NCBI GenBank assembly: GCA_964429295.1
Contig: CAYSBL010000009.1
Span: 1,448 to 65,447 of the forward strand
Direction: 5' to 3'
Length of the DNA stretch: 64,000 nucleotides
Source: an uncultured Rikenellaceae bacterium
Lineage (GTDB): Bacteria; Bacteroidota; Bacteroidia; Bacteroidales; VadinHA17
Shown: piece by piece, positions 1 through 64,000 of the stretch
How the letters are laid out: every line of letters begins with the position of its first letter
Position numbering within the stretch: the first letter of the stretch is position 1
Position numbers and translations under genes: made by a program
Notes under the pieces: model-generated
The model's input: only the letters and a program-made list of their open reading frames with translations
The model's database searches: none
Told to the model about the DNA's origin: nothing

Positions 1-289
1 CTGCCACAGGTGTAGATCCTGTTGTATCAACGGTAATACCGGCAATATTATCTGCTATTTCCTGAGGCAGTCCTTTAATAGCTTCCCTCACTGTATACTC
101 CATGCCTTCTATATAGTCGAGAGGGTGCTGGCGAAAGCGGTTGAGAGCGGGATCACAGTAAAATCCTTTTTTCCACCTTGGATATTCAAAGACCGAGGTC
201 CCTGCCGTCTCACCGGTTGCCGTATTTACAACCACAGCCCTGACGGAGTCTGTTCCGTAATCGAGGCCGATAACATATTTGTCTGTCAT
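1..289 (-). CDS. araB: L-ribulokinase, N-terminal part (runs off the left edge; absent from ORF track)
   Basis: Manual translation from ATG at 289: MTDKYVIGLDYGTDSVRAVVV...RFRQHPLDYIEG...ITVDTTGSTPVA. Has the FGGY kinase GxDxGT motif and the ribulokinase QHP and DTTGSTP motifs; directly downstream of araD. Confidence 0.93.
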   Translation of the reverse strand, partial: MTDKYVIGLDYGTDSVRAVVVNTATGETAGTSVFEYPRWKKGFYCDPALNRFRQHPLDYIEGMEYTVREAIKGLPQEIADNIAGITVDTTGSTPVA

Positions 290-308
290 GATATGATTTT
301 AATAAGCT

Positions 309-1001
309 TTACTTTTTCCCCTGCCCGTAATAGGCGTTCTTCCCGTGTTTTCTGAGGAAGTGCTTGTCGAGCAGGTACTTTTCTATGGATCTATTTCCGC
401 CCAGCAATACCGTATAAAGAGCCATCTTTGCAATTTCCTCCAGGGCAGCTGCATTGTAAACCGCCTCTGTGGCATCAAGTCCCCAGCAGAACGGTCCATG
501 ACCGTGAACCAGGACCGAAGGAACAAAAAGCGGATCAAGTTTCCCCAGTCTTTCCACTATGACCCTGCCCGTATTAAGTTCGTAATCATTTTTTACCTCA
601 TCGTCCCTGAGCCCGCGTGTACAAGGAACCTCTCCATAATAGTGATCGGCATGGGTGGTTCCAAGGGGAGGAATATCCCTGCCTGCCTGTGCCCAGGATG
701 TTGCATACGATGAATGAGTATGGACGACGCCTCCGATAGAAGGATATTCCCTATACAAATAAAGGTGTGTCGCGGCATCAGTGGAAGGATTGAAATCACC
801 TTCAACCTTTTTGCCATCAGGATCCAGTACCACCATATCAGCTGCCTTCAGCGAAGAATAGCTTACTCCCGAAGGTTTGATAACTATCAGCCCGCTTCCG
901 GGATCCCTGCCACTGGCATTGCCCCAGGTGTGGATCACCAGGCCATGTCGTACCAGATCCATATTGGCCTGGTAGACTTCTTTCTTCAGTATATCGAGCA
1001 T
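309..1001 (-). CDS. araD: L-ribulose-5-phosphate 4-epimerase
   Basis: [31 protein letters not shown] motifs of class II aldolase/AraD; ends [10 protein letters not shown]; ara operon context. Confidence 0.96.
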
Positions 1002-1045
1002 ATCCGGGTTATTTTATGACAAACATTTTTCCTGACTGAACTTAT

Positions 1046-1747
1046 TTAACTGACATCCAGACTGAAGTCAAAACCCTGAGTCACATAACTCTCATAACGT
1101 TCTCTCTGGAACCTGTAATAAAATGCTCCCTTTTTTGAAGTCTCCCTTTCCTTTTCGTCAAGTTTTTCAAGGATATCCATTGAAAGGATCTTTTTCCTGA
1201 AATTCCTTTTGTCGATATTCTTCTGGTATATCGCCTCATAAAGATCCTGAAGCTGAACCAGAGTGAACTTCTCGGGAAGCAATTCAAATCCGACAGGTTT
1301 GACCTTAATCTGGATCTGCAGTTCTTCAAGGGCTCTTGCCACCATTATTCCGTGATCGAAAATCAGATGTGGCAGCCTCTCCAGCGACTGCCAGTGAGCT
1401 CCGTTCACCTCGCTAAGCTCCCGGTCGATATCCGTTATCTTGATCAGGGCCCGGTAAGCTGTTGAAATAACTCTTGCACCCGGATCCCTCCCGATACCGC
1501 CATAGGTATACGACTGCTCAAGATATACATCCCTGAGGCCTGTCAGCTGGTAAAGAATACGGCTGGCTGCCTCATCGAGACTTTCTGACTCCTTCACAAA
1601 CCCGCCGGCAAGTGACCAAAAGCCCATGGCAGGTTCAAAACTCCTCTTTATCAGGAGCAGTTTGATCTCCTTATCTAGAATGTCGTAACCGAAAATAATG
1701 CAGTCAACCGCATTGAGATGCCTCCGGTATTCTGAATAAAGCTTCAT
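1046..1747 (-). CDS. araR: NrtR-family (Nudix + winged HTH) regulator, Bacteroides AraR type
   Basis: Degenerate Nudix box (LAGGFV...EAASRILYQLTG, lacks REUXEE), C-terminal wHTH (FTLVQLQDLYEAI...DKRNFRKK); embedded in the ara operon. Confidence 0.85.
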   Translation of the reverse strand: MKLYSEYRRHLNAVDCIIFGYDILDKEIKLLLIKRSFEPAMGFWSLAGGFVKESESLDEAASRILYQLTGLRDVYLEQSYTYGGIGRDPGARVISTAYRALIKITDIDRELSEVNGAHWQSLERLPHLIFDHGIMVARALEELQIQIKVKPVGFELLPEKFTLVQLQDLYEAIYQKNIDKRNFRKKILSMDILEKLDEKERETSKKGAFYYRFQRERYESYVTQGFDFSLDVS

Positions 1748-1794
1748 GCTCCCGATTCAGATTGAGGTACTTAATCCAAAATATCTGGCTCAGG

Positions 1795-3288
1795 TCAGAA
1801 GATACCGCCTGCAATGTGGTAATATACCTCATTCAGCCGGATCTCTTTCCTGAATTCAGCCAGATCACATTTTTCATCGATCAGCAGGAATTCAATTCCC
1901 ATCATTCCGGTCAGATCTTCAATATATTCGGCGTTTATTGCCGTGCTGAATCCCGTATGATGGGCGCCTCCGGCAATGATCCATGCACCTGCCCCGGTTT
2001 TCAGGTCGGGTTCCGGCTTCCAGAGTACGCTGGCAACAGGCAGGTTGGGCATATCGGGACAATCAACCACTTCAACCTTACTGACGATCATCCTGAATCT
2101 GTTTCCAAGATCGATAAGCGAAGCGCAGATGGCTTTACCAGTGGCAGACTTGAAAACAAGCCTTGCGGGATCGGCCTTACCTCCTATCGACAAAGGATGA
2201 ACCTCGAGATAAGGCTTATCGATAGCTATCGAAGGGCATACTTCGAGCATATGTGCTCCAAGGATCCTCATCCCGGCTGGATCAAGATGGTAAGTGTAAT
2301 CCTCCATGAAAGAGGTCCCTCCCGGTAATCCTGACGCCATAACTTTTATGGTCCTCACAAGGGCTGCAGTCTTCCAGTCGCCTTCAGCCCCGAAGCCGTA
2401 TCCTTTCTCCATAAGCCTCTGGACCGCCAGTCCGGGCAATTGCTTCAGCCCGTGAAGATCCTCAAAGGTGGTGGTGAATGCCTTGAATTTCCCGTCCTCA
2501 AGGAATTTTGACATCCCAGCCTCAATACGTGCGGCATCCCATAAAGTCTCCGATTCCTCAACTGCTTTTGTGACATGATAGGCGGCCTTGTATTCTTCGA
2601 TAAGTTCTCTCACGCGGCTTTCATCAACAGCATTGACGGCAGCGACCAGGTCGCCGATCCCGTAGCCATAAACCGAGTAGCCCATTTGTATCTGGGCGCT
2701 TACCTTGTTGCCTTCTGTAACTGCCACATCGCGCATATTATCGCCGAAACGCGCCACCTTCATATTCCTGGCATCATCAAAAGCAGCGGCAACCCTTGTC
2801 CAGACTGCTATCCGTTCAATAACTTCAGGATCCTCCCAGTGACCGACAACAACCTTCCGGTTAAGGCGCATCCTCGATCCTATGAACCCGAATTCCCTGT
2901 CTCCGTGAGCCGACTGGTTGAGATTCATGAAGTCCATGTCAATAGTATCCCAGGGGATGTCCCTGTTAAGCTGAGTGTGGAAATGAAGGAAGGGCTTGCT
3001 TAGCACCGAAAGTCCCCTTATCCACATTTTTGCAGGCGAAAAGGTATGCATCCATGTTATCAGCCCGATGCATCTGCTGTCGTGGCTGGCCTCGGAACAG
3101 AGCTCAAAAATGGATTCCGGGGTGGTAAGGACAGGCTTGAAAACTACCTTTACCGGAATGCCGGGCGAATTGTCGAGAGCCTCCGTAATTGCCCTTGAAT
3201 CAGCAGCTACCTGAAGCAGGGTATCAGGACCGTAAAGGTGCTGACTACCCGTTACGAACCAGATCTCTTTACTGTTAAAATCAAACAT
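1795..3288 (-). CDS. araA: L-arabinose isomerase
   Basis: [51 protein letters not shown] motifs. Confidence 0.97.
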
Positions 3289-3323
3289 AATATTTCAATT
3301 ATTCATTAATACCTGTCTCCGGT

Positions 3324-4976
3324 TTACCAGAAGTAAACATAGAATGCAATAATGACAACAATGATAAGTCCTGAGAAGAAAAGATCCCAGTTGTTGTAGC
3401 TGGCTTTTATCAAAGCTTTCTGCTCAGCGCTTGCCGACCCGATATAAAGCCCCTTGATAGCAGCGGGATCTGCCTTTGGAGTGAAGTAGCTTATTACCAG
3501 CATAAGAGCTATCACGAAGAAGAACAGTATAACTTCATAGTTGTAATTGTTCATTCCGATGAATATTGAGTAAAAAAGGCCGTCGCCCGACATTTCCTTG
3601 CCGAAGATATTGAATCCCAGCCTGGTCATGCCAAGCACAAACCCTATCAGAAGGCCCCAGAGACCGGCTTTGGGAGTTATCTTTTTCGACAGTATCCCTA
3701 AAAGGAACACAGCTGCAATTCCCGGAGCAAGCATCGACTGGACATCCTGGAGATAAGCATAAAGGAATTTTCCCAGTCCCTTCATCACCGGAATCCAGAG
3801 AACACCGAGAATGACAACCACCACAGTAGCAATACGGCCTACTCTCACCAGTTCCTTTTCAGTGGCCTGAGGCCTGAACTTCTCATAGAAGTCGACGGTG
3901 AAGAGCGTAGCCGAAGAATTGAACAAAGAAGCAAGTGAACTCATCAGAGCTGCCAGGATACCGCCCACAACCAGTCCCTTGAATCCAAGCGGAAGCAGTT
4001 CCTTGACCAGAACGGCAAAAGCCGAATCAGAATCGGGAAGAAGGATCATACCCTTGGCATTCAGTGCATAGGCAATCATTCCGGGGATAAGGAATATGAA
4101 GACCGGAAGGAGCTTGAATCCTGCTCCGAGGATGGCTCCCCTTCTTGAATGAGTCATATTGCGCCCCGAAAGAACTCTTTGAACAATGAACTGGTCGGTG
4201 CACCAGTACCAGAAACCGATAATGGCCGACCCAAGTATTACACCTGTCCAGGGGAAATCCTTGTCCTGCGCCGATCGCATCAGCTCGGTCATCGAATCTC
4301 CATAGTCATTTACCGGTACGGCCCGGCATATCTCCATTACTTCCGACCATCCGCCAACCTTAATGAGCCCGATTATAAGTATAACTATAGATCCCACCAG
4401 AAGTATCGGGGTCTGAAGTATCGACGTGGCAAGAACAGCCCTCATGCCTCCCAGGGTTGTATAGATCCCTGTCAGAACAACCAGTCCGATGGCGCTGATC
4501 CAGAAAAAATCGATACCGAACATCGACTCGATGCCGAACACCTGCTTGAAGACAATGCCGCCGGCATAAACCGTTACCGCCACCTTTGTAAATACGTAGC
4601 TCACAAGCGAAATGATGGAGAGAACACTTCTTGCGCCCTTGTTGTACCTTTTTTCAAGAAATTCGGGCATCGTAAAAACCCCGCTCCTTGCATAAAAGGG
4701 AACAAAAAACCACGCCAGGATAAGTATGATCCACCCGTGCATTTCCCAGTGAGCCATGGCCATCCCGCTGGAGGCACCGGCTCCCGCCAGACCTACAAGA
4801 TGTTCAGATCCGATGTTGGAGGCAAAAATGGATGACCCGATAGCCAGCCATGTGGCATCACGCCCGGCCAGAAAGTAATCGGTGGATGTTTCCGTTTTCT
4901 TCTTTGTCACCCAAACGATAATACCGATCAGGCCCAGGCAGAAAAGGCCAAGAACGATCCAGTCTAACATTCCCAT
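3324..4976 (-). CDS. Sodium:solute symporter (SGLT-like), probable arabinose permease
   Basis: FASNIGSEH, WYWCTDQFIVQR, AALMSSL SSS motifs; multi-TM; first gene of the ara operon. Confidence 0.9.
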   Translation of the reverse strand: MGMLDWIVLGLFCLGLIGIIVWVTKKKTETSTDYFLAGRDATWLAIGSSIFASNIGSEHLVGLAGAGASSGMAMAHWEMHGWIILILAWFFVPFYARSGVFTMPEFLEKRYNKGARSVLSIISLVSYVFTKVAVTVYAGGIVFKQVFGIESMFGIDFFWISAIGLVVLTGIYTTLGGMRAVLATSILQTPILLVGSIVILIIGLIKVGGWSEVMEICRAVPVNDYGDSMTELMRSAQDKDFPWTGVILGSAIIGFWYWCTDQFIVQRVLSGRNMTHSRRGAILGAGFKLLPVFIFLIPGMIAYALNAKGMILLPDSDSAFAVLVKELLPLGFKGLVVGGILAALMSSLASLFNSSATLFTVDFYEKFRPQATEKELVRVGRIATVVVVILGVLWIPVMKGLGKFLYAYLQDVQSMLAPGIAAVFLLGILSKKITPKAGLWGLLIGFVLGMTRLGFNIFGKEMSGDGLFYSIFIGMNNYNYEVILFFFVIALMLVISYFTPKADPAAIKGLYIGSASAEQKALIKASYNNWDLFFSGLIIVVIIAFYVYFW

Positions 4977-5058
4977 AACTAGAGTTTTAAGTGATTAATA
5001 TCAAGGTAATAAGAACTTCAAATGACCAGGTTAATGAAAAGAAATGATTGCTTCTCTT

Positions 5059-5066
5059 CAAATTTA
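5059..5066 (-). promoter_or_regulatory. Putative -7 promoter box of the ara operon
   Basis: TAAATTTG on the minus strand matches the Bacteroidota TAnnTTTG consensus, about 80 bp upstream of the permease start. Confidence 0.6.
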
Positions 5067-5081
5067 AATAAAAAAAATTAT

Positions 5082-5102
5082 TAAATGTACCTTTTACACT
5101 TA
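5082..5102. promoter_or_regulatory. Putative AraR operator
   Basis: 21-bp imperfect palindrome TAAATGTA-CCTTT-TACACTTA containing the GT-N7-AC core of NrtR-family sites; lies over the -33 region of the ara promoter. Confidence 0.7.
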
Positions 5103-5151
5103 AAAAAAATCCCCGAATTTACACTGATATTGAAACAATGGAAAGGACTGT

Positions 5152-5238
5152 GTTGCTGGTTGCTGGTTGCTGGTTTTACCGAATACCGAATACCGAATAC
5201 CGAATACTTGGTTGCTGGTTGCTGGTTACTGGTTACTG
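5152..5238. repeat. Composite heptamer tandem array (GTTGCTG)3-(TACCGAA)4-(GTTRCTG)4
   Basis: Read directly: units at 5152-5172, 5177-5204 and 5211-5238. Confidence 0.95.
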
Positions 5239-5257
5239 GCGGCACGTTTATTCCACC

Positions 5258-5295
5258 GTCATTGCGAGTCCCGCTTCGGCGGGACGAAGCAATCT
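5258..5295. repeat. REP-like palindromic element (GTCATTGCGAG...GAAGCAATCT type) with internal hairpin
   Basis: GTCCCGC-TTCG-GCGGGAC 7-bp stem with a cUUCGg loop, inside GTCATTGCGAG / GAAGCAATC flanks; just past the stop of the minus-strand acyltransferase. Confidence 0.7.
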
Positions 5296-5318
5296 TTTGC
5301 CCTTACCGCAATCACGCT

Positions 5319-6110
5319 TCACGCCTTCCACTCCCTGAGGGATTCCTCAATGAAGTCAATTATCTTCTGATTCTCTGCCTTTCCGGCCCCGCTGACAGGG
5401 AAGGACTCCCCGAATCTGAAGTGGATATGTTTGCTGCTGTCGAGGGGCCCCAGTTCCTTTATGATCTTTCCCTGTCCCCAGAAATCCGTTTTCAATGCAA
5501 CGGGCACAACATTCACTCCTGCTTTTTTCGCCAGTTTCACTCCTAGTGAATTGAATTCCTCAGGATTGAAAACGACGCTGCGTGTACTCTGAGGAAAGAT
5601 AATGACAGATATACCCCTTGAAAGAAGGTCAAGCCCTTTGGTCATCACTATCTCAAAATCCTTTCTCGGATCAGTCCTTCCGACCATGATCGGATCGCGC
5701 GACCGCATGACATGACCGAAGAGAGGATGCTTTACAAGGCTCTCCTTCACCACAAAGGTAACCTCGCGGTGCGGAGCAATTATCCCCGGAAGTATCATTG
5801 TCTCAAGGGTGCTCATATGATTTCCGATAAAAACAACGGGACCCGGATCGCGGCCGATATTATCCATCCCTGTTATCCGGAATACACCTCCTGCCTTCTC
5901 TATGAACCTGAAGATGTAAAATGATGAATCGGCCCACGCCTTTGTGTCATATACTCCCTTTATGGCCTGCTTCCTTGTCCGGAATACAATAACAGCATAT
6001 TTAAGCGTGAAATAAAGACGGTTGCAATGAATTATCCTGTCGACCAGAGTCTTTTTCCCCTTTTCCGGGGTGCTATATGAAGCTGAATCAAAATAACCGA
6101 ATTTCTTCAT
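5319..6110 (-). CDS. Lysophospholipid acyltransferase (PlsC-like)
   Basis: GNHMSTLE (HX4D/E) motif, FVVKESL, IIFPQSTR. Confidence 0.88.
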   Translation of the reverse strand: MKKFGYFDSASYSTPEKGKKTLVDRIIHCNRLYFTLKYAVIVFRTRKQAIKGVYDTKAWADSSFYIFRFIEKAGGVFRITGMDNIGRDPGPVVFIGNHMSTLETMILPGIIAPHREVTFVVKESLVKHPLFGHVMRSRDPIMVGRTDPRKDFEIVMTKGLDLLSRGISVIIFPQSTRSVVFNPEEFNSLGVKLAKKAGVNVVPVALKTDFWGQGKIIKELGPLDSSKHIHFRFGESFPVSGAGKAENQKIIDFIEESLREWKA

Positions 6111-6270
6111 CCCTGACTATTCCAATTTTCTCCGGGAAGGTTGAGGAAAGGAACCGTTTTTTCTATTACCGGATATTTCAGCACCTCTAAGCCGGAATTG
6201 TTCAATACAAATCTATAAAAAATAGTAAATTTAAGCGCCCGTCTGGGACCATACTTTCCATACCTGTTAA

Positions 6271-7758
6271 ATGAAACTGACGTTAATTGACGCTTTGATA
6301 TTTTTTTCCCTCGTGGCAGGGAACGTAATCTTTGGCGCTTCCTTTTTTTTCAGAAACAAGACATCCGACCAGTTTACCACCGGAGCGGGGAAAATACCCT
6401 CCTGGGCTGTGGGAATGTCAATTTTTGCAACCTTTGTAAGCAGCATCAGCTTTCTGGCCCTGCCCGGAAAGGCCTATTCATCAGACTGGAATGCATATGT
6501 GTTCAGTCTTACTATACCTTTTGCCGCCTATGCAGCCGTGAAATTCTTCGTACCACTATACAGAAGTGTCGGAAGCGTTTCCGCATACTATTACCTGGAA
6601 CTCCGCTACGGCGCGTGGGCAAGGGTTTACGCTTCGGCCTGCTACATACTGACCCAGCTGATGAGGACGGGAGCCATCCTTCTTCTGCTTGCACTGCCCG
6701 TCAATGCCCTGTTCGGCTGGGAGATCAAGAGCGTAATCATCATTACAGGAATAGCGGTCATCATCTACTCGATGCTTGGCGGGATCAAGGCAGTGATCTG
6801 GACCGACACCATCCAGGGAATTATTCTTATTCTCGGAGCTCTTGCATGCGCTCTGTTCCTTATTATCAAAATGCCGGGGGGAGCCGGCCGGCTTTTTGAG
6901 ATAGCTGCCGAACACCAAAAGTTCAGCCTGGGAAGCTTCGGATCAAGTCTAAGGGATTCAACATTCTGGGTTGTGCTTGTCTATGGACTTTTCATAAACC
7001 TTCAGAATTACGGCATCGACCAGAACTACATCCAGCGATATATGAGCGCCGGTTCAGTAAAGGAAGCCAGATCCTCAGCCCTTTTCGGATCGCTGCTGTA
7101 TATCCCCGTCTCACTTCTTTTTTTCTTTATCGGTACTGCACTTTTTTCCTACTATACCGCGCAACCCGGACTTCTGCCAGCAGAACTGAATGTTCCTGGG
7201 GCAGGTGACAAGGTATTTCCCCATTTTATTGTAGCAGGTCTTCCTCCCGGCCTTACCGGATTGCTGATAGCCGCGATCTTCTCAGCCGGAATGAGCACAG
7301 TATCTACAAGTCTCAACAGCACCGCCACAATTGTCCTCACCGATTACTACAGGAAGTATTTCAACAGGCAGGCGGGTGAAAAAGCTTCAATGAATGTTCT
7401 GAGAATTACATCCTTGGTTACCGGCCTGCTTGGCATTATTATAGCAGTCATTCTGATGGATGTCGAAAGCGTTCTGGATGCGTGGTGGGCACTTGCTTCT
7501 GTTTTCAGCGGAGGAATGCTGGGGCTCTTCCTACTGGGATTTATTGTAAAGAGGTCGGGGAAAACTGAAGCAATAACCGGAGTGATCCTTGGCGTGATCC
7601 TTATTATATGGATGAGCCTCTCCCCCTTAGTAAGAATTGAAGGTGAAATGCCATCATTCAGAAGTCCTTTCCATTCCAACCTTACTATTGTGTTCGGGAC
7701 CATGATGATCTTCCTTACCGGATTTTTGTTAACCAGCCTTACAAAAAAGAAAAAATGA
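6271..7758 (+). CDS. Sodium:solute symporter (SiaT/sugar-acid-like)
   Basis: SIFATFVSSISFLALPG, GGIKAVIWTD, DQNYIQRY, AGMSTVSTSLNS motifs; multi-TM. Confidence 0.9.
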   Translation: MKLTLIDALIFFSLVAGNVIFGASFFFRNKTSDQFTTGAGKIPSWAVGMSIFATFVSSISFLALPGKAYSSDWNAYVFSLTIPFAAYAAVKFFVPLYRSVGSVSAYYYLELRYGAWARVYASACYILTQLMRTGAILLLLALPVNALFGWEIKSVIIITGIAVIIYSMLGGIKAVIWTDTIQGIILILGALACALFLIIKMPGGAGRLFEIAAEHQKFSLGSFGSSLRDSTFWVVLVYGLFINLQNYGIDQNYIQRYMSAGSVKEARSSALFGSLLYIPVSLLFFFIGTALFSYYTAQPGLLPAELNVPGAGDKVFPHFIVAGLPPGLTGLLIAAIFSAGMSTVSTSLNSTATIVLTDYYRKYFNRQAGEKASMNVLRITSLVTGLLGIIIAVILMDVESVLDAWWALASVFSGGMLGLFLLGFIVKRSGKTEAITGVILGVILIIWMSLSPLVRIEGEMPSFRSPFHSNLTIVFGTMMIFLTGFLLTSLTKKKK

Positions 7759-8834
7759 AAAAAATAGCCATAATTGCCTGTTTATTAATTATCAGTAACA
7801 TTATTGCCGCTCAGGAAACATACAGCGGCAACCGTTGCATCATTCTGAGTGAATTCATATATCAGCCAGAGGAAGTTGAGTTCCCCGGCTGCCATGCCTC
7901 GACTATTGAAGAAATAAAGGGAGGCTTCATCGCAGCATGGTTTGGAGGAACCGATGAAGGAAATCCGGATGTGGGTATCTGGACCAGCAGATTCACGAAC
8001 GGGAAGTGGTCGAAACCGGAAGAGCCTGCCAACGGATTAAGGGAGGGTAAAAGGTACCCCTGCTGGAATCCGGTGTTGTTCAATTCAGGTGATGAGCTGC
8101 TTCTTTTTTTCAAGGTAGGACCAAGTCCGTCAGAATGGTGGGGCGAACTGATTGTATCTGATGATAATGGCATTTCATGGTCGGCGCCGAGGAAACTCCC
8201 TGACGGCATCCTGGGACCGGTAAAAAACAAGCCCGTACTTCTCGACAACGTTATCCTCCTTTGCCCCTCGAGCTCCGAACATGACGGATGGAGAGTCCAT
8301 ATGGAAATGACTTCGGATTTCGGGATGACATGGACAATGACCGGACCGCTTAATGACAAAACCATCTCTGCTATCCAGCCATCGGTGCTGCTTCACCCCG
8401 GCGGAAAACTTCAGATCGTTTGCCGCAGCAAACAATCCGCCATACTGTCATCATGGTCGGAGGATAAGGGCAGGACATGGAGCCGGCTAATCCCGCTCAG
8501 CCTTCCAAATCCAAACTCAGGGATAGATGCAGTGACATTACGCGACGGAAGGCACTTCATGGTTTACAACCACCTTAAATCAGGACGCCACATGCTCAAT
8601 GCAGCCATTTCAGACGATGGCATCAAGTGGAAACCTGCAGCCCTCCTCGAGAATGAACCGAAGGGAACCGAGTTCTCCTATCCGGCCGTGATTCAGTCCG
8701 GCGACGGAATGATCCATATCACATATACATGGAACAGAAAACTTATCAGGCATGTTGTTATTAACCCCGGACTGATTAAGGCAGGCGAATTTACAGACGA
8801 CGGGAACTGGCCGGATGTAAATGAAGTCCGGTGA
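7755..8834 (+). CDS. Secreted BNR/Asp-box beta-propeller (sialidase-like)
   Basis: Signal peptide; Asp-boxes SDDNGISW, TSDFGMTW, SEDKGRTW, SDDGIKW; SYP motif near the C-terminus; 4-bp overlap with the symporter. Confidence 0.8.
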   Translation: MKKIAIIACLLIISNIIAAQETYSGNRCIILSEFIYQPEEVEFPGCHASTIEEIKGGFIAAWFGGTDEGNPDVGIWTSRFTNGKWSKPEEPANGLREGKRYPCWNPVLFNSGDELLLFFKVGPSPSEWWGELIVSDDNGISWSAPRKLPDGILGPVKNKPVLLDNVILLCPSSSEHDGWRVHMEMTSDFGMTWTMTGPLNDKTISAIQPSVLLHPGGKLQIVCRSKQSAILSSWSEDKGRTWSRLIPLSLPNPNSGIDAVTLRDGRHFMVYNHLKSGRHMLNAAISDDGIKWKPAALLENEPKGTEFSYPAVIQSGDGMIHITYTWNRKLIRHVVINPGLIKAGEFTDDGNWPDVNEVR

Positions 8835-10091
8835 TCAGCTGCCCAGGGCCGGAAGGATGAGCAAAGCTGCCGACATGATGACCAGTATTCCAACGGCTCC
8901 CCATCCAATTACGTTCTGGAATTTTTTGTTAGTGTAATTACCCATGATCTTTTTATTGTTTATCAGCAGGATCATGCTTACAAGAACAACCGGAAGGAGG
9001 ATTCCGTTAAGTACCTGCGACCATATCGAAATGCCGATGAGAGGAGCATCCGGTATAAGTATTATTGCTGCAGAGATCACAAGGATCCCGGTATACAGAA
9101 TATAAAACTCCCTGGCCTCATCCAGCTTCTTGTCGATTCCCGCTTCAAATCCAAAGGCTTCACATACGTAGAAAGCTGTTGCCAGAGGAAGAATTGTGGC
9201 TGAAAAAACCGAGGCTACAAACAACCCGAAAGCAAACACATGCGAGGCCAGCCTGCCTGCCAGAGGCTCCAGGGAAAGGGCAGCATCCTTGGCTTCGGAT
9301 ATCACGATTCCGTTTGGGAAAAGCGTCGAACCGCACGCAACCATTATGAAAAAGGCAACCACAACAGTGATGATGCAGCCAACAATGATATCAACTACCG
9401 TGTATTTGTAATCGTTTATCTTGATCCCCTTCTCGATAACAGTCGCCTGCATGTAGAACTGCATCCAGGGTGCAATAGTTGTTCCTACAAGAGCAATGAT
9501 CATGGTAAGGCTTTGTGTATTGAGACTGATCCCGGGCCTTACCACGGCAGAGCCTATCTCTCCCCAGTCGGGTTTGGCCATCAGAGCCGATACCACATAG
9601 GTCAAAAGAGATGCGCTGAAGATCAAAAATATACGCTCGGCAATCTGATATGTGCCCTTTACCACCAATATCCATACAAGGACGGCTGCAACAGGAACTG
9701 AAATATACTTGCTGACGCCAAAGATCTCCATGCTTCCGGCCACACCGGCAAATTCGGTCGTAGTGTTGCCAATATTCGAAATCAGAAGTCCGATGAATAT
9801 GAAGAAAGTGACCTTCACCCCGGCATTTTCCCTTATCAGGTCAGACAAACCCTTACCTGTCACAATGCCCATTCTCGCATTCATCTCCTGTATTACAAGA
9901 AGCACAATCAGCGATGGGATGAGAGTCCATATCATCCCGTAGCCGTACATGGCTCCTGCAACGGAATAGGTTGTGATCCCGCCGGCATCATTGTCGACGC
10001 TGCCGGTTATTATCCCCGGACCCAACAATGCGAAAAAGATTGCCAGGTTCCTTATAAAACCGCTCTTTCCGAATTTTGTCCTCAGCATCAT
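8835..10091 (-). CDS. Nramp-family transporter, Mg2+-type (NRMT)
   Basis: TM1 motif DNDAGG instead of DPGN and TM6 GTTIAPW lacking the Nramp Met; adjacent to an MgtE-like module. Confidence 0.85.
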   Translation of the reverse strand: MMLRTKFGKSGFIRNLAIFFALLGPGIITGSVDNDAGGITTYSVAGAMYGYGMIWTLIPSLIVLLVIQEMNARMGIVTGKGLSDLIRENAGVKVTFFIFIGLLISNIGNTTTEFAGVAGSMEIFGVSKYISVPVAAVLVWILVVKGTYQIAERIFLIFSASLLTYVVSALMAKPDWGEIGSAVVRPGISLNTQSLTMIIALVGTTIAPWMQFYMQATVIEKGIKINDYKYTVVDIIVGCIITVVVAFFIMVACGSTLFPNGIVISEAKDAALSLEPLAGRLASHVFAFGLFVASVFSATILPLATAFYVCEAFGFEAGIDKKLDEAREFYILYTGILVISAAIILIPDAPLIGISIWSQVLNGILLPVVLVSMILLINNKKIMGNYTNKKFQNVIGWGAVGILVIMSAALLILPALGS

Positions 10092-10099
10092 TGGTACTC

Positions 10100-11374
10100 T
10101 TACCTCTTATATGTTCTTCTCTTGCTCATCAGATCTTCGATGACGTCATCCACAACCACCATCCCCTGCAGGAGGTTTTCACGATCGACAACAGGGACGG
10201 CCAGCAGATTGTATTTTGAAATGGTTTCGGCAATATCATCTATCCTCTGATCATCATAAAGGAAGACCGGCAGGGGTTTCATGACATTGCTCAGAACAGT
10301 TTCCGGTTCAGCAATAATGAGGTCGCTCAGGCTGAATGCCCCTACCAGCTTGTCATCCTCCTCCGTGACAAAAAGAGAATACAGTTCGGAAGGTTCGGGT
10401 TTTTTGCTCCTGAGTTCCCTGATAACCTCCTCCACCGTCAGCTCCGACCTGAATGACAGTACATCGGTGGTCATGAGCCCGCCGGCAAGGTTGTCGGGGT
10501 ATTCAAGGAGTTCCCTGACCTCCTGAGACAATTCACTGTCCATCTCCTTCAGAAGGAGTTCAGCCTTCTCATCCTCAATCTCATCCAGGATGTCGGCAGC
10601 CTCATCAGCAGGCATCTTTTCCAATACATCAGCAGCCTTGGTAACAGGAAGGCTTTCAATTATATGAACCTGCGTCTCAGTATCCATCTCCTCAAGGACA
10701 TCTGCAGCCTTTTCCTCATCGAGGGCAGAAAAAACCGAAGTACTCGATTTCCTGCCAAGATCCTCCAGTATATCGGCAAGGTCCGATGGATGAAGAGTGT
10801 GGAGTTTTGCGTAACTCTTTGAAAGCTTGATATTGAAATTGGAGAAGTCAATTGCCTGAACATCGTCCCAAAGGATGTATTTGGACGGGATCTTCATCCT
10901 TAAGAGGGAAAGAACTCTTTGCATCGGTATAAGTATCCCAATCCTGCGAAGCAATCCGGCAATACCTATATCAACCGCTACTGCAAAAGTTCCGGTTGGC
11001 AGGGTTGCCAGCCTCACGTCATTGACCCGGACCAGCTTCCTGCCGTTAAGGTCAACAATCTGCTTGTCCTGAATGTTTTCAACCAGAAGCAGGCCCTCCG
11101 AAACCTCGTCGCCGCTCAACTCAATGAGATCATAGCAAGTCACATTGATGTTCTCTCGTACCTTTACAACTCTGAAGGTCGTGAAGGAATACAACTTCGT
11201 CTCCTTTCCGATCTTCAGCTTGATTCCGGTTATCATCTGCTGGTGGGGATTATTCTGTCCCGAGGGAACAGCATTTACCATGAGATCCCTGATCACGCCG
11301 ATAACATCACCGTCGGCTCCGAAAACCTCCTTTCCGGTAATTCCGCTTAAATAAAAAGTTGTAAGTGATGTCAT
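10100..11374 (-). CDS. Soluble MgtE N-domain + CBS-pair protein with N-terminal PRC-barrel-like region; no TM domain
   Basis: LHPSDLADILEDL, acidic MgtE-N repeats, AGGLMTT and KYNLLAVPVVD CBS motifs. Start moved to ATG 11374, which sits 5 nt after GGAGG. Confidence 0.88.
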   Translation of the reverse strand: MTSLTTFYLSGITGKEVFGADGDVIGVIRDLMVNAVPSGQNNPHQQMITGIKLKIGKETKLYSFTTFRVVKVRENINVTCYDLIELSGDEVSEGLLLVENIQDKQIVDLNGRKLVRVNDVRLATLPTGTFAVAVDIGIAGLLRRIGILIPMQRVLSLLRMKIPSKYILWDDVQAIDFSNFNIKLSKSYAKLHTLHPSDLADILEDLGRKSSTSVFSALDEEKAADVLEEMDTETQVHIIESLPVTKAADVLEKMPADEAADILDEIEDEKAELLLKEMDSELSQEVRELLEYPDNLAGGLMTTDVLSFRSELTVEEVIRELRSKKPEPSELYSLFVTEEDDKLVGAFSLSDLIIAEPETVLSNVMKPLPVFLYDDQRIDDIAETISKYNLLAVPVVDRENLLQGMVVVDDVIEDLMSKRRTYKR

Positions 11375-11375
11375 A

Positions 11376-11413
11376 GTCACCTCCTTTCTTTTACTGATAC
11401 AGAAAGAGGTGAC
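11376..11413 (-). promoter_or_regulatory. Shine-Dalgarno-sequestering hairpin
   Basis: Minus strand GTCACCTCTTTCT-(11-nt loop)-AGAAAGGAGGTGAC pairs fully apart from one bulged G; covers the SD of the MgtE-N gene. Confidence 0.8.
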
Positions 11414-11434
11414 CAGCTGACTGGTCCGGCTCCT

Positions 11435-11479
11435 CTATATCAGAGAGTTAAATAATATACTCGCAGGGCCGTCGTCCAT
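11435..11479 (-). CDS. Putative 14-aa leader peptide MDDGPASILFNSLI
   Basis: ATG GAC GAC GGC CCT GCG AGT ATA TTA TTT AAC TCT CTG ATA TAG. The stop overlaps the AGAGG arm of an alternative hairpin. Not in the ORF track. Confidence 0.6.
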   Translation of the reverse strand: MDDGPASILFNSLI

Positions 11480-11603
11480 AAGGATATGAAAATTTGTTCG
11501 CGGCGTAAAAGTAAACTCCCGAAAAGGAAATTCCAAATAAAAACCTAAGAAAGTTGAACTGAATTGAAAGGGAAAACAGAGGAGTAAAATTTGGGAACCA
11601 GGA

Positions 11604-12089
11604 TCAACCTGCCTCAGCCATTCCCGTTTTCCTGAGCAGCAGGATTATCTTCAGCGCCTCATCGGCATGCTTCTGCACTCTTGTCTGAGAATTGAATATA
11701 TAAACAATCCTGCCCGATTTGTCAGTAACAAAGGTTACACGGCCGGGTATCAGCCCGAACATATTTGAAGGCACGCCAAACAGCTTTCTTACCACATCAC
11801 CTGTGTCGCTGAGCAAGGTGTAGTTCAACCTGTTCAGTTCTGCAAACTCCTTATGACTTTCGACCGATTGCCCGCTTATTCCGATAACCACGGCATCATT
11901 TTCATCGAAAACATCATTTATATCCCTGAAATAACAGGCTTCCCTTGTGCAGTAAAGACTTCCGTCCTGAGGATAAAAGAAAATGACCAGTTGTTTCTTC
12001 CCGATAACATCCTTTATTTTGAAAATTTTCCCATCCTGGTCAGGAAGGGAAAACTCAGGGATCATGTCTCCTACTTTCAGTGATTTCAT
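11604..12089 (-). CDS. bcp: Peroxiredoxin, BCP/PrxQ type
   Basis: LKVGDMIPEFSLPDQDG, FFYP..YCTREAC (CxxxxC), GRVTFV. Start moved to ATG 12089. Confidence 0.88.
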   Translation of the reverse strand: MKSLKVGDMIPEFSLPDQDGKIFKIKDVIGKKQLVIFFYPQDGSLYCTREACYFRDINDVFDENDAVVIGISGQSVESHKEFAELNRLNYTLLSDTGDVVRKLFGVPSNMFGLIPGRVTFVTDKSGRIVYIFNSQTRVQKHADEALKIILLLRKTGMAEAG

Positions 12090-12179
12090 ACTCCGGCAAT
12101 TTAGCAAAAAAATACATTTCCCAAAATTTCGGGCCGGCAGTTTCAACAGACACCATCCTTATGATTAAGTTCATGCAAT

Positions 12180-13742
12180 ATGGAAACAATAATTCATAAT
12201 TTTGAATCGCCGGAGAGGTACATAAAAAACAACAGGATGCAGGATCTTGAAAAGCACTTTGACCAGTTCAGAAAGGAAATTGTAGGCCTTGACGCTTATA
12301 TAGATACGCCTTACGGAAGAAAGAAACTGGTGTACGCCGACTGGATAGCAAGCGGCAGGCTTTACCGTTCCATAGAGAGAAGGTTAAGCGATGATATAGG
12401 TCAGATGGTGGGAAATACCCACTCCGAATCATCTGCGACCGGAAAAGCAATGACGGATGCCTATCACATGGCACAGAAGATAGTGAAACATCACGTCAAT
12501 GCCGACGAAAATGATATAATAATCTTCACCGGAACCGGAATGACATCGGCAATTGCAAAACTGCAGAGAATACTTGGACTGAAGGTGCCTGAACAAGCTA
12601 TCAACTATTGCGTTTTCACCCATGGAGAATACAGAAACTGCCGCGAGATACCCAATGAGAACCGTCCGGTGGTTTTCCTTACCCATGCCGAACATCACTC
12701 AAACCACACATCATGGTTTGAAACGCTTGCCGAAGTGGTAGTTCTCGAACCGGCTGACGGATTGAGAGTGGATCCCGGAACACTCCGGTCGAAAATACAG
12801 AGGTACAGGGACCGGCCCCTTCTCATAGGTTCATTCACTGCATGTTCCAATGTCACCGGGTATCAACCGCCGTACCATGAACTTGCAAGGATCATGCATG
12901 AGCACAACGGATACTGCTTTGTCGACTTCGCTGCCTCGGCTCCTTATGTTGATATAAACATGCATCCGTCTGACAGAATGGAGCAGCTCGACGGGATATT
13001 CTTCTCACCCCACAAATTTCTCGGTGGACCCGGAAGTGCAGGAGTGCTGGTGTTCAACAAACAGTTGTACAGAAATGAGACACCCGACACACCGGGAGGC
13101 GGAACAGTAAAATGGACCAACCGCTGGGGAGGGTATAGTTACATCAGCGACATTGAGGTCAAGGAAGACGGAGGAACACCCGGATTTCTGCAGGGCATAA
13201 AAGCTGCAATGGCTATCACCCTGAAGGAAAAGATGGATATCGGAAAGATAAGGGAAAGGGAGGAATATCTTGTAAGCCTTGCCTTCAGGAAACTTCAAAT
13301 GATCAAAGGTTTGCACATCCTGGCTGAGAATATTACAGACAGGCTGGGAGTATTTTCATTCTATTACGACAATGTCCATCACAACCTCGCAACAAAGCTG
13401 CTGAACGACAGGTTCGGCATACAAGTAAGGGGAGGTTGCTCCTGTGCAGGTACTTACGGCCATTTCCTGCTCAATGTCGATTTCCAGCTCTCAAGGGAGA
13501 TCACCGAGAGAATAGATGCTGGCGACCTGTCGATGAAACCAGGCTGGGTAAGGCTTTCACTTCATCCCACCATGACTGAAGCGGAACTCCGATACATCAT
13601 TGAGGCTATTGAACAGGTTGCTGAAAATGCCGGTGAATGGGCAAAGGATTACTGTTACAACAATCACACAAACGAATTTCACCATATAACGTACGAGGAT
13701 ACCAGCTTGGCAAATTCGATGAAGTGGTTTGAAATTGACTGA
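12180..13742 (+). CDS. PLP-dependent class V aminotransferase (cysteine desulfurase-like)
   Basis: YADWIASG, EHHSN, DFAASAPY, SPHKFLGG (PLP Lys), RGGCSCAG. The start could be 12237. Confidence 0.88.
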   Translation: METIIHNFESPERYIKNNRMQDLEKHFDQFRKEIVGLDAYIDTPYGRKKLVYADWIASGRLYRSIERRLSDDIGQMVGNTHSESSATGKAMTDAYHMAQKIVKHHVNADENDIIIFTGTGMTSAIAKLQRILGLKVPEQAINYCVFTHGEYRNCREIPNENRPVVFLTHAEHHSNHTSWFETLAEVVVLEPADGLRVDPGTLRSKIQRYRDRPLLIGSFTACSNVTGYQPPYHELARIMHEHNGYCFVDFAASAPYVDINMHPSDRMEQLDGIFFSPHKFLGGPGSAGVLVFNKQLYRNETPDTPGGGTVKWTNRWGGYSYISDIEVKEDGGTPGFLQGIKAAMAITLKEKMDIGKIREREEYLVSLAFRKLQMIKGLHILAENITDRLGVFSFYYDNVHHNLATKLLNDRFGIQVRGGCSCAGTYGHFLLNVDFQLSREITERIDAGDLSMKPGWVRLSLHPTMTEAELRYIIEAIEQVAENAGEWAKDYCYNNHTNEFHHITYEDTSLANSMKWFEID

Positions 13743-13829
13743 AAAGATGTTCCCTGCAAAAAGACTTGAATATTTTAAGACCGAAATGTAACTGCAGGTT
13801 TAAATTCACTATTTTTGTAATCCCGAATA

Positions 13830-13905
13830 CGGCCCGTAGCTCAGCTGGTAGAGCACGTGACTCTTAATCATGGGGTCGAGAGTTCGAGCCTCTCCGGGCC
13901 GACCA
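13830..13905 (+). tRNA. tRNA-Lys: tRNA-Lys (anticodon CTT), CCA encoded
   Basis: Full cloverleaf: acceptor CGGCCCG/CGGGCCG, D-arm GCTC/GAGC, anticodon loop CT-CTT-AA, T-arm GAGAG-TTCGAGC-CTCTC, A73, CCA. A TATTTTTG -7 box lies at 13810-13817. Confidence 0.97.
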
Positions 13906-13906
13906 G

Positions 13907-13946
13907 AAAAGCAGGCAATAGTATGATAAAAACTGCCTGCTTTTTT
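13907..13946 (+). terminator. Intrinsic terminator after tRNA-Lys
   Basis: AAAAGCAGGCA-N16-TGCCTGCTTTTTT. Confidence 0.8.
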
Positions 13947-14037
13947 AGCGGCAGATTATCCCATTTTATAAAGAACCAGATTTCAAAATAAATAACTTTA
14001 CCTGTGTTTCAGCCTGACAGGAGAGTCAGCAATCCGG

Positions 14038-14622
14038 ATGAACCAGATAAAACTTGCAGATATAACAGCCATAGTACTTGCCGGGGGAAAGAGCACCCGC
14101 ATGGGAGGATCTGACAAAAGCATGCTTCCGGTAAAAGGACTGCCCATGATACAGCATATCATAAGTCAGCTCATGGACCAGTTCAGGGAAATAATAATAA
14201 GCGGCGACCCGGAGAAATATGGCAAGCTTGGGCACAGAGTGATTCCGGACGAGATTAAAGGCAAGGGTCCTCTCATGGGAGTATATACATGTCTGGCAGC
14301 CTCGTCAACAGAACTGAATTTCGTGACCGCATGCGACATACCTGATATCAGTACGGAATTCATTCAAAATATGCTGTGGCAATCGGACGGATTTGACATA
14401 GTAATGCCTGTAAACAAGAATAATTATTATGAACCCCTTCATGCTGTTTACCGGAAAACGGTTCTGCCGTCAGCAGCGAAGCTCCTCGAGGAAGGGAAAC
14501 TGAAGCTGTCGGACCTTTCAAGTCTTGTCAGGACAAGGTTTGTCAGAATGGAAAGCTCCGTAAATTTTCCCAACCTCAATTACATGGAAGATTACGAAGA
14601 ATACAAAGGAAGAAAATCCTGA
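14038..14622 (+). CDS. mobA: Molybdenum cofactor guanylyltransferase
   Basis: IVLAGGKSTRMGGSDK, GPLMGV, ACDIP, EPLHAVY, NLN motifs. Confidence 0.85.
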   Translation: MNQIKLADITAIVLAGGKSTRMGGSDKSMLPVKGLPMIQHIISQLMDQFREIIISGDPEKYGKLGHRVIPDEIKGKGPLMGVYTCLAASSTELNFVTACDIPDISTEFIQNMLWQSDGFDIVMPVNKNNYYEPLHAVYRKTVLPSAAKLLEEGKLKLSDLSSLVRTRFVRMESSVNFPNLNYMEDYEEYKGRKS

Positions 14623-14812
14623 TAAAGAGCAGGTGCGGTATTGCTTCCTGAAAAATCAATCCAGGTTCATCTATATAATATTATAGGTACAGATCATGGC
14701 AGCGGTGATGAAACTTTGATAATGATTTCAGGCATCTGCCCCATCTGCCGGTTGAGAATTATTCTCTTTTACTATTATCTTGTTTCTGCTTTTAATTTGT
14801 TTATACATTTTA

Positions 14813-14844
14813 TTTGTTTTTACGAATTATTATCTTTAAATTTG
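14813..14844 (+). promoter_or_regulatory. Consensus Bacteroidota sigma-A promoter upstream of the Fur/PerR gene
   Basis: TTTG (14813-14816), 20-nt spacer, TAAATTTG (14837-14844). Confidence 0.7.
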
Positions 14845-14937
14845 TTCCCGCTTTTAAAAGTCAGGATCTTCAACATTTATTTAAGCAGAAACCATTCTGA
14901 AAAAAGACAAACCCTTTCACTCTAAAGCTACTTTATA

Positions 14938-15399
14938 ATGCCAGACAGAGCGATCATTAAAATCCTCACCGACAACAAGCTTAAAGTCACTCCCCAGAGA
15001 ACTGCCGTGCTCGAGGTGATCTGTAACCTGAACAACCACCCTTCCGCCGATAATATAATCGACTACCTGAGACTGAATTTCCCCCATATCCCCCTGAGCA
15101 CCGTCTATAAAATCCTTGACGTATTCGTGGAGAAAGGGATCGTTTCAAAAGTCAAAACTGATAATGATGTTATGCGTTATGACTTCGTCAGTGAGAAACA
15201 CCATCACCTGTATTGCGCCGAATCTGATCGTATCGAGGATTATTTCGACGAAAAACTTGATAAAATCATCGGGGATTACCTCCTGAAAAATCCGATCCCT
15301 GACTTCAGGATTAAGGATATAAGACTTCAGATTGTGGGAAACTTCACAAACAAGCCTGCAGAGTATTCAGTTTCAAATAAACTTTACTCTGTTGACTGA
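14938..15399 (+). CDS. Fur-family regulator, probably PerR-like
   Basis: LKVTPQR, HPSAD, STVYKIL, HHHLYC; directly upstream of a peroxiredoxin. Confidence 0.85.
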   Translation: MPDRAIIKILTDNKLKVTPQRTAVLEVICNLNNHPSADNIIDYLRLNFPHIPLSTVYKILDVFVEKGIVSKVKTDNDVMRYDFVSEKHHHLYCAESDRIEDYFDEKLDKIIGDYLLKNPIPDFRIKDIRLQIVGNFTNKPAEYSVSNKLYSVD

Positions 15400-15515
15400 T
15401 AATCCAAAAATGTGTTGTAAATTATATGGCGTTTTCTGGCGTATATCCCTGATCCTGAATATGACTCCTGAAAATTTAATTAAATCACTTTATTATTAAT
15501 ATAACAAAAATCATT

Positions 15516-16223
15516 ATGGAAGAAAACAAAACTAACGCAATGCCGAGAATCGGCGACAAGGCTCCGGAATTCAAAGCTGTTACCACCCAGGGCGAAATCA
15601 ACTTCCCTTCAGATTACAAGGGCAGCTGGGTCATCCTGTTCAGCCATCCGGCTGACTTCACTCCTGTCTGCACCTCGGAATTCATGACTTTTGCAAGCAT
15701 GGAAAAACAGTTCAACCAGGCAAACTGCAAACTCGTCGGTCTTTCCGTCGACGGTCTCTACAGCCATATCGCATGGCTTCGCACCATCAAGGAGAAAATT
15801 GAGTACAAGGGCATGAAGAACGTGGAGGTGAACTTCCCGCTTATCGAGGACATCACCATGGAGGTTGCCAACAAATACGGCATGCTTCAGCCGGGCGAAA
15901 GCTCAACAAAGGCTGTAAGGGCTGTGTTCTTTATCGATCCCAAGGGTATCATCCGTACCATTGTTTATTATCCTCTAAGCCTTGGCCGTAACTTTGACGA
16001 ACTTTACAGGGTTGTCATCGGACTGCAGACTGCTGATGAATTCTCGGTTGCACTTCCGGCTGACTGGCGCCCGGGCGACGATGTTATAGTTCCAACTGCC
16101 GGTTCATGCGGCGTTGCAAAACAGCGTATGGAGAGCAAGGATGAAATGACTTGCTACGACTGGTTCTTCTGTACTAAAAAACTCGATAAGGAGAAAGTTC
16201 TGAAGGCAGTCCTTAAAAAGTAG
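15516..16223 (+). CDS. Peroxiredoxin, Prx6 class with C-terminal cysteines
   Basis: SHPADFTPVCTSEF, GRNFDE, PADW, C-terminal CYDWFFC. Confidence 0.92.
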   Translation: MEENKTNAMPRIGDKAPEFKAVTTQGEINFPSDYKGSWVILFSHPADFTPVCTSEFMTFASMEKQFNQANCKLVGLSVDGLYSHIAWLRTIKEKIEYKGMKNVEVNFPLIEDITMEVANKYGMLQPGESSTKAVRAVFFIDPKGIIRTIVYYPLSLGRNFDELYRVVIGLQTADEFSVALPADWRPGDDVIVPTAGSCGVAKQRMESKDEMTCYDWFFCTKKLDKEKVLKAVLKK

Positions 16224-16251
16224 CAGAACAAAATTGAAACTGAACTGTTAA

Positions 16252-16346
16252 ACTCTGTGATCCTCCGTATTCCATTCATTTTTTTGAGTGATGCCCGAAA
16301 TTTAGGTATCCGGTTGAATTATGAAGCAAATACGGAGGCACAGGGT
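16252..16346 (+). repeat. Long-range inverted repeat between Prx6 and OsmC genes (possible terminator or processing stem)
   Basis: ACTCTGTG-AT-CCTCCGTATT (16252-16271) pairs with AATACGGAGG-CACAGGGT (16329-16346); a T-run follows. Confidence 0.55.
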
Positions 16347-16376
16347 ATTTTTTATTCGTTCTAACCAATTTAAAAA

Positions 16377-16766
16377 ATGATTGAAATTACTTTTGACGGC
16401 GGTAAAGTCGTTACGGCCCACTCTGGCAGCCATCTTATAAAAACCGATCAGCCTCTTGACAACGGCGGGGGAAATACCGCACCTGCACCTTTTGACCTGT
16501 ATCTGGCTTCCATCGGCACCTGCGCGGGAATTTATGTCAAATCATTCTGCGACAACAGACAAATTCCGGCAGAAAATATAAGGATCATTCAGACAACTGA
16601 ATTCAGCCAGGAAACACGCCTGCCTGTGTCAATAAAGCTCAACATCAAGCTGCCGCCTGATTTTCCTGAAAAATACAGGGAATCCCTTATAAACGTTGCA
16701 AACCTCTGCCTGGTGAAGAAATCAATAGCCAGTCCGCCGGAATTTCTTGTAACCGCTTCGTATTAA
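16377..16766 (+). CDS. OsmC/Ohr-family protein
   Basis: TDQP..NGG, APAPFDLYLASIGTCAG, C-terminal CLVKK. Confidence 0.88.
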   Translation: MIEITFDGGKVVTAHSGSHLIKTDQPLDNGGGNTAPAPFDLYLASIGTCAGIYVKSFCDNRQIPAENIRIIQTTEFSQETRLPVSIKLNIKLPPDFPEKYRESLINVANLCLVKKSIASPPEFLVTASY

Positions 16767-16800
16767 AAAAACTGGCCGGGCATCAACCCGGCCACTTTCT
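16765..16800. terminator. Bidirectional terminator between convergent osmC-like gene and xylA
   Basis: TGGCCGGG-CATCAA-CCCGGCCA with an A-run before and a T-rich run after. Confidence 0.75.
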
Positions 16801-16840
16801 TTACTTACAATCAGATACCCGAACAGTTGCAAATGCAATA

Positions 16841-18166
16841 CTATTCGATATACATGTTCAGCAACTGCTCGAGAAGTTCCTGTTTGCCGCTTCTTACTTC
16901 GGGTTCACCTGATTTCAGCGCAAGGTTTCTAAGGTCCTCCAGGCTGAGCTTACCCTTTTCAAAATCGTTGCCTTTACCCTTATCGAACGACTGGTACCTC
17001 AGCTTCCTCATCTTAAGGTAATCACTCTCCTTAAGAATCCTGTCAGCTGCAATAAGCGCCCTTGCAAAGGTATCCATACCGCTGATATGTGCAACGAACA
17101 GATCCTCGAGGTCGGTTGAATTCCTTCTGATGTGGGCATCGAAATTAATACCTCCGGTACTGAACCCTCCTGCCTGCAGTATAACGAGCATGGCCTCGGT
17201 TATCTCATATACATTGGTAGGGAATTCATCAGTATCCCATCCGTTCTGGTAATCGCCCTTATTGGCATCAATGCTTCCAAGCAGACCGTCGCATGCTGCA
17301 ACCTGAAGATCATGTGCAAAGGTGTGGCCTGCAAGAGTTGCGTGGTTGACTTCAACATTGAGCTTGAAATCCTTGTCGAGACCATAGTTCTTAAGGAAGC
17401 CTATAACCGTAGCAGCATCATAATCATATTGGTGCTTAGTGGGTTCCATCGGCTTTGGCTCAATCAGGAATGTTCCTTTGAAACCTTTCTTCCTTCCATA
17501 ATCACGCGCAGCCGACAGCATCATTGCCATATGGTCGAGTTCTCTCTTCATGTCGGTGTTATGAAGACTCATGTATCCTTCCCTTCCTCCCCAGAAGACA
17601 TAGTTTTCTCCTCCCAGTGCTATTGTGGCATCAATCGCATTCTTCAGCTGAACAGCTGCATTGGTCACGACTGCAAAATCGGGATTGGTGGCGGCTCCGT
17701 TCATATACCTCGGATTTCCAAACAGGTTTGCAGTTCCCCAAAGCAGCTTAACCCCGGTTTGTTCCTGCAGCTTCTTCATTACCGGGACAAACTTTTCAAG
17801 CCGTTTTTCAATATCAAAAACAGATCCGTCGTTCCCCACAACATCAACATCGTGGAAACAATAAAAAGGAGCGCCTATCTTGGTGATGAATTCGAATGCT
17901 GCATCAAGCCTGTTGCTGATCTTATCATCAAGCTTCATTTTACCCCACGGGAAAAAATGCGTCTCACTGCCAAACTGATCGGTACCGTCACCACAGAAAG
18001 AATGCCAGTAGGCAATGGCAAACCGCAGATGATCCTTCATAGTTTTTCCCGAAACAACCTGCTCGGGATTATACCATCTGAAAGCAAGCGGATTCTTCGA
18101 TTTCCTGCCTTCATACTCGATCTTCCCGATACCGGGATAGAACTCTTTTCTGCCTTTGTAAATCAT
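16841..18166 (-). CDS. xylA: Xylose isomerase (class II)
   Basis: [63 protein letters not shown]. Confidence 0.97.
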
Positions 18167-18256
18167 ATCAGTAATTTTTGTTAATGTATTTCCTGGGCTG
18201 TTTACTACAAATTAAGTTATTAAAGTGCAAACTTTTAGACTAAAATTCAAATAATT

Positions 18257-19735
18257 TTAAACACTTTTTAGAATTTCCCTCCATTTACCATAGGCATTCC
18301 TGTAGGAATCTGTTCTCGATATATCGGGTTCGGTGATTCCCACAGGCTTCAGACCGGCAAATGCTTCACCGGCAGATTTGTAAAATCCGCATCCGATACC
18401 AGCTCCCCTTGCAGCGCCTATCGATCCATCTGTATTATAAAGGTTAATAACTGCTCCGGTTATGCACGAAAGAGCTTCCCTGAAAACCTGACTTAGAAAC
18501 ATATTCGCCCTGCCTGCCCTGATATGGCTTGCGTCAATTCCTGTCTCCTGCATTATGTCGAGGCCATACCTGAATGAAAAGGCTATGCCCTCCTGAGCAG
18601 CCCTGAACAGATGACCGCTCGAATGCCTGTTAAAATTCAGTCCCGAGATCCGGCATTCAACATCCCTGTTCCCGAGCATCCTTTCGGCTCCGTTGCCGAA
18701 AGGAAGAACCGAAAGGCCGTCGGAACCCGGACCAACTTCCGAAGCGAGCACGTTCATTCCGTCATAATCAAGATTGCTTCCGGTATTCCTTTTTAACCAT
18801 GAATTCAGTATCCCTGTGCCGTTTATGCAGAGAAGGACTCCCAGCCTGGGATTTTCAGCTGTGTGATTCACGTGAAGAAAGGTATTTACCCTGGAAAGAG
18901 GATCAAACCTGGTTATCTCAGTCACCCCGTAAATAACTCCTGAGGTGCCTGCAGTTGCAGCAACTTCCCCCGGCTGCAGGACATTTAGCGAAAGTGCATT
19001 GTTTGGCTGGTCGCCTGCACGGTATGAAACAGGAATCCCGGGCGGCAGGCCGAGTTCAGCTGCAGCACTTTCCAAAAGTCTGCCCTGAACTGAGAAGGAT
19101 TCCTTCTGATCGGGTATAATGTCACGGCTGAATCCGAAAAACTCCATCAGCTCCCGGGATAGTTCTCCCCTGATAAAATCCCAGAATATTCCCTCCGACA
19201 ATCCGGTATGGGAGGTCACCATCTCCCCTGTCATCCTCATTGCAATATAATCGCCCGGAAGCATTATCTTGTATATCCTTTCAAACAGATCAGGTTCATT
19301 CTCCTTAACCCATGCGAGCTTGGATGCTGTAAAGTTACCCGGGGAATTCAGCAGATGCGAAAGGCAAAAATCGCTTCCCAGCTTTTCAAAGGCATCCTGT
19401 CCGTACCTGACAGCCCGGCTGTCGCACCAGATTATTGAAGGCCGGAGCGGCTTCATGTCTTTTCCCACTGCAACCAGTCCATGCATCTGATAGGAAATCC
19501 CGACAGCGCCTATACCGGACTTTCTGCTGCCGAGCTGGTTGTTGCAGTCATGAATCGCCGACCGCAGATTCAGCCACCAATCCTCCGGCTCCTGCTCAGC
19601 CCAACCAGGCTCGATTGCAATGATCTTCATTTCCTCCCCGGGATAAAAGGCCGATGCAAGACATTCACCCGATTCACCATCCATTACGGAAGCTTTGACC
19701 GATGAGCTTCCCAGATCTATTCCCAATAAAAGCAT
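18257..19735 (-). CDS. xylB: Xylulokinase (FGGY family)
   Basis: LGIDLGSSSVKAS, ISYQMHGLV, IIWCDSR, AGDQPNN, GTSGV; upstream of xylA. A TACATTTG -7 box lies at 19765-19772 (minus). Confidence 0.92.
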   Translation of the reverse strand: MLLLGIDLGSSSVKASVMDGESGECLASAFYPGEEMKIIAIEPGWAEQEPEDWWLNLRSAIHDCNNQLGSRKSGIGAVGISYQMHGLVAVGKDMKPLRPSIIWCDSRAVRYGQDAFEKLGSDFCLSHLLNSPGNFTASKLAWVKENEPDLFERIYKIMLPGDYIAMRMTGEMVTSHTGLSEGIFWDFIRGELSRELMEFFGFSRDIIPDQKESFSVQGRLLESAAAELGLPPGIPVSYRAGDQPNNALSLNVLQPGEVAATAGTSGVIYGVTEITRFDPLSRVNTFLHVNHTAENPRLGVLLCINGTGILNSWLKRNTGSNLDYDGMNVLASEVGPGSDGLSVLPFGNGAERMLGNRDVECRISGLNFNRHSSGHLFRAAQEGIAFSFRYGLDIMQETGIDASHIRAGRANMFLSQVFREALSCITGAVINLYNTDGSIGAARGAGIGCGFYKSAGEAFAGLKPVGITEPDISRTDSYRNAYGKWREILKSV

Positions 19736-19836
19736 GTCGTTTCCTCTTTTTTTATGAATTTCAGCAAATGTAATAATTCACCCGAAAGCAGCGGAAAGAG
19801 AATCAGTAATATTACCGGCTGGCCGGGACTACTTTT

Positions 19837-20883
19837 TCATTTCTTACCTGTTCCATGCCGCTTCTTTCTCAAAGTCGATTCCCTTATAATCAGTTCATGT
19901 TTAACTATAATGGTGCTCAGGCTTGAGGCACCCTTGTTATGCAGGATGTTGATAAGCGAATTTGCCGCCAGACGTCCTATTTCACTTGCAGGATAATCAA
20001 CTGTTGTCAGACATGGCTTTATCACCCTGCTGACAGGTTCATTGTTAAAGCCTGCCACTGCAATGTCTTCGGGGATCCTCATTCCTGATTTCTGAAGTTC
20101 GCATATAGCCGCAACCGCAGACGTATCATTGGCGGTGAATATCCCGTCGGGAGGGTCTTTCATCCTCATAACAGCCCGTGCCGCCTCTATCCCTGCCTGG
20201 CTTCCAAGCTCGCTGACCATCAGCAGTTCATCGTCGAAAGGGATCCCGTTGTCGGCCAGGGCCTGCCGGTATCCCTCAAACCTTCCTGAATATACATTGC
20301 GCAGGAGATTCCCGCTCAGATGAAGTATACGTCTGCATCCCTGACTGATAAGATGGGATGTGACTTCATATCCGGCCCTGAAGTTGTCAATCACTATGCC
20401 CATGCATCCCGGACAATTCGATACGCGGTCGAAGAATACAACCGGTATGTTCTTCCTCAGGATCTGATTGAAGTGGTCAATATTCTCGGTGTCGTAGGCC
20501 AGGGAAACAAGCAGTCCGTCAACCCTGCTGTGAAAAAGTGTAGAAACGCAACCTGTCTCTTTCTTTCCGGATTCCTGCGACTGACTGATGATCAGCCCAT
20601 ATCCCTGCTGATTTGTTATTTCTTCCATACCCGCTATCACAGTAGCCATGAAATAACTGTTAAGCTTGGGAACCACCACCCCGATCGTTTCGGTACTCCT
20701 TTTCCTCAGACTGCTTGCAAACTTATTCTGCTGGTAGCCCATCTCCCTTGCCATTGCCTTTATTCTCTTCCTGGTATCGGCATGGATGTGCGGATGATCC
20801 TTTAATCCTCTGCTGACCGTCGAAGGAGATATGTTCAGTGCTTTTGCCACATCGTAAATAGTGACATCACGGGTGGTTTTCAT
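19837..20883 (-). CDS. LacI-family transcriptional regulator
   Basis: VTIYDVAKALNISPSTVSRGL HTH, hinge FASSLR, PVVFFDR, DIAVAGFNN, LTTVDYP. Start moved to ATG 20883; own TAAATTTG -7 box at 20902-20909 (minus). Confidence 0.95.
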   Translation of the reverse strand: MKTTRDVTIYDVAKALNISPSTVSRGLKDHPHIHADTRKRIKAMAREMGYQQNKFASSLRKRSTETIGVVVPKLNSYFMATVIAGMEEITNQQGYGLIISQSQESGKKETGCVSTLFHSRVDGLLVSLAYDTENIDHFNQILRKNIPVVFFDRVSNCPGCMGIVIDNFRAGYEVTSHLISQGCRRILHLSGNLLRNVYSGRFEGYRQALADNGIPFDDELLMVSELGSQAGIEAARAVMRMKDPPDGIFTANDTSAVAAICELQKSGMRIPEDIAVAGFNNEPVSRVIKPCLTTVDYPASEIGRLAANSLINILHNKGASSLSTIIVKHELIIRESTLRKKRHGTGKK

Positions 20884-20950
20884 TGTAGGAATTTGAATAA
20901 ACAAATTTAATATAAAATGACAGACAGTGAAAATATTTATAAAAAAACCC

Positions 20951-20989
20951 GCAATCGGTTGCATATTCTATAAAACATTTTTAATTTCG
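20951..20989 (+). promoter_or_regulatory. LacI operator copy 1 overlapping the promoter of the first DUF6807 gene
   Basis: GCAATCGGTTGC (20951-20962, reverse complement of GCAACCGATTGC); its TTG lies 20 nt upstream of TAATTTCG (20982-20989). Confidence 0.8.
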
Positions 20990-21038
20990 GAAGCCGGAAT
21001 GCCTGACCAACCGTAATTCTTTAATACCAGAACCGACC

Positions 21039-22310
21039 ATGAATGCTGTTATCACCAACTTCAGTAAAGCAAAATCAGCTGTCGCAGCTTTGCTTCTCCT
21101 GACCGGGACATTCTGCCACGCACAGAAGATTGCATCACTCGAAGTAAATCTGAACAAGCCTGCTTCGGGCCTGAAGATCCCCGTAAGCATCAACCTTGAT
21201 GAGATCACTTATCTTTCTGATACGCTGCTTGCACTGTACGAGACCAGCGACGGAAGAACGGAACCTGTTCCTTTTCAGATAGAACCGGGCAATCCGAGAA
21301 AAATGACATGGCTTGTCGTTTCCGGAAAAGAGGAGAATGAAAAGCACACCTATGCGCTGGAAAGCCAAAAGTCCATATTCCCGTTTACGGTGAATGCAAA
21401 GTTAAAGGATGGGACCCTGCTGATCCATTCGGGAGAAAAAAACCTGCTCCAGTATTTCTTCAAAACTGTCTATCCTCCTGCCGGAGTTGATACTGCCTAC
21501 AGAAGAAGCGGATTCATCCATCCGCTTTGGTCTCCCCATGGCCAGGAACTTACCCGTATCCAGCCTCCTGATCATTTTCATCATTATGGTATCTGGAATC
21601 CATGGACCATGGTGGAATTTGAAGGCGACACCCTCGATTTCTGGAATATAAACTCAAAACAGGCGACGGTGCGCTTCGCTAACTTCGTATCGGTGACGGG
21701 AGGACCCGTTTTCTCCGAGTTCGGAGCTCTCCATGAGCATGTCGTACTGAAAAAGACCGGGATAGACAAGGTGGCAATGAATGAGCTTCAGTGTGTAAGG
21801 GTATATGAACCCGACAAAAACAACGACTGCTTCATTGTTGATTTCAATATTAATATGAACTGCGCCGGTGAAAGCCCATTCAGGATCCTTGAATACCGTT
21901 ATGCCGGACTCGGATGGAGAACAACGCAGAAATGGGACAAAATGAACAGCATGGTTCTTACATCTGAAGGAAATGACAGAAAAAGCGCTGACGGCAGCAA
22001 AGCCAGGTGGTGCATCGTTCAGGGCGAGATTGACGACGACTACGCCGGTGTCGTGATGATGTCGTTCCCTACAAACTACAACCATCCCGAACCTCTGAGA
22101 ATATGGCCTGAGAACCAGTATAACCGGGGCGACATGTTTGCAAACTTCTGCCCTACAAAGGACATGGACTGGGATCTGATCCCGGGTAAAAACTACAACC
22201 TCAGGTACAGGTTTCTGGTTTTCAATGGCCGCTTCGATAAAGAAAAGGCAGAAAGTGCATGGAACTACTTCGCCAATCCGCCCGAAGTTACTGTCCGTAA
22301 GCTAAAGTAA
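21039..22310 (+). CDS. Secreted DUF6807 (PF14100, formerly mislabelled PmoA) protein with N-terminal extension
   Basis: Signal peptide; RSGFIHPLWSP..PDHFHHYGIW, YAGLGWR, HPEPLRIW motifs typical of this family (from memory, not a search). Confidence 0.75.
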   Translation: MNAVITNFSKAKSAVAALLLLTGTFCHAQKIASLEVNLNKPASGLKIPVSINLDEITYLSDTLLALYETSDGRTEPVPFQIEPGNPRKMTWLVVSGKEENEKHTYALESQKSIFPFTVNAKLKDGTLLIHSGEKNLLQYFFKTVYPPAGVDTAYRRSGFIHPLWSPHGQELTRIQPPDHFHHYGIWNPWTMVEFEGDTLDFWNINSKQATVRFANFVSVTGGPVFSEFGALHEHVVLKKTGIDKVAMNELQCVRVYEPDKNNDCFIVDFNINMNCAGESPFRILEYRYAGLGWRTTQKWDKMNSMVLTSEGNDRKSADGSKARWCIVQGEIDDDYAGVVMMSFPTNYNHPEPLRIWPENQYNRGDMFANFCPTKDMDWDLIPGKNYNLRYRFLVFNGRFDKEKAESAWNYFANPPEVTVRKLK

Positions 22311-22362
22311 GCAGTTGATTTGGTTTTTAAATAAATAAAGACTGCTTCCTTGAAAATCACTC

Positions 22363-22400
22363 GCAACCGATTGCACATTGAAAATGTTTTCATAAATTTG
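22363..22400 (+). promoter_or_regulatory. LacI operator copy 2 overlapping the susC promoter
   Basis: GCAACCGATTGC (22363-22374); its TTG lies 19 nt upstream of TAAATTTG (22393-22400). Confidence 0.85.
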
Positions 22401-22553
22401 GTATCAGCTAACCTGATTAATCTGATCATAAATTCAATTTATCAACCCTTTAATTCAATTTTATGAAACCCGCATGATAAAATAACAAACTGGAATGCAG
22501 TTATTTGAATCATGCAGGTTCCATGTGACCTTTAAAACCAAAACTATTTACAC

Positions 22554-25500
22554 ATGAAAAAACTTCTGCTGCTGATTTTGCTTGCCGGATTCACCATGAA
22601 TCTGGCGGCACAAAAAGTTGTTACCGGCAAGGTGACGGATGAAGAACAAAATCCTCTCGCCGGGGTCTCTGTGCAGGTTAAGGGAACTACCATCGGTACT
22701 CTGACAGATGCCGAAGGTAATTTCCGCCTTCAGATTCCCGTCGATGTAAGGATACTCTCCTTCTCGTTCATCGGGATGAAACCCCAGGAAATCGAGATAG
22801 GCACACAAACCAGTTTTAGTATTGTAATGCAGGTCGATGTCGGGATGCTTGAGGAAGTTATTGTTATCGGTTATGGTACCATAAAGAAAAAAGACCTGAC
22901 AGGCGCTGTCTCCAGGATTGATGCCAATGAACTGGCGACTGAAGCCACCTCAAATGTCACAACCATGCTCAGGGGAGCAATTCCAGGACTGGCTGTGAAC
23001 CTCAGCACGAGCGCCAAAGGCCTTAGCAGTTCAAGCGACATGCTTATCAGGGGAGAAACTTCACTCAGGGCCAGCGACTCAGATCAGGCAAATGCAAATG
23101 CCCCGCTGGTTGTGGTCGACGGAATGATCTACTACGGCGACCTGGCCGATATCAACCCGGTCGACATTGAAACCTTCGACATACTGAAGGATGCATCCTC
23201 GGCAGCAATCTACGGAGCCAGGGCAACCAACGGCGTTATCCTCATCACCACAAAAAGAGGACTGAAGGGTAAACCCGTTATCAACATCAGCACCAGCACA
23301 GGGATGGCATTCATTTCCCATGCTCATTACGAAATGATGAACGGCGATCAGCACATTGCCAGAAGGATTGCAGGTTTCGAGCAGAATGAACGCCGGCAGA
23401 TTACAATCGGTCAGGGCTATTACAACAGCTATGAAAACCTGCCATCCGGCGTGACTCTCGAACAGTGGAAAGCCTATGACGGATCAACCGCTGCAACCGA
23501 CCTCGATGAAGTGTGGCTTTCAAGGATCGGCTTTGCTCCTATAGAAATTAACAACTACAAGGCAGGCAGACTTACCGATTTCAAGCAATACACATGGCAG
23601 AACGGCCTTACCCAGGACTACAACCTGAGCCTTTCAGGAAGTTCCGACGCTGTGTCCTATTACTGGTCACTCGGCTACACCGACAATGAAGGAATAAGGT
23701 ACAATGAGGAATTCAGCACAATTCGTTCAAGGATCAATCTAGATGCCGACGTCACCAACTTCCTTAAGGTTGGCCTGAATGCCCAGATGGCCTTCCGCGA
23801 CGAAAGTCCCATCTCTCCCGGAACCAGTCTCTTCAATACTCCATATTCCTCAATGTTCCAGGAAGATGGTGTAACACTGGAACTTACCCCCTCCGGCTAT
23901 ATCAACGCTCCCAACTTCTGGCTTGAAATGAGGTTCCGCGACCGCTACCGGAAATACAACACACTGAACAGCAAAATATTCGCAACCATTACCCTGCCTC
24001 TTGGCTTCTCCTTCACCTCCGAATTCATACCCAGGTTCAACTGGAACCGCGATTACAACAGCTACTCTTCAGGCCACTTTGAGTGGGCATTGCAGGGCGG
24101 AAGAGCCTCGAGGGCAAATACCACAGTCTTCGAATGGCAGATCAACAACATGCTGAAATGGAACAAAACTATCGGAGATCATGCCTTCGATGCAACCTTC
24201 GTTCAGAACGCCGAGAAATATAATTACTGGTATGAATACATGGAAAGGCAGAACTTCCAGCCTTCCGACGTGCTGGGCTACCACAGGATGCAGGCTGCAA
24301 CAGAGGACGTTTCCCTTACCAGCAACGATGAAACCAGTACGGGCGATGCTCTCCTGGCACGATTGAATTACACATTCAAATCGAGGTATAATCTTACTGG
24401 ATCATTCCGCCGCGATGGCTATTCAGCCTTCGGACAGGCTAACCCAAGGGCCAATTTCTGGTCGGTGGCAGGAGGCTGGACAATCAGCGAGGAAGAATTC
24501 TTCAATATCGACTGGATCGACCAGCTTAAACTGAGATTGTCGTACGGCGTCAACGGAAACCGCGGTGTCGGAATCTATGATGCCCTCTCCAACCTTAACT
24601 CCGGCAAGTTCCTGCTGATTGAAGGCGGAGTTGAACAATACGTTTCACAGCTTTATACCAGCCGTATGGCAAATGCCAACCTGAAATGGGAACGCACATC
24701 AGCCTATAACGGAGGACTCGACTTTGCAGTGCTGAAAGGAAGACTCAGAGGTACTCTGGAGGCTTACTTCTCGATCACCGAAGACCTCATAATCCCGCGC
24801 CAGCTTCCCAATGTAACAGGTTATGCAAGCGTTTTCTCAAACCTGGGCCAGGTCAACAACAAGGGATTTGAATTTACCCTGAATTCAGTGAATATCTCAA
24901 CTCCTGATTTCACCTGGACTTCAGACTTCTCTGTATCACACAACAGCAATAAGATCGTTCATCTGTTCGGGGATTATGTGACAGACGAAGTAACGGGAGA
25001 ACAGAAGGAGGTTGACGATATCACCAATGAATGGTTCATTGGCCATGCAATTGATGAAGTGTGGGATTACAAAAGCCTTGGAATATGGCAGGTATCTGAA
25101 ACTGCGGAAGCCACCGCTTATTCCCGCTCACCCGGTGACTACAAGCTTCTCGATTTCAACGAAGACGGATACTACACCAATGACGACAAACAGTTCCTTG
25201 GCTTCAGAAGGCCTAGAGTAAGACTAAGCCTCAGGAATGACGTGCAGTACAAGAACTGGGAGTTATCGCTTAAAATGTACTCATATCTCGGGCATTTGAA
25301 AGCAGACAACTTCCTGAGAAACAATGAAGCATTCTACGACAGGGGAACCTATTACGATGTTCCATACTGGTCTGCCGATAATCCGGGCAACAAATGGGCA
25401 AGGGTAGAAAGCTACGAGACCAACTTCAATGTATGGGAGAAAAACTCATTCATAAGGCTCGATAATGTGTCGCTTTCATACAATATCCCCAGCAGGGTGC

Positions 25501-25646
25501 TGTCGAAGATTAAAGTAGTAAACTGCAGATTATCCCTGGTTGCCGACAACCCGCTTGTTTATGCTCCCTACTGGTCATGGATGGATCCGGAAAATGATTC
25601 CTATACACCTTCCTATATTTCATTCAAAGTAAACATCACCCTTTAA
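22554..25646 (+). CDS. susC: SusC/RagA TonB-dependent receptor
   Basis: Signal peptide, carboxypeptidase-regulatory-like N-domain, VIGYGT..KKDLTGAV, PLVVVDG, DIETFDILKDASSAAIYGARATNGVILITTK, LKWE. Confidence 0.97.
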   Translation: MKKLLLLILLAGFTMNLAAQKVVTGKVTDEEQNPLAGVSVQVKGTTIGTLTDAEGNFRLQIPVDVRILSFSFIGMKPQEIEIGTQTSFSIVMQVDVGMLEEVIVIGYGTIKKKDLTGAVSRIDANELATEATSNVTTMLRGAIPGLAVNLSTSAKGLSSSSDMLIRGETSLRASDSDQANANAPLVVVDGMIYYGDLADINPVDIETFDILKDASSAAIYGARATNGVILITTKRGLKGKPVINISTSTGMAFISHAHYEMMNGDQHIARRIAGFEQNERRQITIGQGYYNSYENLPSGVTLEQWKAYDGSTAATDLDEVWLSRIGFAPIEINNYKAGRLTDFKQYTWQNGLTQDYNLSLSGSSDAVSYYWSLGYTDNEGIRYNEEFSTIRSRINLDADVTNFLKVGLNAQMAFRDESPISPGTSLFNTPYSSMFQEDGVTLELTPSGYINAPNFWLEMRFRDRYRKYNTLNSKIFATITLPLGFSFTSEFIPRFNWNRDYNSYSSGHFEWALQGGRASRANTTVFEWQINNMLKWNKTIGDHAFDATFVQNAEKYNYWYEYMERQNFQPSDVLGYHRMQAATEDVSLTSNDETSTGDALLARLNYTFKSRYNLTGSFRRDGYSAFGQANPRANFWSVAGGWTISEEEFFNIDWIDQLKLRLSYGVNGNRGVGIYDALSNLNSGKFLLIEGGVEQYVSQLYTSRMANANLKWERTSAYNGGLDFAVLKGRLRGTLEAYFSITEDLIIPRQLPNVTGYASVFSNLGQVNNKGFEFTLNSVNISTPDFTWTSDFSVSHNSNKIVHLFGDYVTDEVTGEQKEVDDITNEWFIGHAIDEVWDYKSLGIWQVSETAEATAYSRSPGDYKLLDFNEDGYYTNDDKQFLGFRRPRVRLSLRNDVQYKNWELSLKMYSYLGHLKADNFLRNNEAFYDRGTYYDVPYWSADNPGNKWARVESYETNFNVWEKNSFIRLDNVSLSYNIPSRVLSKIKVVNCRLSLVADNPLVYAPYWSWMDPENDSYTPSYISFKVNITL

Positions 25647-25657
25647 AATTACCGGAC

Positions 25658-27535
25658 ATGAAAAAGATATTTTTAACGATAGTATTCCTGACAACTCTGG
25701 TTTTTATAGGTCCGAGGTGTTCCGAAGATTTTCTCAAACCTGAACCTTTATCATTCTATGCCCCTGAAAACACTTTTGTTAATGCCGCCGGATTCAATGC
25801 TGCGCTTATTGCATGCCTGCGAAATGCAAGGCATGAAATGTACGGAGATACTCCTCCCTTTATTTCAGAGGGTATCTTTTCAGACATAGCGGTGGAGGGC
25901 ACTACTGATAAAACCGGGATCCATATGGATATGCCGGCTGTAATACTGCCTGATGCAAACTTCAACTACGGCGACGTGACAAAGCTGGGCAACTACTGGA
26001 CCGAAGCCTACAACAGGATCAAGTATGCAAATGTGGTAATTTCAAGGATCGACAATGCAGAATGGAAAAGCGATGCCGAACGAAACAATATACTTGGCAA
26101 AGCTTACTTTCACAGGGCGAATGTCTATTACAGGCTTGTCCATCAGTTCGGCGATGTGCCTCTTATTCTTGAAGAGATAACCCAGCCAAGGCTGGATTTC
26201 TATTCCTGCACAAGGGAAAGTATACTCCAGAAATGCAAAAAGGACCTCGACTTTGCAGCCCAGTGGGTTGATGCCGATGCTCCCATCGGAGACATAAACA
26301 AGGCAGCCGTCAACCATCTTCTTACCAAGGTCAACATGTCGCTGCTGGAATTCGATGATGCCATAGCCTCCGCAAGCGCAGTCATAAATGACGGGATACA
26401 CGCCCTGATGACCACACGCTTCGGCTCGTACAAGAATGATCCGGCACACGACATTATCTGGGACCTTCACCAGGAGGAGAACAAGGCTCTCGCCGAAAAC
26501 ACTGAAACGATATGGCTGTTTGTATGCAGTGAGACAATGACTGAAGACGGTGCAAGCGAGAAACTCAGAATAATGCGACAGGCGGTTCCGTACTGGGGCG
26601 GCGCAGGAAAAGTAAAAACTCCTACAGGCCAGACGGGAACAACCGACCAGCCGGGAGGAGCTCTGGTGGGCGGATTTCCTGTTGAAATAAACCAGGTCGG
26701 TATGTATGGCAGAGGCATCGGACGTCTTCGCCCCAGCCCGTGGTACCAGCATGGCCTGTGGGATGATCCAAACGACATGCGTCATAAATATCCCAACTGG
26801 ATGAGGATGGAAGACCTGGTTTACAATGTCCCCGGACTGAAGGCAAACGGCGACCCGTACTACAACCAGCATCTGCAACTTTTCGATGCGGGAGGAGGAA
26901 TCCTGTGCACCGATACCATAAGATCATGGTTCGACTGGCCACATTATAAACTGTATGTAATCGACCCGACCGACAACACACCCGACGGTGGCTATGGCGA
27001 CTGGTACGAAATGCGGCTTGCAGAAACATACCTCCTGAGAGCCGAAGCCTATTTCTGGAACGATCAGCCTGATCAGGCGGCAGCCGATCTTAACGCAGTC
27101 AGGACACGTGCCGGATGTGCCCCCTATACAACCGACCAGATAAATATCGGTACCATCCTGGATGAAAGGGCCAGGGAACTGTATTACGAGGAGAAACGGA
27201 AAACAGAACTGACTCGTATTGCCTACATACTTGCAAAAACAGGAAAACCCTGTTATAACGGGAAAACATACAGTATGGGAAATTTCGGGACAGATAATTT
27301 CTGGTATGACAGGGTCATCGAAAAGAACGTCTTCTACAGGGATAATGTAAAGGCTCCGTTCTATAATTACCGGATAGCCCCGTATATTGTCCTTTGGCCC
27401 GTTCTCTCATCCGCAATAAATGCAAACAGCCTCGGACATATTAACCAGAATTTCGGATATCCGGGATATGAATCAAATGTTACTCCCTGGAAATGGGTCG
27501 ATGGAGAAGGCGAAGGATCTGTTGTTGAACAATGA
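25658..27535 (+). CDS. susD: SusD/RagB surface lipoprotein
   Basis: Cys after the signal peptide (RCSEDFL), FHRANVYYRLVHQFGDVPL, RLAETYLLRAEA, NAVRTRAG, ILDERARELYYE; follows susC. Confidence 0.96.
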   Translation: MKKIFLTIVFLTTLVFIGPRCSEDFLKPEPLSFYAPENTFVNAAGFNAALIACLRNARHEMYGDTPPFISEGIFSDIAVEGTTDKTGIHMDMPAVILPDANFNYGDVTKLGNYWTEAYNRIKYANVVISRIDNAEWKSDAERNNILGKAYFHRANVYYRLVHQFGDVPLILEEITQPRLDFYSCTRESILQKCKKDLDFAAQWVDADAPIGDINKAAVNHLLTKVNMSLLEFDDAIASASAVINDGIHALMTTRFGSYKNDPAHDIIWDLHQEENKALAENTETIWLFVCSETMTEDGASEKLRIMRQAVPYWGGAGKVKTPTGQTGTTDQPGGALVGGFPVEINQVGMYGRGIGRLRPSPWYQHGLWDDPNDMRHKYPNWMRMEDLVYNVPGLKANGDPYYNQHLQLFDAGGGILCTDTIRSWFDWPHYKLYVIDPTDNTPDGGYGDWYEMRLAETYLLRAEAYFWNDQPDQAAADLNAVRTRAGCAPYTTDQINIGTILDERARELYYEEKRKTELTRIAYILAKTGKPCYNGKTYSMGNFGTDNFWYDRVIEKNVFYRDNVKAPFYNYRIAPYIVLWPVLSSAINANSLGHINQNFGYPGYESNVTPWKWVDGEGEGSVVEQ

Positions 27536-27648
27536 ACTTAAAATGATTTAAGAAACAACTGTTTCCTTTAATCAATATTGATCCTAATATTTATCTTTAT
27601 GATTCAGAACAACTGTGTTTCTTAAAACCTCAAAATGATTATGGTCAT

Positions 27649-27681
27649 CCCCCCGGATGGAATGTCAGATCCACCGGGGGG
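27649..27681 (+). other. GC-rich stem-loop after susD (mRNA stabilising or attenuating)
   Basis: CCCCCCGG-A-TGGA-(8 nt)-TCCA-CCGGGGGG with no U-tract. Confidence 0.65.
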
Positions 27682-27720
27682 CAATACCAGTTGACAGACA
27701 AAAACCAAAAAAGGAAATAA

Positions 27721-29094
27721 ATGAAAAGACGAATTTTCATCTCCAGGACTGCTCAGGCTGCAGCAGGATCGCTGATTCTGCCGACTATAGTTCCCTCTTC
27801 GGTTATAGGCAGGAATCCCCCAAGCGAAAAGATCAACATAGGATGGATAGGCTGCGGGAGGCAGGGAAGAGGCGATATCATGGGTACTATGAGATTCGAC
27901 ACTGCTATGGTGGTAGCCGCTGCCGATGTAGATTCTAAAAGGGTGGCCCTTGGCAAGCAGATGGTAGAAGGCTTCTATTCAAAGAAGACAGGAAACAGCA
28001 ATTATGTCAATGTAAAAACATACGGCGACTACAAGGAACTGCTGCTCGACAAATCGATAGATGCGGTAGTGATTACCACACCCGACCACTGGCACTCACA
28101 GCCCGCCATCGAAGCTGCACTTGCCGGCAAGGATATCTATCTTGAAAAACCTACTTCGCTTACCATTACCGAAGGAAGGCTTCTGAGCGATGTGGTTAAG
28201 AAAACAAAGGTCATCCTGCAGGTTGGAACCCAGCAGCGCTCAAGTCCTCAGTGGAGGATCGCCGCCGAACTGGTCAGGAACGGAAGAATAGGCAAGCTTC
28301 ATACTGTCAAAATTGGTCTGCCCGGGGACCCGGCCGGACCGGAGGCCCCTGAAATGCCGGTTCCGCCTAACCTCAATTACGACATGTGGCTGGGATCAAC
28401 ACCCGAAGTCTATTACACCGAAATCCGCGTCCATCCTCAGAAGGATTTCGATCGCCCGGGCTGGCTGAGATGTGAGCAATTTGGCGCCGGCATGATCACA
28501 GGCTGGGGACAGCATCACTTCGACTCGGCTGCCTGGGGCATGGATACAGAACTCACCGGACCGGTATCGATCGAGGCAGTGGCTCAATTTCCCAAAGCCG
28601 GACTGTGGGATGTTCACGGCGATTTTATGTCAATAGCAGAATACGCCAACGGGGTGACACAGCTTACAAGCGGAAGTTATCCCAACGGAGTAAGATATGA
28701 AGGAACAGAGGGATGGATCTTTGTAACACGAGGTAACTACAGGGCTACCGACAGTGATCCGATAGTCCAGGCTCAAAACACCAAAGCACTCGATGCCAGC
28801 GATCCAAAGATCCTTACTTCAGTGATCGGACCCAACGAGATCCACCTCTATGAAAGCAGTGACCAGGCAGGCAACTGGCTCGACTGTATTAAATCGAGAA
28901 AGGAACCCATCTCACCGGTTGAAATCGGCCACAGGGCCTGCACGGTATGTCTTGTCACCCATATAGCAATGAAACTGGGAAGAAGACTGAAATGGAATCC
29001 TGAAACTGAAAAGTTTGTGGGCGACGATGAGGCCAACAGCATGCTTTCAAGGCCACAGAGAGCCCCCTACGGCACAAATTACATCAAATTGTAG
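27721..29094 (+). CDS. Tat-exported Gfo/Idh/MocA oxidoreductase
   Basis: KRRIF twin-arginine signal, IGCGRQG Rossmann motif, TPDHWH, YLEKP, QVGTQQRS. Confidence 0.92.
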   Translation: MKRRIFISRTAQAAAGSLILPTIVPSSVIGRNPPSEKINIGWIGCGRQGRGDIMGTMRFDTAMVVAAADVDSKRVALGKQMVEGFYSKKTGNSNYVNVKTYGDYKELLLDKSIDAVVITTPDHWHSQPAIEAALAGKDIYLEKPTSLTITEGRLLSDVVKKTKVILQVGTQQRSSPQWRIAAELVRNGRIGKLHTVKIGLPGDPAGPEAPEMPVPPNLNYDMWLGSTPEVYYTEIRVHPQKDFDRPGWLRCEQFGAGMITGWGQHHFDSAAWGMDTELTGPVSIEAVAQFPKAGLWDVHGDFMSIAEYANGVTQLTSGSYPNGVRYEGTEGWIFVTRGNYRATDSDPIVQAQNTKALDASDPKILTSVIGPNEIHLYESSDQAGNWLDCIKSRKEPISPVEIGHRACTVCLVTHIAMKLGRRLKWNPETEKFVGDDEANSMLSRPQRAPYGTNYIKL

Positions 29095-29209
29095 GTTTTA
29101 ATTTAAGGGACCCGCATGCACCTCAAGACTCATTTTTGAATGGGATTGTATTGTGCATGCGGGTTTTCTTTCCTGACAGATCAAGAAACAGTTCAACAAA
29201 CACAAAGTA

Positions 29210-30118
29210 ATGAAAAGACTTATAAGCGGCACCCTCGCAATCCTGGCGGGAAGCTTTTTAATCATGCCTGTATCCGCCGCCAGACTCACAGCAGAGAAAA
29301 CAGGTTCCAAAATCAATGTGAGCATCGACGGAAAATTCTTCACCAGCTACATCTTCACGGAAGATGAGAAATACCCCTTCTTCTATCCGGTCAACGGACC
29401 GGTCACCGGAGGCTCGGTAACATCCATGAGAAATGCAGTTTACCCCCACCATACATCCCTTTTCTTCGGATGCGACATGGTTAACGGGGGAAATTACTGG
29501 CAGGAAGGACTTGACCGGGGCAGAATAATCTCGGTGAATGCCCGGATTGAAAAAGAAGGAGGCGATACTGTTGTTATAACAGACGAATGCATATGGAGCC
29601 GCCCGGGTGCAGTCTCGCCCATGAAGGACACACGCAGGTACATAATAACCGCACCATCGGCAGACAAAATTGTCATTGACGTCGAGATCACCATGATGAC
29701 ACTGATGGATGTCCGCATCAGGAAAACAAACCACTCACTTTTCAGCGCCAGGCTGGCAGCCGACATCTCGGTTACCAACGGAGGCACCATGATAAACGCC
29801 GAGGGGGCAAGCAGCGAAAAGGATACTTTCGGAAAGAGATCCCCCTGGATCGACTTCAGCGGCTCAAGAGGAAATACAATTGAAGGTCTTGCCATTATGC
29901 AGCATCCTTCAAATCCCTGGTACCCGGCCCCCTGGTTCACACGCGATTACGGATTCATCTCCCCCACACCGATGTACTGGCCTGAAAATGGTGAAGAGAC
30001 TTTTATTAAGGACGGAACCAGACTGGTTCTTAAGTACAGGGTTATTGTCCATTCAGGCGACCATAAACAGGCTGATATAGCCGGCGAGTTCAAAAAATAC
30101 ATTTCCGGTACGTTATAA
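29210..30118 (+). CDS. Secreted DUF6807 protein (second paralog)
   Basis: Signal peptide; KYPFFYPV, YPHHTSLFFG, HPSNPWYPAPWFTRDYG. Confidence 0.75.
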   Translation: MKRLISGTLAILAGSFLIMPVSAARLTAEKTGSKINVSIDGKFFTSYIFTEDEKYPFFYPVNGPVTGGSVTSMRNAVYPHHTSLFFGCDMVNGGNYWQEGLDRGRIISVNARIEKEGGDTVVITDECIWSRPGAVSPMKDTRRYIITAPSADKIVIDVEITMMTLMDVRIRKTNHSLFSARLAADISVTNGGTMINAEGASSEKDTFGKRSPWIDFSGSRGNTIEGLAIMQHPSNPWYPAPWFTRDYGFISPTPMYWPENGEETFIKDGTRLVLKYRVIVHSGDHKQADIAGEFKKYISGTL

Positions 30119-30148
30119 CATTGTTATAACATCTTCAGAGGAAGGATT

Positions 30149-30197
30149 TGAGGCGTGAGGCGTGAGGTGTGAGGCGTGAGGCATGAGGCGTGAGGCG
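30149..30197. repeat. Heptamer tandem array (TGAGGCG)x7 with two variant units
   Basis: Read directly; lies between convergent operons. Confidence 0.95.
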
Positions 30198-30206
30198 TTG
30201 ACCTGA

Positions 30207-30893
30207 CTAATGGGTTTTTCTATAAAGGCAGTCTGTCCTGTGGCATGAAATGCAAGGAAAAGGATCAAAGCTTACATTCCTTCCAATACCTATCATCCCG
30301 CTTACCGATTTTTCAGGACGCATTAAAGCCGAGTCATTAAGGCTTATCCCGCAGTTATTATCGGGCATCAGCCTGAACAGGGCATGCTGATCAGAAACAT
30401 CCCACCCGCAATATCCTGGACTGTAGCGGTTTGTAACCTTGTTGCCGGATTCCCCGGCAGCTTTGCTTACTTCCTGCAGGAGCAGGCCGGATGCTCTTTC
30501 CGCAATCTCACTTCCGATAATATCGTAGATGTAAGAAGCAAGCGGATCGCCGTCCTCCATCGACTTCCCCGCGAGTTTTTCAGTACCGGGACCTGCAGTG
30601 CAAAGGAAAATGGCGATGGATTCTGCCAGGCTGAGCTGTTTGAAAACAATGTCTTTAAGATTGAATACAACATCGCTCAATGTGACTGTTTTTTCTTCAT
30701 CATTCCATTCCCCGACGGGAAAGACCCTATACTCAGCTTTTACAGTGCATACCCGGGAAGCATTATTCAGCAGTTCCGTTATCAATCCTGAAAATTCATG
30801 ATGAGGATAACCGTCCCTCTCCGCCAGAACCCGGCCGATGCGGTTCTCATCGACCCCAAGATCCGAAAAATCATATTCCAGAGAAGTAATCAT
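30207..30893 (-). CDS. Stand-alone MetH reactivation-domain-like protein
   Basis: FLCTAG, RYSPGYCGW, M.PEKSVSGMIG and C-terminal CxxCxxxxCxYR; ATGA overlap with the upstream gene. Confidence 0.8.
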   Translation of the reverse strand: MITSLEYDFSDLGVDENRIGRVLAERDGYPHHEFSGLITELLNNASRVCTVKAEYRVFPVGEWNDEEKTVTLSDVVFNLKDIVFKQLSLAESIAIFLCTAGPGTEKLAGKSMEDGDPLASYIYDIIGSEIAERASGLLLQEVSKAAGESGNKVTNRYSPGYCGWDVSDQHALFRLMPDNNCGISLNDSALMRPEKSVSGMIGIGRNVSFDPFPCISCHRTDCLYRKTH

Positions 30894-32332
30894 GACTGAT
30901 CAAGTCCCGCTTCACGTACAATCCGTCCCACTACTTCTTCCCATCCGAGCGACATCAGGTGTACGCCGTTGATCCCCTTTTTTTGTTTCAGCGATGCGAT
31001 AAGTTCGAGAGCTATTGCAATTCCTTCCTCACTGGCGCCGTCGCCCGCCTTCTCCATTCTCCTGAGTATCCTGTCAGGCAGATATACTCCGGGAACCTTT
31101 TCATGCAGATAAAGAGCAGCCTTATAACTTTTAAGCGGAACCAGTCCGGCCAGGATGCTTACCTTGCCGAGCACATTCCTCCTGTCGAGCTGCTCCAGCC
31201 AGGGATCGAGCTTTTCCGGTTCGAAAATTATGTTGGTCTGGAAAAACTGTGCTCCCGCGTTTATTTTTTTCTGATCCCTTATTGCCTGGAGTTCAGGATC
31301 GAGTGCGCAAGGAGTGGTGGCAGCTCCAAGAAAGTACTTCGGAGGATGTTTCATCTTTCTCCCGTCGAGGTAGATTCCCTCGTCCCTCATTTTCCTGAGT
31401 ATCCAGAGCATCTGGACCGAATCGAGGTCATATATGTTCATATTACTGGCAGGGGGTGGTCCGACAACCGGACTGTCGCCGGTGACACAAAGAATGTTCC
31501 TGATCCCGAACTGACCCGCAGCTATGGCATCTCCCTGCAATGAGATGCGTGTTGCATCGCGGGCTGCAATCTGAAAGACCGGCTCTGCATTCATATCAGC
31601 GGCAACCTTGCAGCAGGCGAGTGCCGACATCTTCGGAATGGCCGACGAAGCATCCGTGAAATTTATGGCGTTAACATAGGGTCTGACAAGGTCAATGTCA
31701 TTCTTTAGTTTCCCGGAATCCGAACTAAGCGGCGGTGTGACTTCAGTGGCAACCACGAAACGGCCTTCCCTCAGAGATCTCTCGAGCTCCGACGCAGGCT
31801 CAGTATAGGCCGGAGGATGGTAATCTGAATCGCCGTTCCACCATGCAGGCTGCCTGACTGTCATGAATACCGAGTCCCATACCTGTTTTTTAGCTTCCCT
31901 GTCGTGCGAAAACAAAGATCTGAAAAATCTTCCGGGTCCCACTATTCCTATCTGTCTGCCTACATCCGCCCATGTTTCGGTACCGGCCCTGTTCCAGTCG
32001 AGCGGAGGAAGAACCTCGAGGAGTGTCTCCTGGCGCTTGATCTTCCTTGCCCGGTTATAGATGGCATGCCACACGCATCTTCGTGTCGGATCGACATAAC
32101 AGCGGCCTTCGGGAGTAACTCCGCCGCAGGGCCCGTTCCTGAGCCCTTTCGGACACTCCATACAACAGATAAAGGCTGTTTCCTGCAGAAGGCAGTTGCC
32201 GCACATCCTGCATCCCCAAATCGGACCTTTTACAATTATCTCTATATACTCACGGAACCGTTTCCCTAAAGACTCCCTTTTGAACGGATAAAAACGGGGT
32301 TGCCAACGGCGGGCAGGCTTGATACCAGACAT
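30890..32332 (-). CDS. metF: MetV-MetF fusion methylenetetrahydrofolate reductase
   Basis: Cys-rich N-domain CRMCGNC..CPKGLRNGPCGG..CYVDPTRRCVW (MetV/MTHFR_C type), followed by a MetF barrel (TEVTPP, NFTD, NILCVTGD, AGAQFFQT). Confidence 0.88.
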   Translation of the reverse strand: MSGIKPARRWQPRFYPFKRESLGKRFREYIEIIVKGPIWGCRMCGNCLLQETAFICCMECPKGLRNGPCGGVTPEGRCYVDPTRRCVWHAIYNRARKIKRQETLLEVLPPLDWNRAGTETWADVGRQIGIVGPGRFFRSLFSHDREAKKQVWDSVFMTVRQPAWWNGDSDYHPPAYTEPASELERSLREGRFVVATEVTPPLSSDSGKLKNDIDLVRPYVNAINFTDASSAIPKMSALACCKVAADMNAEPVFQIAARDATRISLQGDAIAAGQFGIRNILCVTGDSPVVGPPPASNMNIYDLDSVQMLWILRKMRDEGIYLDGRKMKHPPKYFLGAATTPCALDPELQAIRDQKKINAGAQFFQTNIIFEPEKLDPWLEQLDRRNVLGKVSILAGLVPLKSYKAALYLHEKVPGVYLPDRILRRMEKAGDGASEEGIAIALELIASLKQKKGINGVHLMSLGWEEVVGRIVREAGLDQS

Positions 32333-32364
32333 ATCCAGAGGTATTAATTCTTAAGGGAAGGTAC

Positions 32365-33207
32365 TCAGGAATTGCGGCTTTGATAATATTCCACAAACCT
32401 TATTGCAAAGTCGTCCCTCCCCAGAACAAGATCGGCAGCCCGGGCAGCAGCAGTTATTTTTTCAGGATTTGCTATCGGGCATGTAACTCCGCAATAAACG
32501 GCAAGAGTCAGGAAAGCCGTGTTGAGCGACTCCCTGTCGGGCAGACCGAATGATATGTTACTGGCCCCCATGGTTATATTCTGACCAAGCTTCCGGTTAA
32601 CCAGCCTGATAGTTTCCAGCGTCACCAGGCAGGCCCGGGGATCGGCGCTGACTGCCATGGCCAGAGGATCGGCAATGACATCTTCAGCCTTCATTCCCGC
32701 TGAAACAGCCCTTTCAATTATCCTTTCAATTATTGCCACACGCTTTTCGGGATCATTGGTGATACCGTCATCATCCATGCATAATCCTATAATGGCCGCT
32801 CCGTATTCGCTTGCAAAAGGGATCAGGGCCTTAAGGGATTCTTCCTTCCCGTTAACCGAATTGATAAGGCATCTCCCGGCGGAAACCTTAAGTGCAGCTT
32901 CAATGGCTGAAGGATTGGGAGAATCGAGACACAGCGGGATATCAAAGTTATCCTGGATAGCCGACACAACTTCCGGAAGAAGCTTCACATCATCAACACC
33001 CGGATAACCCACATTTACGTCGAGAACATCGGCACCTGCATTTATCTGGCTGGCCGCCAGTTCAAGAACATAGGAAAAATCTCCCTCCTGAAGCGATGAA
33101 ACCAGTTTCTTACGGCGGGTCGGGTTTATCGATTCGCCAATAATAACAACAGGACCACCGGTTTCAATGACAACCTCCCTGGTCCTGCCTGATAGTAATG
33201 TCTTCAT
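32365..33207 (-). CDS. Pterin-binding methyltetrahydrofolate:corrinoid methyltransferase (AcsE / MetH pterin module)
   Basis: IIGESINPT, QINAGADVLDVNVG, LCLDS, LINSVNG, GASNISFGLP motifs. Confidence 0.9.
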   Translation of the reverse strand: MKTLLSGRTREVVIETGGPVVIIGESINPTRRKKLVSSLQEGDFSYVLELAASQINAGADVLDVNVGYPGVDDVKLLPEVVSAIQDNFDIPLCLDSPNPSAIEAALKVSAGRCLINSVNGKEESLKALIPFASEYGAAIIGLCMDDDGITNDPEKRVAIIERIIERAVSAGMKAEDVIADPLAMAVSADPRACLVTLETIRLVNRKLGQNITMGASNISFGLPDRESLNTAFLTLAVYCGVTCPIANPEKITAAARAADLVLGRDDFAIRFVEYYQSRNS

Positions 33208-33209
33208 GA

Positions 33210-33878
33210 TTAAACTGCAAACTGTTTCAGATAATTAACTGCACCCTGGGGATCGGGTGAATAGAAATCGGCTCCTATCTTTTCGCAATATTCCATCGTA
33301 ACCGGAGCTCCGCCGACAAGGATCCTGACCGCGGGATGCTTCTCCTTCAGAACTGCAACGGTTTTCTTCATATTTTCCATAGTGGTGGTGAGAAGAGCGG
33401 ACAGACCTACAAAAGCGCCCGGATTGTTCTCAATAGCTTTCAGAAATTTATCGGTGCTCACATCAACACCCAGGTCGATGATCTCCCATCCGCCTCCTTC
33501 TATCATCATCGAGACCAGGTTCTTCCCTATGTCGTGAAGGTCACCCGCTACGGTGCCAATGATAAATTTTCCCTTTCGCTTTGTCTCGCCCGACTGAAAG
33601 AACGGCTTCAGATGCTTCATCGAGCTGTTCATGGCCTTGGCTGCCATCAGCATCTGGGGAACATATATCTCCTTCCTGCTGAACCTCTCACCAACAACTG
33701 CCATCGCCGGGATCAGGGCTTCGTCGAGAATCCTGGCCGGACCAAGCCCATTGTCGATAGCCTGCCTGGTTAGCTCATCCGCTCCATCACTCCCCCTCAT
33801 GTCGGGCGGGTAAGGTGAAGCCTTGTCTGTTTTGCCTGACTCAACACATCGTGCGATCCGGGCCAGTATATCTTCCAT
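33210..33878 (-). CDS. Corrinoid (B12-binding) methyl-carrier protein
   Basis: Cap domain (LIPAMAVVGERF..YVPQMLMAAKAM), DLHDIGKN (DxHxxG), LSALLTTTM, VGGAPV. Confidence 0.94.
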   Translation of the reverse strand: MEDILARIARCVESGKTDKASPYPPDMRGSDGADELTRQAIDNGLGPARILDEALIPAMAVVGERFSRKEIYVPQMLMAAKAMNSSMKHLKPFFQSGETKRKGKFIIGTVAGDLHDIGKNLVSMMIEGGGWEIIDLGVDVSTDKFLKAIENNPGAFVGLSALLTTTMENMKKTVAVLKEKHPAVRILVGGAPVTMEYCEKIGADFYSPDPQGAVNYLKQFAV

Positions 33879-33946
33879 AAAACTACAGATTGATGAAGTT
33901 ACCTGTTATAACCTTTAAGCTTTTTACTGCACGAAAATAATAAATT

Positions 33947-33985
33947 CAAAAGTAATTAATATAATTTGTTTATGCAACCGATTGC
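33947..33985 (-). promoter_or_regulatory. LacI operator copy 3 overlapping the promoter of the corrinoid operon
   Basis: GCAACCGATTGC (33974-33985). On the minus strand its TTG (33977-33975) lies 20 nt upstream of a perfect TACTTTTG -7 box (33954-33947). Confidence 0.85.
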
Positions 33986-34040
33986 AGAAATGTTTTTATT
34001 AAAGATTTTAACGCTGCCGATCTGTCTCCTTACTATAACA

Positions 34041-34117
34041 CCCCCTTTCCCGTTTCCCCCAGGGGGGAAAGGCTTTGCCTGCTCCTTCCCCCCTGGGGGA
34101 AGGTCAGGGAAGGGGGT
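34041..34117. repeat. GC-rich REP-like double-hairpin element, copy 1
   Basis: CCCCCTTTCCCGTTTCCCCCAGGGGGGAAA ... CCTTCCCCCCTGGGGGAAGGTCAGGGAAGGGGG; related to 41859-41992. Confidence 0.8.
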
Positions 34118-34225
34118 AAAGCACACAACCGGGGAAAGGAATAAAACAGGTTTGAATTGAATTCAGAATGTAATACAAGTGACGCCTTAAAAATTATTAT
34201 CTTGCCCTCATATATAACCAAAGAT

Positions 34226-35749
34226 ATGAAAACAATCTCCTTCATTCTCTGTATGCTCCTTTCAGGGGTCATATCCTCCCAGGCTCAATCCACCGGAATC
34301 TTTGAGCGCAGCGCCGACATTGGCAACCCTGCAATCAAAGGTTCAGCCGTTTATAATACTTCTGACCAGTCATATTCCCTGAAGGGATCAGGTTACAACA
34401 TCTGGTTTGAAAGAGATGAATTCAGGTATGTATTCAATCAGATCGAAGGTGACTTCATTCTCACTGCAAGTTTCCGTTTCGAGGGCGACGGGACCGATCC
34501 GCACAGGAAAACGGGATGGATGATCAGGGCTTCGGAAGATGAGAGCTCTCCTCATATTTCAGCCGTGCTGCATGGCGATGGTCTGACAGTCATGCAATGG
34601 CGCGATTTTACAGGCGGTGAAATGAAGGACCCGGATGATGAACTGTTTGCAAAGGGCTCCGGGTACGAGATAATCCAGCTTGAACGTGCAGGTGAAGTTT
34701 TTTTCATGAGAGCAGCCGTTCCCGGAAAGCCCTTCGAGGAGATCGGCTCATACCAGATGGCAAACATGCCCGACAGGGTGCTTGCAGGATTGTTCATATG
34801 TTCGCATAATCCCGAAGTGACTGAACAGTCGACGGTATGGAATGTAAGGATTGACAAACCCGTGAGGGACAATTACAACGCTGCAATGGACGGAGTGGTC
34901 GGATGCCGCCTGGAAACAATGAACGTACTCGACGGAAAAAGAATGGTCATCTGGGAAAAACAGGGACGCTTCGAAGCTCCCAACTGGATGCCCGACGGAA
35001 AACAATTGCTTTTTAACATGGATGGACTTTTATACAGGATCCCGGTCACCGGAGGTCAGATAAGCCAGCTGAACACCGGTACCGTAACAAGAAACAATAA
35101 TGATCATGGAATATCTTTCAATGGGAAACTTCTTGCAATAAGCAGTTCAAAGGATGATGCGGCAGGAAGGGGTTCTGCCGTATACGTGGTAAAGCTGAAG
35201 GGCGGAGAACCAAAGCTTGTCACACCCGAGACGCCATCCTACTGGCACGGATGGCATCCAAACAACAAAGAGGTGATCTATGTTGCACAGCGCGGCGGAA
35301 AAAGAGTCTACAACATCTACAGGAATTCAATAAAGGGAGGAAAGGAGGTGGCCCTCACCGATATTCCGGAAGGGGAACATGTTGACGGGTGCGAATATTC
35401 ACCCGATGGAAACTACATCTACTATAACGGCAGTCATTCGGGAAACATGCAGTTATGGAGAATGAAATCCGACGGGACCGGCAGGGAACAGCTTACCTTC
35501 GACGATTGTAAAAACTGGTTTCCTCATATCTCTCCCGACGGGAAATGGATAGCATATATTGCATTCCCTCCCGAAATCGAGAAGAACAGCCACCCCTCCT
35601 ACAAAAGAGTTACACTCCGGCTGATGCCTGCCGCCGGTGGGGAGCCAAGAGTTATAGCCTATCTTTACGGCGGTCAGGGAACCATTAATGTTCCTTCCTG
35701 GTCGCCTGACAGCAAGCAGATTGCATTCGTGAGCAACTCGGGTTTGTAA
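34226..35749 (+). CDS. Secreted TolB-like PD40 beta-propeller protein with N-terminal beta-sandwich
   Basis: Signal peptide from ATG 34226; EAPNWMPDG, DHGISFNG, CEYSPDG, FPHISPDG, PSWSPDS repeats. Confidence 0.8.
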   Translation: MKTISFILCMLLSGVISSQAQSTGIFERSADIGNPAIKGSAVYNTSDQSYSLKGSGYNIWFERDEFRYVFNQIEGDFILTASFRFEGDGTDPHRKTGWMIRASEDESSPHISAVLHGDGLTVMQWRDFTGGEMKDPDDELFAKGSGYEIIQLERAGEVFFMRAAVPGKPFEEIGSYQMANMPDRVLAGLFICSHNPEVTEQSTVWNVRIDKPVRDNYNAAMDGVVGCRLETMNVLDGKRMVIWEKQGRFEAPNWMPDGKQLLFNMDGLLYRIPVTGGQISQLNTGTVTRNNNDHGISFNGKLLAISSSKDDAAGRGSAVYVVKLKGGEPKLVTPETPSYWHGWHPNNKEVIYVAQRGGKRVYNIYRNSIKGGKEVALTDIPEGEHVDGCEYSPDGNYIYYNGSHSGNMQLWRMKSDGTGREQLTFDDCKNWFPHISPDGKWIAYIAFPPEIEKNSHPSYKRVTLRLMPAAGGEPRVIAYLYGGQGTINVPSWSPDSKQIAFVSNSGL

Positions 35750-35834
35750 AATATGAATCTTTAAATTATAATCAATTTATTCATCATATTCAATTTTAAC
35801 TTACTTTAAGCCCTGCGAATTTTATGCTCCCCGG

Positions 35835-36554
35835 ATGAGATCTGGCATTAATACCTTTCTTTCCTTCCCGGTATTTGCGATACTTTACTGCTACACGGCA
35901 GTCGGCGTTGTACTGGTCTTTATTCTGACACTGTTCAGGGCAAAGAGAGCAGTTCAGGTTCTCACTATGATCTGGGCAAAATCGGTATTTGCTGTCATGG
36001 GGAAGAAAATGACAATTAGGGGGAAGGAAAACATCGATAAAAGCAAAAGGTACATTCTTGTAGCCAACCACGCAAGCCTTTTTGACATTGTCGCCATCAC
36101 GTCTTTTTACCCGCAGGTGGCCTGGTTCGGCCATGAACGCTTGCTCAAAGTTCCTGTTTTCGGAAGTTTCCTGAAACTGACTGGTTATATCCCCTTCAGG
36201 GAACCTACGGTAAGCAACACCAGGCATATGCTTGAATTGCTTATTGATAAATCGACTCATCAGTCGGTTGCCCTGTTCCCCGAAGGAACCCGCACCCTCG
36301 ACGGAAAGATTAATCCCTTCTTCAGGGGATTCATCTATCTTATGAGGACAGGAAACACCGATATACTGCCAATAACCCTGAACGGATTCTATGAGTTGAA
36401 GCCGAAGAACAGGTTCTGCATTGATTTCGGATCAAAACTGGAGGTTATCATCCATAAGCCCGTTCCGGGAAAGGAACTTAAAGATAAGGACGACACCGAA
36501 ATAATATCGAAGATCAAGGGAATTATCGAATCGGCATATAACGGGAACCATTAA
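35835..36554 (+). CDS. Lysophospholipid acyltransferase (PlsC-like), second paralog
   Basis: VANHASLFD (HX4D), FPEGTRT. Confidence 0.9.
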   Translation: MRSGINTFLSFPVFAILYCYTAVGVVLVFILTLFRAKRAVQVLTMIWAKSVFAVMGKKMTIRGKENIDKSKRYILVANHASLFDIVAITSFYPQVAWFGHERLLKVPVFGSFLKLTGYIPFREPTVSNTRHMLELLIDKSTHQSVALFPEGTRTLDGKINPFFRGFIYLMRTGNTDILPITLNGFYELKPKNRFCIDFGSKLEVIIHKPVPGKELKDKDDTEIISKIKGIIESAYNGNH

Positions 36555-36573
36555 AATCACTTAAACTAACCGT

Positions 36574-37512
36574 ATGGAATCACAAAAAAAGGACAAGTGG
36601 ATTTTCATAGTAAATCCCATATCCGGGAACGGTTTCGGAAAGACAATGATTTCCGTGATAAGTGAGAAGACCGGCAAATACGGGATTGACGGGGAAATAG
36701 TACAGACTGAAAGAAGCGGTCATGCAGCTGAACTATCCCGTCAGTACCTTGATATGGGATACAGGTTCATTGTTGGTGTCGGGGGAGACGGAACTGCAAA
36801 TGAAGTGGCGAGATCCCTTATTAACAGAAAAGATGTTGTTTTCGGGGTGATCCCTGCCGGAACAGGCAACGACTTCGTACAGATCACCGGATTTCATGAC
36901 CGGATGACCGATAGCGACTGGGAGGTGTTTTTCAGGAAGCAAGTAATCGCCATGGATGCGGGTTCAGTCAACGGAATGATATTCATAAATGGCATGGGAT
37001 TGGGATTTGACGCCCAGGTGGCTGCAGAAAACTATACTGAACCCGGAGTGGTGAAAAAGGGAGGTAAACATAAGTACCTGTGGCACATTATAAAAACCAT
37101 ACTGTTTTTCAGGGAAAAAAGGATGGCTGTGACCTACGGAGGAAGCAGAACAGAAACTGACTGTTTTATAAATACCGTCTCGATCGGACGGCGCTTCGCC
37201 GGAGGATTCCTTCTTACACCGGGAGCTATAGCCAATGACGGCCTTCTCGACGTCTGTTCGATAAAAAGGCTTAACCTGATACAGAGACTCAGGCTGTTCA
37301 TGAAGGTCCCGAAAGGTGACCATATAAAAGACAAAAAAGTGTTCTACTATCAGACCGACGGCCTTAAAATAGAATTCCCCGAAAAGGTCCCGTTCCACGT
37401 TGACGGTGAACTGAATTTTTCCGACCGCTTCGATGTCAGAGTTATGCCGGAGGCACTGAATATCATTTATAATCCTGATGGGAACCACTTCTTCGGAAAA
37501 AAGCAGGCCTGA
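36574..37512 (+). CDS. Diacylglycerol/lipid kinase family protein (YegS/DagK-like)
   Basis: NPISG, GGDGT, IPAGTGNDF, NDGLLD, HVDGE. Confidence 0.92.
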   Translation: MESQKKDKWIFIVNPISGNGFGKTMISVISEKTGKYGIDGEIVQTERSGHAAELSRQYLDMGYRFIVGVGGDGTANEVARSLINRKDVVFGVIPAGTGNDFVQITGFHDRMTDSDWEVFFRKQVIAMDAGSVNGMIFINGMGLGFDAQVAAENYTEPGVVKKGGKHKYLWHIIKTILFFREKRMAVTYGGSRTETDCFINTVSIGRRFAGGFLLTPGAIANDGLLDVCSIKRLNLIQRLRLFMKVPKGDHIKDKKVFYYQTDGLKIEFPEKVPFHVDGELNFSDRFDVRVMPEALNIIYNPDGNHFFGKKQA

Positions 37513-38188
37513 ACAAGGGCAGATTGCATTCTTCGATCTCGACCGCACCATAACCGGGGCTGTAAGCGGACGTCTTATCGTCACGGGAGCATACAGGAAA
37601 GGGCTGATCAAGAATTCGGGAATACTTAAGGCTCTCTGGCTTTCATCAGCCTACAAGCTTAACCTGAGAGATCCCGTGAACATCATGAATGATATGATAA
37701 AGTGGGTGAAAGGGATTAAACTTTCCGCCTTTGAAGATCTGTGCTCAGGTGTTGCCGCTGAAAATCTGTTTCCCTCGGTTTTCAGGGAAGCTTCTGCCGA
37801 AATTGAATTACACAGGCGAAATAATGTTCCGACGGTTTTGCTGTCATCAACCGTCTGCCAGATTTGCAGCAGAGTTGCTGAGCATCTTGCAATGGATGAT
37901 TTCATATGCTCACAGCTTGAAGCTTCTGACGGACTTCTGACCGGATTTCCTCTCGGCGCCCTGTGCTACGGTGAAGAAAAAGGCAGCCGGCTGGCAGGTT
38001 ATTGCCAAAGAAACAATATCGATCCTTCAGGCTCCTGGTATTACGGTGATTCAATCTCGGACCTGCCTGCCCTTCTGCTTGTCGGTAATCCTGTATGCGT
38101 CAATCCCGACAGGAAGCTGGAAAAGGAAGCTCTTTCCCGGAACTGGAAAATATGCCGCTGGCAGGAATCAGTCAGCTTTCAAGTATAA
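37478..38188 (+). CDS. HAD-IB family hydrolase
   Basis: FFDLDRT, LLSST, YYGDSISD, VNPD motifs. Confidence 0.88.
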   Translation: MGTTSSEKSRPEQGQIAFFDLDRTITGAVSGRLIVTGAYRKGLIKNSGILKALWLSSAYKLNLRDPVNIMNDMIKWVKGIKLSAFEDLCSGVAAENLFPSVFREASAEIELHRRNNVPTVLLSSTVCQICSRVAEHLAMDDFICSQLEASDGLLTGFPLGALCYGEEKGSRLAGYCQRNNIDPSGSWYYGDSISDLPALLLVGNPVCVNPDRKLEKEALSRNWKICRWQESVSFQV

Positions 38189-39068
38189 GCTTCAGTCTGT
38201 TGCACAGGTCAATGAGCCCCTCGGGTGTATTTCCTCCTCCCATTTCAATGGTCAGCCAGCCTTTGTAGCCGGTTTCATCAATGGCTTTCATAACCTCCGC
38301 CCAGTTCACATCCCCTTCACGCAGCTTAACATTGAACCCTGCCGACCTGCCCTTTTCATCGGCGATCTTGCGGCTGTACTCCTTTATATGGATCTTCGCT
38401 ATTCTTTTCCCGAGAATTCTTATCCACTGCTCAGGCCAGCCATAAGCCAGAATATTGCCGCAATCAAAATAGGCTCCGACGTATTCACTCTGAAACTGAT
38501 CGACATAACGGACCATTTCAAGAGGGCTCAGCAGGAAGCTGTTCCAGACATTCTCGATGGCTATTTTAACCTTCAGTTTTTCCGCCAGAGGAACAACCTT
38601 CCTTATCTCAACCACTGAACGGTCCCAGCACTCATCATACCTGACGCTGTCAGTCACCCGGCCGGGAACCAGAAGCACGGTATCAGCCCCATACTCAGCA
38701 GCATCTTCGAGAGCTACCTTCATAGCCGCAACACCCTGCTCCCTGACTTCAGGGTCGGGGCTCGACATCAGGTATTTCCAGTGTTGAGAGTTGCACACAC
38801 TTGGGACTGTAAGCCCTGTCGTGGCTGCAGCCTGCCTTACTTCCGTCCTGTCGAGATGGCTGTCCACCTCAACTCCATCAAATCCAGCCTGTTTTGCTGC
38901 TTCGAACTTCTCCATTATGCTGCTGCCCACTCTGATTCCTCCCCACATCATTCCTTTCTTCAGTATCCTTACCGGAGGACTTCCAAACATGCCGGAACCG
39001 GGTAACGGCACTGCTGATACAAATACAGCAGAAACGGCAGCGGTCTTTGTGAATTGCCTTCTGTTCAT
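38172..39068 (-). CDS. Tat-exported xylose-isomerase-like TIM-barrel (sugar phosphate isomerase/epimerase family)
   Basis: NRRQF twin-arginine signal from ATG 39068; IENVWN, YFDCGN, IHIKE, TIE metal motifs. Confidence 0.88.
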   Translation of the reverse strand: MNRRQFTKTAAVSAVFVSAVPLPGSGMFGSPPVRILKKGMMWGGIRVGSSIMEKFEAAKQAGFDGVEVDSHLDRTEVRQAAATTGLTVPSVCNSQHWKYLMSSPDPEVREQGVAAMKVALEDAAEYGADTVLLVPGRVTDSVRYDECWDRSVVEIRKVVPLAEKLKVKIAIENVWNSFLLSPLEMVRYVDQFQSEYVGAYFDCGNILAYGWPEQWIRILGKRIAKIHIKEYSRKIADEKGRSAGFNVKLREGDVNWAEVMKAIDETGYKGWLTIEMGGGNTPEGLIDLCNRLKLILES

Positions 39069-39112
39069 AATTGCGGTTTTTGTCGTAATAGCTTTACATT
39101 TACTTGATTCCA

Positions 39113-40489
39113 TCAGCCAAGGTTGGGAGCAACGCCTATGACCGGAGGCACTTCCGGGATGTCAGGCACCGGACCGAATTCAAACACCTTTGGCCCGAGC
39201 GACAGATCGGAGTTCATCAGCTCGTCCCAGGAAACATCTTTGCCGGTGTAAGCCGAGATCCTCCCCATAATGGTAATGAGTGTAGAATTCACCTGGGCTT
39301 CTCCGTCGTTGACCGTATTTCCGGTCCTTATGCCGGTAACAAGATTTATATGCTCCTGAACATAGGGATCCGTCACTTTCCAGATCTCATCAGTGGAACC
39401 TTCCTCGGGATGAGGATATTTCCAGATCTCCTCTCCCTTCAGATTATATATCATACCCTTAGCGTTGGCAAATCCCTCAGTTCCCACAATAAATTGCTCG
39501 GTCAGGTTGCTGCATCCAGTTATCTGACGGGCAGCACAATGGGTATGCATCCCGGTATCATAGATGTACTCGACGCTGAAGAAATCGTACTGGTCGCCTG
39601 TCACTCTCCTCTGACGGCCTCCCCATCCCATCGCTTTAACAGGATTTTTGCCTATATACCAGTTCATTACATCGATCTCGTGAATGAACTGTTCGACAAT
39701 ATGGTCGCCTGAAAGCCAGCAGAAATTTGCCCAGTTGCGGAGCATGTATTCCATGTCGGTCCATCCCGGCTGACGCTGAACCACCCACAGACCGCCTCCG
39801 TTACGGGTAATATGTGCGCTTACTATCTCCCCTATTGCTCCGTTTGCGACCCTGCGCCAGGTCTCTACAAAATCCTTCTGAACACGACGGATAGTACCGC
39901 TAACCATGCAAAGTCCCTTTTCCCGGGCTCTCTTCACCGAGATCAATACCTTACGTGCTCCCACGGGATCGACAGCCACCGGTTTCTCCATGAAAATATG
40001 CTTGCCCGCTTCAACTGCTGCCTCAATATGGTATGGCCTGAACGCGGGAGGAGTGCACAGCAGTACCAGATCAACTCCCGAATCGATAACTTTCTGATAA
40101 GCGTCGAACCCAATAAAACAGTTCTCATCAGGGACTTCAACGGCATGCTTCGACTTCCTGAGCTGCTCCCTGCACTGATCAAGCTTGTCCTGAAAGACAT
40201 CGCCAAGTGCTGTTATCTGAAGGTTGGGCCCTGCATCAAGGAAGTTCACTGCTGCCCCGGTGCCCCTTCCACCGCATCCGATAAGGCCAGCCCTTATGGG
40301 CTTGCCATCTGGTGCCTGGGTCAGAAATGGAGGCAGCTCAATCTCTTTCTTTTTTGCCTTTCCGGAGCAGGATGAAACCAGTCCGGCCGTACCTATTGCT
40401 CCGAGTGTTGCCATCGAGGTAAGAGAGATAAAACTCCTGCGGTCAATACCCTCCCTGTTTGCGTCTTTTGGATTTTTTTCTTTTTCCAT
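39113..40489 (-). CDS. Tat-exported Gfo/Idh/MocA oxidoreductase
   Basis: DRRSF signal, IGCGGRG, CTPPAFRPYH, FMEKP, EQFIHEID. Confidence 0.92.
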   Translation of the reverse strand: MEKEKNPKDANREGIDRRSFISLTSMATLGAIGTAGLVSSCSGKAKKKEIELPPFLTQAPDGKPIRAGLIGCGGRGTGAAVNFLDAGPNLQITALGDVFQDKLDQCREQLRKSKHAVEVPDENCFIGFDAYQKVIDSGVDLVLLCTPPAFRPYHIEAAVEAGKHIFMEKPVAVDPVGARKVLISVKRAREKGLCMVSGTIRRVQKDFVETWRRVANGAIGEIVSAHITRNGGGLWVVQRQPGWTDMEYMLRNWANFCWLSGDHIVEQFIHEIDVMNWYIGKNPVKAMGWGGRQRRVTGDQYDFFSVEYIYDTGMHTHCAARQITGCSNLTEQFIVGTEGFANAKGMIYNLKGEEIWKYPHPEEGSTDEIWKVTDPYVQEHINLVTGIRTGNTVNDGEAQVNSTLITIMGRISAYTGKDVSWDELMNSDLSLGPKVFEFGPVPDIPEVPPVIGVAPNLG

Positions 40490-40516
40490 AGGTCCTTATG
40501 TATTAGCTATTACGTT

Positions 40517-41704
40517 TTAATAAACTTCCAGCTCTCTCCATCCCGGCACGGAGGGGAAGCTTGCATGCGGCTCTGACTGATACCAGTAGCATACCGAGGC
40601 TATATCCGATTTCTGGGCAAGGTACCTGCCTCCCTGCCTCCATCCCAGATCCTGAATGGTAATCCTGAGATCCTTCTCAAACCTCACAGGATCCATTATA
40701 TGCCAGCGATACATCCCGAATCTCTGCATAACATTGTAATGCCCGTCTCCCCTTATAACCTGATGCAGGCCCGAATACGGCGTACAGAATTCAGTGTAAT
40801 TAACCTCCTCAACTCCATAGGGATTCTTTTTCCGCGTATCGAAGTCGTACGAGCCGCATATATAATCCTCGGTGCCGGTACCGCAGATGGTGGGATATTT
40901 TGTATCCCCGTCGATGAAAAACTTGATCTCTCCCTCACCCCACCAGCCGTTGTTGAATACTCCCCATGCAAGGTAAACACCAACATAGTGACCTTTCCCC
41001 TTTATCCCGTCAACTATGGTATAATCGGAGGTAACATTCGGATTAAGCCTCCTGTACTGGGCATGAAAGTAAGCGGCATCATCGGGAACATCAGTCAGTG
41101 TATAGTCGATCTGGTAATAGAGCGTCATAACGTCAGCATCTCCCACATTCTCCATGGTTATCCTGCAGTGCTTCCTGAAGGGCATCACCCAGTAGCAGTT
41201 AAAGGCGCTCCCCGGATTAACACAAACAGCTGATGAGACAAGGGGAGCATACTGTCCCCAGCCCATGCCGAAAAAGTCGCCGACGGGACATTCAACAGAG
41301 GGTTCCTTCTCATTGTCCCAGTATATCCTCAGTATTGAATAACGCCATTTGCCGGCCGGAGTCATCCATATATGCTGGATTGCTCCCGGGCCGTCAACAT
41401 CGGCCAGCGTAAAGGTTTCACCCGGCTGTATCCGGATATAGGGATTTACTTTCCAACCCTGACCCAGATCACGGGCAGCATTATAGGCATTTGCCACATT
41501 AGGCTTGTCCTTGTCGGAGGGTGAGGCCATCCCTCCCCTGCCCTTTTCTCCGGCAAAATTCTCCGGGCTTATGGAACGGGTCTTTGCATCGGATAACCTG
41601 TACAGGTTACCCATGTTCATGTCGAGTCCGTTAAATCCCTTCTGGGACAGAGCCGGAAATGAAAACACGGAAAAGACCAGTGTAATAAAAAATAATTTTC
41701 TCAT
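40517..41704 (-). CDS. DUF2961 / GH172 glycosidase
   Basis: RSISPENFAGEKG, GPGAIQHIWMT, PVGDFFG, WWGEGEIKFFIDGD, GTGTEDY, YRWHIMDP; signal peptide from ATG 41704. Confidence 0.9.
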   Translation of the reverse strand: MRKLFFITLVFSVFSFPALSQKGFNGLDMNMGNLYRLSDAKTRSISPENFAGEKGRGGMASPSDKDKPNVANAYNAARDLGQGWKVNPYIRIQPGETFTLADVDGPGAIQHIWMTPAGKWRYSILRIYWDNEKEPSVECPVGDFFGMGWGQYAPLVSSAVCVNPGSAFNCYWVMPFRKHCRITMENVGDADVMTLYYQIDYTLTDVPDDAAYFHAQYRRLNPNVTSDYTIVDGIKGKGHYVGVYLAWGVFNNGWWGEGEIKFFIDGDTKYPTICGTGTEDYICGSYDFDTRKKNPYGVEEVNYTEFCTPYSGLHQVIRGDGHYNVMQRFGMYRWHIMDPVRFEKDLRITIQDLGWRQGGRYLAQKSDIASVCYWYQSEPHASFPSVPGWRELEVY

Positions 41705-41858
41705 GGAAACAGGCTTAGTTTGTGATTGAGTAATATTCAAGCAGGCCATTCAATGATGCTTTGCTTAAAATTAATTAATTATAATCATTTAAGGGGAAAA
41801 AATTCGCGATATATTTAAATCTTTATGCCGGGCAGGGTTACATTTATGCTTGAAAAGA

Positions 41859-41992
41859 CCCCCTTTCCCGTTTCCCTGCCTGCGCTGCCGCTTCGGCAGA
41901 CAGGCCCCAGGGGGGAAATGCTTTTCGCGCTTTCACCCCGGGGAGCAAACGCATGTTGCCCCTTCCCCCCGGGGGGAAGGTTGGGAAGGGGG
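41859..41992. repeat. GC-rich REP-like element, copy 2, with a nested 30-bp palindrome
   Basis: Same ends as 34041-34117, with CCTGCCTGCGCTGCCGCTTCGGCAGACAGG inserted at 41875-41904. Confidence 0.8.
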
Positions 41993-42030
41993 TTTATTAA
42001 TGAATAATATACCGATGGCCGTTTCTTTTT

Positions 42031-43653
42031 ATGAACAAAAAATCATATTTCATGAATTTCTCATTTAAAGTACCACATAACCTCGTAATAGTCTTCAGTA
42101 TCATTATATGTGCAGCAATCCTTACCTGGGTGATTCCCGGCGGTAAGTACGACCGGGAGACCATCGGGGTAAACGGTGTTGAACGAAGCGTTATCGTCAA
42201 CGGTTCATTTCACTACGTTGAGAGCCAACCTCAGACCTGGCAGGTATTCTCTGCATTCTATAAGGGCTTTATAAACATGTCGCATATTATCGTCTTCATC
42301 CTGATGGTAGGCGGGGCGTTCTGGATAATGAACGACACCAAAGCGATCGATGTTGGTATCTTCTCATTTCTGGGATTCACGAAGAGAATGGAAAGATTCA
42401 GGCCGGTGAGACTGCTTGGGGTTAATAATATTATTATAACCTCTATAATGATACTTTTCAGTCTGTTCGGGGCTTTATTCGGTATGTCTGAAGAGACCAT
42501 AGCCTTTTCAGTGATATTCGTACCTCTCGCAATATCAATGGGATATGATTCGCTGGTCGGCATTGCTCTGTGCTACTTCGCTGCCCATATAGGGTTTGCG
42601 GGGGCCATATTGAACCCGTTCACCGTGGGAATTGCACAGGGACTTGCGAGTGTGCCGCTTTTTACGGGAATAGAATACAGGACGCTATGCTGGGTGATTA
42701 TAACTGCTGCAGGAATACTTTTCGTACTTTGGTATGCTTCGCGCATACATCTTAATCCCAGGAAAAGCATTATGTACGAGGCTGATGAATACTGGAGACA
42801 GAAAAGCAGTTCCGGGACGGGGGAAATATCTTACCATACTCCTCCGGCTGCATGGTTTACAGCTCTTGCCACAGGCATAGTACTGATTGTTTTTGCTGTT
42901 TATTATCCGGTCACCCGGCTTGAAATGGGATTAATGAAACTAACTGCTCCGTTATTGCCAGTTATGGCTGGTTTGTTTTTTATTTTCAGCTATCTGACTC
43001 TCAGAAAGTCGATCCATTTCTTTGTACTTAACGTACTGGCATTCACAATGATTTTCCTGGTTATAGGAGTTCTCGGATATGAATGGTACATAATGGAAAT
43101 AGCGGCATTGTTCCTCGGGATGGGTCTGGTAACCGGGTTCGCCGCCGGAAGAAAACCCGGCGATGTGGCCAGGTTGTTTGTGGAGGGAGTCAGGGACATT
43201 GTATCGGCATCCCTGGTTGTCGGATTTGCAGGTGGGATAATTGCGGTTCTTACCGACGGCCAGATAATTGACACTGTTCTCTATTCAATGTCGGGGGCGC
43301 TTGAAGGAACAGGCAAAATGCCGGCTCTCGGAATGATGTATTTCTTCCAGAGTGCCCTGAACCTGATAATAACTTCAGGTTCGGCCAAAGCTGCACTTAC
43401 TATTCCCATCATGGCTGAATTCAGCGATCTGGTCGGTCTTACCCGTCAGGCAACCATAATGGCATTCCAGTTCGGGGCAGGTTTCACTGATATGATTGCC
43501 CCGACATCGGGAGTTCTTATGGGAGTGCTGGGAATGGCGAGAATCCCTTACGCCAGATGGCTGAAATGGGTTACGCCGATCCTGCTGATACTGGTGGTAC
43601 TGGGGCTTCTGCTTCTTATACCGACAGTAACCATGAAACTGAGCGGATTTTAA
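42031..43653 (+). CDS. YfcC / C4-dicarboxylate anaerobic carrier family transporter
   Basis: AILTWVIPGGKY, FGMSEETIAF, NPFTVGIAQ, SGSAKAALTIPIM, AFQFGAG, PTSGVLMG. Confidence 0.88.
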   Translation: MNKKSYFMNFSFKVPHNLVIVFSIIICAAILTWVIPGGKYDRETIGVNGVERSVIVNGSFHYVESQPQTWQVFSAFYKGFINMSHIIVFILMVGGAFWIMNDTKAIDVGIFSFLGFTKRMERFRPVRLLGVNNIIITSIMILFSLFGALFGMSEETIAFSVIFVPLAISMGYDSLVGIALCYFAAHIGFAGAILNPFTVGIAQGLASVPLFTGIEYRTLCWVIITAAGILFVLWYASRIHLNPRKSIMYEADEYWRQKSSSGTGEISYHTPPAAWFTALATGIVLIVFAVYYPVTRLEMGLMKLTAPLLPVMAGLFFIFSYLTLRKSIHFFVLNVLAFTMIFLVIGVLGYEWYIMEIAALFLGMGLVTGFAAGRKPGDVARLFVEGVRDIVSASLVVGFAGGIIAVLTDGQIIDTVLYSMSGALEGTGKMPALGMMYFFQSALNLIITSGSAKAALTIPIMAEFSDLVGLTRQATIMAFQFGAGFTDMIAPTSGVLMGVLGMARIPYARWLKWVTPILLILVVLGLLLLIPTVTMKLSGF

Positions 43654-44126
43654 AAAATATACCTGATCGACAATGCTCCGCCGTCACCCCAGAAACCGCT
43701 GTAACCGGTAAGATTGAAGGCAGGCTTCCAGTCGAGACCAATGTTTATCGGAACATCCTCGAAATTGTATTCAATACCAAGGATACCGTCGATGCCGATA
43801 ATCGTGTAATTTGTTCCGGGGTCTCCCCATCTGTCTACTGTGTTGTCGCCATTCCAGAAACCAATGTGGGCGCCGCCGCCATAATACCAGTTGAGTCTTG
43901 AAACGTCGAAGGCATTATCATGAACTTCATAAAGGCCGGTCACCTCAAATCCCCTCCACCTTGTAGAGAGAATTCCCTCAAAAGCCGACCGCTGACTTAC
44001 AAAATGCTTTATGGTAAGACCATTTGAGAATCCAAGCCTAAGTCCCACTCCGGTATTGTAATCCTGGGCTTCAGCAAAAGCAGAAAGGAATATGACAAGG
44101 GCAAATGCGAGAATGATCTTTTTCAT
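43650..44126 (-). CDS. Small outer-membrane beta-barrel-like protein
   Basis: Signal peptide, alternating amphipathic strands, C-terminal RYIF; TAAATTTG -7 box at 44157-44164 (minus). Confidence 0.75.
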   Translation of the reverse strand: MKKIILAFALVIFLSAFAEAQDYNTGVGLRLGFSNGLTIKHFVSQRSAFEGILSTRWRGFEVTGLYEVHDNAFDVSRLNWYYGGGAHIGFWNGDNTVDRWGDPGTNYTIIGIDGILGIEYNFEDVPINIGLDWKPAFNLTGYSGFWGDGGALSIRYIF

Positions 44127-44181
44127 GGCGCTTATTTTAGTGTTTTATTAACATCACAAATTTAACAAAAACATCAGGAAT

Positions 44182-44216
44182 AAAAAAAAGGGAAGGATTT
44201 ACCCCGGATCCTCCCC
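44182..44216 (-). terminator. Intrinsic terminator downstream of the 44-aa small ORF
   Basis: Minus strand GGGGAGGAT-(9 nt)-ATCCTTCCC followed by T8. Confidence 0.8.
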
Positions 44217-44282
44217 TTCAAAAGCCCCGGATTATTCATCCGGGAAAGAATGATTAACAAACCAAACAAACTTAGACCAAAG

Positions 44283-44417
44283 CTAACTTAAGAAAAACAC
44301 GTATTTATAGTCAAAACCATTTTCACGAAGCCACCACCGAAGAGCTTTAGCTATTTTCCTCCTTCTGAGCATTACCGTCCCAAGTTCCTGTGATGATATC
44401 CTGTAGAAAGTTTTCAT
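44283..44417 (-). CDS. Unannotated 44-aa basic small protein
   Basis: MKTFYRISSQELGTVMLRRRKIAKALRWWLRENGFDYKYVFFLS; A-rich initiation region, promoter-like ATTG-N20-TATTTTTA at 44491-44460, downstream terminator. Confidence 0.7.
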   Translation of the reverse strand: MKTFYRISSQELGTVMLRRRKIAKALRWWLRENGFDYKYVFFLS

Positions 44418-44856
44418 GACAATACTATTTATATTTTATTTATTGAAATTCCTTTGATGTAAAAATACAACCACAAATAATGTTTGTCAATACGCTAATG
44501 CCCAATTAGTGAGGTTTCCCGTCTAATGTCAGACAACCTTTATCTCCCGGAAACCTAAGCCTGACAACTGCTTTTCACCTCTCATAAATGAAAATCACCG
44601 GTTCGTCAAATCGGTTGTGGAATTTACGAAGGAACCCGGCTGAATGGCAATTTACGGCTTCTCTCTCATGACAAACCCCTGATTGTCACGATAGTAGCCT
44701 TCGCCGGGAGGAAAAAGAAGACATATCCCAGCTTTTGACCAATGGTTAAAATGGAATGATGTAAATTTGACCTTTTTGATGATTCGGGGACAAATCAAAA
44801 GGTTTTTTCTCCTTAATCAGTATCTTTCGACTCCGGAAACTTAGCTAAATTTAATT

Positions 44857-45777
44857 ATGCCACTCAATATTTCCGATAATCTGCCGGCAGTCAGGATCCT
44901 CGAAAACGAGAATATTTTCGTAATGAAGGAGACCAGAGCTGTTCATCAGGACATAAGGCCGCTGAGGATACTTATTTTCAACCTTATGCCTGTGAAGATC
45001 ACTACCGAAACCCAGATCCTGAGACTTCTTTCCAACACTCCCCTGCAGGTTGAGATTACGCTGATCTACTCCAGCATGCACCTTTCAAAGAATACTCCCA
45101 GGGAACATCTTGATGCATTCTACAAGACTTTCGACGACATTGCCCATCATAAGTTTGACGGGCTGATAATCACGGGCGCTCCGATTGAACATCTTGAATT
45201 CGAAGAAGTTGATTACTGGCAGGAGATGGTGAGGATAATGAACTGGGCCGATCAGCACATTACTTCCACCCTGTTCATCTGCTGGGCATCACAGGCCGGT
45301 CTATACCATCATTACGGGATTCCGAAATACATGATGACTGAAAAGAAATTTGGCGTATTCAGCCACAGAATCTACAACAGGAAACATGTTCTTACAAGGG
45401 GATTCGATGATGAATTCCTGGCACCTCACTCCAGATATACCGAAGTCAGGAAAGAAGATATTGAAAAAGTAAGCGGCCTGGAAATTCTTGCCGATTCCGG
45501 TGAAGCCGGCATTTACCTTGTAGCATCACGCGACCTTAAACGGATATTTGTGACAGGGCACTCAGAATATGATCCCCTTACCCTCAAGTCTGAATATGAG
45601 AGGGATATAGCAAAAGGAATCGATATTAAAGTGCCAAGGAACTACTTCCTCAATGATGATCCTCAACGTGAACCAATTGTGAAATGGAGAAGCCATGCCA
45701 GCCTTCTTTTCTCAAACTGGCTTAACTATTGCGTTTACCAGGAAACTCCGTTTGTCCTTGAAAACGGGAATCATTAG
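44857..45777 (+). CDS. metA: MetA-family homoserine O-acyltransferase, predicted acetyl-CoA-specific
   Basis: [39 protein letters not shown] has Glu at the specificity position (Gly in succinyl-type enzymes). Confidence 0.93.
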
Positions 45778-45824
45778 GATCCTTTCCGATGTGAGATCAA
45801 AGGGCTTTGCCGATTACCAGGCAA

Positions 45825-46931
45825 TCAGTTATCAAAATTAATATTGCGATAATAGGACAGCTCATTGGCCATCTTCCTGAACGCCTTTCTGTTCTGCTTG
45901 TCATCCCTGTAACCGCTGATCCGGCTCAGACCAAAATAGGCATAGGATGATGCATCATGCCCGTAATACCCGAATGATGAAAGCTCGCTTATGCCTTTAT
46001 TATAATACTTTTCGGCCTTTTCATGGTTACGGTATTTCTTCTCCTGGATTATCCCGTTGAAAATGGACATCTGCGCCATGAAATATCGGTTACCGCTGGT
46101 GTCTTCCACTGATTTCATGAGATCCTCGGCTTCATCATATTTCCCGAGCAGAAGCAGGTTCTTTATATATCCTGCAGTGTAGGGAAGATTGGCAGGATGT
46201 ATCTCATAAAGCCCTTTCGTATAGGGCAGTGCCCGCTGATAATTATTCTCAAAGTTCATGAAGATATACGAGAGGAATGAATAAGCCTCTGCCCTCAGCA
46301 TAATTGAATTCAATGCGGCATTCTGCATCTCGGATATCCCTTTAACCTTGTCTCCCCTGGGAAAAAGGAAGGCAAGCACCTTGTATATGGGATGGGCTTC
46401 AGGGTAAGCTTCCCGGTAATAATTGTAAAGACCTGTGAAAAAATTGAAATCAGGGTAAACAGTAGTATAATTAAAAGATTCCCTGATATATCTGTACGTG
46501 TCTATTACCATTGGATTGATCTTCGACTGCAGGTTGTTGTCGGCATAATACATGAGAAGCATTCCCCTTGCGCCGAGATTTGCCAGAAGATATTCAGCAT
46601 AATTATCAATATCCTGTTCTTCCTCGGATAGACGGATGCATGCAGTCATGCTTTTTTCATAAGCGTCAGACAACTTGTTCCCCGGAGTAAGGGGATGATT
46701 TGACCAGTATGTCAGCATTCCGCTGTAAAGGTGAATCACCGGATGACCGGGGTAAGCCCGGGATAGTTTTTGTCCGGCCACAGTGGCTTCCCGGAACCTG
46801 AATCCATAAATATCATCAACACCCTTCTTCAAAAGGTTGATTGCAGCCGTGTCACTGAGTATCTGACCATTGAGCTCAGGAACTGCTGTTAAAAATAGCA
46901 AAAACAGATATTTCCTTATAATTTGAAACAT
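45825..46931 (-). CDS. Secreted helical-repeat (TPR-like) hypothetical protein
   Basis: Signal peptide; A/L/Y-rich helical periodicity; no catalytic motif recognised. Confidence 0.65.
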   Translation of the reverse strand: MFQIIRKYLFLLFLTAVPELNGQILSDTAAINLLKKGVDDIYGFRFREATVAGQKLSRAYPGHPVIHLYSGMLTYWSNHPLTPGNKLSDAYEKSMTACIRLSEEEQDIDNYAEYLLANLGARGMLLMYYADNNLQSKINPMVIDTYRYIRESFNYTTVYPDFNFFTGLYNYYREAYPEAHPIYKVLAFLFPRGDKVKGISEMQNAALNSIMLRAEAYSFLSYIFMNFENNYQRALPYTKGLYEIHPANLPYTAGYIKNLLLLGKYDEAEDLMKSVEDTSGNRYFMAQMSIFNGIIQEKKYRNHEKAEKYYNKGISELSSFGYYGHDASSYAYFGLSRISGYRDDKQNRKAFRKMANELSYYRNINFDN

Positions 46932-47168
46932 GACTGGGATATATCAAATTTCCTTCCAAATTACAATTTTTCCCGGCAAGCCGGACCTTCCCGGATAAAA
47001 CAAAATCGAAACCCTGACATAATATACTGAATCAGTGAACACAAGATGTCTTCTGAAAGTAAATAAATGTTAAACATCCATTATTTCTGAACATATCTTT
47101 CTACATGTTGTTTGAACAATTACAAGCATAGGTGCAATTGACTGCTAACGCTCAAATACCTTTCAAAA

Positions 47169-47915
47169 ATGTTCTCTTTCAGAAATATTTTCAATCCGCA
47201 AAGGTTTGCAATCCTTCCCGGGAGAAGAACAGAGAACAGGAATTTCCGGATTCCCCTGATCGGAGAAAAAGCACCTTCATTCACCTGTGAGTCCACTGCG
47301 GGAGAATTTAACTTTCCCTATGATTTTGGCACTTGCTGGAAGATCCTGCTCAGTCATCCCCTCGATTTCACCCCGGTCTGTTCGACGGAACTTATTGAAC
47401 TTGCCGTTCTCCAGGAGGAATTTGACAAAATCGGGGCAACACTTTGTGCCGTGTCGACCGATCCCCTTGAGATTCACAAACAATGGAAGGCCGCTCTTGA
47501 AAACATTGAGTACAAAAATTATTCACAGACCAGGATCAACTTCCCCATAATTGATGATACGGGTCTGACGATCGCAAAGCTTTACGGCATGATACATCGC
47601 GAGTCGGACAACAACAGGGATGTCAGGGGTGTTTTTATCATTGATCCGGATAACGTAATAAGGGCTGAATTCTTTTATCCACAGGAAGTGGGCAGAAACA
47701 TGGACGAACTGCTGAGGACTGTAATAGCCCTTCAGACCGCGGATGATCATAAGGTGCTGACACCTGCAAACTGGAGAACCGGAAATGATGTTCTAGTCCC
47801 ATTCCCTGTTAAAGCTCCCATGTCCCATGCAAATACAGAATCATCAGAATACTATCAGCTGTCGTGGTTCATGATCTTCAAAAGGGGTATCAGCGGATCT
47901 GTTAAGAAACAATAA
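47169..47915 (+). CDS. Peroxiredoxin, Prx6 class, 1-Cys type
   Basis: SHPLDFTPVCSTEL, GRNMDE, TPANW; lacks the C-terminal CxDWxxC. Confidence 0.88.
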   Translation: MFSFRNIFNPQRFAILPGRRTENRNFRIPLIGEKAPSFTCESTAGEFNFPYDFGTCWKILLSHPLDFTPVCSTELIELAVLQEEFDKIGATLCAVSTDPLEIHKQWKAALENIEYKNYSQTRINFPIIDDTGLTIAKLYGMIHRESDNNRDVRGVFIIDPDNVIRAEFFYPQEVGRNMDELLRTVIALQTADDHKVLTPANWRTGNDVLVPFPVKAPMSHANTESSEYYQLSWFMIFKRGISGSVKKQ

Positions 47916-48085
47916 GTCGCCATTCCGGATCAAGTTGGCTAAAACCTTTCATTTTATTCATATCTTCAACTTATGAATTCAGATCTTTTTCAGTTGCCTG
48001 CTGATCAGAATTCCTGCTTAATGCTTGAAGCCAGCCAGGCAAAGGCCTGACATGAAAATTAAACTGTAATATACCTGAGAGTACA

Positions 48086-49756
48086 ATGCAAAAAACACTG
48101 ATAACGATTGTCCTGGTTATGCTGACCGGAATAGCACCATGGCAGTCCGGATATGCACAAAATGCCCGGGCCGGTAACGAAATCCGCCCAAGAATTGTGA
48201 ACATCATCAACTTCATACGACTCCTGGAACCCAGGGATGCCAAAATTACCGAAGATGTTTTATATCAGACAGTAGTCAAACAGATTGAACTGATGAAGGA
48301 GTACAATCTCGGAGGCACCTTCCTGCTGCAGTACGACGCGTTGATTGACACACGATATCAAAAGCTGCTTAAAAGCCTGCCTTCAGGATCGTTTGAGATT
48401 GGTGCCTGGTGGGAGATCCCCCAGCCAATGGCGGAAAAAGCCGGATTGATATGGAGGGGACGCTATCCCTGGGACTGGCATGCAAACATTGGATTCACGA
48501 CAGGATATACCCCTGAAGAACGTGAAAAGCTGGCCGATGTGTACATGAGCGATTTTAAATCAATATTCGGCTATTATCCGAAGTCGGTGGCTTCATGGTT
48601 CATTGATGCCCATTCCCTGGACTACCTGTACCGGAAATATAATATTATAGCTTCTGCAAATTGCAAGGACCAGTATGGAACCGACGGCTACACTCTCTGG
48701 GGCGGTTACTGGAATCAGGCTTACTACCCGAGCAAACTCAACTCCTACATGCCTGCCCAGAATGCCGGAAACCAGATCCCTGTTCCAATCTTCAGGATGC
48801 TGGGAAGCGATCCTGTCCGCCAGTACGACAGCGGTCTGGGCAGCAACGGACAGGGAGTTATAACACTGGAACCGGTATACAAACATGGCGGAGGCGACTC
48901 CGGCTGGGTGAACTGGTATTTCAGTGAATTTGTAGCCGGAGAGTGCATGGAATTTGCCTATACCCAGGCCGGACAGGAGAATTCCTTTACATGGGACGCA
49001 ATGAGAAAAGGACTGGAACTGCAAATCCCGCTGATTGCCAGCCTCAGGGATCAGGACCTTATCCGGGTTGAAACACTTGGCGAATCAGGAAAATGGTTCA
49101 GAGAAAATTACAAAGTAACCCCTGCCACATCGGTCACTATCAATAATGATCTTCCCCCCGGCAAACTGAAAACCGTGTGGTTCAACAGCAGGTATTACCG
49201 GGCTAATATTATCTGGGAAGACAATACGCTGAGAATTAGGGATATCCATATTTTTAACGAGATGATCCCTTCAATCTATGAGAAGGAACCGACTACCTCT
49301 AACGAATGCAAATTCTTCACCTTGCCATTCGTCGACGGCTTTCTGTGGAGCGACAATCAGCATCTTGCGGGATTGAGACTTAAAGTCACAGCCGGAAATA
49401 AAGAAATCCCGATTATTGGAGGTGACCCGGAAATCACAAGTCCCCGTAAAGGAATCCTGCAAATAAAATGGCCTCTGAAATCTAACGGGGGAACATTCAT
49501 CGTAAACATGAATGAATGCGAAATTAAAATGGCCCTGAAAAGCGATAAGACAGAAGACTGGTTCCTGGAACTGTCAAAAGCTGATAATAAGAAGCTGCCT
49601 TTTACAAGTATCAGCAGGAGGAATATTGACTGCAGTTTCGAAGGATTTGAATATTCGGTAAAGGCTTCAAAAGGAGCTTTTGAATCTTCGGATAAAGAGA
49701 CCGGCTTCAGAATCCGCCCGCAAACCAACAGGATTGTAATCAAACTGGCTCAGTAA
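48086..49756 (+). CDS. Secreted hypothetical protein, possible carbohydrate-active enzyme
   Basis: Signal peptide; aromatic- and acid-rich segments (WRGRYPWDWH, TDGYTLWGGYW, QENSFTW); CAZyme neighbourhood. Confidence 0.7.
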   Translation: MQKTLITIVLVMLTGIAPWQSGYAQNARAGNEIRPRIVNIINFIRLLEPRDAKITEDVLYQTVVKQIELMKEYNLGGTFLLQYDALIDTRYQKLLKSLPSGSFEIGAWWEIPQPMAEKAGLIWRGRYPWDWHANIGFTTGYTPEEREKLADVYMSDFKSIFGYYPKSVASWFIDAHSLDYLYRKYNIIASANCKDQYGTDGYTLWGGYWNQAYYPSKLNSYMPAQNAGNQIPVPIFRMLGSDPVRQYDSGLGSNGQGVITLEPVYKHGGGDSGWVNWYFSEFVAGECMEFAYTQAGQENSFTWDAMRKGLELQIPLIASLRDQDLIRVETLGESGKWFRENYKVTPATSVTINNDLPPGKLKTVWFNSRYYRANIIWEDNTLRIRDIHIFNEMIPSIYEKEPTTSNECKFFTLPFVDGFLWSDNQHLAGLRLKVTAGNKEIPIIGGDPEITSPRKGILQIKWPLKSNGGTFIVNMNECEIKMALKSDKTEDWFLELSKADNKKLPFTSISRRNIDCSFEGFEYSVKASKGAFESSDKETGFRIRPQTNRIVIKLAQ

Positions 49757-49764
49757 GCGGGAAA

Positions 49765-52700
49765 TTATTTCAGTGTTACATCGAGATAAACCGAATAACG
49801 CCCGTAGGTTTCATAGAAGGGTTTGAATACAACACCATCAATAGTAAATTCCAGTTTCTCCGGATCGCCTGCAATTGACCGTCCTATGTCTTCTGCGTTT
49901 AAGGTTACCTTACGCCATTCCGTTCGCGGCTCTGCCTCCTGGGCTGCAAGCAGTACCGGCCCGTAAAACAGGCTGGCTATATTCTGTTGATCCATAACCG
50001 GCTCGAGGTAGAAACTGAACGGCATCCTCAACTCAACCTTATCCCCGTTTTTCCATTTGCGGCTTAAAGTAAGATAGCTTCCGGGCATAGCATTGATCTT
50101 CTGTTCCTTGCCGTTTATCGTCACAAAAAAGCCTTTGGTCGCCCAACGAGGCACGCGTACATTAAGATCAAACTTTCCCCTGCCGTTAATGGTCAGCAGG
50201 GTCCGGTCCTCTTCTGGATATGCTGTTGTTTGCGATACAGTAAGGTTCCTTTCTGCCCATTTCAGCGTCGAAGGAACATAAAGGTTCACATACAATGCAT
50301 GGTTGTCGGCGCTTCTGAAATATATTGAATTCTGAAGTTTAGTACTGCTCTCCAAAGCTGTACCGTTACAGCAGCTGAAACCATTCATTTCGGCGTTGCC
50401 GAACTGCTTTACCGAACCTGGCCGCAGTGGTACGTGATAGGTATTTGCAGGAGTATGCTCGGCAACAGAAGCAAGAATGTGATTGTACAGTCCGCGTTCA
50501 TAATAATCCATGTATTCTGCTTTCTGATTGAAGAGAAACAGGTTACCTGTCAGTTTGAGCATATTATAGGTGGCACAGGTTTCATTCTGGCCTCCGGCAG
50601 CGAAACCGTTTTCATAAAGTGTTGCCGGTTGTGCCGTGAAGCATTCTGCATTATTCGGGTTGCGCGCTCCTGCAACACCGCCTATGCTGTACATGTAATC
50701 ATTTGTGACCATATCCCAGAAGTTATCAGCAATATGAAAGTATTGCGGAGCGTCCGAGTCACGATACAGCTCAAGCGCCCCGATGATCTGAGGTATGTGC
50801 TGGTTGGCATGCAAGCCCCGAAGCATATCCACATTTCCGGCCAGCCCGTGTGAATGATCAGCATCACCGTAAAATAGCCTTATGTTATCAAAAAGTTTTG
50901 CAGCTTCCAGGTATCTTGCTTCGCCGGTGATGCGGTACAGTCGCGCCATTGCTTCATTCATGCCTCCGAACTCTCCTGCTATGTATCTGTTCCACATGCT
51001 TATAAGTGTTTCACGCGGAACCCGGCTAAGCCGGGCATGAACCCAGTCGCCCATACCTTTCACGATCTCAAGTGCTTTTTCATTTCCGCTGATTTCATAT
51101 ACATCCATCAGCCCGGCCAGGATCTTGTGAAGGGTATAGTATGGCGCCCAGATCTGGGCAGCAGATCCGCCGTATGTTGCGCCCTTTTCCAGCATGATGA
51201 ACTGATCGGGCGGATAGGCGCTTATAAACCCTTTACCCCAGTTCCAGTAATCATTTCGTATACCTTCCACGCTCAGGTCTGAATTAAAATCCGGTTTGCC
51301 CGGGCCAGCCGGCACGGCAAGCGGATCTGATACGTGTTCTCCTCCGGGAGTTAAGGGCTGCCCTGACAATCGTGACAATTCATACAGTGTATTCACCATA
51401 TAATCCATCTTTTGTGCAAAATTATCCCTTAGCGACTGATCATAACCTGTGCCGGCATAGGCCTGGGCTATTGCGCTGAGATAATGACCTGTGGCATGGC
51501 CGCGCAGTTTGGTCTGCTGACTGTCCCATCCGCCAAGCGGCTTTGCTCCCTCAGGCTGTTTCTGTCCAAAGGCATTGCGAAACATGTAAAGGAAATTGTC
51601 TGGATTCGCAGCAGCAAGTCCATTAATAAACTTATCGCGGTTCTCTATGAATTTCGTACTATGATCATGAATATCCAAGTCCAGGGTGACCTGATCAAGA
51701 TCAAAAATTTCCAGGGTGCGGGCCGGGGCAGCAGGTTCTGCCGCTGCTTTGACAGTGACAACCGCTTTTGGCTGCAGGCCAGTTCCGGCAACCCTTCCAG
51801 TCACTTCATAATTGCCGGGAGCAAGAACCTGGCTGTTATCCTCAGGTGCCGGCCAGAGAACCCTGACCTCCGGGCCTTCGAATTTACTGCCGTAAACACC
51901 TTTCACGAAGCGTGGCAGCCTTGGAAGGTTCCCCGCTGTGGTCTCCACCCGGATATCCGGAACGTCTGTCAGGTATTCATTATACAATTGTGGTGTCGCT
52001 TCCGGAAATTCCGGAAGATTCCTTTCCGCTTCACCTCTTCTCCTCGTGGAATTATCTTCTTTTCTCAGGGCACTGTAGTAGATCCTTGCAATCTGCCTTT
52101 CGCTCAATGGGATCCTGTAAATACGGAAATCATAAAGTTTCGCATTAAGGAAGGTACTTCCGGTACCCAGTGTTTTTCCTATATAAAGTATATTGTTGCT
52201 TTCTGAATTATTATCGAACAGTTGTTCCAGTTCCACAGCCACATTTTCCGCTTTGCCGGCAGGAACACCATTAACGAATGTGGTCAGGGTTAAGGACGGA
52301 ACATCAACAACTACGGCAATATGGTTCCATTTATTGACTGCAACTGCCGGTGAAGCTGCAAAATAATTGCCAGATTCAGTCAAGATCTGAGCCAGGAAAC
52401 CTTCCTTTTCACCGGCTCCGGCCGGGGCAGCGAAGAGATGTGATCTGCCGGTCTTCCCAAAATCAAAAAATACCTGTCCGCTCTTTGATGAACGAAGGAA
52501 GATCCACCCTGTAATACTTATCGATTCTTCTCCTTTAACCGCTTCTCCGGGGATTGATATAAATGCCTCGCTGTCGCCGGTCAGGGAAAGAACATTGCCA
52601 AAAAGACTGTCATTCACAAACCTGTAGTCAGTGCCATTGATGATGCCATGGAGGTTGTTACGCGACCAGTCCCTTACATCCCCTTTGAACTGATAGCGGG

Positions 52701-52818
52701 CAATTAAACCTGTTTCCCCGATTCCATCGAGGATCTGGTCTCCAGTCTGGGCAAATCCCGGAGTCGGGTTCATAAAACAGAAACAAATTATTACAGGGAA
52801 CAGCTTTTTAATACTCAT
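49765..52818 (-). CDS. GH146/GH127 beta-L-arabinofuranosidase-like enzyme with N-terminal LamG and Ig-like domains
   Basis: GHATGHYLSA, PYYTLHK, EFGGMNE, HANQHIP, ETCATYNMLK, CCNGT; LamG signature LYDFRIYRIPLS. Confidence 0.88.
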   Translation of the reverse strand: MSIKKLFPVIICFCFMNPTPGFAQTGDQILDGIGETGLIARYQFKGDVRDWSRNNLHGIINGTDYRFVNDSLFGNVLSLTGDSEAFISIPGEAVKGEESISITGWIFLRSSKSGQVFFDFGKTGRSHLFAAPAGAGEKEGFLAQILTESGNYFAASPAVAVNKWNHIAVVVDVPSLTLTTFVNGVPAGKAENVAVELEQLFDNNSESNNILYIGKTLGTGSTFLNAKLYDFRIYRIPLSERQIARIYYSALRKEDNSTRRRGEAERNLPEFPEATPQLYNEYLTDVPDIRVETTAGNLPRLPRFVKGVYGSKFEGPEVRVLWPAPEDNSQVLAPGNYEVTGRVAGTGLQPKAVVTVKAAAEPAAPARTLEIFDLDQVTLDLDIHDHSTKFIENRDKFINGLAAANPDNFLYMFRNAFGQKQPEGAKPLGGWDSQQTKLRGHATGHYLSAIAQAYAGTGYDQSLRDNFAQKMDYMVNTLYELSRLSGQPLTPGGEHVSDPLAVPAGPGKPDFNSDLSVEGIRNDYWNWGKGFISAYPPDQFIMLEKGATYGGSAAQIWAPYYTLHKILAGLMDVYEISGNEKALEIVKGMGDWVHARLSRVPRETLISMWNRYIAGEFGGMNEAMARLYRITGEARYLEAAKLFDNIRLFYGDADHSHGLAGNVDMLRGLHANQHIPQIIGALELYRDSDAPQYFHIADNFWDMVTNDYMYSIGGVAGARNPNNAECFTAQPATLYENGFAAGGQNETCATYNMLKLTGNLFLFNQKAEYMDYYERGLYNHILASVAEHTPANTYHVPLRPGSVKQFGNAEMNGFSCCNGTALESSTKLQNSIYFRSADNHALYVNLYVPSTLKWAERNLTVSQTTAYPEEDRTLLTINGRGKFDLNVRVPRWATKGFFVTINGKEQKINAMPGSYLTLSRKWKNGDKVELRMPFSFYLEPVMDQQNIASLFYGPVLLAAQEAEPRTEWRKVTLNAEDIGRSIAGDPEKLEFTIDGVVFKPFYETYGRYSVYLDVTLK

Positions 52819-52912
52819 AATAATAACATTTTGTAATATTTAAAACCGGTACGGCATCAATATTCAATGCAATACCATTGGATTTAGGATTGATAAAACA
52901 GAGCGGGGTCAA

Positions 52913-53371
52913 TTAATCCATGATTTTTCCAGCCGCTTCCTCCGTCCATTCCGACAAGGATGAAATATTTCCGGGACTCAGCCTGGCGTCCCTGTGCATC
53001 AGCAGATAAGATTTCAGCGGCATTTTACCTGACTCCACTTCATCCTTAATACCCTGGAGCAATCCGACTTTTTCACGCTGGCTGTAGGTTTCCCATTCTG
53101 AAAAGTTCAGATGAGCCTTCCCTTCAGCTATATGATTTGACAGTAACCAGGATGAGGGCGCAATCTTTGCATACCATGGAAACTGAATCTGGTTTGAATG
53201 GCAGTCAAAACAGGATTTTTTCAGCTGGTCCAGTACAGGTTCCGCTATCAAGCCGCTTTGTGTGATACTTTGTTCATCCTCCGGTTCATTCTCAGGTAAT
53301 CCGGATGGAATGAATTGTATGACAATGAACAGCATTATCAATACCAGCAGGAAAATTCTTAATTTCTTCAT
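52913..53371 (-). CDS. Heme-binding c-type cytochrome-like protein (Haem_bd)
   Basis: N-terminal TM or signal; SCFDCHS, PWYAKIAP, LNFSEW, MPLKSY. Confidence 0.85.
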   Translation of the reverse strand: MKKLRIFLLVLIMLFIVIQFIPSGLPENEPEDEQSITQSGLIAEPVLDQLKKSCFDCHSNQIQFPWYAKIAPSSWLLSNHIAEGKAHLNFSEWETYSQREKVGLLQGIKDEVESGKMPLKSYLLMHRDARLSPGNISSLSEWTEEAAGKIMD

Positions 53372-53398
53372 CGGGATAATTTAATGATGTGCAGGACT

Positions 53399-53785
53399 TT
53401 ACTTCAGAAGGCTGTCAGCCCTGGATACCGCCCATGACTGCAGGAGCCTGCTTTCCTCAGGAAGCATTTTCAGTTCAGGATACCTTTTTACAGCACTAGC
53501 CGGGGGCATCTCATTTTTCCGAAGGACCTTGACAATATCATCAAGTGCAGCAACAAGCTTGTTTTTTGGCAAATTGGGTAAACTGTCCCATAACAGTGCA
53601 AATTTTGCACTTCTTGAATCTCCTGCAGCACTATGACAGCCGTAACATTTGCTATCTATTACCTTCTTTACATCGGCAGTATAGATCGATCCGCCTTTCT
53701 GCGGACTTTTACCGATATATGAACTCTGAAACAGCAAAATGGATCCAATTATCAATGCAGTTGTAATGGCGGCTGAAGTTTTCAT
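53399..53785 (-). CDS. Small secreted c-type cytochrome-like protein
   Basis: Signal peptide; CYGCH heme motif; distal MPP. Confidence 0.75.
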   Translation of the reverse strand: MKTSAAITTALIIGSILLFQSSYIGKSPQKGGSIYTADVKKVIDSKCYGCHSAAGDSRSAKFALLWDSLPNLPKNKLVAALDDIVKVLRKNEMPPASAVKRYPELKMLPEESRLLQSWAVSRADSLLK

Positions 53786-54057
53786 GATTTAAGGTATTTA
53801 CCCAAAGGTAATTGAATTTTTAATATTAAAACTTAAAGTGCCCTGAAACTGGAAGGCTATCGGGTCAGGAAGGAGGTGATGAATAAATGGCATAATACCA
53901 TTACACCATACTTTGACGGCACCCAGGCAGGCTCCAACCTGTTTCATTTCCCTGAAATCTTTAATATGTAAATGCAGGAATATTTATGCATAACAGGACA
54001 AAGTAAAATATATTTATCATATATTTAAAGATCAAATTATTAAGACCACATCCAACC

Positions 54058-55431
54058 ATGAAGAAAACTAGAAGAGATTTTATTAAATCAGCAGGTGCAT
54101 TTACCGCAGGTGCATTTTTTATTCCCAACCTTATAAGTTCTTCGCCCGCAAACAAGCTGAATATTGCTGTTATCGGCGTTGGCGGACAAGGAGCCGCAAA
54201 CTGGGGCAGGGTTATTAATCAGAAAGATCCGCTCTGGAATGAAAACATCGTGGCATTGTGCGATGTTGACGACAACAGGGCTGCTTCCGGCTATAAAGCA
54301 ATGCCAGATGCCAGGCGCTTCAAGGATTTCAGGATAATGCTCGACCAGATGCAAAGGGAAATTGATGCCGTGATGGTCTGCACTCCCGACCACACCCATT
54401 TCCCGGCTGCAATGGCTGCGATGGAGCTTGGCAAACATGTCATTGTCGAAAAACCGCTTGCACACAACGTCTGGCAACTAAGGACACTGCAGAAAGCAGC
54501 CAGATACTACAAAGTAGTTTCCCAGCTGGCTAACCAGGGACATGCCACAAATGGCATTCGCCAGGTGAAAGAATGGTATGATGCAGGATTACTGGGAAAT
54601 GTTACTGAGGTAATAGCCTGGTTTGACGGTCCTACCTTTGGGAAAAACCTGTATTTCGACAAGCCCGAAAGCTTTCCGCCTGCAGGACAACCTGTTCCTG
54701 AATACCTCGACTGGGATCTGTGGCTGGGACCGGCAGCATTCAGGCCGTACAACGCTATCTATGCCCCAAAGACATGGCGAGGCTGGTTCGATTTCGGTAA
54801 TGGCGAAATGGGAGACTGGTGCTGCCATACCCTCGATGCTCCGTACTGGTCGCTCGATCTGGGAATGCCTTCTGTGGCAGAAACCGAGTTCAAATCGCCG
54901 GTTCCCGACAATGGATTTGTCTCAGACAAAGCCATTATACGCTGGGATTTCCCGGCACGCGGAAACAAAGTCCCTGTTACCATGCGCTGGTACGAAGGAG
55001 GATTGAAACCCGATAACCGTCCGGAATGGAACCTTGACAAACTGCCTGGAAGCGGCATGATCATGGTTGGCGACAAACAGTGCCTTATGACAGGCGGTCG
55101 TCCGAATAATCCCAAAATATTGGTGCCTGACAAAGACTGGGCAGAATATCAGAAAAGCCTGCCGGTTCAAACCATCCCGAGAACATTCGAGGAAAACCCG
55201 CAGCGCGAATGGGTTGATGCCATCAAGAATAATAAACTGCCGGGTTCGAATTTCGATTATTCTGCAGGAATGGTGGAGATGGCTCTCATAGGAGTCCTGG
55301 CACAAAGATTCGATACCCGCATTGAATACGATGCGGCAAATATGAAAGTCAGGAATCATCCGGAGCTGGATGCCTATATCAGGGAACCTGCCCGAAAGGG
55401 ATGGGAATACGGGGAAAACCTGTGGAAATGA
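54058..55431 (+). CDS. Tat-exported Gfo/Idh/MocA oxidoreductase
   Basis: TRRDF signal, IGVGGQG, TPDHTH, VEKPLAH, GDWCCH. Confidence 0.92.
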   Translation: MKKTRRDFIKSAGAFTAGAFFIPNLISSSPANKLNIAVIGVGGQGAANWGRVINQKDPLWNENIVALCDVDDNRAASGYKAMPDARRFKDFRIMLDQMQREIDAVMVCTPDHTHFPAAMAAMELGKHVIVEKPLAHNVWQLRTLQKAARYYKVVSQLANQGHATNGIRQVKEWYDAGLLGNVTEVIAWFDGPTFGKNLYFDKPESFPPAGQPVPEYLDWDLWLGPAAFRPYNAIYAPKTWRGWFDFGNGEMGDWCCHTLDAPYWSLDLGMPSVAETEFKSPVPDNGFVSDKAIIRWDFPARGNKVPVTMRWYEGGLKPDNRPEWNLDKLPGSGMIMVGDKQCLMTGGRPNNPKILVPDKDWAEYQKSLPVQTIPRTFEENPQREWVDAIKNNKLPGSNFDYSAGMVEMALIGVLAQRFDTRIEYDAANMKVRNHPELDAYIREPARKGWEYGENLWK

Positions 55432-55664
55432 AAATTTTTCAGGTTGCTATTCTCCCGGTGCATTGAAGAGGTCTGACCGGCAATCCTTGAGCCAGACGCC
55501 TTTCAGACTCCCAATCCTGCATTTCCTTTTCAGTTCCGTCATCAGGATGCCGGGCGACTGAAACAGGGTTTGCTGACAGGTGAAGAAGTGTCATTAAACA
55601 GTTCTTTTCATCACTCTTAAGGTTTTTATAAAATTCCTAAATTTGGTATAAAACCTGTGTCAGC

Positions 55665-58253
55665 ATGAAAAGAAGATCGTTCATCGGGAATGTCGGCGGT
55701 GTTGCCGGCGCAATATCAGTTTCGCCCAGTCTCATAAAGAATCTGAGACTTTTTAACCACCGGCAGGATGGCATTCAGCTGCCTGTTAATTCATGGCCTG
55801 TTCTGAAAAGATACGACAGGGATCATATACACCGTATTGCTCTTCCGATAGGAGGCATCGGAACAGGTACAGTATCACTCGGAGGAAGAGGGAACCTGCA
55901 GGACTGGGAGATAATGAACCGGCCTGCAAAAGGTTATAACCCGGGATCAGGAAGAAATAACTCTCCATTTTTTGTTCTGTACACAGAATCTGCCGGAAAA
56001 AAGGACTTAAGGCTTCTGGAGGGGCCGCTGCCATTTTATCAGTATGAGGGACCGTCAGGTGCCATTTCAACAAACCATGGCCTTCCAAGATTTGAAGAGG
56101 TTTCCTTTGATGCCGCCTATCCCTTTGGCCAGGTCTCACTTCAGACTCCAAAGGTGCCCCTGAAGGTTAAGATAAAAGGATTCAATCCGCTTATACCCTG
56201 CGATATTGAAAACAGCAGTATTCCGCTGGCGGTCGTTGATTTCGAACTGACCAACGATTCTCTTAAGGAGGTATCATTCACTATATGCGGCACAATGCAA
56301 AACTTTATTGGCGAAGATGGTTCTGGCGGAAAGGCTGTTGCCAATAAAAACCGGTTTATTGAGGAAAACAATATAAGTGGAATATATTTTACATCGGAAG
56401 GGGTTGATAAACTATCGGAACAATGGGGAGAGATGGCACTTGCATGCATTTCACCAGGGGAATTGTCCTACAGGACTGCCTGGTTGCCTGAGAGATGGGG
56501 CACTTCAATCCTCGATTTCTGGGACGATCTCTCTGATGACGGGATGCTTGACAACAGGACCGATCAGATATCGGCAAAACCCATGGCCTCGCTGGCCCTC
56601 AGCAACAAACTCTTACCCGGGGAAACTAAATCTGTCAGGTTCCTGCTCACCTGGTACTTTCCCAACAGGAAGGCATGGTCGGAAGAGGTACTCAGGAACC
56701 ATTACACAACTGTTTACACCGGAGCCTGGGACGTCATCGCCAAAACTGTCGGAGTTTTGGCAGAGCTTGAGAAAAGAACCATTGAGTTCGTTGAATCATT
56801 CTGTTCCTCTGATCTGCCGGAAGTTGTAAAGGAGGCCGCACTCTTTAACCTTAGCACCTTAAGGAGCCAGACCTGCTTCAGGCTCAGTGACGGAAACTTT
56901 TATGCATGGGAAGGATGCAACGACAGGAGCGGCTGCTGTTTCGGATCATGCACCCACGTATGGAACTATGAAACAGCCACTGCATTTCTTTTCGGTGATC
57001 TTGCTCTCAGAATGCGAAGGCTGGAATTCGGACCGGCAACAACTCCCGGGGGAATCATGAGTTTCCGGATCCAGCTTCCCCTTGAAAGGATCTCCTCTTT
57101 CTCAAAAGTAGCTGCCGATGGCCAGATGGGATGCATTGTCAAACTTTACAGGGAGTGGCAGTTGTCGGGAGATGATGAATTCCTCAAAGAGCTCTATCCA
57201 AAGGCAAAGAGCGCACTGAGCTATGCCTGGATAGAGGGTGGCTGGGACGGCGATCAGGACGGGGTTATGGAAGGCGTCCAGCATAATACCATGGATGTGG
57301 AATACTATGGCCCTAATCCCCAGATGACGGTCTGGTACCTTGCTGCCCTTAAAGCGATGGAGAAGATGGCCGATTATACAAAGGACGCGGAAATGGCGGT
57401 CAAATGCAGGAAACTCTTTGCAAACGGCAGCAAATGGATCGACGAGAACCTGTTCAACGGAGAGTACTATATACACAGGATTATTATTCCCAATAAGGAT
57501 AAGATCCCAGGGGAACAGCTTGTTGGAATGGGCTCAACTGACTATGGAAATCCCGATTACCAGCTTGGAGAAGGCTGCCTTGTCGACCAGCTGGTTGGCC
57601 AGTATCTGGCGCATGTCTGCAACCTTGGTTATCTTGTAAATAAGGAAAACGTCGCAAAAACCCTTAAGAGCATAATGAAGTATAACTACAAGAGCGACCT
57701 TTCCGACCACTTTAACTGCTTCAGGAGTTATGCTCTTGGCAACGAAGCAGCATTGCTGATGGCATCTTACCCCGGATCCCGCCCTGTAAATCCTTTTCCT
57801 TACTTTACCGAGGTGATGACAGGATTTGAATACACAGCTGCAATAGGTATGCTGTATGAGGATCTGACAGATGACGGACTTAAATGCATTTCCAATATAA
57901 GAGACCGTTATGACGGCAGGAAGAGAAGCCCTTTCAATGAAGCCGAATGCGGACATCATTATGGCCGTGCCATGGCCAGCTGGTCTGCAGTGCTTGCGCT
58001 CAGCGGTTTCAACTACTCAGGAGTAACAAAGGAGCTCCGGTTTGCAAACCGCGAAGGGAAGTTTTTCTGGTCGAACGGTTTTTCGTACGGAACTGCCGGA
58101 ATATCAAAAGGTCAGAAAGGGATGACGGTCGTTCTGAATGTCCTTAACGGTTCCATTGAGTTGAACAAAGTAACAATCACGGGTGCCGGATCTGAAACTT
58201 TCAGGAAGCCAATCCGGATAGGCACAGGAGAGAGCCATACTATTTACTGCTGA
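55665..58253 (+). CDS. GH116 (GBA2-like) beta-glycosidase, Tat signal
   Basis: KRRSF signal; PIGGIGTG, YPFG, AWEGC..GSCTHVWNY, ADGQMG, HNTMDVE, EAECGHHYGRAM; TAAATTTG -7 box at 55638-55645. Confidence 0.88.
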   Translation: MKRRSFIGNVGGVAGAISVSPSLIKNLRLFNHRQDGIQLPVNSWPVLKRYDRDHIHRIALPIGGIGTGTVSLGGRGNLQDWEIMNRPAKGYNPGSGRNNSPFFVLYTESAGKKDLRLLEGPLPFYQYEGPSGAISTNHGLPRFEEVSFDAAYPFGQVSLQTPKVPLKVKIKGFNPLIPCDIENSSIPLAVVDFELTNDSLKEVSFTICGTMQNFIGEDGSGGKAVANKNRFIEENNISGIYFTSEGVDKLSEQWGEMALACISPGELSYRTAWLPERWGTSILDFWDDLSDDGMLDNRTDQISAKPMASLALSNKLLPGETKSVRFLLTWYFPNRKAWSEEVLRNHYTTVYTGAWDVIAKTVGVLAELEKRTIEFVESFCSSDLPEVVKEAALFNLSTLRSQTCFRLSDGNFYAWEGCNDRSGCCFGSCTHVWNYETATAFLFGDLALRMRRLEFGPATTPGGIMSFRIQLPLERISSFSKVAADGQMGCIVKLYREWQLSGDDEFLKELYPKAKSALSYAWIEGGWDGDQDGVMEGVQHNTMDVEYYGPNPQMTVWYLAALKAMEKMADYTKDAEMAVKCRKLFANGSKWIDENLFNGEYYIHRIIIPNKDKIPGEQLVGMGSTDYGNPDYQLGEGCLVDQLVGQYLAHVCNLGYLVNKENVAKTLKSIMKYNYKSDLSDHFNCFRSYALGNEAALLMASYPGSRPVNPFPYFTEVMTGFEYTAAIGMLYEDLTDDGLKCISNIRDRYDGRKRSPFNEAECGHHYGRAMASWSAVLALSGFNYSGVTKELRFANREGKFFWSNGFSYGTAGISKGQKGMTVVLNVLNGSIELNKVTITGAGSETFRKPIRIGTGESHTIYC

Positions 58254-58313
58254 AGGTGCCGGCATATTTCGCAGGATCCTCCTTCGTTCAGAACGAACCG
58301 GTTGTTAATAATC

Positions 58314-59060
58314 CTAAGGTTCATAGATCATTTTCCGGGACATGCCACCATCAATGGTCAGGTTGGTTCCGTTTAAGAATTCGTTCCCCGGTGACGTCAG
58401 ATAAAGGCAGGCTCTGGCAATATCCTCAGGTTTACCAACCCGTCCGGAAAAGTGCTGCTTATGATCCTGATCACGCAGACTGCCATAATTCCCTGTTTCA
58501 ATCCAGCCGGGACTGATGCAGTTCACTCTTATTTTATCACTGGCAAAGGATGCAGCAAGAGCATGGGTCAGAGCAACGATACCACCTTTTGATGCAGCAT
58601 AAGCTTCGGAGCCTGGTTCAGACATGAAGGCTCTTGTAGATGCAATGTTCACAATGGAACCCCCGCCGTGTTCCTTCATTATCCTGGCGGCTTCCCTTGA
58701 ACATAGAAAAACACCCCTGAGATTTGTGTTTATTACGGTGTCCCACTCCTCAACAGGCAGATCATAAGGCGAAACCCATTTTGAGATCCCCGCATTGTTT
58801 ATCAAAATATCAATGGTGCCATACAACCTTACTGTTTCCCCGACCATTTTTATGATGTCACCAGGATCGGAAATATCAGTCTTTACAAATGTTGCCATGC
58901 CGCCGGCAGACTTTATCATTTCATCAGCATCATTCCCGGCTTCAGTGTCCTTTTCAGCCAGAATAACCCTGGCACCCGCTGAAGCATAAGTCAGGGCAAT
59001 ACTATGACCGATACCTCTCCCTGAACCGGTAACGATTACTACTTTATCCGTAAAGCTCAT
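58314..59060 (-). CDS. Short-chain dehydrogenase/reductase
   Basis: TGSGRGIG, NNAG, YAASK (YxxxK), SPGWI. Confidence 0.93.
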   Translation of the reverse strand: MSFTDKVVIVTGSGRGIGHSIALTYASAGARVILAEKDTEAGNDADEMIKSAGGMATFVKTDISDPGDIIKMVGETVRLYGTIDILINNAGISKWVSPYDLPVEEWDTVINTNLRGVFLCSREAARIMKEHGGGSIVNIASTRAFMSEPGSEAYAASKGGIVALTHALAASFASDKIRVNCISPGWIETGNYGSLRDQDHKQHFSGRVGKPEDIARACLYLTSPGNEFLNGTNLTIDGGMSRKMIYEP

Positions 59061-59143
59061 AATTCAAATCCGATTGATGAAAGTTTTTTCTTTTTATTCT
59101 CGTCCTGTATCCTGACTGTTTTGGGCGGAGCAGACAGAGCACA

Positions 59144-60151
59144 TCACATAGGGTGATACTGACCGCCTACTACCAGTTTATCACCCGAATCATCAACTTC
59201 AAAAAGATGCGGAATCCTTACAGTGCGTCCGTTTACGCTTTTATGACTATGGACCGACATAAGCAGCTTCCCCTCAAACGTCCGGAATAACATGCCATGA
59301 CCGAAGTTCGGCGGAGTGACCGGTTCCGCTTCCTGCACCCAGGGTCCGTCAAGGGTGCCGCTTTCCGAGTAAGCCACCCCCTGAACATAATCACTGAAAA
59401 CCCAGCTTGTCCATATCATTCCCAACCTGCCTGTCTGAGTCTTGAAGAGATAGGGGCCGTCGGTCACCTTGTTGGGAATAATACGGCCGTATTGGTCTTT
59501 CTCCTTGCTCCACGGCGAATCATAAGCAAAAAATAATATTTTCCGTTCCCCGGTCGTGCCGCTCAAATCAGGTTTTAACTCGATTTTTTCCATTGTGCCA
59601 TTCCAGTTTTGAAGCCATTCGTGGCAGTAAATCATATATGGTTTTCCATCTGTATCCACCCAGAATGTTCCGTCAAGTGTTGGCTTCTGAGGAGGAAGAT
59701 ACACCGAATCCTGCATAGGAACATACGGGCCTTCCGGATGATGGCTCACCAGCACATGGCTCGAACGCCGGTTTATTACATTACCCTTTACCGTCTCTAT
59801 TATCTTATTACGGTTGGTGAATGTGGCAAAATAATAGTATTTGCCTTTGTACTGATGCAATTCAGCAGCCCAGATCATGGGTTGCGGACCCATCCACGAT
59901 TCAGGATCAGTCTGCGTTACAACGTATGGCCCGGTCCATCTGCTGAGGTCTTTGCTTTTCCATAGCAACCCGCCCGTTCCTGTCATATAATAGGTAGCTG
60001 TGCCTTTGTCAGCCAGGATGCAGGGATCGCTCAGGCGGATTGAGTCCAGAGGAATATTTTCCCTTATTTGAGGCTTCCGTCCCTGGGCAAAGATCGATGC
60101 AAAGCCCAGAACCATCAAAAGAGCAGTCAGAATCCTTCTCATAGTGATCAT
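59144..60151 (-). CDS. GH43 family glycoside hydrolase
   Basis: Signal peptide; SDP, WAAE, LDGTF, YCHEW, TDGP five-bladed propeller motifs. Subfamily not assigned. Confidence 0.88.
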   Translation of the reverse strand: MITMRRILTALLMVLGFASIFAQGRKPQIRENIPLDSIRLSDPCILADKGTATYYMTGTGGLLWKSKDLSRWTGPYVVTQTDPESWMGPQPMIWAAELHQYKGKYYYFATFTNRNKIIETVKGNVINRRSSHVLVSHHPEGPYVPMQDSVYLPPQKPTLDGTFWVDTDGKPYMIYCHEWLQNWNGTMEKIELKPDLSGTTGERKILFFAYDSPWSKEKDQYGRIIPNKVTDGPYLFKTQTGRLGMIWTSWVFSDYVQGVAYSESGTLDGPWVQEAEPVTPPNFGHGMLFRTFEGKLLMSVHSHKSVNGRTVRIPHLFEVDDSGDKLVVGGQYHPM

Positions 60152-60216
60152 AATTTTGAGTTCATGTATTTTTCAACAGTATCCAGCCTGTTGTGAAGTG
60201 ATTAAGGCAGAACAAA

Positions 60217-62619
60217 CTATTCAATTTTCATTTCTATTGAGGTTATAAGCGGTGATGAAAGTTTCAGCGAAACCGGATTCTCCGCAGCATCTTTTTTTAC
60301 AAAAATCAATAATCTGCCATTGATGCAGCGTTGCCTGTTATCCTGATAGTTATCTGCTGCATTGGGTGAAGCATTTTCCATTCCAAGCAGAGTCCCTCCT
60401 GATACTTCACAGGTGATTTCATTGTCAGCCAGAATTGAATGGTTGCCGTTTGCATCAATAATATTCACCCTGACCTGTCTCATAAGCTCATTATCTTTTG
60501 ATTCAAGAACTTCAGCTTCAATTTTTGCAGGCATCGTATTGGTTGCAATTTTGTATGTTGCTGCCTCTTTCCCGTTATTGAATGCCACCACTTTGAGTTC
60601 GCCGGGTTCATAGTTGACGATCCATGCTATTATTCCTGTTTCACGATCATATGGTTTGCGTTCACCGACTGTTTTCCCGTTAAGCTGCAATTCTGCCTCG
60701 CTGCAATTCGTGTAACAAACTACCTGGACTTTTGTATCCTTATCGTAATTCCAGACCGGCGGTGCATCTGACGATAATCTGGTTCCCATCCGGCCACCTC
60801 TTTCTACCAGTCTGTATGTTCCAATATAAGCCATCGGCTCGTTACTCCACAACGATTTGCGGAAATAGCCCCTTGGCTTGATATTACCGGCCAGGTCCAG
60901 CAAACCTGCAGTAGAACCACGAGCCGGCCATGCACCTGATTCACCCAGATAATCAATTCCTGTCCAGAGGAATTGTCCAAAAATAAACTCCTTGTCTTTT
61001 ACTGCATACCACGCCGGCAAGTCATGTCTGTTCTCACTTCCGTAAAGGATCCTTTCCGGGTACAGCTTATGGTCGCTGTCATATTTGTTTTCGGTGTAAT
61101 TATAGCCGACGAGGTCAAGCACAAACGGATAATCGGTATAGTTTGACATCACTGCACCGGCCAGGGCTGCTGTGACAGGCCTGGAATTGTCGGCTTCCTT
61201 TACAACTGCCACAAGTTCCCTTGCAATCTGACCAAGGGTCTCCGCTCTCGGATGATCCTCCAGAAATGCCCTTACAGACTGCTGGCTGATACCCTCATCG
61301 GCCAGTACGGGATGTGTATAGGGATCGTTAGGATAATCCACTTCATTGCCAATACTCCACATGATAACTGATGGATGTTTCCGGTGCTGAAGGATCTGAT
61401 CCCTTATATCACGCGCACTCCATTCCCTGAAATACTGCGAAGTCCCCTGATGGCCCGGAGTACCTCTGTTCCAGCCTGTGATCCACTTGTTCTTCGGATA
61501 TTCCCATTCATCGAATGCTTCATCCATTACCACAAACCCAAGCTCATCGCATAATTCGTACAAGTGGGGAGCCTGAGGATTATGGCTTGTCCGGATAGCA
61601 TTAACCCCGAGACTTTTCAAAGTTTCAAGCCGTGTCCTCCATACCGGTTTGGTAACTGCGGCACCAAGTACACCTGCATCATGATGAATGCAAACACCTT
61701 TTAATTTGGTGTTCACTCCGTTGAGATAAAAACCTTTGTCCGGATCGAATTCAATTTTACGCAAGCCTGCTTTGCAACTGCTTTCGTCAATAAGTCTGGT
61801 TCCACTATATACAGAAGTTTTCAGCGTATACAAATAAGGCGAATCGATGCTCCACAAAGCCGGAGATCTGAGCTTCATGATCTGGCTGAATCCTGTAAGA
61901 CTTTTGGCAGCAGCCGTCCCGCTTTTTGAGGCGGATGCAACTTTGCGGCCTTCAGCATCGAATAATTCATGAACTACCTTTACCTGTGAAGATTCAATGG
62001 TGTTTTTTATTGTTGTGTTTACTGTGATTTCTGCAGTGTTGTTTTCAATTTCTGCCTGGTAAGCCACGCCCCAAAGATCTATATGAACAGGGTTGGCATA
62101 TACAAGGTATACATCCCTGTAGATTCCTGATCCCGTGTACCAGCGCGAATCTGCATCGTTGCTATGGTCCACTCTAACGGCAACTGAGTTCTTCTCTCCC
62201 CATTTTATGTATGGAGTCAGGTCGTACATGAATGATATATATCCATTTGGCCTTTTCCCAACCCATTTCCCGTTTATAAATACTTCACTGTTATTATAAA
62301 CCCCTTCAAAGAAGATGTAAACCTTGTTCCCTTTCTCAGTGGCAGGAACAACAATTTCTTTCCTGTACCAGGCAATGCCTCCCGGAAGGTAGCCGGTGCA
62401 GCTTGCCAGTTCAGGACTTGCGTTTTGCTCTACAGTCCAGTCGTGAGGAAGATCAACAACAGCCCATTTGCTGCAATCCATATTTTCAATTCCCCCGTAT
62501 TGAATGTCTCCCAAATTGAAAAACCAGTCATCGTTTAGCTTTTCCCTGCGGCCAAAATCCTGTGCGTTTAAAATTGTTCCGGCTGCGATGAGCAGCAATA
62601 AGAAAGGTAACCTGTTCAT
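60217..62619 (-). CDS. GH2 family glycoside hydrolase
   Basis: FEGVYN..VFING, SRWYTGSGIYRDV, LKGVCIHHD, RTSHNP, WSIGNEV; start moved to ATG 62619. Confidence 0.92.
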   Translation of the reverse strand: MNRLPFLLLLIAAGTILNAQDFGRREKLNDDWFFNLGDIQYGGIENMDCSKWAVVDLPHDWTVEQNASPELASCTGYLPGGIAWYRKEIVVPATEKGNKVYIFFEGVYNNSEVFINGKWVGKRPNGYISFMYDLTPYIKWGEKNSVAVRVDHSNDADSRWYTGSGIYRDVYLVYANPVHIDLWGVAYQAEIENNTAEITVNTTIKNTIESSQVKVVHELFDAEGRKVASASKSGTAAAKSLTGFSQIMKLRSPALWSIDSPYLYTLKTSVYSGTRLIDESSCKAGLRKIEFDPDKGFYLNGVNTKLKGVCIHHDAGVLGAAVTKPVWRTRLETLKSLGVNAIRTSHNPQAPHLYELCDELGFVVMDEAFDEWEYPKNKWITGWNRGTPGHQGTSQYFREWSARDIRDQILQHRKHPSVIMWSIGNEVDYPNDPYTHPVLADEGISQQSVRAFLEDHPRAETLGQIARELVAVVKEADNSRPVTAALAGAVMSNYTDYPFVLDLVGYNYTENKYDSDHKLYPERILYGSENRHDLPAWYAVKDKEFIFGQFLWTGIDYLGESGAWPARGSTAGLLDLAGNIKPRGYFRKSLWSNEPMAYIGTYRLVERGGRMGTRLSSDAPPVWNYDKDTKVQVVCYTNCSEAELQLNGKTVGERKPYDRETGIIAWIVNYEPGELKVVAFNNGKEAATYKIATNTMPAKIEAEVLESKDNELMRQVRVNIIDANGNHSILADNEITCEVSGGTLLGMENASPNAADNYQDNRQRCINGRLLIFVKKDAAENPVSLKLSSPLITSIEMKIE

Positions 62620-62890
62620 AGCTATTTTGTTAGTAATTAATTGACTCATAAAGATAATAAGAAAAACCTCTTGAAATGGCCTTCACTGGAGTATTGGCTA
62701 AAAGATTCGATGCATGCGAAGCAACTTTGAATCCCAGGAAGGTGAAAGCCGGCATTTGGCCTTTGTAATACGGAGGATGATGTGAGGAAAAAGTACCAAT
62801 GCGATTATGTACTGATTCCAGCTGTATCTAAAATACCTCGTTCAATTAAAATTGTATCTTGGTCAATAAATTAACTTTTCTGTTTCTATC

Positions 62891-64000
62891 ATGAATTGTA
62901 ACGTTAATGATATAGATTTTTATAAATCTTCCTTTCTGGCTATATTCTTTGTTCTATTATCTGGCTGTTCACCGTCTCCGAGGCTTACCGGATACGTTAA
63001 TCCGTTTCTCGGAACTGCCACACTGTGGGACAGTACGGATCTCGGATACAAACCCACTCATCGTGCATGGGGAGCGGAAGTTTTCCCGGGCGCATCGCTG
63101 CCCAATGCAATGGTACAGGTAACTCCCGTGACCCTGTTTGGCAGCGGATCCGGCTATCAGTACGAAGACACTACTATCTATGCCTTCTTTCATACCAGCA
63201 TGGGGCACTGGAATCTGGGACACGTTCCCATATTGCCCTTTACCGGCGAAATATCAGCTGATAATTACCAATCGGGCTTCAGCCATGAAAACGAATCGGC
63301 AAAGCCCGGTTATTATCAGGTTTACCTTGAGCGTTACGGCATCAATGCCGAAATGACATCCAGTCTTCGTTGTGCATATCATAAATTTACATACCGCAAG
63401 GGAGATGACAAAAAACTGCTGCTCAACCTGTCGCGGACGAATAGCCGGCGACCAGGAGGGCACTGGGACTTCAGGCAGGAAGGCAAGAATACATTTTCCG
63501 GCTCTCAGGGAAACAACGAACCAATTTACTTTTACGCGGTGGCAAACCACAATATTATAAATGTCGATTCGGTTCGGGATAACCGGGAAAGAATCACCAT
63601 CGTCAATTTTGATGACAGTAAAGGAGCGTTGGAGCTGAAAATTGGCTTTTCATTTGTAGGTGTGGAAAAAGCCAGGCTTAATCTGGAAGCTGAAATAATG
63701 AACCTTACTTTCGCACAGGTGCTTAAAGAAGCCGATCAGACATGGGAAACTCTGCTGTCGAAAATACTCGTAACCGGAGGAACTGAAAAACAAAGAAGAA
63801 CATTCTACTCGTGCCTGTACCGCTCGGTTCTGTGGCCCGCGCTCCGCAGCGACACAGACGGAGAGTTTACTGATCAAGGTCGTAATGTGGTCAGAAAGGG
63901 TTTTCATTATTACACCAATCCTGCATTGTGGGACGATTACAGAAACAAGCTGATACTATTGGGAATGTTGTCTCCCGATTTAACCAATGATATTATCAGC
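62891..64000 (+). CDS. GH92 alpha-mannosidase-like lipoprotein, N-terminal part (runs off the right edge; absent from ORF track)
   Basis: Manual translation is open for 370 codons: LSGC lipobox, YVNPFLGT, FPGASLPNAMVQVTP, GYQYED, ESAKPGYYQV, FYSCLYRS, LWDDYR. Confidence 0.9.
   Translation, partial: MNCNVNDIDFYKSSFLAIFFVLLSGCSPSPRLTGYVNPFLGTATLWDSTDLGYKPTHRAWGAEVFPGASLPNAMVQVTPVTLFGSGSGYQYEDTTIYAFFHTSMGHWNLGHVPILPFTGEISADNYQSGFSHENESAKPGYYQVYLERYGINAEMTSSLRCAYHKFTYRKGDDKKLLLNLSRTNSRRPGGHWDFRQEGKNTFSGSQGNNEPIYFYAVANHNIINVDSVRDNRERITIVNFDDSKGALELKIGFSFVGVEKARLNLEAEIMNLTFAQVLKEADQTWETLLSKILVTGGTEKQRRTFYSCLYRSVLWPALRSDTDGEFTDQGRNVVRKGFHYYTNPALWDDYRNKLILLGMLSPDLTNDIIS

Follow-up and report, generated by a model that had tools for sequence, protein, structure and literature searches.

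The window, as the whole 64-kb stretch of DNA that was analysed is called here, carries on its minus strand a two-gene operon for magnesium uptake preceded by a leader of about 130 nt, which lies behind a conserved promoter. The leader contains a short upstream open reading frame (uORF) and the strands of two alternative hairpins, A and B, the second of which involves an extended Shine-Dalgarno (SD) sequence. In the direction of transcription, the features are:

11534..11537, minus strand: -33-like promoter element TTTG, inside TTATTTGG, 20 nt upstream of the -7-like box
11506..11513, minus strand: -7-like promoter element TACTTTTA (TAnnTTTG type), conserved before the uORF ATG
11435..11479, minus strand: uORF, 14 codons MDDGPASILFNSLI plus TAG; ATG at 11479-11477, TAG at 11437-11435
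11462..11476, minus strand: conserved acidic/proline block, codons 2-6 (D-D-G-P-A), proposed sensor and region 1
11430..11443, minus strand: helix A 5' strand (region 2) CUGAUAUAGAGGAG, pairing with 11408-11394
11411..11426, minus strand: inner hairpin GACCAG-UCAG-CUGGUC, within helix A, with AGAGG and CCTCT on its flanks
11401..11413, minus strand: anti-SD strand (region 3) GTCACCTCTTTCT / GUCACCUCUUUCU, pairing with 11389-11376 in the minimum free energy (MFE) fold
11394..11408, minus strand: helix A 3' strand (part of region 3) CUCUUUCUGUAUCAG, that is CUC-UUUCUGUAUCAG, overlapping the anti-SD strand of hairpin B
11376..11389, minus strand: SD strand (region 4) AGAAAGGAGGUGAC / AGAAAGGAGGTGAC, containing the extended SD sequence
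11372..11374, minus strand: start codon ATG of the main gene, where homologues begin MTSLTTFYLS
10100..11374, minus strand: gene 1, soluble PRC-barrel + MgtE_N + CBS protein, 424 aa, by Pfam matches
8835..10091, minus strand: gene 2, NRMT (Nramp-related Mg2+ transporter), 418 aa, 8 nt after gene 1

The gene context given in an earlier, sequence-only reading of this DNA was borne out: the frame at 11374-10100 encodes PRC, MgtE_N and CBS domains and no membrane domain, and that at 10091-8835 is Nramp-like. The product of gene 2 matched the solved Mg2+ transporter EleNRMT (7qia) with E = 1.7e-114; the two are identical in the aligned segments NDAGGI and GTTIAPWM, and these segments are taken to hold the DxxG/TxxA signature of the NRMTs by pattern, not by residue numbering. 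A GTG listed at 11380 sits inside the SD strand; the homologues use the ATG at 11374. Genes of the PRC/MgtE_N/CBS class are described as the usual partners of the NrmT gene and as regulated by the M-box in Firmicutes (PMC4072509). For the A. capsulatum protein of the transporter group, transport chiefly of Mn2+ was reported (PMC4072509), so the sensed ion could differ.

The comparison sets comprised 80 species-level genomes, 154 related loci in all and 139 unique leaders, the loci having been gathered from one genome scan and one metagenome scan. Of 134 related loci, 127 had the NRMT gene as the next one downstream, and the leader was found at 150 of the 154. A covariance model of the leader gave a single match in the window and, in the metagenome loci, matches at the expected sites only, plus extras in two loci, L139 and L153. 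These two, together with L084 and L117, are natural variants that lack the uORF or the whole leader.

The 14-codon uORF with its TAG stop, as first described, is present on the minus strand. The stop had been said to overlap AGAGG, and in the window the AG of TAG does so, but the overlap is not conserved among relatives. Their uORFs have 9-24 codons, and in the 80 leaders derived from genomes the stop falls anywhere from 8 nt ahead of the point where helix A starts to 21 nt past it. The conserved feature is instead the spacing of the acidic/proline (DE/P) block to helix A. Counted from the uORF AUG, helix A starts at nt 37 in the window, with a median of 37 and a range of 32-47 in the 80 leaders, and a 5th to 95th percentile of nt 33-43 in all 139. 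The distance from the uORF AUG to the main AUG was 97-113 nt in the close clade and 97-124 nt overall.

Conservation of the MDDGP start had been put forward as a check, and the peptide recurred as M-D-[D/E]-x-P-A in 150 of the 154 loci with third-base wobble and conservative changes of D to E or P. With all replacements the consensus was M-D-[D/E/P/G]-x-P, and variants such as MDDGPA, MDDDPA, MDEGPA and MDPYPA occurred. Nearly all of the 139 unique leaders had D at residue 2, D, E or P at residue 3 and P at residue 5; entropy was 0-0.26 bit at codon positions 1 and 2 of the block, and the third positions of codons 2, 3 and 5 had 0.40, 1.06 and 1.13 bit, a pattern in keeping with a translated frame. 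At codon 3, 134 of the 139 leaders had GAN, in which each of the four third bases occurred, and the others had CCU or GGN; D became E through GAC to GAA or GAG, and P in MDPYPA. Codon 4 varied freely. Codon 6 (Ala6) showed no wobble and read GCG in 131 of the 139 leaders, which indicates an additional constraint on the RNA itself in part of the block. The uORF occurred in 79 of the 80 species-level genomes, the remaining one having ATA as first codon, and the ATG was retained in 138 of the 139 unique leaders. In Bacteroidales, the 25 nt upstream of the uORF were about 70% A+U and without an SD (median SD-anti-SD, or SD-ASD, energy -1.8 kcal/mol), and the homologous uORFs at six loci outside the Bacteroidales set, one of them annotated Spirochaetes and the others untyped, each had an SD-like purine run at most about 20 nt upstream. 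These putative initiation signals, A/U-rich and SD-less in Bacteroidales and SD-like elsewhere, fit each lineage. Two other roles of the uORF were considered and rejected: a trans-acting small protein, given that the first six residues alone are conserved and both the length (9-24 aa) and the remainder are free, and termination-reinitiation coupling, given a uORF stop 44-72 nt ahead of the main AUG.

Both structures drawn in the sequence-only reading were recovered. In structure A, the inner hairpin GACCAG-TCAG-CTGGTC at 11426-11411 and its AGAGG/CCTCT flanks were confirmed, and helix A was found to extend further than first seen, CUGAUAUAGAGGAG (11443-11430) pairing with CUC-UUUCUGUAUCAG (11408-11394). 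Structure B is formed by GTCACCTCTTTCT (11413-11401) and its complement AGAAAGGAGGTGAC (11389-11376), apart from a single bulged G, and the hairpin ends 1-4 nt short of the main start codon. Positions 11413-11394 are common to A and B, so that the two exclude each other, as had been claimed. Helix A and the inner hairpin leave the SD free; hairpin B buries AGAAAGGAGGUGAC just ahead of the ATG at 11374. The MFE fold of 11500-11360 was hairpin B, with -38.2 kcal/mol versus -29.2 +/- 3.4 kcal/mol in shuffled sequences (z = -2.6), and A and B were near iso-energetic, with a median difference of -2.45 kcal/mol favouring B. Recurrence at 150 of 154 loci with covariation is far stronger evidence against chance than the folding energy.

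Covariation of the stems, another check that had been proposed, was seen in both of them, as judged against controls that ignore phylogenetic non-independence. Helix A with the inner hairpin was 81.9% paired versus 35-55% when the strands were slid, with a covariation of 0.273 versus at most 0.123. In the wider set, for which the alignment was fitted to the structure, the values were 81.6% versus 34-49% and 0.401 versus 0.154, with double changes in 18 of 18 pairs. In the inner hairpin alone, 72.7-79.5% of cells were paired and 4-5 of the 5 pairs had double changes. Hairpin B was 88.2% paired versus 39-57%, or 80.3% versus 40-72% in a second alignment; its SD side is invariant and its anti-SD side wobbles. 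RNAalifold on a plain MAFFT alignment recovered just the base of hairpin B, and helix A was obtained through per-sequence constrained folds and covariance-model alignment. A terminator scan flagged a single candidate, the inner hairpin of 6 bp together with ACCTCTTTCT; its T run is weak. An intrinsic terminator was rejected because the stem is just 5-6 bp and no U run follows it in the other leaders, where the C/U-rich anti-SD ACUUCCUCCUG comes next; the conserved output structure is the SD-sequestering hairpin.

An extended SD is odd for Bacteroidia, the ribosomes of which are reported not to use SDs; the sequence-only reading had not pointed this out. The GGAGG of the leader SD was invariant in the 80-genome set. 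The duplex with the 16S tail GAUCACCUCCUUUCU, which was assumed and not read from this genome, had a predicted energy of -22 kcal/mol; the median SD-ASD of the 48 ORFs in the window was -1.65 kcal/mol, and the leader SD was the single strong one among them. Across the 139 leaders the median was -17.5 kcal/mol, and 123 of them were at or below -13 kcal/mol, again with an assumed 16S tail and by an energy method that differs from that of the rpsU paper. Values around -13 kcal/mol or stronger have been reported as typical of Bacteroidia rpsU. The anti-SD strand GUCACCUCUUUCU resembles the 3' tail of 16S rRNA, and AGAAAGGAGGU is the 'perfect SD' oligo used in PMC7797042.

Upstream of the uORF, ATTTGG was conserved at the -33-like position in the related loci inspected (every second locus of the genome set), and TACTTTTG/A or TATTTTTG was conserved about 25-30 nt ahead of the uORF ATG. 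The -33-like and -7-like elements were named after the Bacteroidetes promoter consensus. Judged by these elements, the promoter is of Bacteroidetes type, conserved and dedicated to the operon, and from the position of the -7-like box the transcript would start near 11501-11497 (CGAAAUCAA).

The absence of an M-box, which had been noted by eye, was confirmed by Rfam search: 10900-12200 had no match even at E up to 10, the whole window had none, and neither had 20 related Bacteroidales-type loci. When the window and 32 loci were searched at the gathering score, the matches were M-boxes in three non-Bacteroidales relatives alone (L168, L169 and L174), so the method works. Among the relatives of the operon, L169 has the M-box alone, L168 and L174 have an M-box and a uORF of the same type (MDVDPT/MDADPM), and others have the uORF alone; uORFs reading MDPYPS and MPDDGS stand before the same operon in other lineages. 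The tandem arrangement in L168 and L174 indicates that the M-box and the DE/P uORF are two separate devices. On sequence grounds, the link to Mg2+ is strengthened by these operon relatives with an M-box, a DE/P-rich uORF or both. We infer from this context that low Mg2+ is the signal, and likewise that the operon responds to Mg2+ and in which direction.

On these observations, the leader is probably, though by no means certainly, a ribosome-mediated translational attenuator of the mgtE_N/CBS-NRMT magnesium-uptake operon. Helix A would form first during transcription, with the SD left accessible. To reach the uORF stop, a translating ribosome would have to unwind the 5' strand of A and so free the anti-SD, which would then enter the slightly more stable hairpin B and turn the operon off. 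The acidic/proline start may be a poor substrate, especially so early in the chain, and it is similar to the MgtL (MEPDPT) and MgtQ motifs of 'intrinsic ribosome destabilisation'. At low Mg2+, ribosomes would pause or abort at codons 2-6, short of helix A, so that helix A would persist, the SD would be exposed and the operon would be on. In some lineages region 1 can pair with region 2, which by itself would favour B; a ribosome paused there would in addition cover region 1, and the fate of this region would differ between pausing and drop-off.

There is some evidence for this fourth pairing, of uORF codons 2-6 with the segment after the helix A 5' strand, which would make the leader a classical four-region attenuator. 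The region 1:2 duplex had an energy of -10.74 kcal/mol in the native sequences versus -9.98 +/- 0.16 kcal/mol in permuted ones, and in L143 and L144 the helix is clear and includes a compensatory pair. In the window's own clade the pairing is weak, 4-7 bp in varying registers, and a search for a fixed RNA partner of the conserved uORF block found only short helices in shifting registers.

The near iso-energetic A and B would also suit a switch made of RNA only, in which their equilibrium senses Mg2+, another ligand or temperature and the uORF is merely an open RNA element. The GCG of codon 6 and the GAC of codons 2-3 are more conserved than a constraint on the peptide needs, and the block is partly complementary to downstream sequence. 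Such a switch is nevertheless very unlikely: it does not account for the three-base periodicity of the entropy, for a third codon that is GAN with all four third bases, for replacements of D by E or P, for the nearly universal ATG, or for an initiation context that suits each lineage. The block moreover lacks a consistent pairing partner, a leader of about 130 nt behind its promoter has little space for an aptamer, and Rfam gave no match. If instead the hairpin of SD and anti-SD is the real regulator and the uORF a constitutive, non-sensing helper, the extended SD may select ribosomes with a free anti-SD (e.g. those lacking bS21), or the hairpin may just damp expression, with uORF translation doing no more than aid its opening or closing. 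The invariant SD side opposite a wobbling anti-SD side agrees with this, as do SD-ASD energies in the range typical of rpsU in 123 of 139 leaders and the only strong SD among the window's ORFs; in L139 and L153, a leader copy that has no uORF retains helix A and the SD immediately ahead of the main gene. We regard this reading as improbable, since it leaves unexplained both the acidic/proline conservation of the first six codons across phyla, with the remainder of the peptide free, and the fixed spacing of the uORF to helix A.

The attenuator might also be driven by a leader peptide that senses charged tRNA-Asp or tRNA-Pro, EF-P activity or translation capacity and not Mg2+. The conserved residues are indeed Asp and Pro, and the leaders of Salmonella mgtA and mgtCBR partly report proline: the Pro codons of Salmonella MgtL and MgtP are reported to sense proline supply and EF-P (PMC6460261, PMC5299641). 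Such a signal nonetheless seems unlikely here, where the regulated genes are a Mg2+ transporter and its MgtE-like partner, the same type of uORF stands in tandem with the M-box, and the uORF has a single Pro codon, a free codon 4 and neither the Pro-Pro nor the Asp run that is typical of supply sensors.

Attenuation by a ribosome that responds to Mg2+, the reading preferred here, is of a kind already known from Salmonella mgtQ and mgtL, and the Bacteroidales leader looks like a counterpart. A literature search found no description of this leader and nothing comparable for Bacteroidota. The mgtQ system of Salmonella is a uORF-controlled translational attenuation of a Mg2+ transporter gene (PMC8092293). 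It likewise has a very short uORF with acidic codons, which destabilise the ribosome in mgtQ and may do so here; in mgtQ this uORF overlaps region 1 of a set of 1:2, 2:3 and 3:4 stems, of which 1:2 is weak in the window's clade. In mgtQ, and by the present proposal here too, the anti-RBS is tied up in stem 2:3 while the RBS of the transporter gene is free, and the output is translation initiation. However, there is no apparent sequence relationship, the mgtQ uORF has 8 codons and is intergenic in its operon, while the present one, of 9-24 codons, stands at the transcript's 5' end and extends into region 2 or close to it, the transporter is a P-type ATPase instead of an NRMT with an MgtE_N/CBS partner, and the host is an SD-using Proteobacterium instead of an SD-blind member of the Bacteroidia. 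For mgtQ, expression is said to be promoted by translation as such, unlike the proposal made here.

MgtL of enterobacterial mgtA (and likewise corL, mgtM and mgtP) is also a uORF in the 5' leader of a Mg2+ transporter gene with a DE/P motif right after Met (MEPDPT versus MDDxPA or MDPYPA), a resemblance of composition only. Mg2+-dependent completion of its uORF remodels the leader, and by analogy the same may happen here; peptide, RNA and phylum differ, and the output of MgtL is Rho-dependent transcription termination, whereas here it would be SD sequestration, with no conserved terminator. Homologous mgtE_N-NRMT operons of other lineages have the M-box (RF00380) at this position, presumably for the same purpose, but it is a metal-binding aptamer of about 165 nt, usually with a terminator. 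As in the trp and his four-region attenuators, translation of a leader peptide would choose between 2:3 and 3:4 and the position of the ribosome on region 1 would be the signal; in contrast to them, 3:4 hides an SD and not a terminator, and the sensing codons are Asp and Pro at the N-terminus, unrelated to the operon product. The very strong SD, with 10-13 nt complementary to the 16S tail, is shared with rpsU (bS21) of Bacteroidia, which is autoregulated through its extended SD (PMC9976891, PMC13000453), but the gene here is not ribosomal, and its SD is masked by a conserved anti-SD hairpin with a uORF ahead.

Control of magnesium uptake is known in detail only in enterobacteria (MgtL, CorL, MgtM/P/Q) and Firmicutes (M-box). 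If the proposed attenuator is real, the use of the ribosome as a Mg2+ sensor would be widespread, probably recurrent, and would here serve a different class of transporter, the NRMTs. A bolder combination, which we hold to be doubtful, is that the M-D-x-x-P uORF defines an old, cross-phylum family of Mg2+-sensing leader peptides and, in addition, that its output in Bacteroidales is an extended SD of the rpsU class read only by ribosomes with an exposed anti-SD. The family would then have spread together with the mgtE_N/NRMT (and corA) operon among Bacteroidota, Spirochaetota and other lineages, alone or stacked behind an M-box; the ribosomes in question, e.g. late-assembly or bS21-free 30S, would accumulate under Mg2+ shortage, and the operon would be the first non-ribosomal client of 'specialised ribosomes' in the class and a direct read-out of ribosome status. 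How an SD-blind lineage reads a strong SD, and which of its ribosomes do so, can be asked of this operon as a well-delimited case. Different lineages have an M-box or a DE/P uORF at one operon position, as interchangeable devices that sometimes stand in tandem, which provides a clean comparative system.

The leader lies in the 223-nt gap that, read on the minus strand, runs from an AhpC/TSA peroxiredoxin gene (12146-11604) to the next gene. Its elements, together with the two genes that follow, are listed below.

Elements of the leader and the genes downstream
ATG 11479, TAG 11437-11435, minus strand: uORF (short leader reading frame) of 14 codons, MDDGPASILFNSLI
11443-11430, minus strand: CUGAUAUAGAGGAG, 5' strand of helix A
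11426-11411, minus strand: inner hairpin GACCAG-UCAG-CUGGUC, 6 bp
3' of the inner hairpin, minus strand: CACCUCUUUCUGUAUCAG, followed by an 11-nt loop
11389-11376, minus strand: AGAAAGGAGGUGAC, the SD strand
11374, minus strand: ATG of the main gene
11374-10100, minus strand: soluble protein of 424 aa with PRC-barrel, MgtE_N and CBS domains
10091-8835, minus strand: Nramp-family protein of 418 aa

The minimum-energy fold of 11500-11360 was a hairpin pairing GUCACCUCUUUCU with AGAAAGGAGGUGAC (hairpin B), which buries the SD, at -38.2 kcal/mol compared to -29.2 ± 3.4 kcal/mol for shuffled sequences. When the SD was held single-stranded in constrained folding, the best fold was a long helix (helix A), 11443-11430 with 11408-11394, enclosing the small hairpin. 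Helix A and hairpin B are mutually exclusive because 11413-11394 is common to both. The sequence-only reading, which had described an MDDGP uORF followed by two exclusive structures, was correct in all its statements about the minus-strand sequence; helix A was present as it proposed, with the extent amended, as the real helix is longer than drawn there. The reading had also seen no M-box and suggested an Rfam scan, and that scan found no family near threshold at the leader site, a single tRNA and nothing else in the whole 64-kb window, and no match, M-box included, in 20 related loci.

The 418-aa protein matched the solved Mg2+ transporter EleNRMT (7qia) with E = 1.7e-114 and was identical to it across two aligned segments, NDAGGI and GTTIAPWM. 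By pattern, these segments appear to hold the DxxG/TxxA signature that distinguishes Mg2+-carrying NRMTs from Mn2+/Fe2+ Nramps. In Firmicutes, M-box riboswitches control this arrangement, in which nrmT is paired with a gene for an 'MgtE cytoplasmic domain' (PMC4072509). The sensed ion carries a caveat, since one riboswitch-less member, from A. capsulatum, is reported to carry mainly Mn2+ (PMC4072509). An NRMT gene was absent downstream in 7 of 134 loci. In the three of these that were inspected (L082, L088, L109), no large same-strand ORF adjoined the mgtE_N gene, which in L082 and L088 was followed by an opposite-strand gene; in L084, L086, L098 and L117, tblastn alone indicated that no NRMT gene follows the mgtE_N/CBS gene. 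Since some leader-bearing mgtE_N/CBS genes lack an NRMT gene, the leader seems to be tied primarily to the MgtE_N/CBS protein.

A genome scan gave 80 species-level loci with 68-92% protein identity, 79 annotated as Bacteroidota (Bacteroidales, Bacteroidia or Rikenellaceae) and one (L072) labelled Chloroflexota. The uORF was present in 79 of the 80, the exception being L066, where the first codon is ATA. The encoded peptides consisted of MDD[G/D/Y/V/I]PA and a tail of 3-13 unconserved residues, with stop codons at nt 28-58; the uORF AUG lay 97-113 nt from the main AUG in the 80 loci. Two boxes were kept upstream, ATTTGG and, 20 nt on, TACTTTTG/A, the second of which stops some 25-30 nt short of the uORF. 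These boxes fit the Bacteroidetes-type promoter consensus; given their position, transcription would therefore produce a leader of about 130 nt with an A/U-rich 5' stretch running straight into the uORF. After the genome set had been enlarged by 80 metagenome loci gathered around a relative of 52% identity, the leader was found in 150 of the 154 loci with sufficient upstream DNA, as 139 unique sequences. In L084, a promoter-like box directly precedes the main ATG and there is no leader, while in L117 the uORF start, ATGGACGATCACCCGGCG, lies 31 nt before the main ATG, out of frame, and the switch is missing. In L139 (2094-2512) and probably L153, a uORF leader lies about 300 nt farther upstream, before an ORF of about 45 aa, and a uORF-less copy of helix A and the SD precedes the mgtE_N gene. 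The displaced leader of L139 is compact, consisting of the uORF MDDYHSDLL, a helix and ACGGAGG, and that of L153 is similar.

The acidic and proline codons of the MDDGP motif, the conservation of which ahead of orthologous operons the earlier reading had proposed as a check, were kept. Among the 139 unique leaders, the entropy at positions 1, 2 and 3 was 0, 0 and 0.40 bit for codon 2, 0.11, 0.26 and 1.06 bit for codon 3, and 0.11, 0.06 and 1.13 bit for codon 5, while codon 4 varied at all three positions. Codon 3 was GAN, always acidic (GAC 104, GAU 20, GAA 9, GAG 1), the rest being CCU (2) and GGN (3), and codon 5 was CCG, CCU or CCC in 137 leaders. A more distant clade encoded MDDLPD, MDDAPA, MDDHPA, MDEGPA/S/T/E/D, MDGDPA and MDPYPA, with quite dissimilar tails of 13-24 residues. 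Wobble and conservative D/E/P exchange form the pattern expected of a translated, composition-constrained peptide. Ala6 was GCG in 131 of the 139 (window 11462-11464) while the neighbouring codons wobble freely; this constancy points to an added RNA-level constraint on the codon. The initiation region of the uORF was A/U-rich, G-poor and SD-less (median predicted SD-ASD energy -1.8 kcal/mol, none ≤ -8), and SD-less A/U-rich starts are of the kind used in Bacteroidia.

Both structures were paired and covaried above the slid or shuffled controls, as the stem-covariation check suggested in the sequence-only reading would predict. In a MAFFT alignment of the 80 genomes, with a slid partner strand as the control, helix A and the inner hairpin were paired in 81.9% of cells (35-55% slid) with a covariation score of 0.273 (at most 0.123), and hairpin B in 88.2% (39-57% slid) with a score of 0.221 (at most 0.10). 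The window leader and 76 metagenome-locus matches were also aligned with a covariance model; this alignment, fitted to helix A and the inner hairpin and thus favouring them, gave 81.6% paired (34-49%), two-sided changes in 18 of 18 pairs, 192 cells with double changes compared to 53 in shuffles, and a score of 0.401 against 0.154. Hairpin B, absent from the model, was 80.3% paired (40-72%) in this alignment; its double changes occurred only at the base, the SD side being invariant and the anti-SD side wobbling from C to U. Folding each leader with and without the SD kept free put B ahead by a median of only 2.45 kcal/mol.

The layout, mutual exclusion, conservation and coding signature come from the sequence and its comparison; the steps that follow are reasoned from ribosome geometry and enterobacterial precedents. 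Counted from the uORF AUG, the median start of helix A is nt 37, with a range of 32-47 among the 80 genome leaders and a 5th-95th percentile span of 33-43 across all 139. When codon 5 or 6 is in the P site, the ribosome covers the RNA to about nt 28-33 and would leave helix A intact. To reach the stop codon (nt 28-58), a ribosome would have to open the helix A 5' strand, from several base pairs up to all of them, and the released anti-SD could then enter hairpin B, which is slightly more stable. At low Mg2+, ribosomes may linger or drop off at codons 2-6, so that A would persist and the operon would be ON; with sufficient Mg2+, the uORF would be completed, B would form and the operon would be OFF. 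Every computational test available favoured this attenuator interpretation, first put forward in the sequence-only reading, its functional side being a prediction.

In MgtL (MEPDPT) and other E. coli proteins, clusters of D, E and P at the N-terminus make translation abort in an Mg2+-sensitive manner. In Salmonella, a ribosome on region 1 of the 8-codon mgtQ permits stem 2:3, freeing the mgtB RBS (PMC8092293), exactly the logic proposed here. The principle is shared with mgtQ and mgtL, but the phyla, transporter, peptide and RNA differ, and an SD-based output is unexpected in Bacteroidia. Literature searches found mechanistic precedents (MgtL, CorL, MgtM, MgtP, MgtQ and a mycobacterial M-box with a uORF) and no description of the present leader.

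The distinction between pausing and drop-off matters if region 1 (uORF codons 2-6) pairs with region 2. These codons are partly complementary to the segment after the helix A 5' strand (UAUCC/GGAUA, CCGGC/GCCGG, CGGCC/GGCCG), and the mean duplex energy was -10.74 kcal/mol for native pairs and -9.98 ± 0.16 kcal/mol with the segment of another leader. One clade has a long 1:2 helix with a compensatory pair between L143 and L144, GACGACGACC/GGUCGUC to GACGGCGACC/GGUCGCC, while in the clade of the window the helix is only 4-7 bp in varying registers. The pairing is likely to be real in some lineages and is tentative for the window leader.

Further homologues, reached through a 46%-identical relative, brought in another eleven distinct leaders, L162 and L163 being duplicates of L161. 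L161, a further Bacteroidales locus, has the uORF MDDGPASRSD..., a Spirochaete MAG (L164, L165) has MDPYPSRP... with AAAGGAGG ahead, and L172 has MDAGPGSPDY. In L167 (313-430) and L171 (263-360), the uORF precedes corA, which heads a corA-mgtE_N-NRMT operon; these uORFs, MPDDGSS... and MPDPYGSS..., have 32-37 codons, each with an SD, and share a ...SPFIC.P.R.GR tail. Ahead of the same operon in L168 (1130-1500) and L174 (1093-1500), which have flagellar genes nearby, an M-box scoring 108-110 bits and its terminator are followed by an SD-led uORF (MDVDPTG... or MDADPMG...) and then by an SD-sequestering hairpin. L169, a Bacillota genome, has only the M-box, no such uORF was found upstream in L170 and L173, and the 72 nt upstream of L166 were too short to judge. 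The uORF type therefore accompanies the operon across phyla with differing nucleotide sequences, and it stands in the place of an M-box or behind one. This association offers the best available, though indirect, support for a magnesium signal. The AhpC/TSA peroxiredoxin gene adjoins the operon both in the window (11604-12146, minus strand) and in the distant L161 (123-647), in differing orientation.

In Bacteroidia, the 16S tail is reported to be sequestered by bS21, bS18 and bS6, which leaves the ribosomes 'blind' to SDs. An SD of exceptional strength (-14 to -21 kcal/mol) has been described as the hallmark of rpsU, a gene translated by ribosomes that lack bS21 (PMC9976891, PMC13000453). In a crude set of 48 window ORFs, with an assumed 16S tail rather than that of this genome, the median SD-ASD energy was -1.65 kcal/mol and the mgtE_N gene stood alone at -22 kcal/mol. 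With the same assumed tail, and energies computed unlike those in the rpsU papers, the median of the 139 leaders was -17.5 kcal/mol, 123 being at ≤ -13. The SD-to-AUG spacing was 5 nt in 113 of the 139, and AGAAAGGAGGU is the 'perfect SD' oligonucleotide of PMC7797042. The most interesting reading is the possibility that an invariant SD behind an anti-SD hairpin is linked to ribosomes with an exposed anti-SD. Strong SDs are rare within the 64-kb window. A second perfect extended SD, GGAAGGAGGTGAT, is intergenic at 53868-53895 on the plus strand; 6 nt beyond it comes an ORF of two codons, ATG GCA TAA, and a GFO/IDH/MocA oxidoreductase gene (54058-55431) lies about 180 nt downstream.

Follow-up and report, generated by a model that had tools for sequence, protein, structure and literature searches.

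A LacI-type operator shared by a SusCD locus and a corrinoid/tetrahydrofolate methyl-transfer operon points to a candidate xylan-responsive regulon in uncultured Bacteroidales

The usual regulators of polysaccharide utilization loci (PULs) are hybrid two-component systems, SusR-type proteins or ECF sigma factors rather than LacI-family repressors. Xylan PULs of Bacteroides and Prevotella combine SusCD with GH10, GH3/GH43, GH67, GH115 and esterases; GH67 and GH115 enzymes free 4-O-methyl-glucuronic acid from xylan, and CE15 enzymes cleave its esters. Corrinoid O-demethylases of anaerobes include Moorella MtvABC, Odm of Acetobacterium dehalogenans and a system of Desulfitobacterium hafniense DCB-2, of which we take PDB entries 4JGI and 4O0Q/4O1E/4O1F to be components. 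To our knowledge, the substrates known for such enzymes are aryl methyl ethers; sugar alkyl ethers, with their poorer leaving group, are not among them. The structure of the cobalamin-binding protein of a putative O-demethylase from D. hafniense has been described (PMC3727330). In the chloromethane dehalogenase/methyltransferase CdmBCA of A. dehalogenans, a URO-D-family substrate:corrinoid methyltransferase (MT1) is combined with a corrinoid protein and a tetrahydrofolate (THF) methyltransferase (PMC13222342), and in marine Bacteroidetes cytochrome P450 demethylases act on 6-O-methyl-D-galactose (PMC6292453). A literature search yielded no paper describing a xylan/B12 methyl-transfer regulon of the kind proposed here.

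In the 64 kb stretch of DNA that was analysed (the window), a LacI-family repressor of 348 aa is encoded at 19837..20883 on the minus strand (Pfam LacI HTH and Peripla_BP_1/3/4). A previous reading of the sequence alone (the sequence-only reading) had correctly placed this gene next to the SusCD locus but had missed the two genes downstream on the same strand: xylB, encoding an FGGY-family xylulokinase (18257..19735, minus; FGGY_N and FGGY_C), and xylA, encoding xylose isomerase (16841..18166, minus; NCBIfam TIGR02630, 657.6 bits versus a cut-off of 533), the final gene of the unit, with a terminator-like hairpin 3′ of it (16794-16773). Because lacI, xylB and xylA form one unit, the regulator is XylR-like. 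The same position of xylB between lacI and xylA was found in four relatives (L001-L004). Orthologs of lacI in Bacteroidales MAGs share 65-92% identity, and LacI paralogs of ~52% identity adjoin xylB-xylA-SSS with the same operator. The plus strand carries DUF6807-1 (423 aa; 21039..22310; PF14100, E 6e-63), a susC-like TonB-dependent transporter gene (22554..25646; CarbopepD_reg_2 and Plug), a gene for a susD-like binding lipoprotein (25658..27535; SusD_RagB and SusD-like_3), a GFO/IDH/MocA oxidoreductase gene recognised by Pfam (27721..29094) and DUF6807-2 (302 aa; 29210..30118; PF14100, E 1e-58). Both DUF6807 proteins begin with a signal peptide for export, and the N-terminus of the oxidoreductase, MKRRIFISRTAQAAAG, is a twin-arginine signal indicating a periplasmic protein; its nearest named family is that of the BT_2158 glycoside 3-dehydrogenases (NCBIfam NF058561, 130.9 bits, below the cut-off of 750). 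A PDB sequence search returned no relative of DUF6807-2, and the locus in the window contains no glycoside hydrolase.

The corrinoid operon lies on the minus strand. Its first gene encodes a corrinoid protein (CP; 222 aa; 33210..33878; B12-binding_2 and B12-binding) that carries the DxHxxG motif as DLHDIG, scores higher with NCBIfam MtgC/pyl_corrinoid than with metH and matches PDB entries 1Y80, 7XCN and 4JGI ahead of MetH. It is followed by a pterin-binding methyl-corrinoid:tetrahydrofolate methyltransferase of the MeTr/MT2 type (280 aa; 32365..33207; Pfam), which passes PRK07535 (methyl-THF:corrinoid methyltransferase; 263.7 bits versus a cut-off of 259) and whose best PDB matches, 4O0Q/4O1E/4O1F and MeTr 2E7F/1F6Y, all rank above MetH. 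The third protein is a MetV-like, Cys-rich DUF5981 fused to methylene-THF reductase (MTHFR; 480 aa; 30890..32332), with the Pfam MTHFR model covered over its full length and a PDB match to 6FNU. The last gene encodes a MetH-type reactivation (AdoMet-binding) domain protein (228 aa; 30207..30893; Met_synt_B12), which matches 1J6R at E 1e-4 and keeps the RxxxGY motif as RYSPGY. Pfam confirmed the gene calls for LacI, both DUF6807 proteins, SusC, SusD, GFO/IDH/MocA and the B12-binding, pterin-binding, DUF5981+MTHFR and Met_synt_B12 proteins. The scores of CP and the pterin methyltransferase, the lack of a SAM or cobalamin riboswitch in the window and the gene content of variant operons described below lend moderate support to assigning the operon to the catabolic methyl-transfer type rather than to MetH.

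The window contains exactly three copies of the 12-mer GCAACCGATTGC without mismatch, each of them intergenic, as the sequence-only reading had reported; with both strands counted, ~0.008 exact copies of a given 12-mer would be expected by chance. O1 (20951-20962; minus strand, GCAATCGGTTGC on the plus strand) lies between lacI (start 20883, minus) and DUF6807-1 (start 21039), O2 (22363-22374, plus) between DUF6807-1 (end 22310) and susC (start 22554), and O3 (33974-33985, plus) between the CP gene (start 33878, minus) and a PD40/Tricorn-like gene, 96 nt upstream of the CP ATG. Extended by a base at either end, the three sites are CGCAATCGGTTGCA, CGCAACCGATTGCA and TGCAACCGATTGCA. They represent a CG-centred 14-bp near-palindrome, TGCAAYCGRTTGCA, and fit TGnAAnCGnTTnCA except that O1 and O2 have a C where the first T would be. 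The LacI-family operator form assigned to them earlier is borne out by this symmetry and by conservation at these promoters across dozens of species, in which the flanks are not kept. A TTG 19-20 nt before a TAnnTTTG box had also been proposed for every site. This holds for O2, whose TTG (22371-22373) precedes the susC -7 box TAAATTTG (22393..22400, plus) by 19 nt, and for O3, whose TTG (33977-33975) precedes the -7 box of the corrinoid operon TACTTTTG (33954-33947, minus) by 20 nt; both are perfect Bacteroidetes promoters with the operator overlapping the -33. At O1 (TTG at 20959-20961) the distance is likewise 20 nt, but the -7-like box of DUF6807-1, TAATTTCG (20982..20989, plus), has one mismatch to TAnnTTTG. 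The lacI promoter has its own -7 box TAAATTTG (20902..20909, minus) with O1 42 nt upstream, and autoregulation of lacI is uncertain because O1 does not lie on its -33.

Conservation was analysed in 80 genomes, each representing a species, with the pterin methyltransferase (73-94% identity) as anchor. The core GCAAYCGRTTGC was found 75 times in 1.25 Mb, compared to 0.3 matches expected, and 73 of the matches were intergenic; all genomes come from one Bacteroidales clade, so that the counts lack independence and the adjacency is in part due to shared synteny. The core was located upstream of CP (43), susC (16), lacI (10), GFO (5), DUF6807-1 (4), GH115 (3) and xylB (1), and the motif proved to be conserved upstream of the orthologous operons. 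All 43 CP promoters are distinct sequences in which only TGCAATCGGTTGCA and TAnnTTTG are conserved, with the operator mostly 48-130 nt from the CP start. In 39 of the 43 corrinoid promoters the operator and TAnnTTTG are spaced by 18-20 nt, and in 13 of the 16 susC promoters by 19-20 nt; at lacI, the -7 box is 41-44 nt from the operator in nine of ten relatives. Sites orthologous to O1 are present in L001, L002, L003, L017, L054 and L067. The operator is retained in all 13 lacI-bearing loci and missing in 11 of the 15 loci without lacI at the usual place (Fisher p = 7e-5, phylogeny not corrected for), while ~11/73 species have the corrinoid operon without a recognisable operator. Other LacI paralogs are likewise accompanied by this core motif in other Bacteroidota, where it precedes kduI and xylBA. 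On the grounds of the intergenic excess, the promoter placement, the conservation of operator and -7 box despite diverged flanks, the co-loss with lacI and the paralogs, the regulon appears strongly supported, with the shared site behaving as the predicted operator of the adjacent LacI.

The gene neighbourhoods of the relatives point to xylan. Of the 51 loci of at least 15 kb, 33 carry GH10, GH67, GH115, CE15, xylA, xylB or lacI no more than 10 kb from the corrinoid genes, and most of the others end in a susCD arm like that of the window with lacI just past the flank; the most constant neighbours of the operon are the exported GFO and DUF6807 (45/51 loci). One locus (L036) has the order susC-susD-GH10-[operator]-CP-MT-MTHFR-GH3-CE15, in which the gaps that follow MTHFR measure 24 and 8 nt, and in another (L080) 19 nt separate the end of GH10 from CP. 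Downstream of the activation-domain gene, xylB-xylA follow on the same strand in L078, L082, L083 and L085, and in L027, L030, L048, L084 and L086 a susC preceded by the operator heads a cluster that includes the corrinoid genes. The description of the locus as hydrolase-free applies to the window and its closest relatives only, as other relatives carry GH10, GH67 and GH115. Similarly, the regulatory link is invisible from gene order in the window, as had been stated, but not in species with GH10-CP-MT-MTHFR-act-GH3-CE15 co-directional on a single strand. GH67, GH115, CE15, GH10, GH3 and xylB/xylA belong to the same regulon or cluster in relatives, and this reinforces the earlier idea of an O-methylated sugar with 4-O-methyl-glucuronate as first candidate, which on this comparative evidence is probably the methyl source.

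The MtaA/CmuA/UroD-type methyltransferase that the sequence-only reading had predicted was encountered in no xylan-type locus. Of ~78 xylan-type operons, none had an MT1 candidate (URO-D, MtaB, MttB or another conserved unknown) within 10 kb, nor did the sampled metagenome contigs show one downstream of the operator. URO-D-family candidates occur only in variant loci, beside other glycosidases: in L088 and L089 the orthologous operons are extended by genes for a URO-D-family methyltransferase and a formate-THF ligase, and a second URO-D gene has GH123 or GH38 and an MFS transporter as neighbours; in L024, a URO-D-like fragment, GH29 and GH95 precede the operon. Within the best 120 matches, identity of the L088 URO-D homologs drops to 56%, compared to 78% for the pterin methyltransferase, and homologs of this type seem to be much rarer than the corrinoid operon. 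The MT1 must thus lie elsewhere or belong to an unrecognised family, and because none was found in the xylan-type loci, the demethylation step is one that we infer.

With moderate confidence, we lean towards a xylose/xylan-induced module under XylR-like LacI control that moves xylan-derived O-methyl groups via cobalamin to tetrahydrofolate in uncultured anaerobic Bacteroidales. Judged by sequence comparison, the regulatory mechanism is well supported and the biochemical mechanism moderately. The repressor would recognise the 14-bp site and, without inducer, occupy the -33 region and block initiation, until a xylan-derived sugar, possibly xylose or a xylo-/aldouronic oligosaccharide, releases it. 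O2 would control susC-susD-GFO-DUF6807-2 and O3 the four genes of the corrinoid operon, such that import, periplasmic processing, xylose catabolism and methyl transfer are co-activated. In the cytoplasm, the corrinoid module would take the O-methyl group from 4-O-methyl-glucuronate or an aldouronate bearing it, and the pterin methyltransferase would pass it from methyl-Co(III) on the corrinoid protein to tetrahydrofolate. MTHFR may then oxidise methyl-THF to methylene-THF, destined for oxidation to formate or for assimilation, with the AdoMet-binding domain re-methylating oxidised corrinoid. Glucuronate would thereby be freed for ordinary uronate catabolism and the C1 unit harvested without oxygen. 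If true, these bacteria strip and use the methyl decorations of xylan anaerobically.

Several other explanations have to be considered. O1-O3 might not be a functional operator of this LacI, and the operon adjacency might be inherited synteny without functional meaning. The single clade of the comparison genomes speaks for this, as does the use of the core by the kduI and xylBA paralogs, which implies that another regulator could bind; given the 75 largely intergenic matches, the conservation of operator and -7 box between diverged flanks, the joint loss of motif and lacI and the persistence of the operons together through several different rearrangements, we regard it as extremely unlikely. 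A different function of the operon is conceivable if it represents a split cobalamin-dependent methionine synthase plus MetF, placed in the xylose regulon incidentally or to balance C1 metabolism. MTHFR would then make methyl-THF, and the methyl group would reach homocysteine via the corrinoid protein and a homocysteine methyltransferase encoded at another site. The operon does contain the B12-binding, pterin-binding and AdoMet reactivation modules of MetH, matched by three of the four operon proteins with homocysteine binding as the sole missing module; the reactivation protein resembles the stand-alone Thermotoga 1J6R, metA (HTS; 44857-45777) is located 11 kb from the corrinoid operon, and one other Bacteroidales contig has act-UROD-UROD-CP with an S-methyl_trans gene. 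Nevertheless, this function is unlikely, as neither the window nor any one of the 80 loci encodes a homocysteine-binding domain, catabolic corrinoid systems give higher scores than MetH with both core proteins, the window has no SAM riboswitch, the genes lie between GH10 and GH3/CE15 in some species, and variant operons include URO-D and formate-THF ligase. Moreover, a repressor silencing methionine synthesis without xylan would make little physiological sense.

The methyl group might also derive from methoxylated aromatics attached to xylan, either arabinoxylan ferulate or lignin fragments from lignin-carbohydrate esters, instead of from a sugar. We consider this doubtful, since no aryl-type MT1 was seen in the 80 loci, feruloyl esterases and aromatic transporters are absent from their partial annotation, the specific accessory enzymes are the α-glucuronidases GH67 and GH115, which argue for a uronic acid side chain, and the URO-D genes of variant loci pair with glycosidases and sugar transporters rather than aromatics genes. 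Yet aryl O-demethylation has precedent, the closest solved relatives of both core proteins include 4O0Q/4O1E/4O1F and 4JGI, and the clusters contain CE15 glucuronoyl esterases, which cleave lignin-glucuronoxylan esters. Methanol, released in the periplasm from methyl ethers or esters by GFO/DUF6807 or CE15 and captured by the cytoplasmic corrinoid system, is a very unlikely source: an MtaB-type methanol:corrinoid methyltransferase was not found in the window or the loci, and capture would need an MT1 just as much as sugar demethylation does, although the exported GFO and DUF6807 are such constant neighbours and CE15 enzymes hydrolyse glucuronic acid methyl esters in vitro.

Among known regulators, the LacI-family sugar repressors with CG-centred palindromic operators come closest, specifically those beside xylB-xylA-(Na+/sugar symporter) in other Bacteroidota. 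These share with the window the HTH and periplasmic-binding-protein fold, a 14-bp operator fitting TGnAAnCGnTTnCA, its location in the regulator's own upstream region and at target promoters, and the core targets xylB and xylA; the window regulon adds the SusCD locus, the exported GFO/DUF6807 proteins and the corrinoid/THF operon. In contrast to LacI-family sugar repressors acting at sigma-70 -35/-10 pairs, the operator here overlaps a Bacteroidetes -33. The loci of the relatives have the enzyme set and SusCD of xylan PULs but differ by corrinoid/THF genes in the cluster, the exported GFO and DUF6807 pair and predicted LacI-type repression, and the window locus also by lacking any glycoside hydrolase.

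Corrinoid O-demethylases, the closest solved relatives of both core proteins, share the DxHxxG corrinoid protein, the pterin-binding methyl-corrinoid:THF methyltransferase and a methyl group ending on THF. The window locus differs from them in having no MT1, a MetH-type AdoMet domain instead of ATP-dependent RACE/RamA for reactivation, a MetVF-type MTHFR inside the operon, a fermentative Bacteroidales host rather than an acetogen or organohalide respirer, genes embedded in a glycan-utilisation regulon and, as proposed, a sugar alkyl rather than aryl methyl ether as substrate. MetH, including the split Thermotoga maritima form with its stand-alone activation protein (1J6R), shares the pterin-binding, B12-binding and AdoMet modules and RxxxGY; here, however, there is no homocysteine-binding module, a sugar repressor is predicted to govern the operon, and similarity is weaker than to catabolic systems. 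CdmBCA (PMC13222342) provides a precedent for MT1 activity in the URO-D family, the role proposed for the URO-D genes of L088 and L089, but has a different substrate, no link to glycan genes and a Bacillota host. The proposed role, removal of an O-methyl group that blocks catabolism of a polysaccharide sugar, is that of the P450 demethylases (PMC6292453), which are likewise encoded alongside polysaccharide-utilisation genes. The protein families are unrelated, and whereas the P450 enzymes carry out an oxidation that depends on oxygen and releases formaldehyde, the system in the window would be oxygen-independent and B12/THF-dependent, conserving the methyl group as methyl-THF.

The 64-kb window contains exactly three zero-mismatch matches to the 12-mer GCAACCGATTGC (20951-20962 on the minus strand, 22363-22374 and 33974-33985), against about 0.008 exact copies expected by chance in 128 kb of two-stranded sequence (our own arithmetic). 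According to the ORF list and the sequence of the window, all three copies are intergenic and lie in the gap between lacI and DUF6807-1 (O1), at the susC promoter (O2) and at the promoter of the corrinoid operon (O3), which confirms what the sequence-only reading of this DNA had stated. Together with one flanking base per side, O1 to O3 match the LacI-family form TGnAAnCGnTTnCA, except that O1 and O2 have C where this form has its first T. The predicted operator TGCAAYCGRTTGCA is palindromic with a central CG, has a length within the 14-20 bp of LacI/GalR operators and is located next to a gene encoding a LacI-type HTH, in agreement with the earlier view that CG-centred near-palindromes represent the LacI operator form.

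Bacteroides promoters follow the consensus TTTG-N19-21-TAnnTTTG. As read from the sequence, the half-site TTG is followed after 19 nt by the -7 box TAAATTTG at O2, after 20 nt by the -7 box TACTTTTG at O3 (minus strand) and after 20 nt by the -7-like element TAATTTCG at O1. The spacing of 19-20 nt proposed for the three promoters thus holds for all of them, but the box of DUF6807-1 has one mismatch. At the susC and corrinoid promoters of the window the operator overlaps the -33 TTG, and 18-20 nt to TAnnTTTG corresponds to a promoter-occluding position. For the lacI promoter, the operator is not located on the -33 element and is separated from the -7 box by 42 nt in the window and by 41-44 nt in 9 of 10 relatives; the case for lacI directly controlling its own promoter is therefore weaker than that for repression at susC and at the corrinoid operon. 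A sigma-70 promoter scan yielded as many matches in the window as in shuffled sequence, the sigma-70 consensus being uninformative for Bacteroidetes.

The gene calls of the sequence-only reading (lacI, the DUF6807 genes, susCD, the GFO/IDH/MocA oxidoreductase (GFO) and the corrinoid genes) were upheld by Pfam and NCBIfam. The product of lacI (19837-20883, minus strand) combines an N-terminal LacI HTH (PF00356) with a type I periplasmic-binding-protein effector domain (PF00532, PF13377, PF13407). On the same strand lacI is followed by xylB and xylA, which that reading did not contain; xylA scored above the NCBIfam equivalog cut-off and has a terminator-like hairpin at its 3′ side. This places the regulator at the head of a xylose operon. 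On the plus strand, Pfam identified DUF6807-1, susC, susD, the GFO and DUF6807-2, with susC and susD (22554-27535) forming the adjacent pair expected of a PUL. A twin-arginine signal was recognised in the GFO and a signal peptide in each DUF6807 protein, and the three are predicted to act outside the cytoplasm; the four proteins of the corrinoid operon have no signal. DUF6807 showed no PDB relative by sequence, and its AlphaFold2 model, calculated from a two-row alignment, reached a mean pLDDT of 33.5, too low for the model to be of use. No glycoside hydrolase, and thus no co-localised CAZyme of a PUL, was detected by Pfam between 20951 and 33985. The description of the SusCD locus as hydrolase-free is consequently correct for the window and its closest relatives but not for other relatives, whose loci carry GH10, GH3, GH67, GH115 and CE15. 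Extension of the window by its edge genes returned matches only on 6-kb contigs.

Several neighbouring features were also observed. An arabinose cluster at 309-4976 comprises araD, an NrtR/Nudix-type AraR regulator, araA and an SSF transporter; one genome thus holds two regulator types, with arabinose under a Bacteroides-type NrtR and xylose under a LacI-type protein. A Fur-family regulator and several peroxiredoxins (AhpC/TSA) surround the xylose operon (14938-16223, 11604-12146 and 47169-47915), and in the relatives' loci L002 and L003 catalase, a ferritin-family (Dps-like) gene and OsmC are added at the corresponding place, making up an oxidative-stress island syntenic with the LacI regulon in these anaerobes. 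A second possible "oxidative glycoside" set, consisting of a xylose-isomerase-like TIM barrel, a GFO oxidoreductase and DUF2961 (38172-41749, minus strand, also 54058-58253), is syntenic in many relatives, and a third GFO adjoins GH116; the operator is present at none of them. Divergent from the corrinoid operon, as in most relatives, lies a gene for an exported PD40/Tricorn-like beta-propeller (34226-35749, plus strand), which also has the operator in its upstream region (33 loci). A GC-rich nested palindrome is located between O3 and this gene (34040-34120; -64 kcal/mol, z = -4.5 versus shuffles), and a related copy is found at 41961-41980 between DUF2961 and DcuC; the palindrome resembles a repeated extragenic element of the REP type.

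The corrinoid operon starts at 33878 on the minus strand, and its four genes, encoding a corrinoid protein (CP), a pterin methyltransferase (MT), a DUF5981-MTHFR and a MetH-type activation domain (act), converge on the SusCD arm. CP contains PF02607 and PF02310 with the DxHxxG motif present as DLHDIG, and scores higher with PDB 1Y80, 7XCN and 4JGI and with MtgC- and pyl-type corrinoid proteins than with MetH. As expected of an MT2 (methyl-corrinoid:THF methyltransferase), the pterin methyltransferase reached 263.7 bits with NCBIfam PRK07535 (methyl-THF:corrinoid methyltransferase; cut-off 259), and its best PDB relatives, ahead of MetH, are acetogen MeTr and 4O0Q (E 2e-39), 4O1E and 4O1F, the latter three presumably representing a Desulfitobacterium O-demethylase. 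The structures 4O1E and 4O1F carry methyl-THF and THF and are templates for modelling a THF methyltransferase (PMC13222342). A MetV-like Cys-rich domain is part of the MTHFR. The activation protein (228 aa) matches the stand-alone Thermotoga protein 1J6R and has kept RxxxGY, the motif that binds AdoMet; no RamA/RACo gene (RACE-type reductive activator) was found in the window, which has the MetH-type AdoMet domain instead. From these assignments, the four proteins are predicted to constitute a module that moves methyl groups from corrinoid to THF, carries its own repair function and includes an enzyme joining methyl-THF to the C1 pool. Type 1 mlp clusters (Kountz and Balskus) were rejected as a match, as they are defined as being without a THF methyltransferase (PMC10418091).

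For comparison, 80 loci from species-representative genomes were retrieved by ortholog alignment anchored on the pterin methyltransferase (73-94% identity; 1.25 Mb), all of them from Bacteroidales MAGs of a single clade originating from fens, peat, soils, sediments and digesters. They were annotated by BLAST against a reference set (the window plus four loci) with Pfam spot checks. A pattern search matched 525 stretches, 482 of which encode a relative of the pterin methyltransferase (about 480 of the species-representative genomes scanned). LacI orthologs with 65-92% identity are common in uncultured Bacteroidales, and the first loci fetched around them showed the identical 12-mer between lacI and DUF6807-1 as well as upstream of susC. 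In the 80 loci, the core GCAAYCGRTTGC occurs 75 times compared to 0.3 occurrences expected, with 73 sites being intergenic; together with the spacing and co-occurrence counts below, these numbers practically exclude chance or pure synteny as origin of the sites. The core precedes the genes for CP (43), susC (16), lacI (10), GFO (5), DUF6807-1 (4), GH115 (3) and xylB (1), sites between divergent genes being counted for both neighbours, and the flanking T and A are kept at 89% of the 75 sites. Scanning relatives, as the sequence-only reading had proposed, therefore revealed conservation upstream of orthologous corrinoid operons and susC and yielded lacI, GFO, GH115 and xylB as further candidate members, but no methyltransferase at xylan-type loci.

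No two of the 43 corrinoid promoters are identical in sequence, and in their information profile by column just TGCAATCGGTTGCA and the -7 box stand out. The distance between the operator TTG and TAnnTTTG is 18-20 nt in 39 of these promoters and 19-20 nt in 13 of the 16 susC promoters. Moreover, lacI and the operator co-occur: the site is present in 13 out of 13 lacI-bearing loci, whereas 11 out of 15 loci that have xylB but lack lacI in its usual place are devoid of the operator (Fisher p = 7e-5, uncorrected for shared ancestry). We thus consider it highly probable that the PUL and the corrinoid operon form one regulon with a shared, predicted LacI operator. In L035, L041, L058, L064, L065, L069, L082, L085 and other loci of relatives, lacI is missing between DUF6807-1/GFO and xylB and all operators are lost too; such lacI-less species (L035, L041 and others) have retained the corrinoid operon beside xylB and xylA.

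The gene order varies among the 80 species, and the four corrinoid genes remain with xylan genes. In 33 of the 51 loci of at least 15 kb, GH10, GH67, GH115, CE15, xylA, xylB or lacI is located within 10 kb; most of the remaining ones end in a window-like susCD arm with lacI just past the flank, and a clearly different context, with an AraC-type regulator upstream, was found only in L034 and L088. In locus L036, ECF sigma, anti-sigma, susC, susD, GH10, the operator, CP, MT, MTHFR, GH3 and CE15 (Pfam GCE_fung, E 2e-29) follow each other on one strand with gaps of 24 and 8 nt 3′ of MTHFR. The regulatory link, supposed to be invisible from gene order, is indeed hidden in the window by convergent operons, but not in L036. 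In L080, GH10 ends 19 nt upstream of the CP gene; xylB-xylA follow the activation-domain gene in L078, L082, L083 and L085; and in L027, L030, L048, L084 and L086 the operator lies upstream of a susC heading a cluster with the corrinoid genes. GH67 follows lacI in L002, L003 and L008, and GH115 adjoins lacI in L004. In the latter locus (1-2960), fragments of a type I restriction enzyme gene take the place of the corrinoid operon, and a truncated act gene (184 aa) is left beside DUF6807-2. An ECF sigma/anti-sigma (FecR) pair precedes the xylan susC in L036-L038 and L080 (about 350-2520), with the LacI operator upstream of the sigma gene, an arrangement which would place two layers of control on one PUL.

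Scanning metagenome contigs for operator plus -7 box gave at least 120 stretches. Among the matches listed, known targets (CP, susC, GH10, GH67, lacI) and chance matches were present, but no new methyltransferase target. The core motif was also detected before xylB-xylA and a Na+/solute symporter beside LacI paralogs of approximately 52% identity, and before kduI and kduD beside paralogs of approximately 40% identity. We therefore assign the regulator to a Bacteroidota LacI subfamily that deals with xylose and with sugars derived from uronates. It is most closely related to regulators of xylose operons, and we infer xylose or a xylan oligosaccharide as effector. Contigs of other Bacteroidota (L108, L127, L136, L144, L158, L159, L162, L193, L198; L132, L146, L196) have GCAAYCGRTTGC and a -7 box before kduI(-kduD) or xylB-xylA-SSS with adjoining LacI paralogs of 40-53% identity; an entire LacI subfamily thus uses one operator type, and paralogs within a genome may cross-talk.

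A substrate:corrinoid methyltransferase (MT1) gene was found neither in the window nor within 10 kb of the corrinoid operon in about 78 xylan-type loci, leaving the step from methylated sugar to corrinoid without gene support. For this reason we do not file the corrinoid system as a complete O-demethylase. When all ORFs of the 80 loci that had no annotation and encoded at least 120 aa were clustered, the recurrent clusters examined gave no methyltransferase candidate but represented a prolyl oligopeptidase-like protein, another GFO, CE15, SusD and an FecR-type anti-sigma factor; a smaller one resembles an ECF sigma factor beside an anti-sigma gene. The DUF6807 proteins and the GFO were rejected as MT1 because all three have export signals.

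GH67 and GH115 free (4-O-methyl-)glucuronic acid from xylan, and CE15 cuts its esters. Catabolism of an O-methylated sugar, as originally suggested, thus receives a specific candidate substrate from this context, which indicates the one named first, 4-O-methyl-glucuronate. In the proposed mechanism, the O-methyl group of a xylan-derived compound would move via the corrinoid protein to THF. An alternative is a split cobalamin-dependent methionine synthase (MetH), which fits the module content, since the pterin, B12 and AdoMet-activation modules are all present. However, the homocysteine module PF02574 is absent from the scanned window ORFs of at least 150 aa (the remaining ones overlap longer annotated genes) and was not detected in the 80 partly annotated loci. 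Nor is there a riboswitch: the sole Rfam match in the window is a tRNA. With a predicted 5′ UTR of about 60 nt, riboswitch control of the operon was rejected. Control of a methionine synthase by a sugar repressor would also have no physiological logic.

Demethylation of methoxy-aromatics bound to xylan would be chemically sound and in line with CE15, but no aromatic-metabolism gene was found in the partly annotated loci, and it is the uronic acid at which the accessory enzymes are directed. For methanol to be captured by the corrinoid system, MtaB would be required, which was found neither in the window nor in the loci. On balance we lean slightly towards the full mechanism, a xylan regulon with B12/THF capture of the O-methyl group. 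It is graded below the regulon alone because no MT1 gene was found at the xylan-type loci and because the chemistry, in which cob(I)alamin would attack an alkyl methyl ether, has no known precedent apart from the activation of methanol by MtaB.

Putative MT1 genes do occur in variant loci. The orthologous operons of L088 and L089 are extended by a URO-D-family methyltransferase and a formate-THF ligase, and a second URO-D gene adjoins GH123/DUF5107, or GH38 with an MFS transporter and a RACo fragment (the latter in L089). In L024, a URO-D-like fragment is located with GH29 and GH95 upstream of the corrinoid operon. Another Bacteroidales contig, that of P0286, shows the order act-UROD-UROD-CP-GH13-GH127-S-methyl_trans, including a homocysteine methyltransferase. 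The glycosidase-neighbouring URO-D genes (L088, 6701-16032; L089, 1-12833; L024, 17-9170; P0286 contig) have sugar transporters and orthologous corrinoid genes nearby. In tblastn searches, the two L088 URO-D proteins matched only L088, L089, L090 and the L024 fragment among the loci; compared with the corrinoid operon, this family has far fewer members in the database, its contexts have no LacI operator, and that of L090 is unrelated to glycans. A URO-D-family protein can act as MT1, as described for CdmB (PMC13222342). Under the demethylation hypothesis these loci could be modules for other methylated sugars. The pairing of corrinoid methyl-transfer genes with glycosidase genes thus seems to recur more widely. 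A hub of corrinoid protein, MeTr-type methyltransferase, MetVF-type MTHFR and AdoMet reactivation domain would then capture methyl groups as methyl-THF, fed by substrate-specific MT1s scattered among glycan loci (URO-D genes by GH123, GH38, GH29 and GH95) and by a further putative MT1 for 4-O-methyl-glucuronate, and would be wired into the xylose/xylan regulon by the LacI operator in this clade. Such O2-independent, B12-dependent sugar O-demethylation with a shared hub in anaerobic Bacteroidales is a tentative proposal, which we hold to be possible rather than probable.

In xylans of hardwood and of many other sources, the chief side chain is 4-O-methyl-glucuronic acid, whose methyl ether is expected to block its entry into the usual uronate pathway. 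If the mechanism is true, the gap in how anaerobes use 4-O-methyl-glucuronate would be filled by a B12/folate module that belongs to a xylan regulon, and corrinoid O-demethylation would extend beyond aryl ethers and acetogens to sugars and fermentative Bacteroidota. Complete xylan use in anoxic settings would require B12, tying hemicellulose breakdown in peat, soil, sediment and digesters to B12 availability and C1 flux, and hemicellulose methoxyl groups would be a direct source of C1 units and energy there. The regulatory finding by itself represents a clean predicted case of a LacI-type operator on a Bacteroidetes -33 element and of a PUL under a LacI repressor.

No publication connecting corrinoid proteins with PULs, or with 4-O-methyl-glucuronic acid and its demethylation, came up in full-text literature searches, nor did any paper on removal of this methyl ether by anaerobes; the carbohydrate demethylases found were exclusively aerobic, O2-dependent P450 enzymes (PMC6292453). 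The LacI operator, the corrinoid/THF methyltransferase module and the xylan PUL are each of a known kind. What appears to be new, as we have not seen it described, is their combination, with one LacI operator placed on the -33 elements of both a PUL and a B12 operon, and the anaerobic sugar demethylation that it implies.

Follow-up and report, generated by a model that had tools for sequence, protein, structure and literature searches.

We propose, with a confidence just short of even, that the locus described here, from a Bacteroidales bacterium of anaerobic sludge, forms a regulon under LacI control that serves a sugar derived from xylan and bearing 4-O-methylglucuronic acid, and that this sugar would be used via a periplasmic keto-sugar route and not by classical hydrolysis. 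Most likely, the Gfo/Idh/MocA oxidoreductase (Gfo) and the DUF6807 proteins together make up a periplasmic keto-sugar module that handles the 4-O-methylglucuronic-acid side chains on xylan, in which DUF6807 would act on the sugar once it has been oxidised. The context of the locus thus offers a testable role for the large orphan family DUF6807, for no member of which a literature search found biochemical data.

Gene content and operators of the locus

The window, i.e. the whole 64-kb stretch of DNA that was analysed, carries a cluster of five genes, DUF6807L, susC, susD, Gfo and DUF6807S, flanked by a divergent lacI-xylB-xylA unit and a convergent methyl-transfer operon (Table 1). The initial annotation had reported this gene order without any GH, PL or CE, and both points were confirmed: the five ORFs agree with it exactly in position, and Pfam and NCBIfam searches gave zero matches to GH, PL or CE families for any of the five proteins. 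Since GH109, a family of NAD-dependent glycosidases, belongs to the Gfo/Idh/MocA superfamily, the statement that there is no glycoside hydrolase holds for classical families only. The arrangement is not due to chance, as it recurs in relatives of 62-90% identity, and an orthologue of lacI, whose true start is probably further downstream because its relatives have 348 aa, is found at the equivalent position in loci L001-L004, L007 and L011. Lack of hydrolases is particular to this lineage; relatives place GH3, GH67, GH115 and CE15 beside the equivalent gene pair.

The operator palindrome TGCAACCGATTGCA is present in three copies with at most one mismatch and nowhere else in the 64 kb. This one sequence stands before DUF6807L, before susCD-gfo-DUF6807S and before the corrinoid operon, and also lies within the lacI-xylB-xylA promoter region. 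Its three positions are maintained across 16 related loci: copy 1 in L007, L011, L021 and L030, copy 2, in the interval between DUF6807L and SusC, in L005, L007, L009, L013 and L019, and copy 3, ahead of the corrinoid gene, in 14 loci. The proposed co-regulation of the cluster with a methyl operon is therefore borne out by the three copies and their retention in relatives.

Table 1. Positions of genes and operator copies in the window.
Feature	Position	Strand	Evidence or remark
XylA xylose isomerase	16841..18166	-	NF003998 679 bits, exceeds cut-off; final gene of divergent lacI-xylB-xylA unit
XylB xylulokinase (FGGY family)	18257..19735	-	TIGR01312 290 bits, below cut-off of 380; FGGY_N and FGGY_C domains
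LacI-family repressor	19837..20964	-	LacI HTH and Peripla_BP_1/3 domains
Operator copy 1, TGCAACCGATTGCG	20950..20963	sequence as on -	between lacI and DUF6807L; one mismatch to palindrome
DUF6807L (P0001), 423 aa	21039..22310	+	PF14100 213 bits, cut-off 27; cleavable signal peptide
Operator copy 2, CGCAACCGATTGCA	22362..22375		upstream of susC; one mismatch
SusC/RagA TonB-dependent transporter	22554..25646	+	TIGR04056 707 bits, cut-off 368; Plug and CarboxypepD_reg domains
SusD-family lipoprotein	25658..27535	+	PF07980 E 3e-45; PF14322; gap to susC 11 bp
Gfo/Idh/MocA oxidoreductase (P0003), Tat-exported	27721..29094	+	PF01408 and PF19051
DUF6807S (P0002), 302 aa	29210..30118	+	PF14100 199 bits; signal peptide
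Corrinoid/THF methyl-transfer operon	30207..33878	-	convergent, co-regulated; Pfam: B12-binding protein, pterin-binding methyltransferase, MetV-MetF-type MTHFR, MetH-activation-like protein
Operator copy 3, TGCAACCGATTGCA	33973..33986		upstream of corrinoid operon; perfect, zero mismatches

The oxidoreductase and the DUF6807 proteins

The N-terminus of P0003, MKRRIFISRTAQAAAG, contains a KRRIF motif, and RRxF(I/L) is kept in its orthologues. Its closest solved chains in the PDB are 8tdf and 8tdh, both deposited as 'dehydrogenase' only, which we take to come from the study of oxidise-then-eliminate glycoside cleavage by the AL/BT enzymes. The top NCBIfam match is the glycoside 3-dehydrogenase family BT_2158_fam, at 131 bits far below the equivalog cut-off of 750, and the PDB matches span the N-terminal half only, so that C3 regiochemistry of P0003 is an assumption. 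These nearest relatives uphold the tie to non-hydrolytic glycoside cleavage that had been drawn for the oxidoreductase. By analogy with AL3, a Tat-exported 3-dehydrogenase with non-exchanging NAD (10.1101/2024.03.25.586180), P0003 is probably a sugar 3-dehydrogenase with bound NAD.

The two DUF6807 proteins, which share 19% identity, are both secreted and soluble. P0001 consists of a signal peptide, an Ig-like N-domain (approximately residues 29-110) and a DUF6807 supersandwich that retains the DHxHH motif, whereas P0002 is a periplasmic, single-domain member of a divergent DUF6807 subfamily with the motifs YPHH, KTNHS and RDYG. AF2 models (pLDDT 84.6 for P0001 and 94 for P0002) are both galactose-mutarotase-like supersandwiches (Foldseek probability ~1.0 each), a carbohydrate-enzyme fold. 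The top match of P0001 is the PL26 exo-rhamnogalacturonan lyase 5xqg (TMq 0.56, E 1e-9); P0002 matches OpgD (GH186) best, and also LacZ domain 5, GalM and hexose-6-phosphate mutarotase, all weakly (TM 0.35-0.45), and its matches further include YidC P1 and the N-domains of GH65/GH94. Conservation is strong, with 76 invariant columns among 23 orthologues of P0001, including D178, H179, H181 and H182, and with H80, R142, R181, E203, E225, H232, R245 and Y247 among the invariant polar residues of P0002. The fold searches and the many invariant His, Asp, Glu, Arg and Tyr residues agree with the enzymatic role suggested by the initial annotation; the reaction may possibly be that of a lyase, a hydratase, a keto-sugar mutarotase or an isomerase.

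Related loci, the methyl link and the proposed route

In a comparison set of 80 orthologous loci, a Gfo orthologue (750-1040 bits) directly adjoins DUF6807S in 64; the two genes are co-directional, run in the order Gfo to DUF6807S in 57 of the 64 with a median gap of 44 bp, and are also paired in loci without SusCD. GH115, GH67, CE15, GH3, UxuA and XylAB recur around the pair: L021 has, in order, GH67 and LacI, GH115-Gfo-DUF6807S, and CE15-GH3-corrinoid operon, in Runella and Emticicia the pair is surrounded by UxuA, GH67, an SDR and CE15, and XylA and XylB adjoin it in 12-14 of the 80 loci. Only 32 of the 80 contain any xylan or uronate marker, and some Prolixibacteraceae loci carry the gum- or pectin-type enzymes GH35, GH95 and GH106 instead. 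As the pair stands directly behind the alpha-glucuronidases GH115 and GH67 in relatives, the substrate may be 4-O-methylglucuronic acid that has already been released, rather than an intact glycoside, and glycoside cleavage there may be conventional.

The corrinoid operon adjoins the Gfo-DUF6807S pair in 27 of the 80 loci, some of which have no SusCD, and in 18 others DUF6807L is preceded, at a distance of 46 bp, by an MtaA/CmuA-like URO-D gene, which brings loci with methyl-transfer genes to 45 of 80. The difference in compartments, periplasmic for the keto-sugar module and cytoplasmic for the methyl system, counts against the proposed scheme, and so does the absence from the window of a substrate methyltransferase, DUF1080 and a c0-type reductase. 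The earlier suggestion that elimination could itself release the methoxy group sits uneasily with simple chemistry: a 3-keto group would activate the C1 substituent or the ring oxygen for loss, but not the 4-O-methoxy group, so that other regiochemistry would be needed.

Co-occurrence of DUF6807 with Gfo, strong among orthologues, is limited across the family: Gfo was found in only ~14% of the distant loci sampled, and most distant DUF6807 genes have no Gfo neighbour. P0217 has none either; the distant P0188 is separated by 14 bp from the Gfo gene before it. Gfo is nevertheless the commonest immediate neighbour of a distant DUF6807 subfamily (10 of 115 neighbours), followed by KduI (5), a handler of unsaturated uronate products, and TIM barrel proteins (4). 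P0125 is a DUF1080x2-DUF6807 fusion with a Gfo gene after it, and a ThuA-DUF6807 fusion adjoins a ThuB-like Gfo in 5 loci; DUF1080 and TIM barrel proteins are characterised 3-keto-glycoside lyases/hydratases (10.1101/2024.03.25.586180). The view of DUF6807 as a keto-glycoside lyase or hydratase gains from these fusions as far as keto-sugars are concerned, but DUF6807 fused to or beside known lyases in other lineages argues for an added step and not for a replacement of the lyases.

In the proposed route, SusCD would import a xylo-oligosaccharide carrying methylglucuronic acid, or the free acid, and the Tat-exported, NAD-loaded oxidoreductase would oxidise a ring hydroxyl, presumably at C3 by analogy with AL3/BT2158. 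Both DUF6807 proteins would then convert the keto-sugar, likeliest by base- or metal-assisted elimination and re-hydration, or alternatively by ring or tautomer isomerisation. Reduction of the product by the same oxidoreductase would regenerate its cofactor, xylose would be taken into the cell and used via XylA and XylB, and the cytoplasmic corrinoid system would finally pass the O-methyl group to tetrahydrofolate.

Several other explanations deserve weighing. P0003 could on its own be a complete NAD-dependent glycosidase (GH109/GH4 type) whose single active site carries out oxidation, elimination, addition of water and reduction; the DUF6807 proteins would then be mutarotase-type helpers, shifting the substrate or keto-product between anomers or between ring forms (pyranose, furanose, hydrate) and so allowing the bound cofactor to be recycled. 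We regard this combination as unlikely, though worth keeping in view. P0003 does match the GH109 structure 2ixa (E 1e-10), with a Tat signal and the PF19051 type of C-domain in common, but over the Rossmann domain only and more weakly than 8tdf and 8tdh. The resemblance of DUF6807S to galactose mutarotase and hexose-6-phosphate mutarotase fits a helper, as does the DUF6807-DUF1080 fusion, since a helper adds a step and does not duplicate one; moreover, 3-keto-glucose is reported to be mainly a furanose mixture, and the very low in-vitro rates were read as a sign of 'a missing component' (10.1101/2024.03.25.586180). However, Pfam Aldose_epim is matched by neither DUF6807 protein, the His-rich DHxHH motif differs from the mutarotase catalytic set, and two such divergent paralogues in one locus exceed the needs of a simple mutarotase role. 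Oxidation by P0003 at the anomeric carbon, as in glucose-fructose oxidoreductase (GFOR) and aldose 1-dehydrogenases, would yield a lactone from released uronic acid or xylose; DUF6807, with its mutarotase-like fold in DUF6807S, would supply the right anomer or open the lactone. Matches to the periplasmic, Tat-exported GFOR of the same superfamily (E 2e-9) and, weakly in NCBIfam, to the xylose 1-dehydrogenase Gfo6 speak for it, yet the top matches are glycoside 3-dehydrogenases and not C1 dehydrogenases, the DUF1080 and ThuA fusions indicate C3 chemistry and the presence of XylA/XylB and UxuA nearby implies that xylose and glucuronate are used non-oxidatively, which makes this explanation very improbable.

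It is also rather improbable, if less so than anomeric oxidation, that the DUF6807 proteins are a new GH or PL family acting on uronic-acid-containing glycans independently of the oxidoreductase, in which case the locus would have glycan-cleaving enzymes of its own. Both are periplasmic in a PUL without known CAZymes, their top fold matches are a GH186 glucanase and a PL26 lyase cleaving next to galacturonic acid, and KduI ranks second among distant neighbours; the TM scores are modest, however, ordinary GH115, GH67 and GH3 adjoin the pair in relatives, and the Gfo pairing together with the ThuA/DUF1080 fusions ties DUF6807 to oxidised sugars. We see only a slight chance that the DUF6807 proteins are non-catalytic, sugar-binding or chaperone-like periplasmic proteins for the transporter or the oxidoreductase: the supersandwich does occur as a non-catalytic domain (LacZ domain 5, YidC P1, GH65/GH94 N-domains) and a cofactor motif is not evident, but many charged and His residues stay invariant over >2000 sequence clusters, the two proteins are not surface lipoproteins and the Gfo pairing persists without SusCD. 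Taken together, the data partly support the idea of the initial annotation, and we retain a periplasmic module acting on an oxidised sugar as the most likely reading.

Comparison with known systems

Classical Bacteroidota glucuronoxylan PULs (GH10/GH43/GH67/GH115/CE15) resemble those relatives that pair Gfo-DUF6807S with GH115, GH67, CE15, GH3, UxuA and XylAB; these hydrolases are absent here, and regulation is by LacI and not by a hybrid two-component system. The neighbouring operon shares a corrinoid protein and a pterin-binding methyltransferase with the corrinoid O-demethylases (MT1-CP-MT2-activase; MtvABC, OdmABCD, MtoABCD; PMC8630106), and in related operons DUF6807 is accompanied by an MtaA/CmuA-like protein, whose family is the source of MT1 enzymes. 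Known systems of this kind are located entirely in the cytoplasm and have aryl methyl ethers as substrates, whereas the genes linked here encode periplasmic sugar enzymes, the activase is MetH-type and the substrate methyltransferase (MT1) is absent from the 64-kb window, as are DUF1080, ThuA and a c0-type reductase.

The beta-supersandwich is common to DUF6807 and to galactose mutarotase/aldose 1-epimerase-fold enzymes, including OpgD and PL26, although only at TM 0.35-0.56, with no sequence similarity found and with different motifs (DHxHH, TKE/TNH, WxxRDYG). AL1-AL5 of Alistipes and BT2156-BT2160 of Bacteroides thetaiotaomicron (10.1101/2024.03.25.586180; PMC8121099) likewise use a Tat-exported Gfo/Idh/MocA protein as first enzyme with periplasmic partners, and need no Koshland glycosidase. 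Two DUF6807 proteins stand here in place of the TIM-barrel lyase (AL1/BT1) and the DUF1080 lyase/hydratase (AL2/BT2), a SusCD pair is present, a LacI repressor is found where those systems have the DUF6377 regulator, and the ties are to xylose, glucuronate and methyl-transfer genes, with P0003 far below the BT_2158 equivalog cut-off. Finally, the ThuAB disaccharide 3-dehydrogenase of Sinorhizobium/Agrobacterium and the DUF1080 3-keto-disaccharide enzymes also combine a Gfo/Idh/MocA dehydrogenase with an accessory protein, and, although neither ThuA nor DUF1080 is encoded here, our guess is that the accessory role of DUF6807 resembles that of ThuA.

Composition and regulation of the locus

The five genes at the centre of the locus lie where the initial annotation had placed them, with open reading frames (ORFs) that match its coordinates exactly. 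Two of the encoded proteins, the longer DUF6807L (P0001) and the shorter DUF6807S (P0002), score above the gathering cut-off of the Pfam profile PF14100, formerly called 'PmoA', and the genes for a SusC/RagA-type TonB-dependent transporter and a SusD-family lipoprotein are adjacent, as in a polysaccharide utilisation locus (Pfam/NCBIfam). The N-terminus of the Gfo/Idh/MocA oxidoreductase (P0003), MKRRIFISRTAQAAAG, contains a twin-arginine RRxF(I/L) motif that is retained across orthologues. Both DUF6807 proteins carry cleavable signal peptides, also retained in orthologues, and since the P0001 orthologues have no lipobox cysteine, both are soluble, periplasmic proteins. Genes for a LacI repressor, a xylulokinase and a xylose isomerase are found upstream on the opposite strand, and a convergent four-gene corrinoid/tetrahydrofolate (THF) methyl-transfer operon lies downstream. 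The listed LacI ORF exceeds its 348-aa orthologues by 27 residues, and an operator copy falls within its 5' end, so that the real start codon probably lies downstream.

Coordinates of genes, operator copies and neighbouring features in the window
Feature	Position	Strand	Remarks
Class-V aminotransferase-like gene	12180-13742	+	520 aa
LacI repressor	19837-20964	-	375 aa as listed
Operator copy	20950-20963		lacI/DUF6807L intergenic; TGCAACCGATTGCA, at most 1 mismatch
DUF6807L (P0001)	21039-22310	+	423 aa; PF14100, 213 bits (cut-off 27)
Operator copy	22362		upstream of susC; TGCAACCGATTGCA, at most 1 mismatch
SusC	22554-25646	+	TIGR04056, 707 bits (cut-off 368)
SusD lipoprotein	25658-27535	+	PF07980, E 3e-45; 11 bp after susC
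Gfo/Idh/MocA (P0003)	27721-29094	+	PF01408 + PF19051
DUF6807S (P0002)	29210-30118	+	302 aa; PF14100, 199 bits (cut-off 27)
Repeat	30131-30198		one end of corrinoid operon
Corrinoid operon	30207-33878	-	four genes
Operator copy	33973		upstream of corrinoid operon; TGCAACCGATTGCA, at most 1 mismatch
Repeat	34040-34117		other end of corrinoid operon
GH172-Gfo-TIM barrel cluster	38172-41749	-	DUF2961/GH172, Gfo/Idh/MocA (458 aa), AP_endonuc_2
AP_endonuc_2 TIM barrel	38172-39113		within the GH172-Gfo cluster
Third Gfo/Idh/MocA and GH116	54058-58253	+	Gfo with PF19051 C-domain (457 aa)

No GH, PL or CE family was matched by any of the five genes with Pfam and NCBIfam profiles. The proposed absence of a glycoside hydrolase holds for these genes but not as a general trait, as relatives bear GH3, GH67, GH115 and CE15; the hydrolase-free state is confined to the source lineage.

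Only three sites in the 64-kb window match the palindrome TGCAACCGATTGCA with one mismatch or none; matches with three mismatches are no more frequent than expected by chance. In 16 related loci, the core motif is found at the corresponding three positions. On the strength of these positions, it is well founded that the sugar locus shares its control with the methyl operon, as already predicted in the initial annotation. Distal hydrolase genes sharing the operator, which could have supplied conventional hydrolysis, were not seen in the window: the search found no operator at its other glycosidase genes (GH172, GH127, GH116, GH43, GH2 and GH92). Four metatranscriptome runs contain the complete locus, with a Logan contig depth that is flat at 22-30 in genes, intergenic regions and both operons alike, so these contigs are uninformative on expression or induction.

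The Gfo-DUF6807S pair and its substrate context

In order to compare gene neighbourhoods, 80 loci with DUF6807S orthologues (62-90% identity, one genome per species) were collected from Bacteroidales, Prolixibacteraceae, Runella, Emticicia, Proteiniphilum and Gaoshiqia, and their neighbours were mapped using the proteins of the window as queries. Cultured strains among the carriers are Proteiniphilum acetatigenes DSM 18083 (L072), Gaoshiqia hydrogeniformans Z1-71 (L073), Emticicia sp. W12TSBA100-4 (L083) and Runella aurantiaca YX9 (L084). An orthologue of P0003 (750-1040 bits) is the immediate neighbour of DUF6807S in 64 of the 80 loci, mostly upstream and separated by a median of 44 bp, which provides the co-occurrence measurement that had been proposed. 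Of the 80 loci, 32 have DUF6807L and 20 have SusC, and the pair is kept without SusCD, for example in the order XylA-XylB, Gfo-DUF6807S, corrinoid operon. Gene order indicates that the Gfo-DUF6807S pair is the conserved core. In 23 of the 80 loci the pair is followed by another oxidoreductase, a lipoprotein that combines a Gfo N-domain with PF16490; this type was not found in the 64-kb window.

The recurrent neighbours among the 80 relatives are GH3 (10 loci), GH67 alpha-glucuronidase (8), UxuA (7), SDR (6), CE15 glucuronoyl esterase (5) and GH115 xylan alpha-glucuronidase (2), with XylA and XylB near the pair in 12-14 loci. The clearest substrate case is L021, a related locus with the order GH67 and LacI, then GH115-(26 bp)-Gfo-(12 bp)-DUF6807S, then CE15-GH3-corrinoid operon. 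These neighbours suggest xylan side chains of 4-O-methylglucuronic acid as the target, an assignment that we infer, since its markers occur in only 32 of the 80 loci. Since alpha-glucuronidases occur together with the pair, the module may act on the methylated uronic acid after its release instead of on an intact glycoside. Some Prolixibacteraceae loci have GH35, GH95, GH106 and DUF1080 instead, in agreement with methylglucuronic acid from gums or arabinogalactans.

The L021 sequence (positions 1-16795, fen Bacteroidales MAG PLLO01000012.1) has its CE15-GH3 genes co-oriented with those for the corrinoid protein, pterin-methyltransferase, MTHFR and activation domain, and is the fullest arrangement of methylglucuronoxylan and methyl-transfer genes among the loci found. 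Relatives of the class-V aminotransferase-like gene of the window (Aminotran_5, cluster c4) lie within 8 kb of a DUF6807 operon in eight Prolixibacteraceae-type loci.

Fold and distribution of DUF6807

Structure prediction and fold searches, as suggested, covered both DUF6807 proteins. The all-beta model of P0002 (pLDDT 94) matches OpgD (GH186), LacZ domain 5, GalM and hexose-6-phosphate mutarotase in the PDB, that is, the galactose-mutarotase-like supersandwich, with a match probability of ~1 and TM scores of only 0.35-0.45. In the P0001 model (pLDDT 85), an Ig-like N-domain is added, and the best fold match is the PL26 exo-rhamnogalacturonan lyase 5xqg (TMq 0.56, E 1e-9). The likeness to galactose mutarotase is in fold alone: there is no Pfam Aldose_epim or PDB sequence match for the DUF6807 proteins, and PDB sequence and profile searches with both returned only AcrF8, at a noise-level E of 0.23. 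The family consensus motifs are DHPHH, HGDVNG, DTKEG, WGK, DHP and WHxRDYG. The P0002 clade retains RDYG and has YPHH, GC and KTNHS, whereas P0001 retains DHFHH and has lost TKE and RDYG. With 19% identity between them, the two paralogues probably have different jobs. A lack of conserved catalytic residues, which the initial annotation had named as evidence against an enzyme, is not what the alignments gave, as invariant polar residues are plentiful.

The family is large, with 2360 cluster representatives at 50% identity recovered by one query, and has no characterised member; our literature search found no functional study of a DUF6807, PF14100 or PmoA family protein. Among the representatives, a fusion of two DUF1080 domains to DUF6807 is followed by a Gfo gene. 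ThuA (PF06283) is fused to DUF6807 beside a ThuB-like Gfo/Idh/MocA gene in five loci; this 549-aa protein (L040, 2661-4310, minus strand; also L028, L035, L039 and L042) is encoded near the main Gfo-DUF6807S pair, a few kb away. DUF6807 is further joined to HEAT-repeat, PVC-type dehydrogenase-like proteins; P0126, P0129, P0134, P0139 and P0257, of ~1000 aa, combine it with HEAT_2 and resemble PVC-type 'membrane-bound dehydrogenase' proteins. Of three distant members, P0188 is encoded 14 bp after a Gfo gene, P0250 behind a TIM barrel, and P0217 lacks a Gfo neighbour. Across 80 metagenome loci that represent a distant subfamily, the family seen most often among 115 immediate neighbours is Gfo/Idh/MocA (10), with KduI at 5 and AP_endonuc_2 and TatA at 4 each. 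The association with Gfo is therefore enriched family-wide and obligatory only in particular clades, including the source clade. A lactose-use operon on a Verrucomicrobia cosmid contains a PF14100 gene, located between two genes reported for lactose cleavage (PMC5342196).

DUF6807 and the exported dehydrogenase very probably work together in keto-sugar chemistry. The initial proposal of a keto-glycoside enzyme is upheld to this extent, with lyase, hydratase and isomerase as candidate activities.

Methyl transfer and the relation to oxidative glycoside cleavage

The corrinoid operon lies beside the Gfo-DUF6807S pair in 27 of the 80 loci, whatever else varies. In the window it encodes a corrinoid protein (PF02310/PF02607) and a methyl-corrinoid:THF methyltransferase (PF00809). 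In 18 other loci, a URO-D-like cytoplasmic protein (c1) is encoded 46 bp upstream of DUF6807L. Among NCBIfam models this protein matches MtaA/CmuA best, with 66 bits versus 51 for HemE, and substrate methyltransferases of the MtvB/MtoB type fall with this family (PMC8630106). The 344-aa protein (L037, 4071-5117, plus strand, and 17 further loci) is encoded by the first gene of a DUF6807L-Gfo-DUF6807S operon in Prolixibacteraceae-type genomes. The URO-D-like gene and the corrinoid operon never occur together within 8 kb on either side. In total, two different kinds of methyl-transfer gene are associated with the module in 45 of the 80 loci. The repeats at both ends of the window's corrinoid operon consist of a heptamer array and a palindromic, G/C-rich REP-like element. 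Public assemblies are interrupted at these sites and the depth of contigs increases 2-4 fold, which indicates that the community contains the elements in multiple copies.

No homologue of c1, and with it no MtaA/CmuA/MtvB-like substrate-specific methyltransferase (MT1), was found in the 64-kb window. We considered DUF6807 itself as the missing cytoplasmic MT1 and rejected this role, as the cleavable signal peptides are conserved in orthologues. A surface glycan-binding lipoprotein was likewise discarded, given orthologues without the lipobox cysteine and a pair that persists without SusCD, and the methane oxygenase implied by 'PmoA' does not agree with soluble, secreted, all-beta proteins that have no membrane helices.

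It was initially suggested that elimination could release a methoxy group, as a further tie to the methyl genes. The genetic link stands. By simple chemistry, in our view, a 3-keto group does not activate the loss of a 4-methoxy group. Enolisation via the 3-keto group could make the methyl ether an enol ether with a much better leaving group. The glucuronoxylan 4-O-methyl group is among the most abundant methyl ethers of plant biomass; our literature search found no described pathway for its anaerobic fate and no report of corrinoid-dependent demethylation of methylglucuronic acid. A bold and rather unlikely reading is that P0003 and DUF6807 begin a pathway that demethylates a sugar methyl ether independently of oxygen. 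Oxidation of 4-O-methylglucuronic acid to a keto form and tautomerisation, with DUF6807 as the keto-sugar tautomerase or eliminase enabling demethylation, would convert the inert alkyl methyl ether into an enol ether with an enolate leaving group. With the help of an MtaA/CmuA-like methyltransferase, a cobalt(I) corrinoid could next accept the methyl group and pass it on to tetrahydrofolate, or water addition could yield methanol. The different compartments, periplasm and cytoplasm, speak against a direct methyl hand-over. If true, this would be the first anoxic pathway for xylan methyl groups and the first carbohydrate-acting corrinoid O-demethylase. Given the recurring link between alpha-glucuronidases, the Gfo-DUF6807 pair and two different kinds of methyl-transfer gene, the fate of the xylan methyl group is now a defined question for enzyme assays and for knock-outs in cultured strains.

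The best solved relatives of P0003 are 8tdf and 8tdh, deposited only as 'dehydrogenase' and presumably from a study of oxidative glycoside cleavage, with the alignment confined to the N-terminal half. Among NCBIfam models it comes closest to the BT_2158 glycoside 3-dehydrogenase, at 131 bits versus a cut-off of 750, and the structure 2ixa of the NAD-dependent glycosidase family GH109 is matched over residues 21-166 only (E 1.3e-10).

Two other oxidoreductase clusters lie in the window. The GH172-Gfo-TIM barrel cluster is a more canonical oxidative cluster without the LacI operator, and is kept beside the methyl operon in L001-L004, L018, L027, L045 and L058. The third Gfo/Idh/MocA gene, directly upstream of GH116, is possibly another dehydrogenase-glycosidase pairing.

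Surveys of methane metabolism keep using the old 'PmoA / methane oxygenase' label (PMC7914226), which a role for DUF6807 as partner of exported sugar dehydrogenases would correct. In the oxidise-then-eliminate system of Alistipes (AL1-AL5) and Bacteroides thetaiotaomicron, a Tat-exported Gfo enzyme with non-exchanging NAD forms the 3-keto-glycoside, a TIM barrel of the AP_endonuc_2 family is the 3-keto-beta-glycoside 1,2-lyase, DUF1080 is a 3-keto-alpha-lyase and hydratase, and the very low in-vitro rates 'suggested a missing component' (preprint 10.1101/2024.03.25.586180). P0003, with its RR signal and its PF01408 and PF19051 domains, is a candidate dehydrogenase of this kind. Its operon has no AP_endonuc_2 lyase, the sole copy in the window belonging to the separate GH172-Gfo cluster. 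A tblastn search with a DUF1080 protein (PF06439) gave no match in the window, and DUF1080 lies within 8 kb on either side in only 4 of the 80 related loci. The locus is a variant of the oxidative glycan-processing systems, with enzymes of an uncharacterised family and a conserved, unexplained tie to methyl metabolism, and the placement of DUF6807 would add a third, non-homologous enzyme type to a route whose authors had themselves noted a possible missing component.
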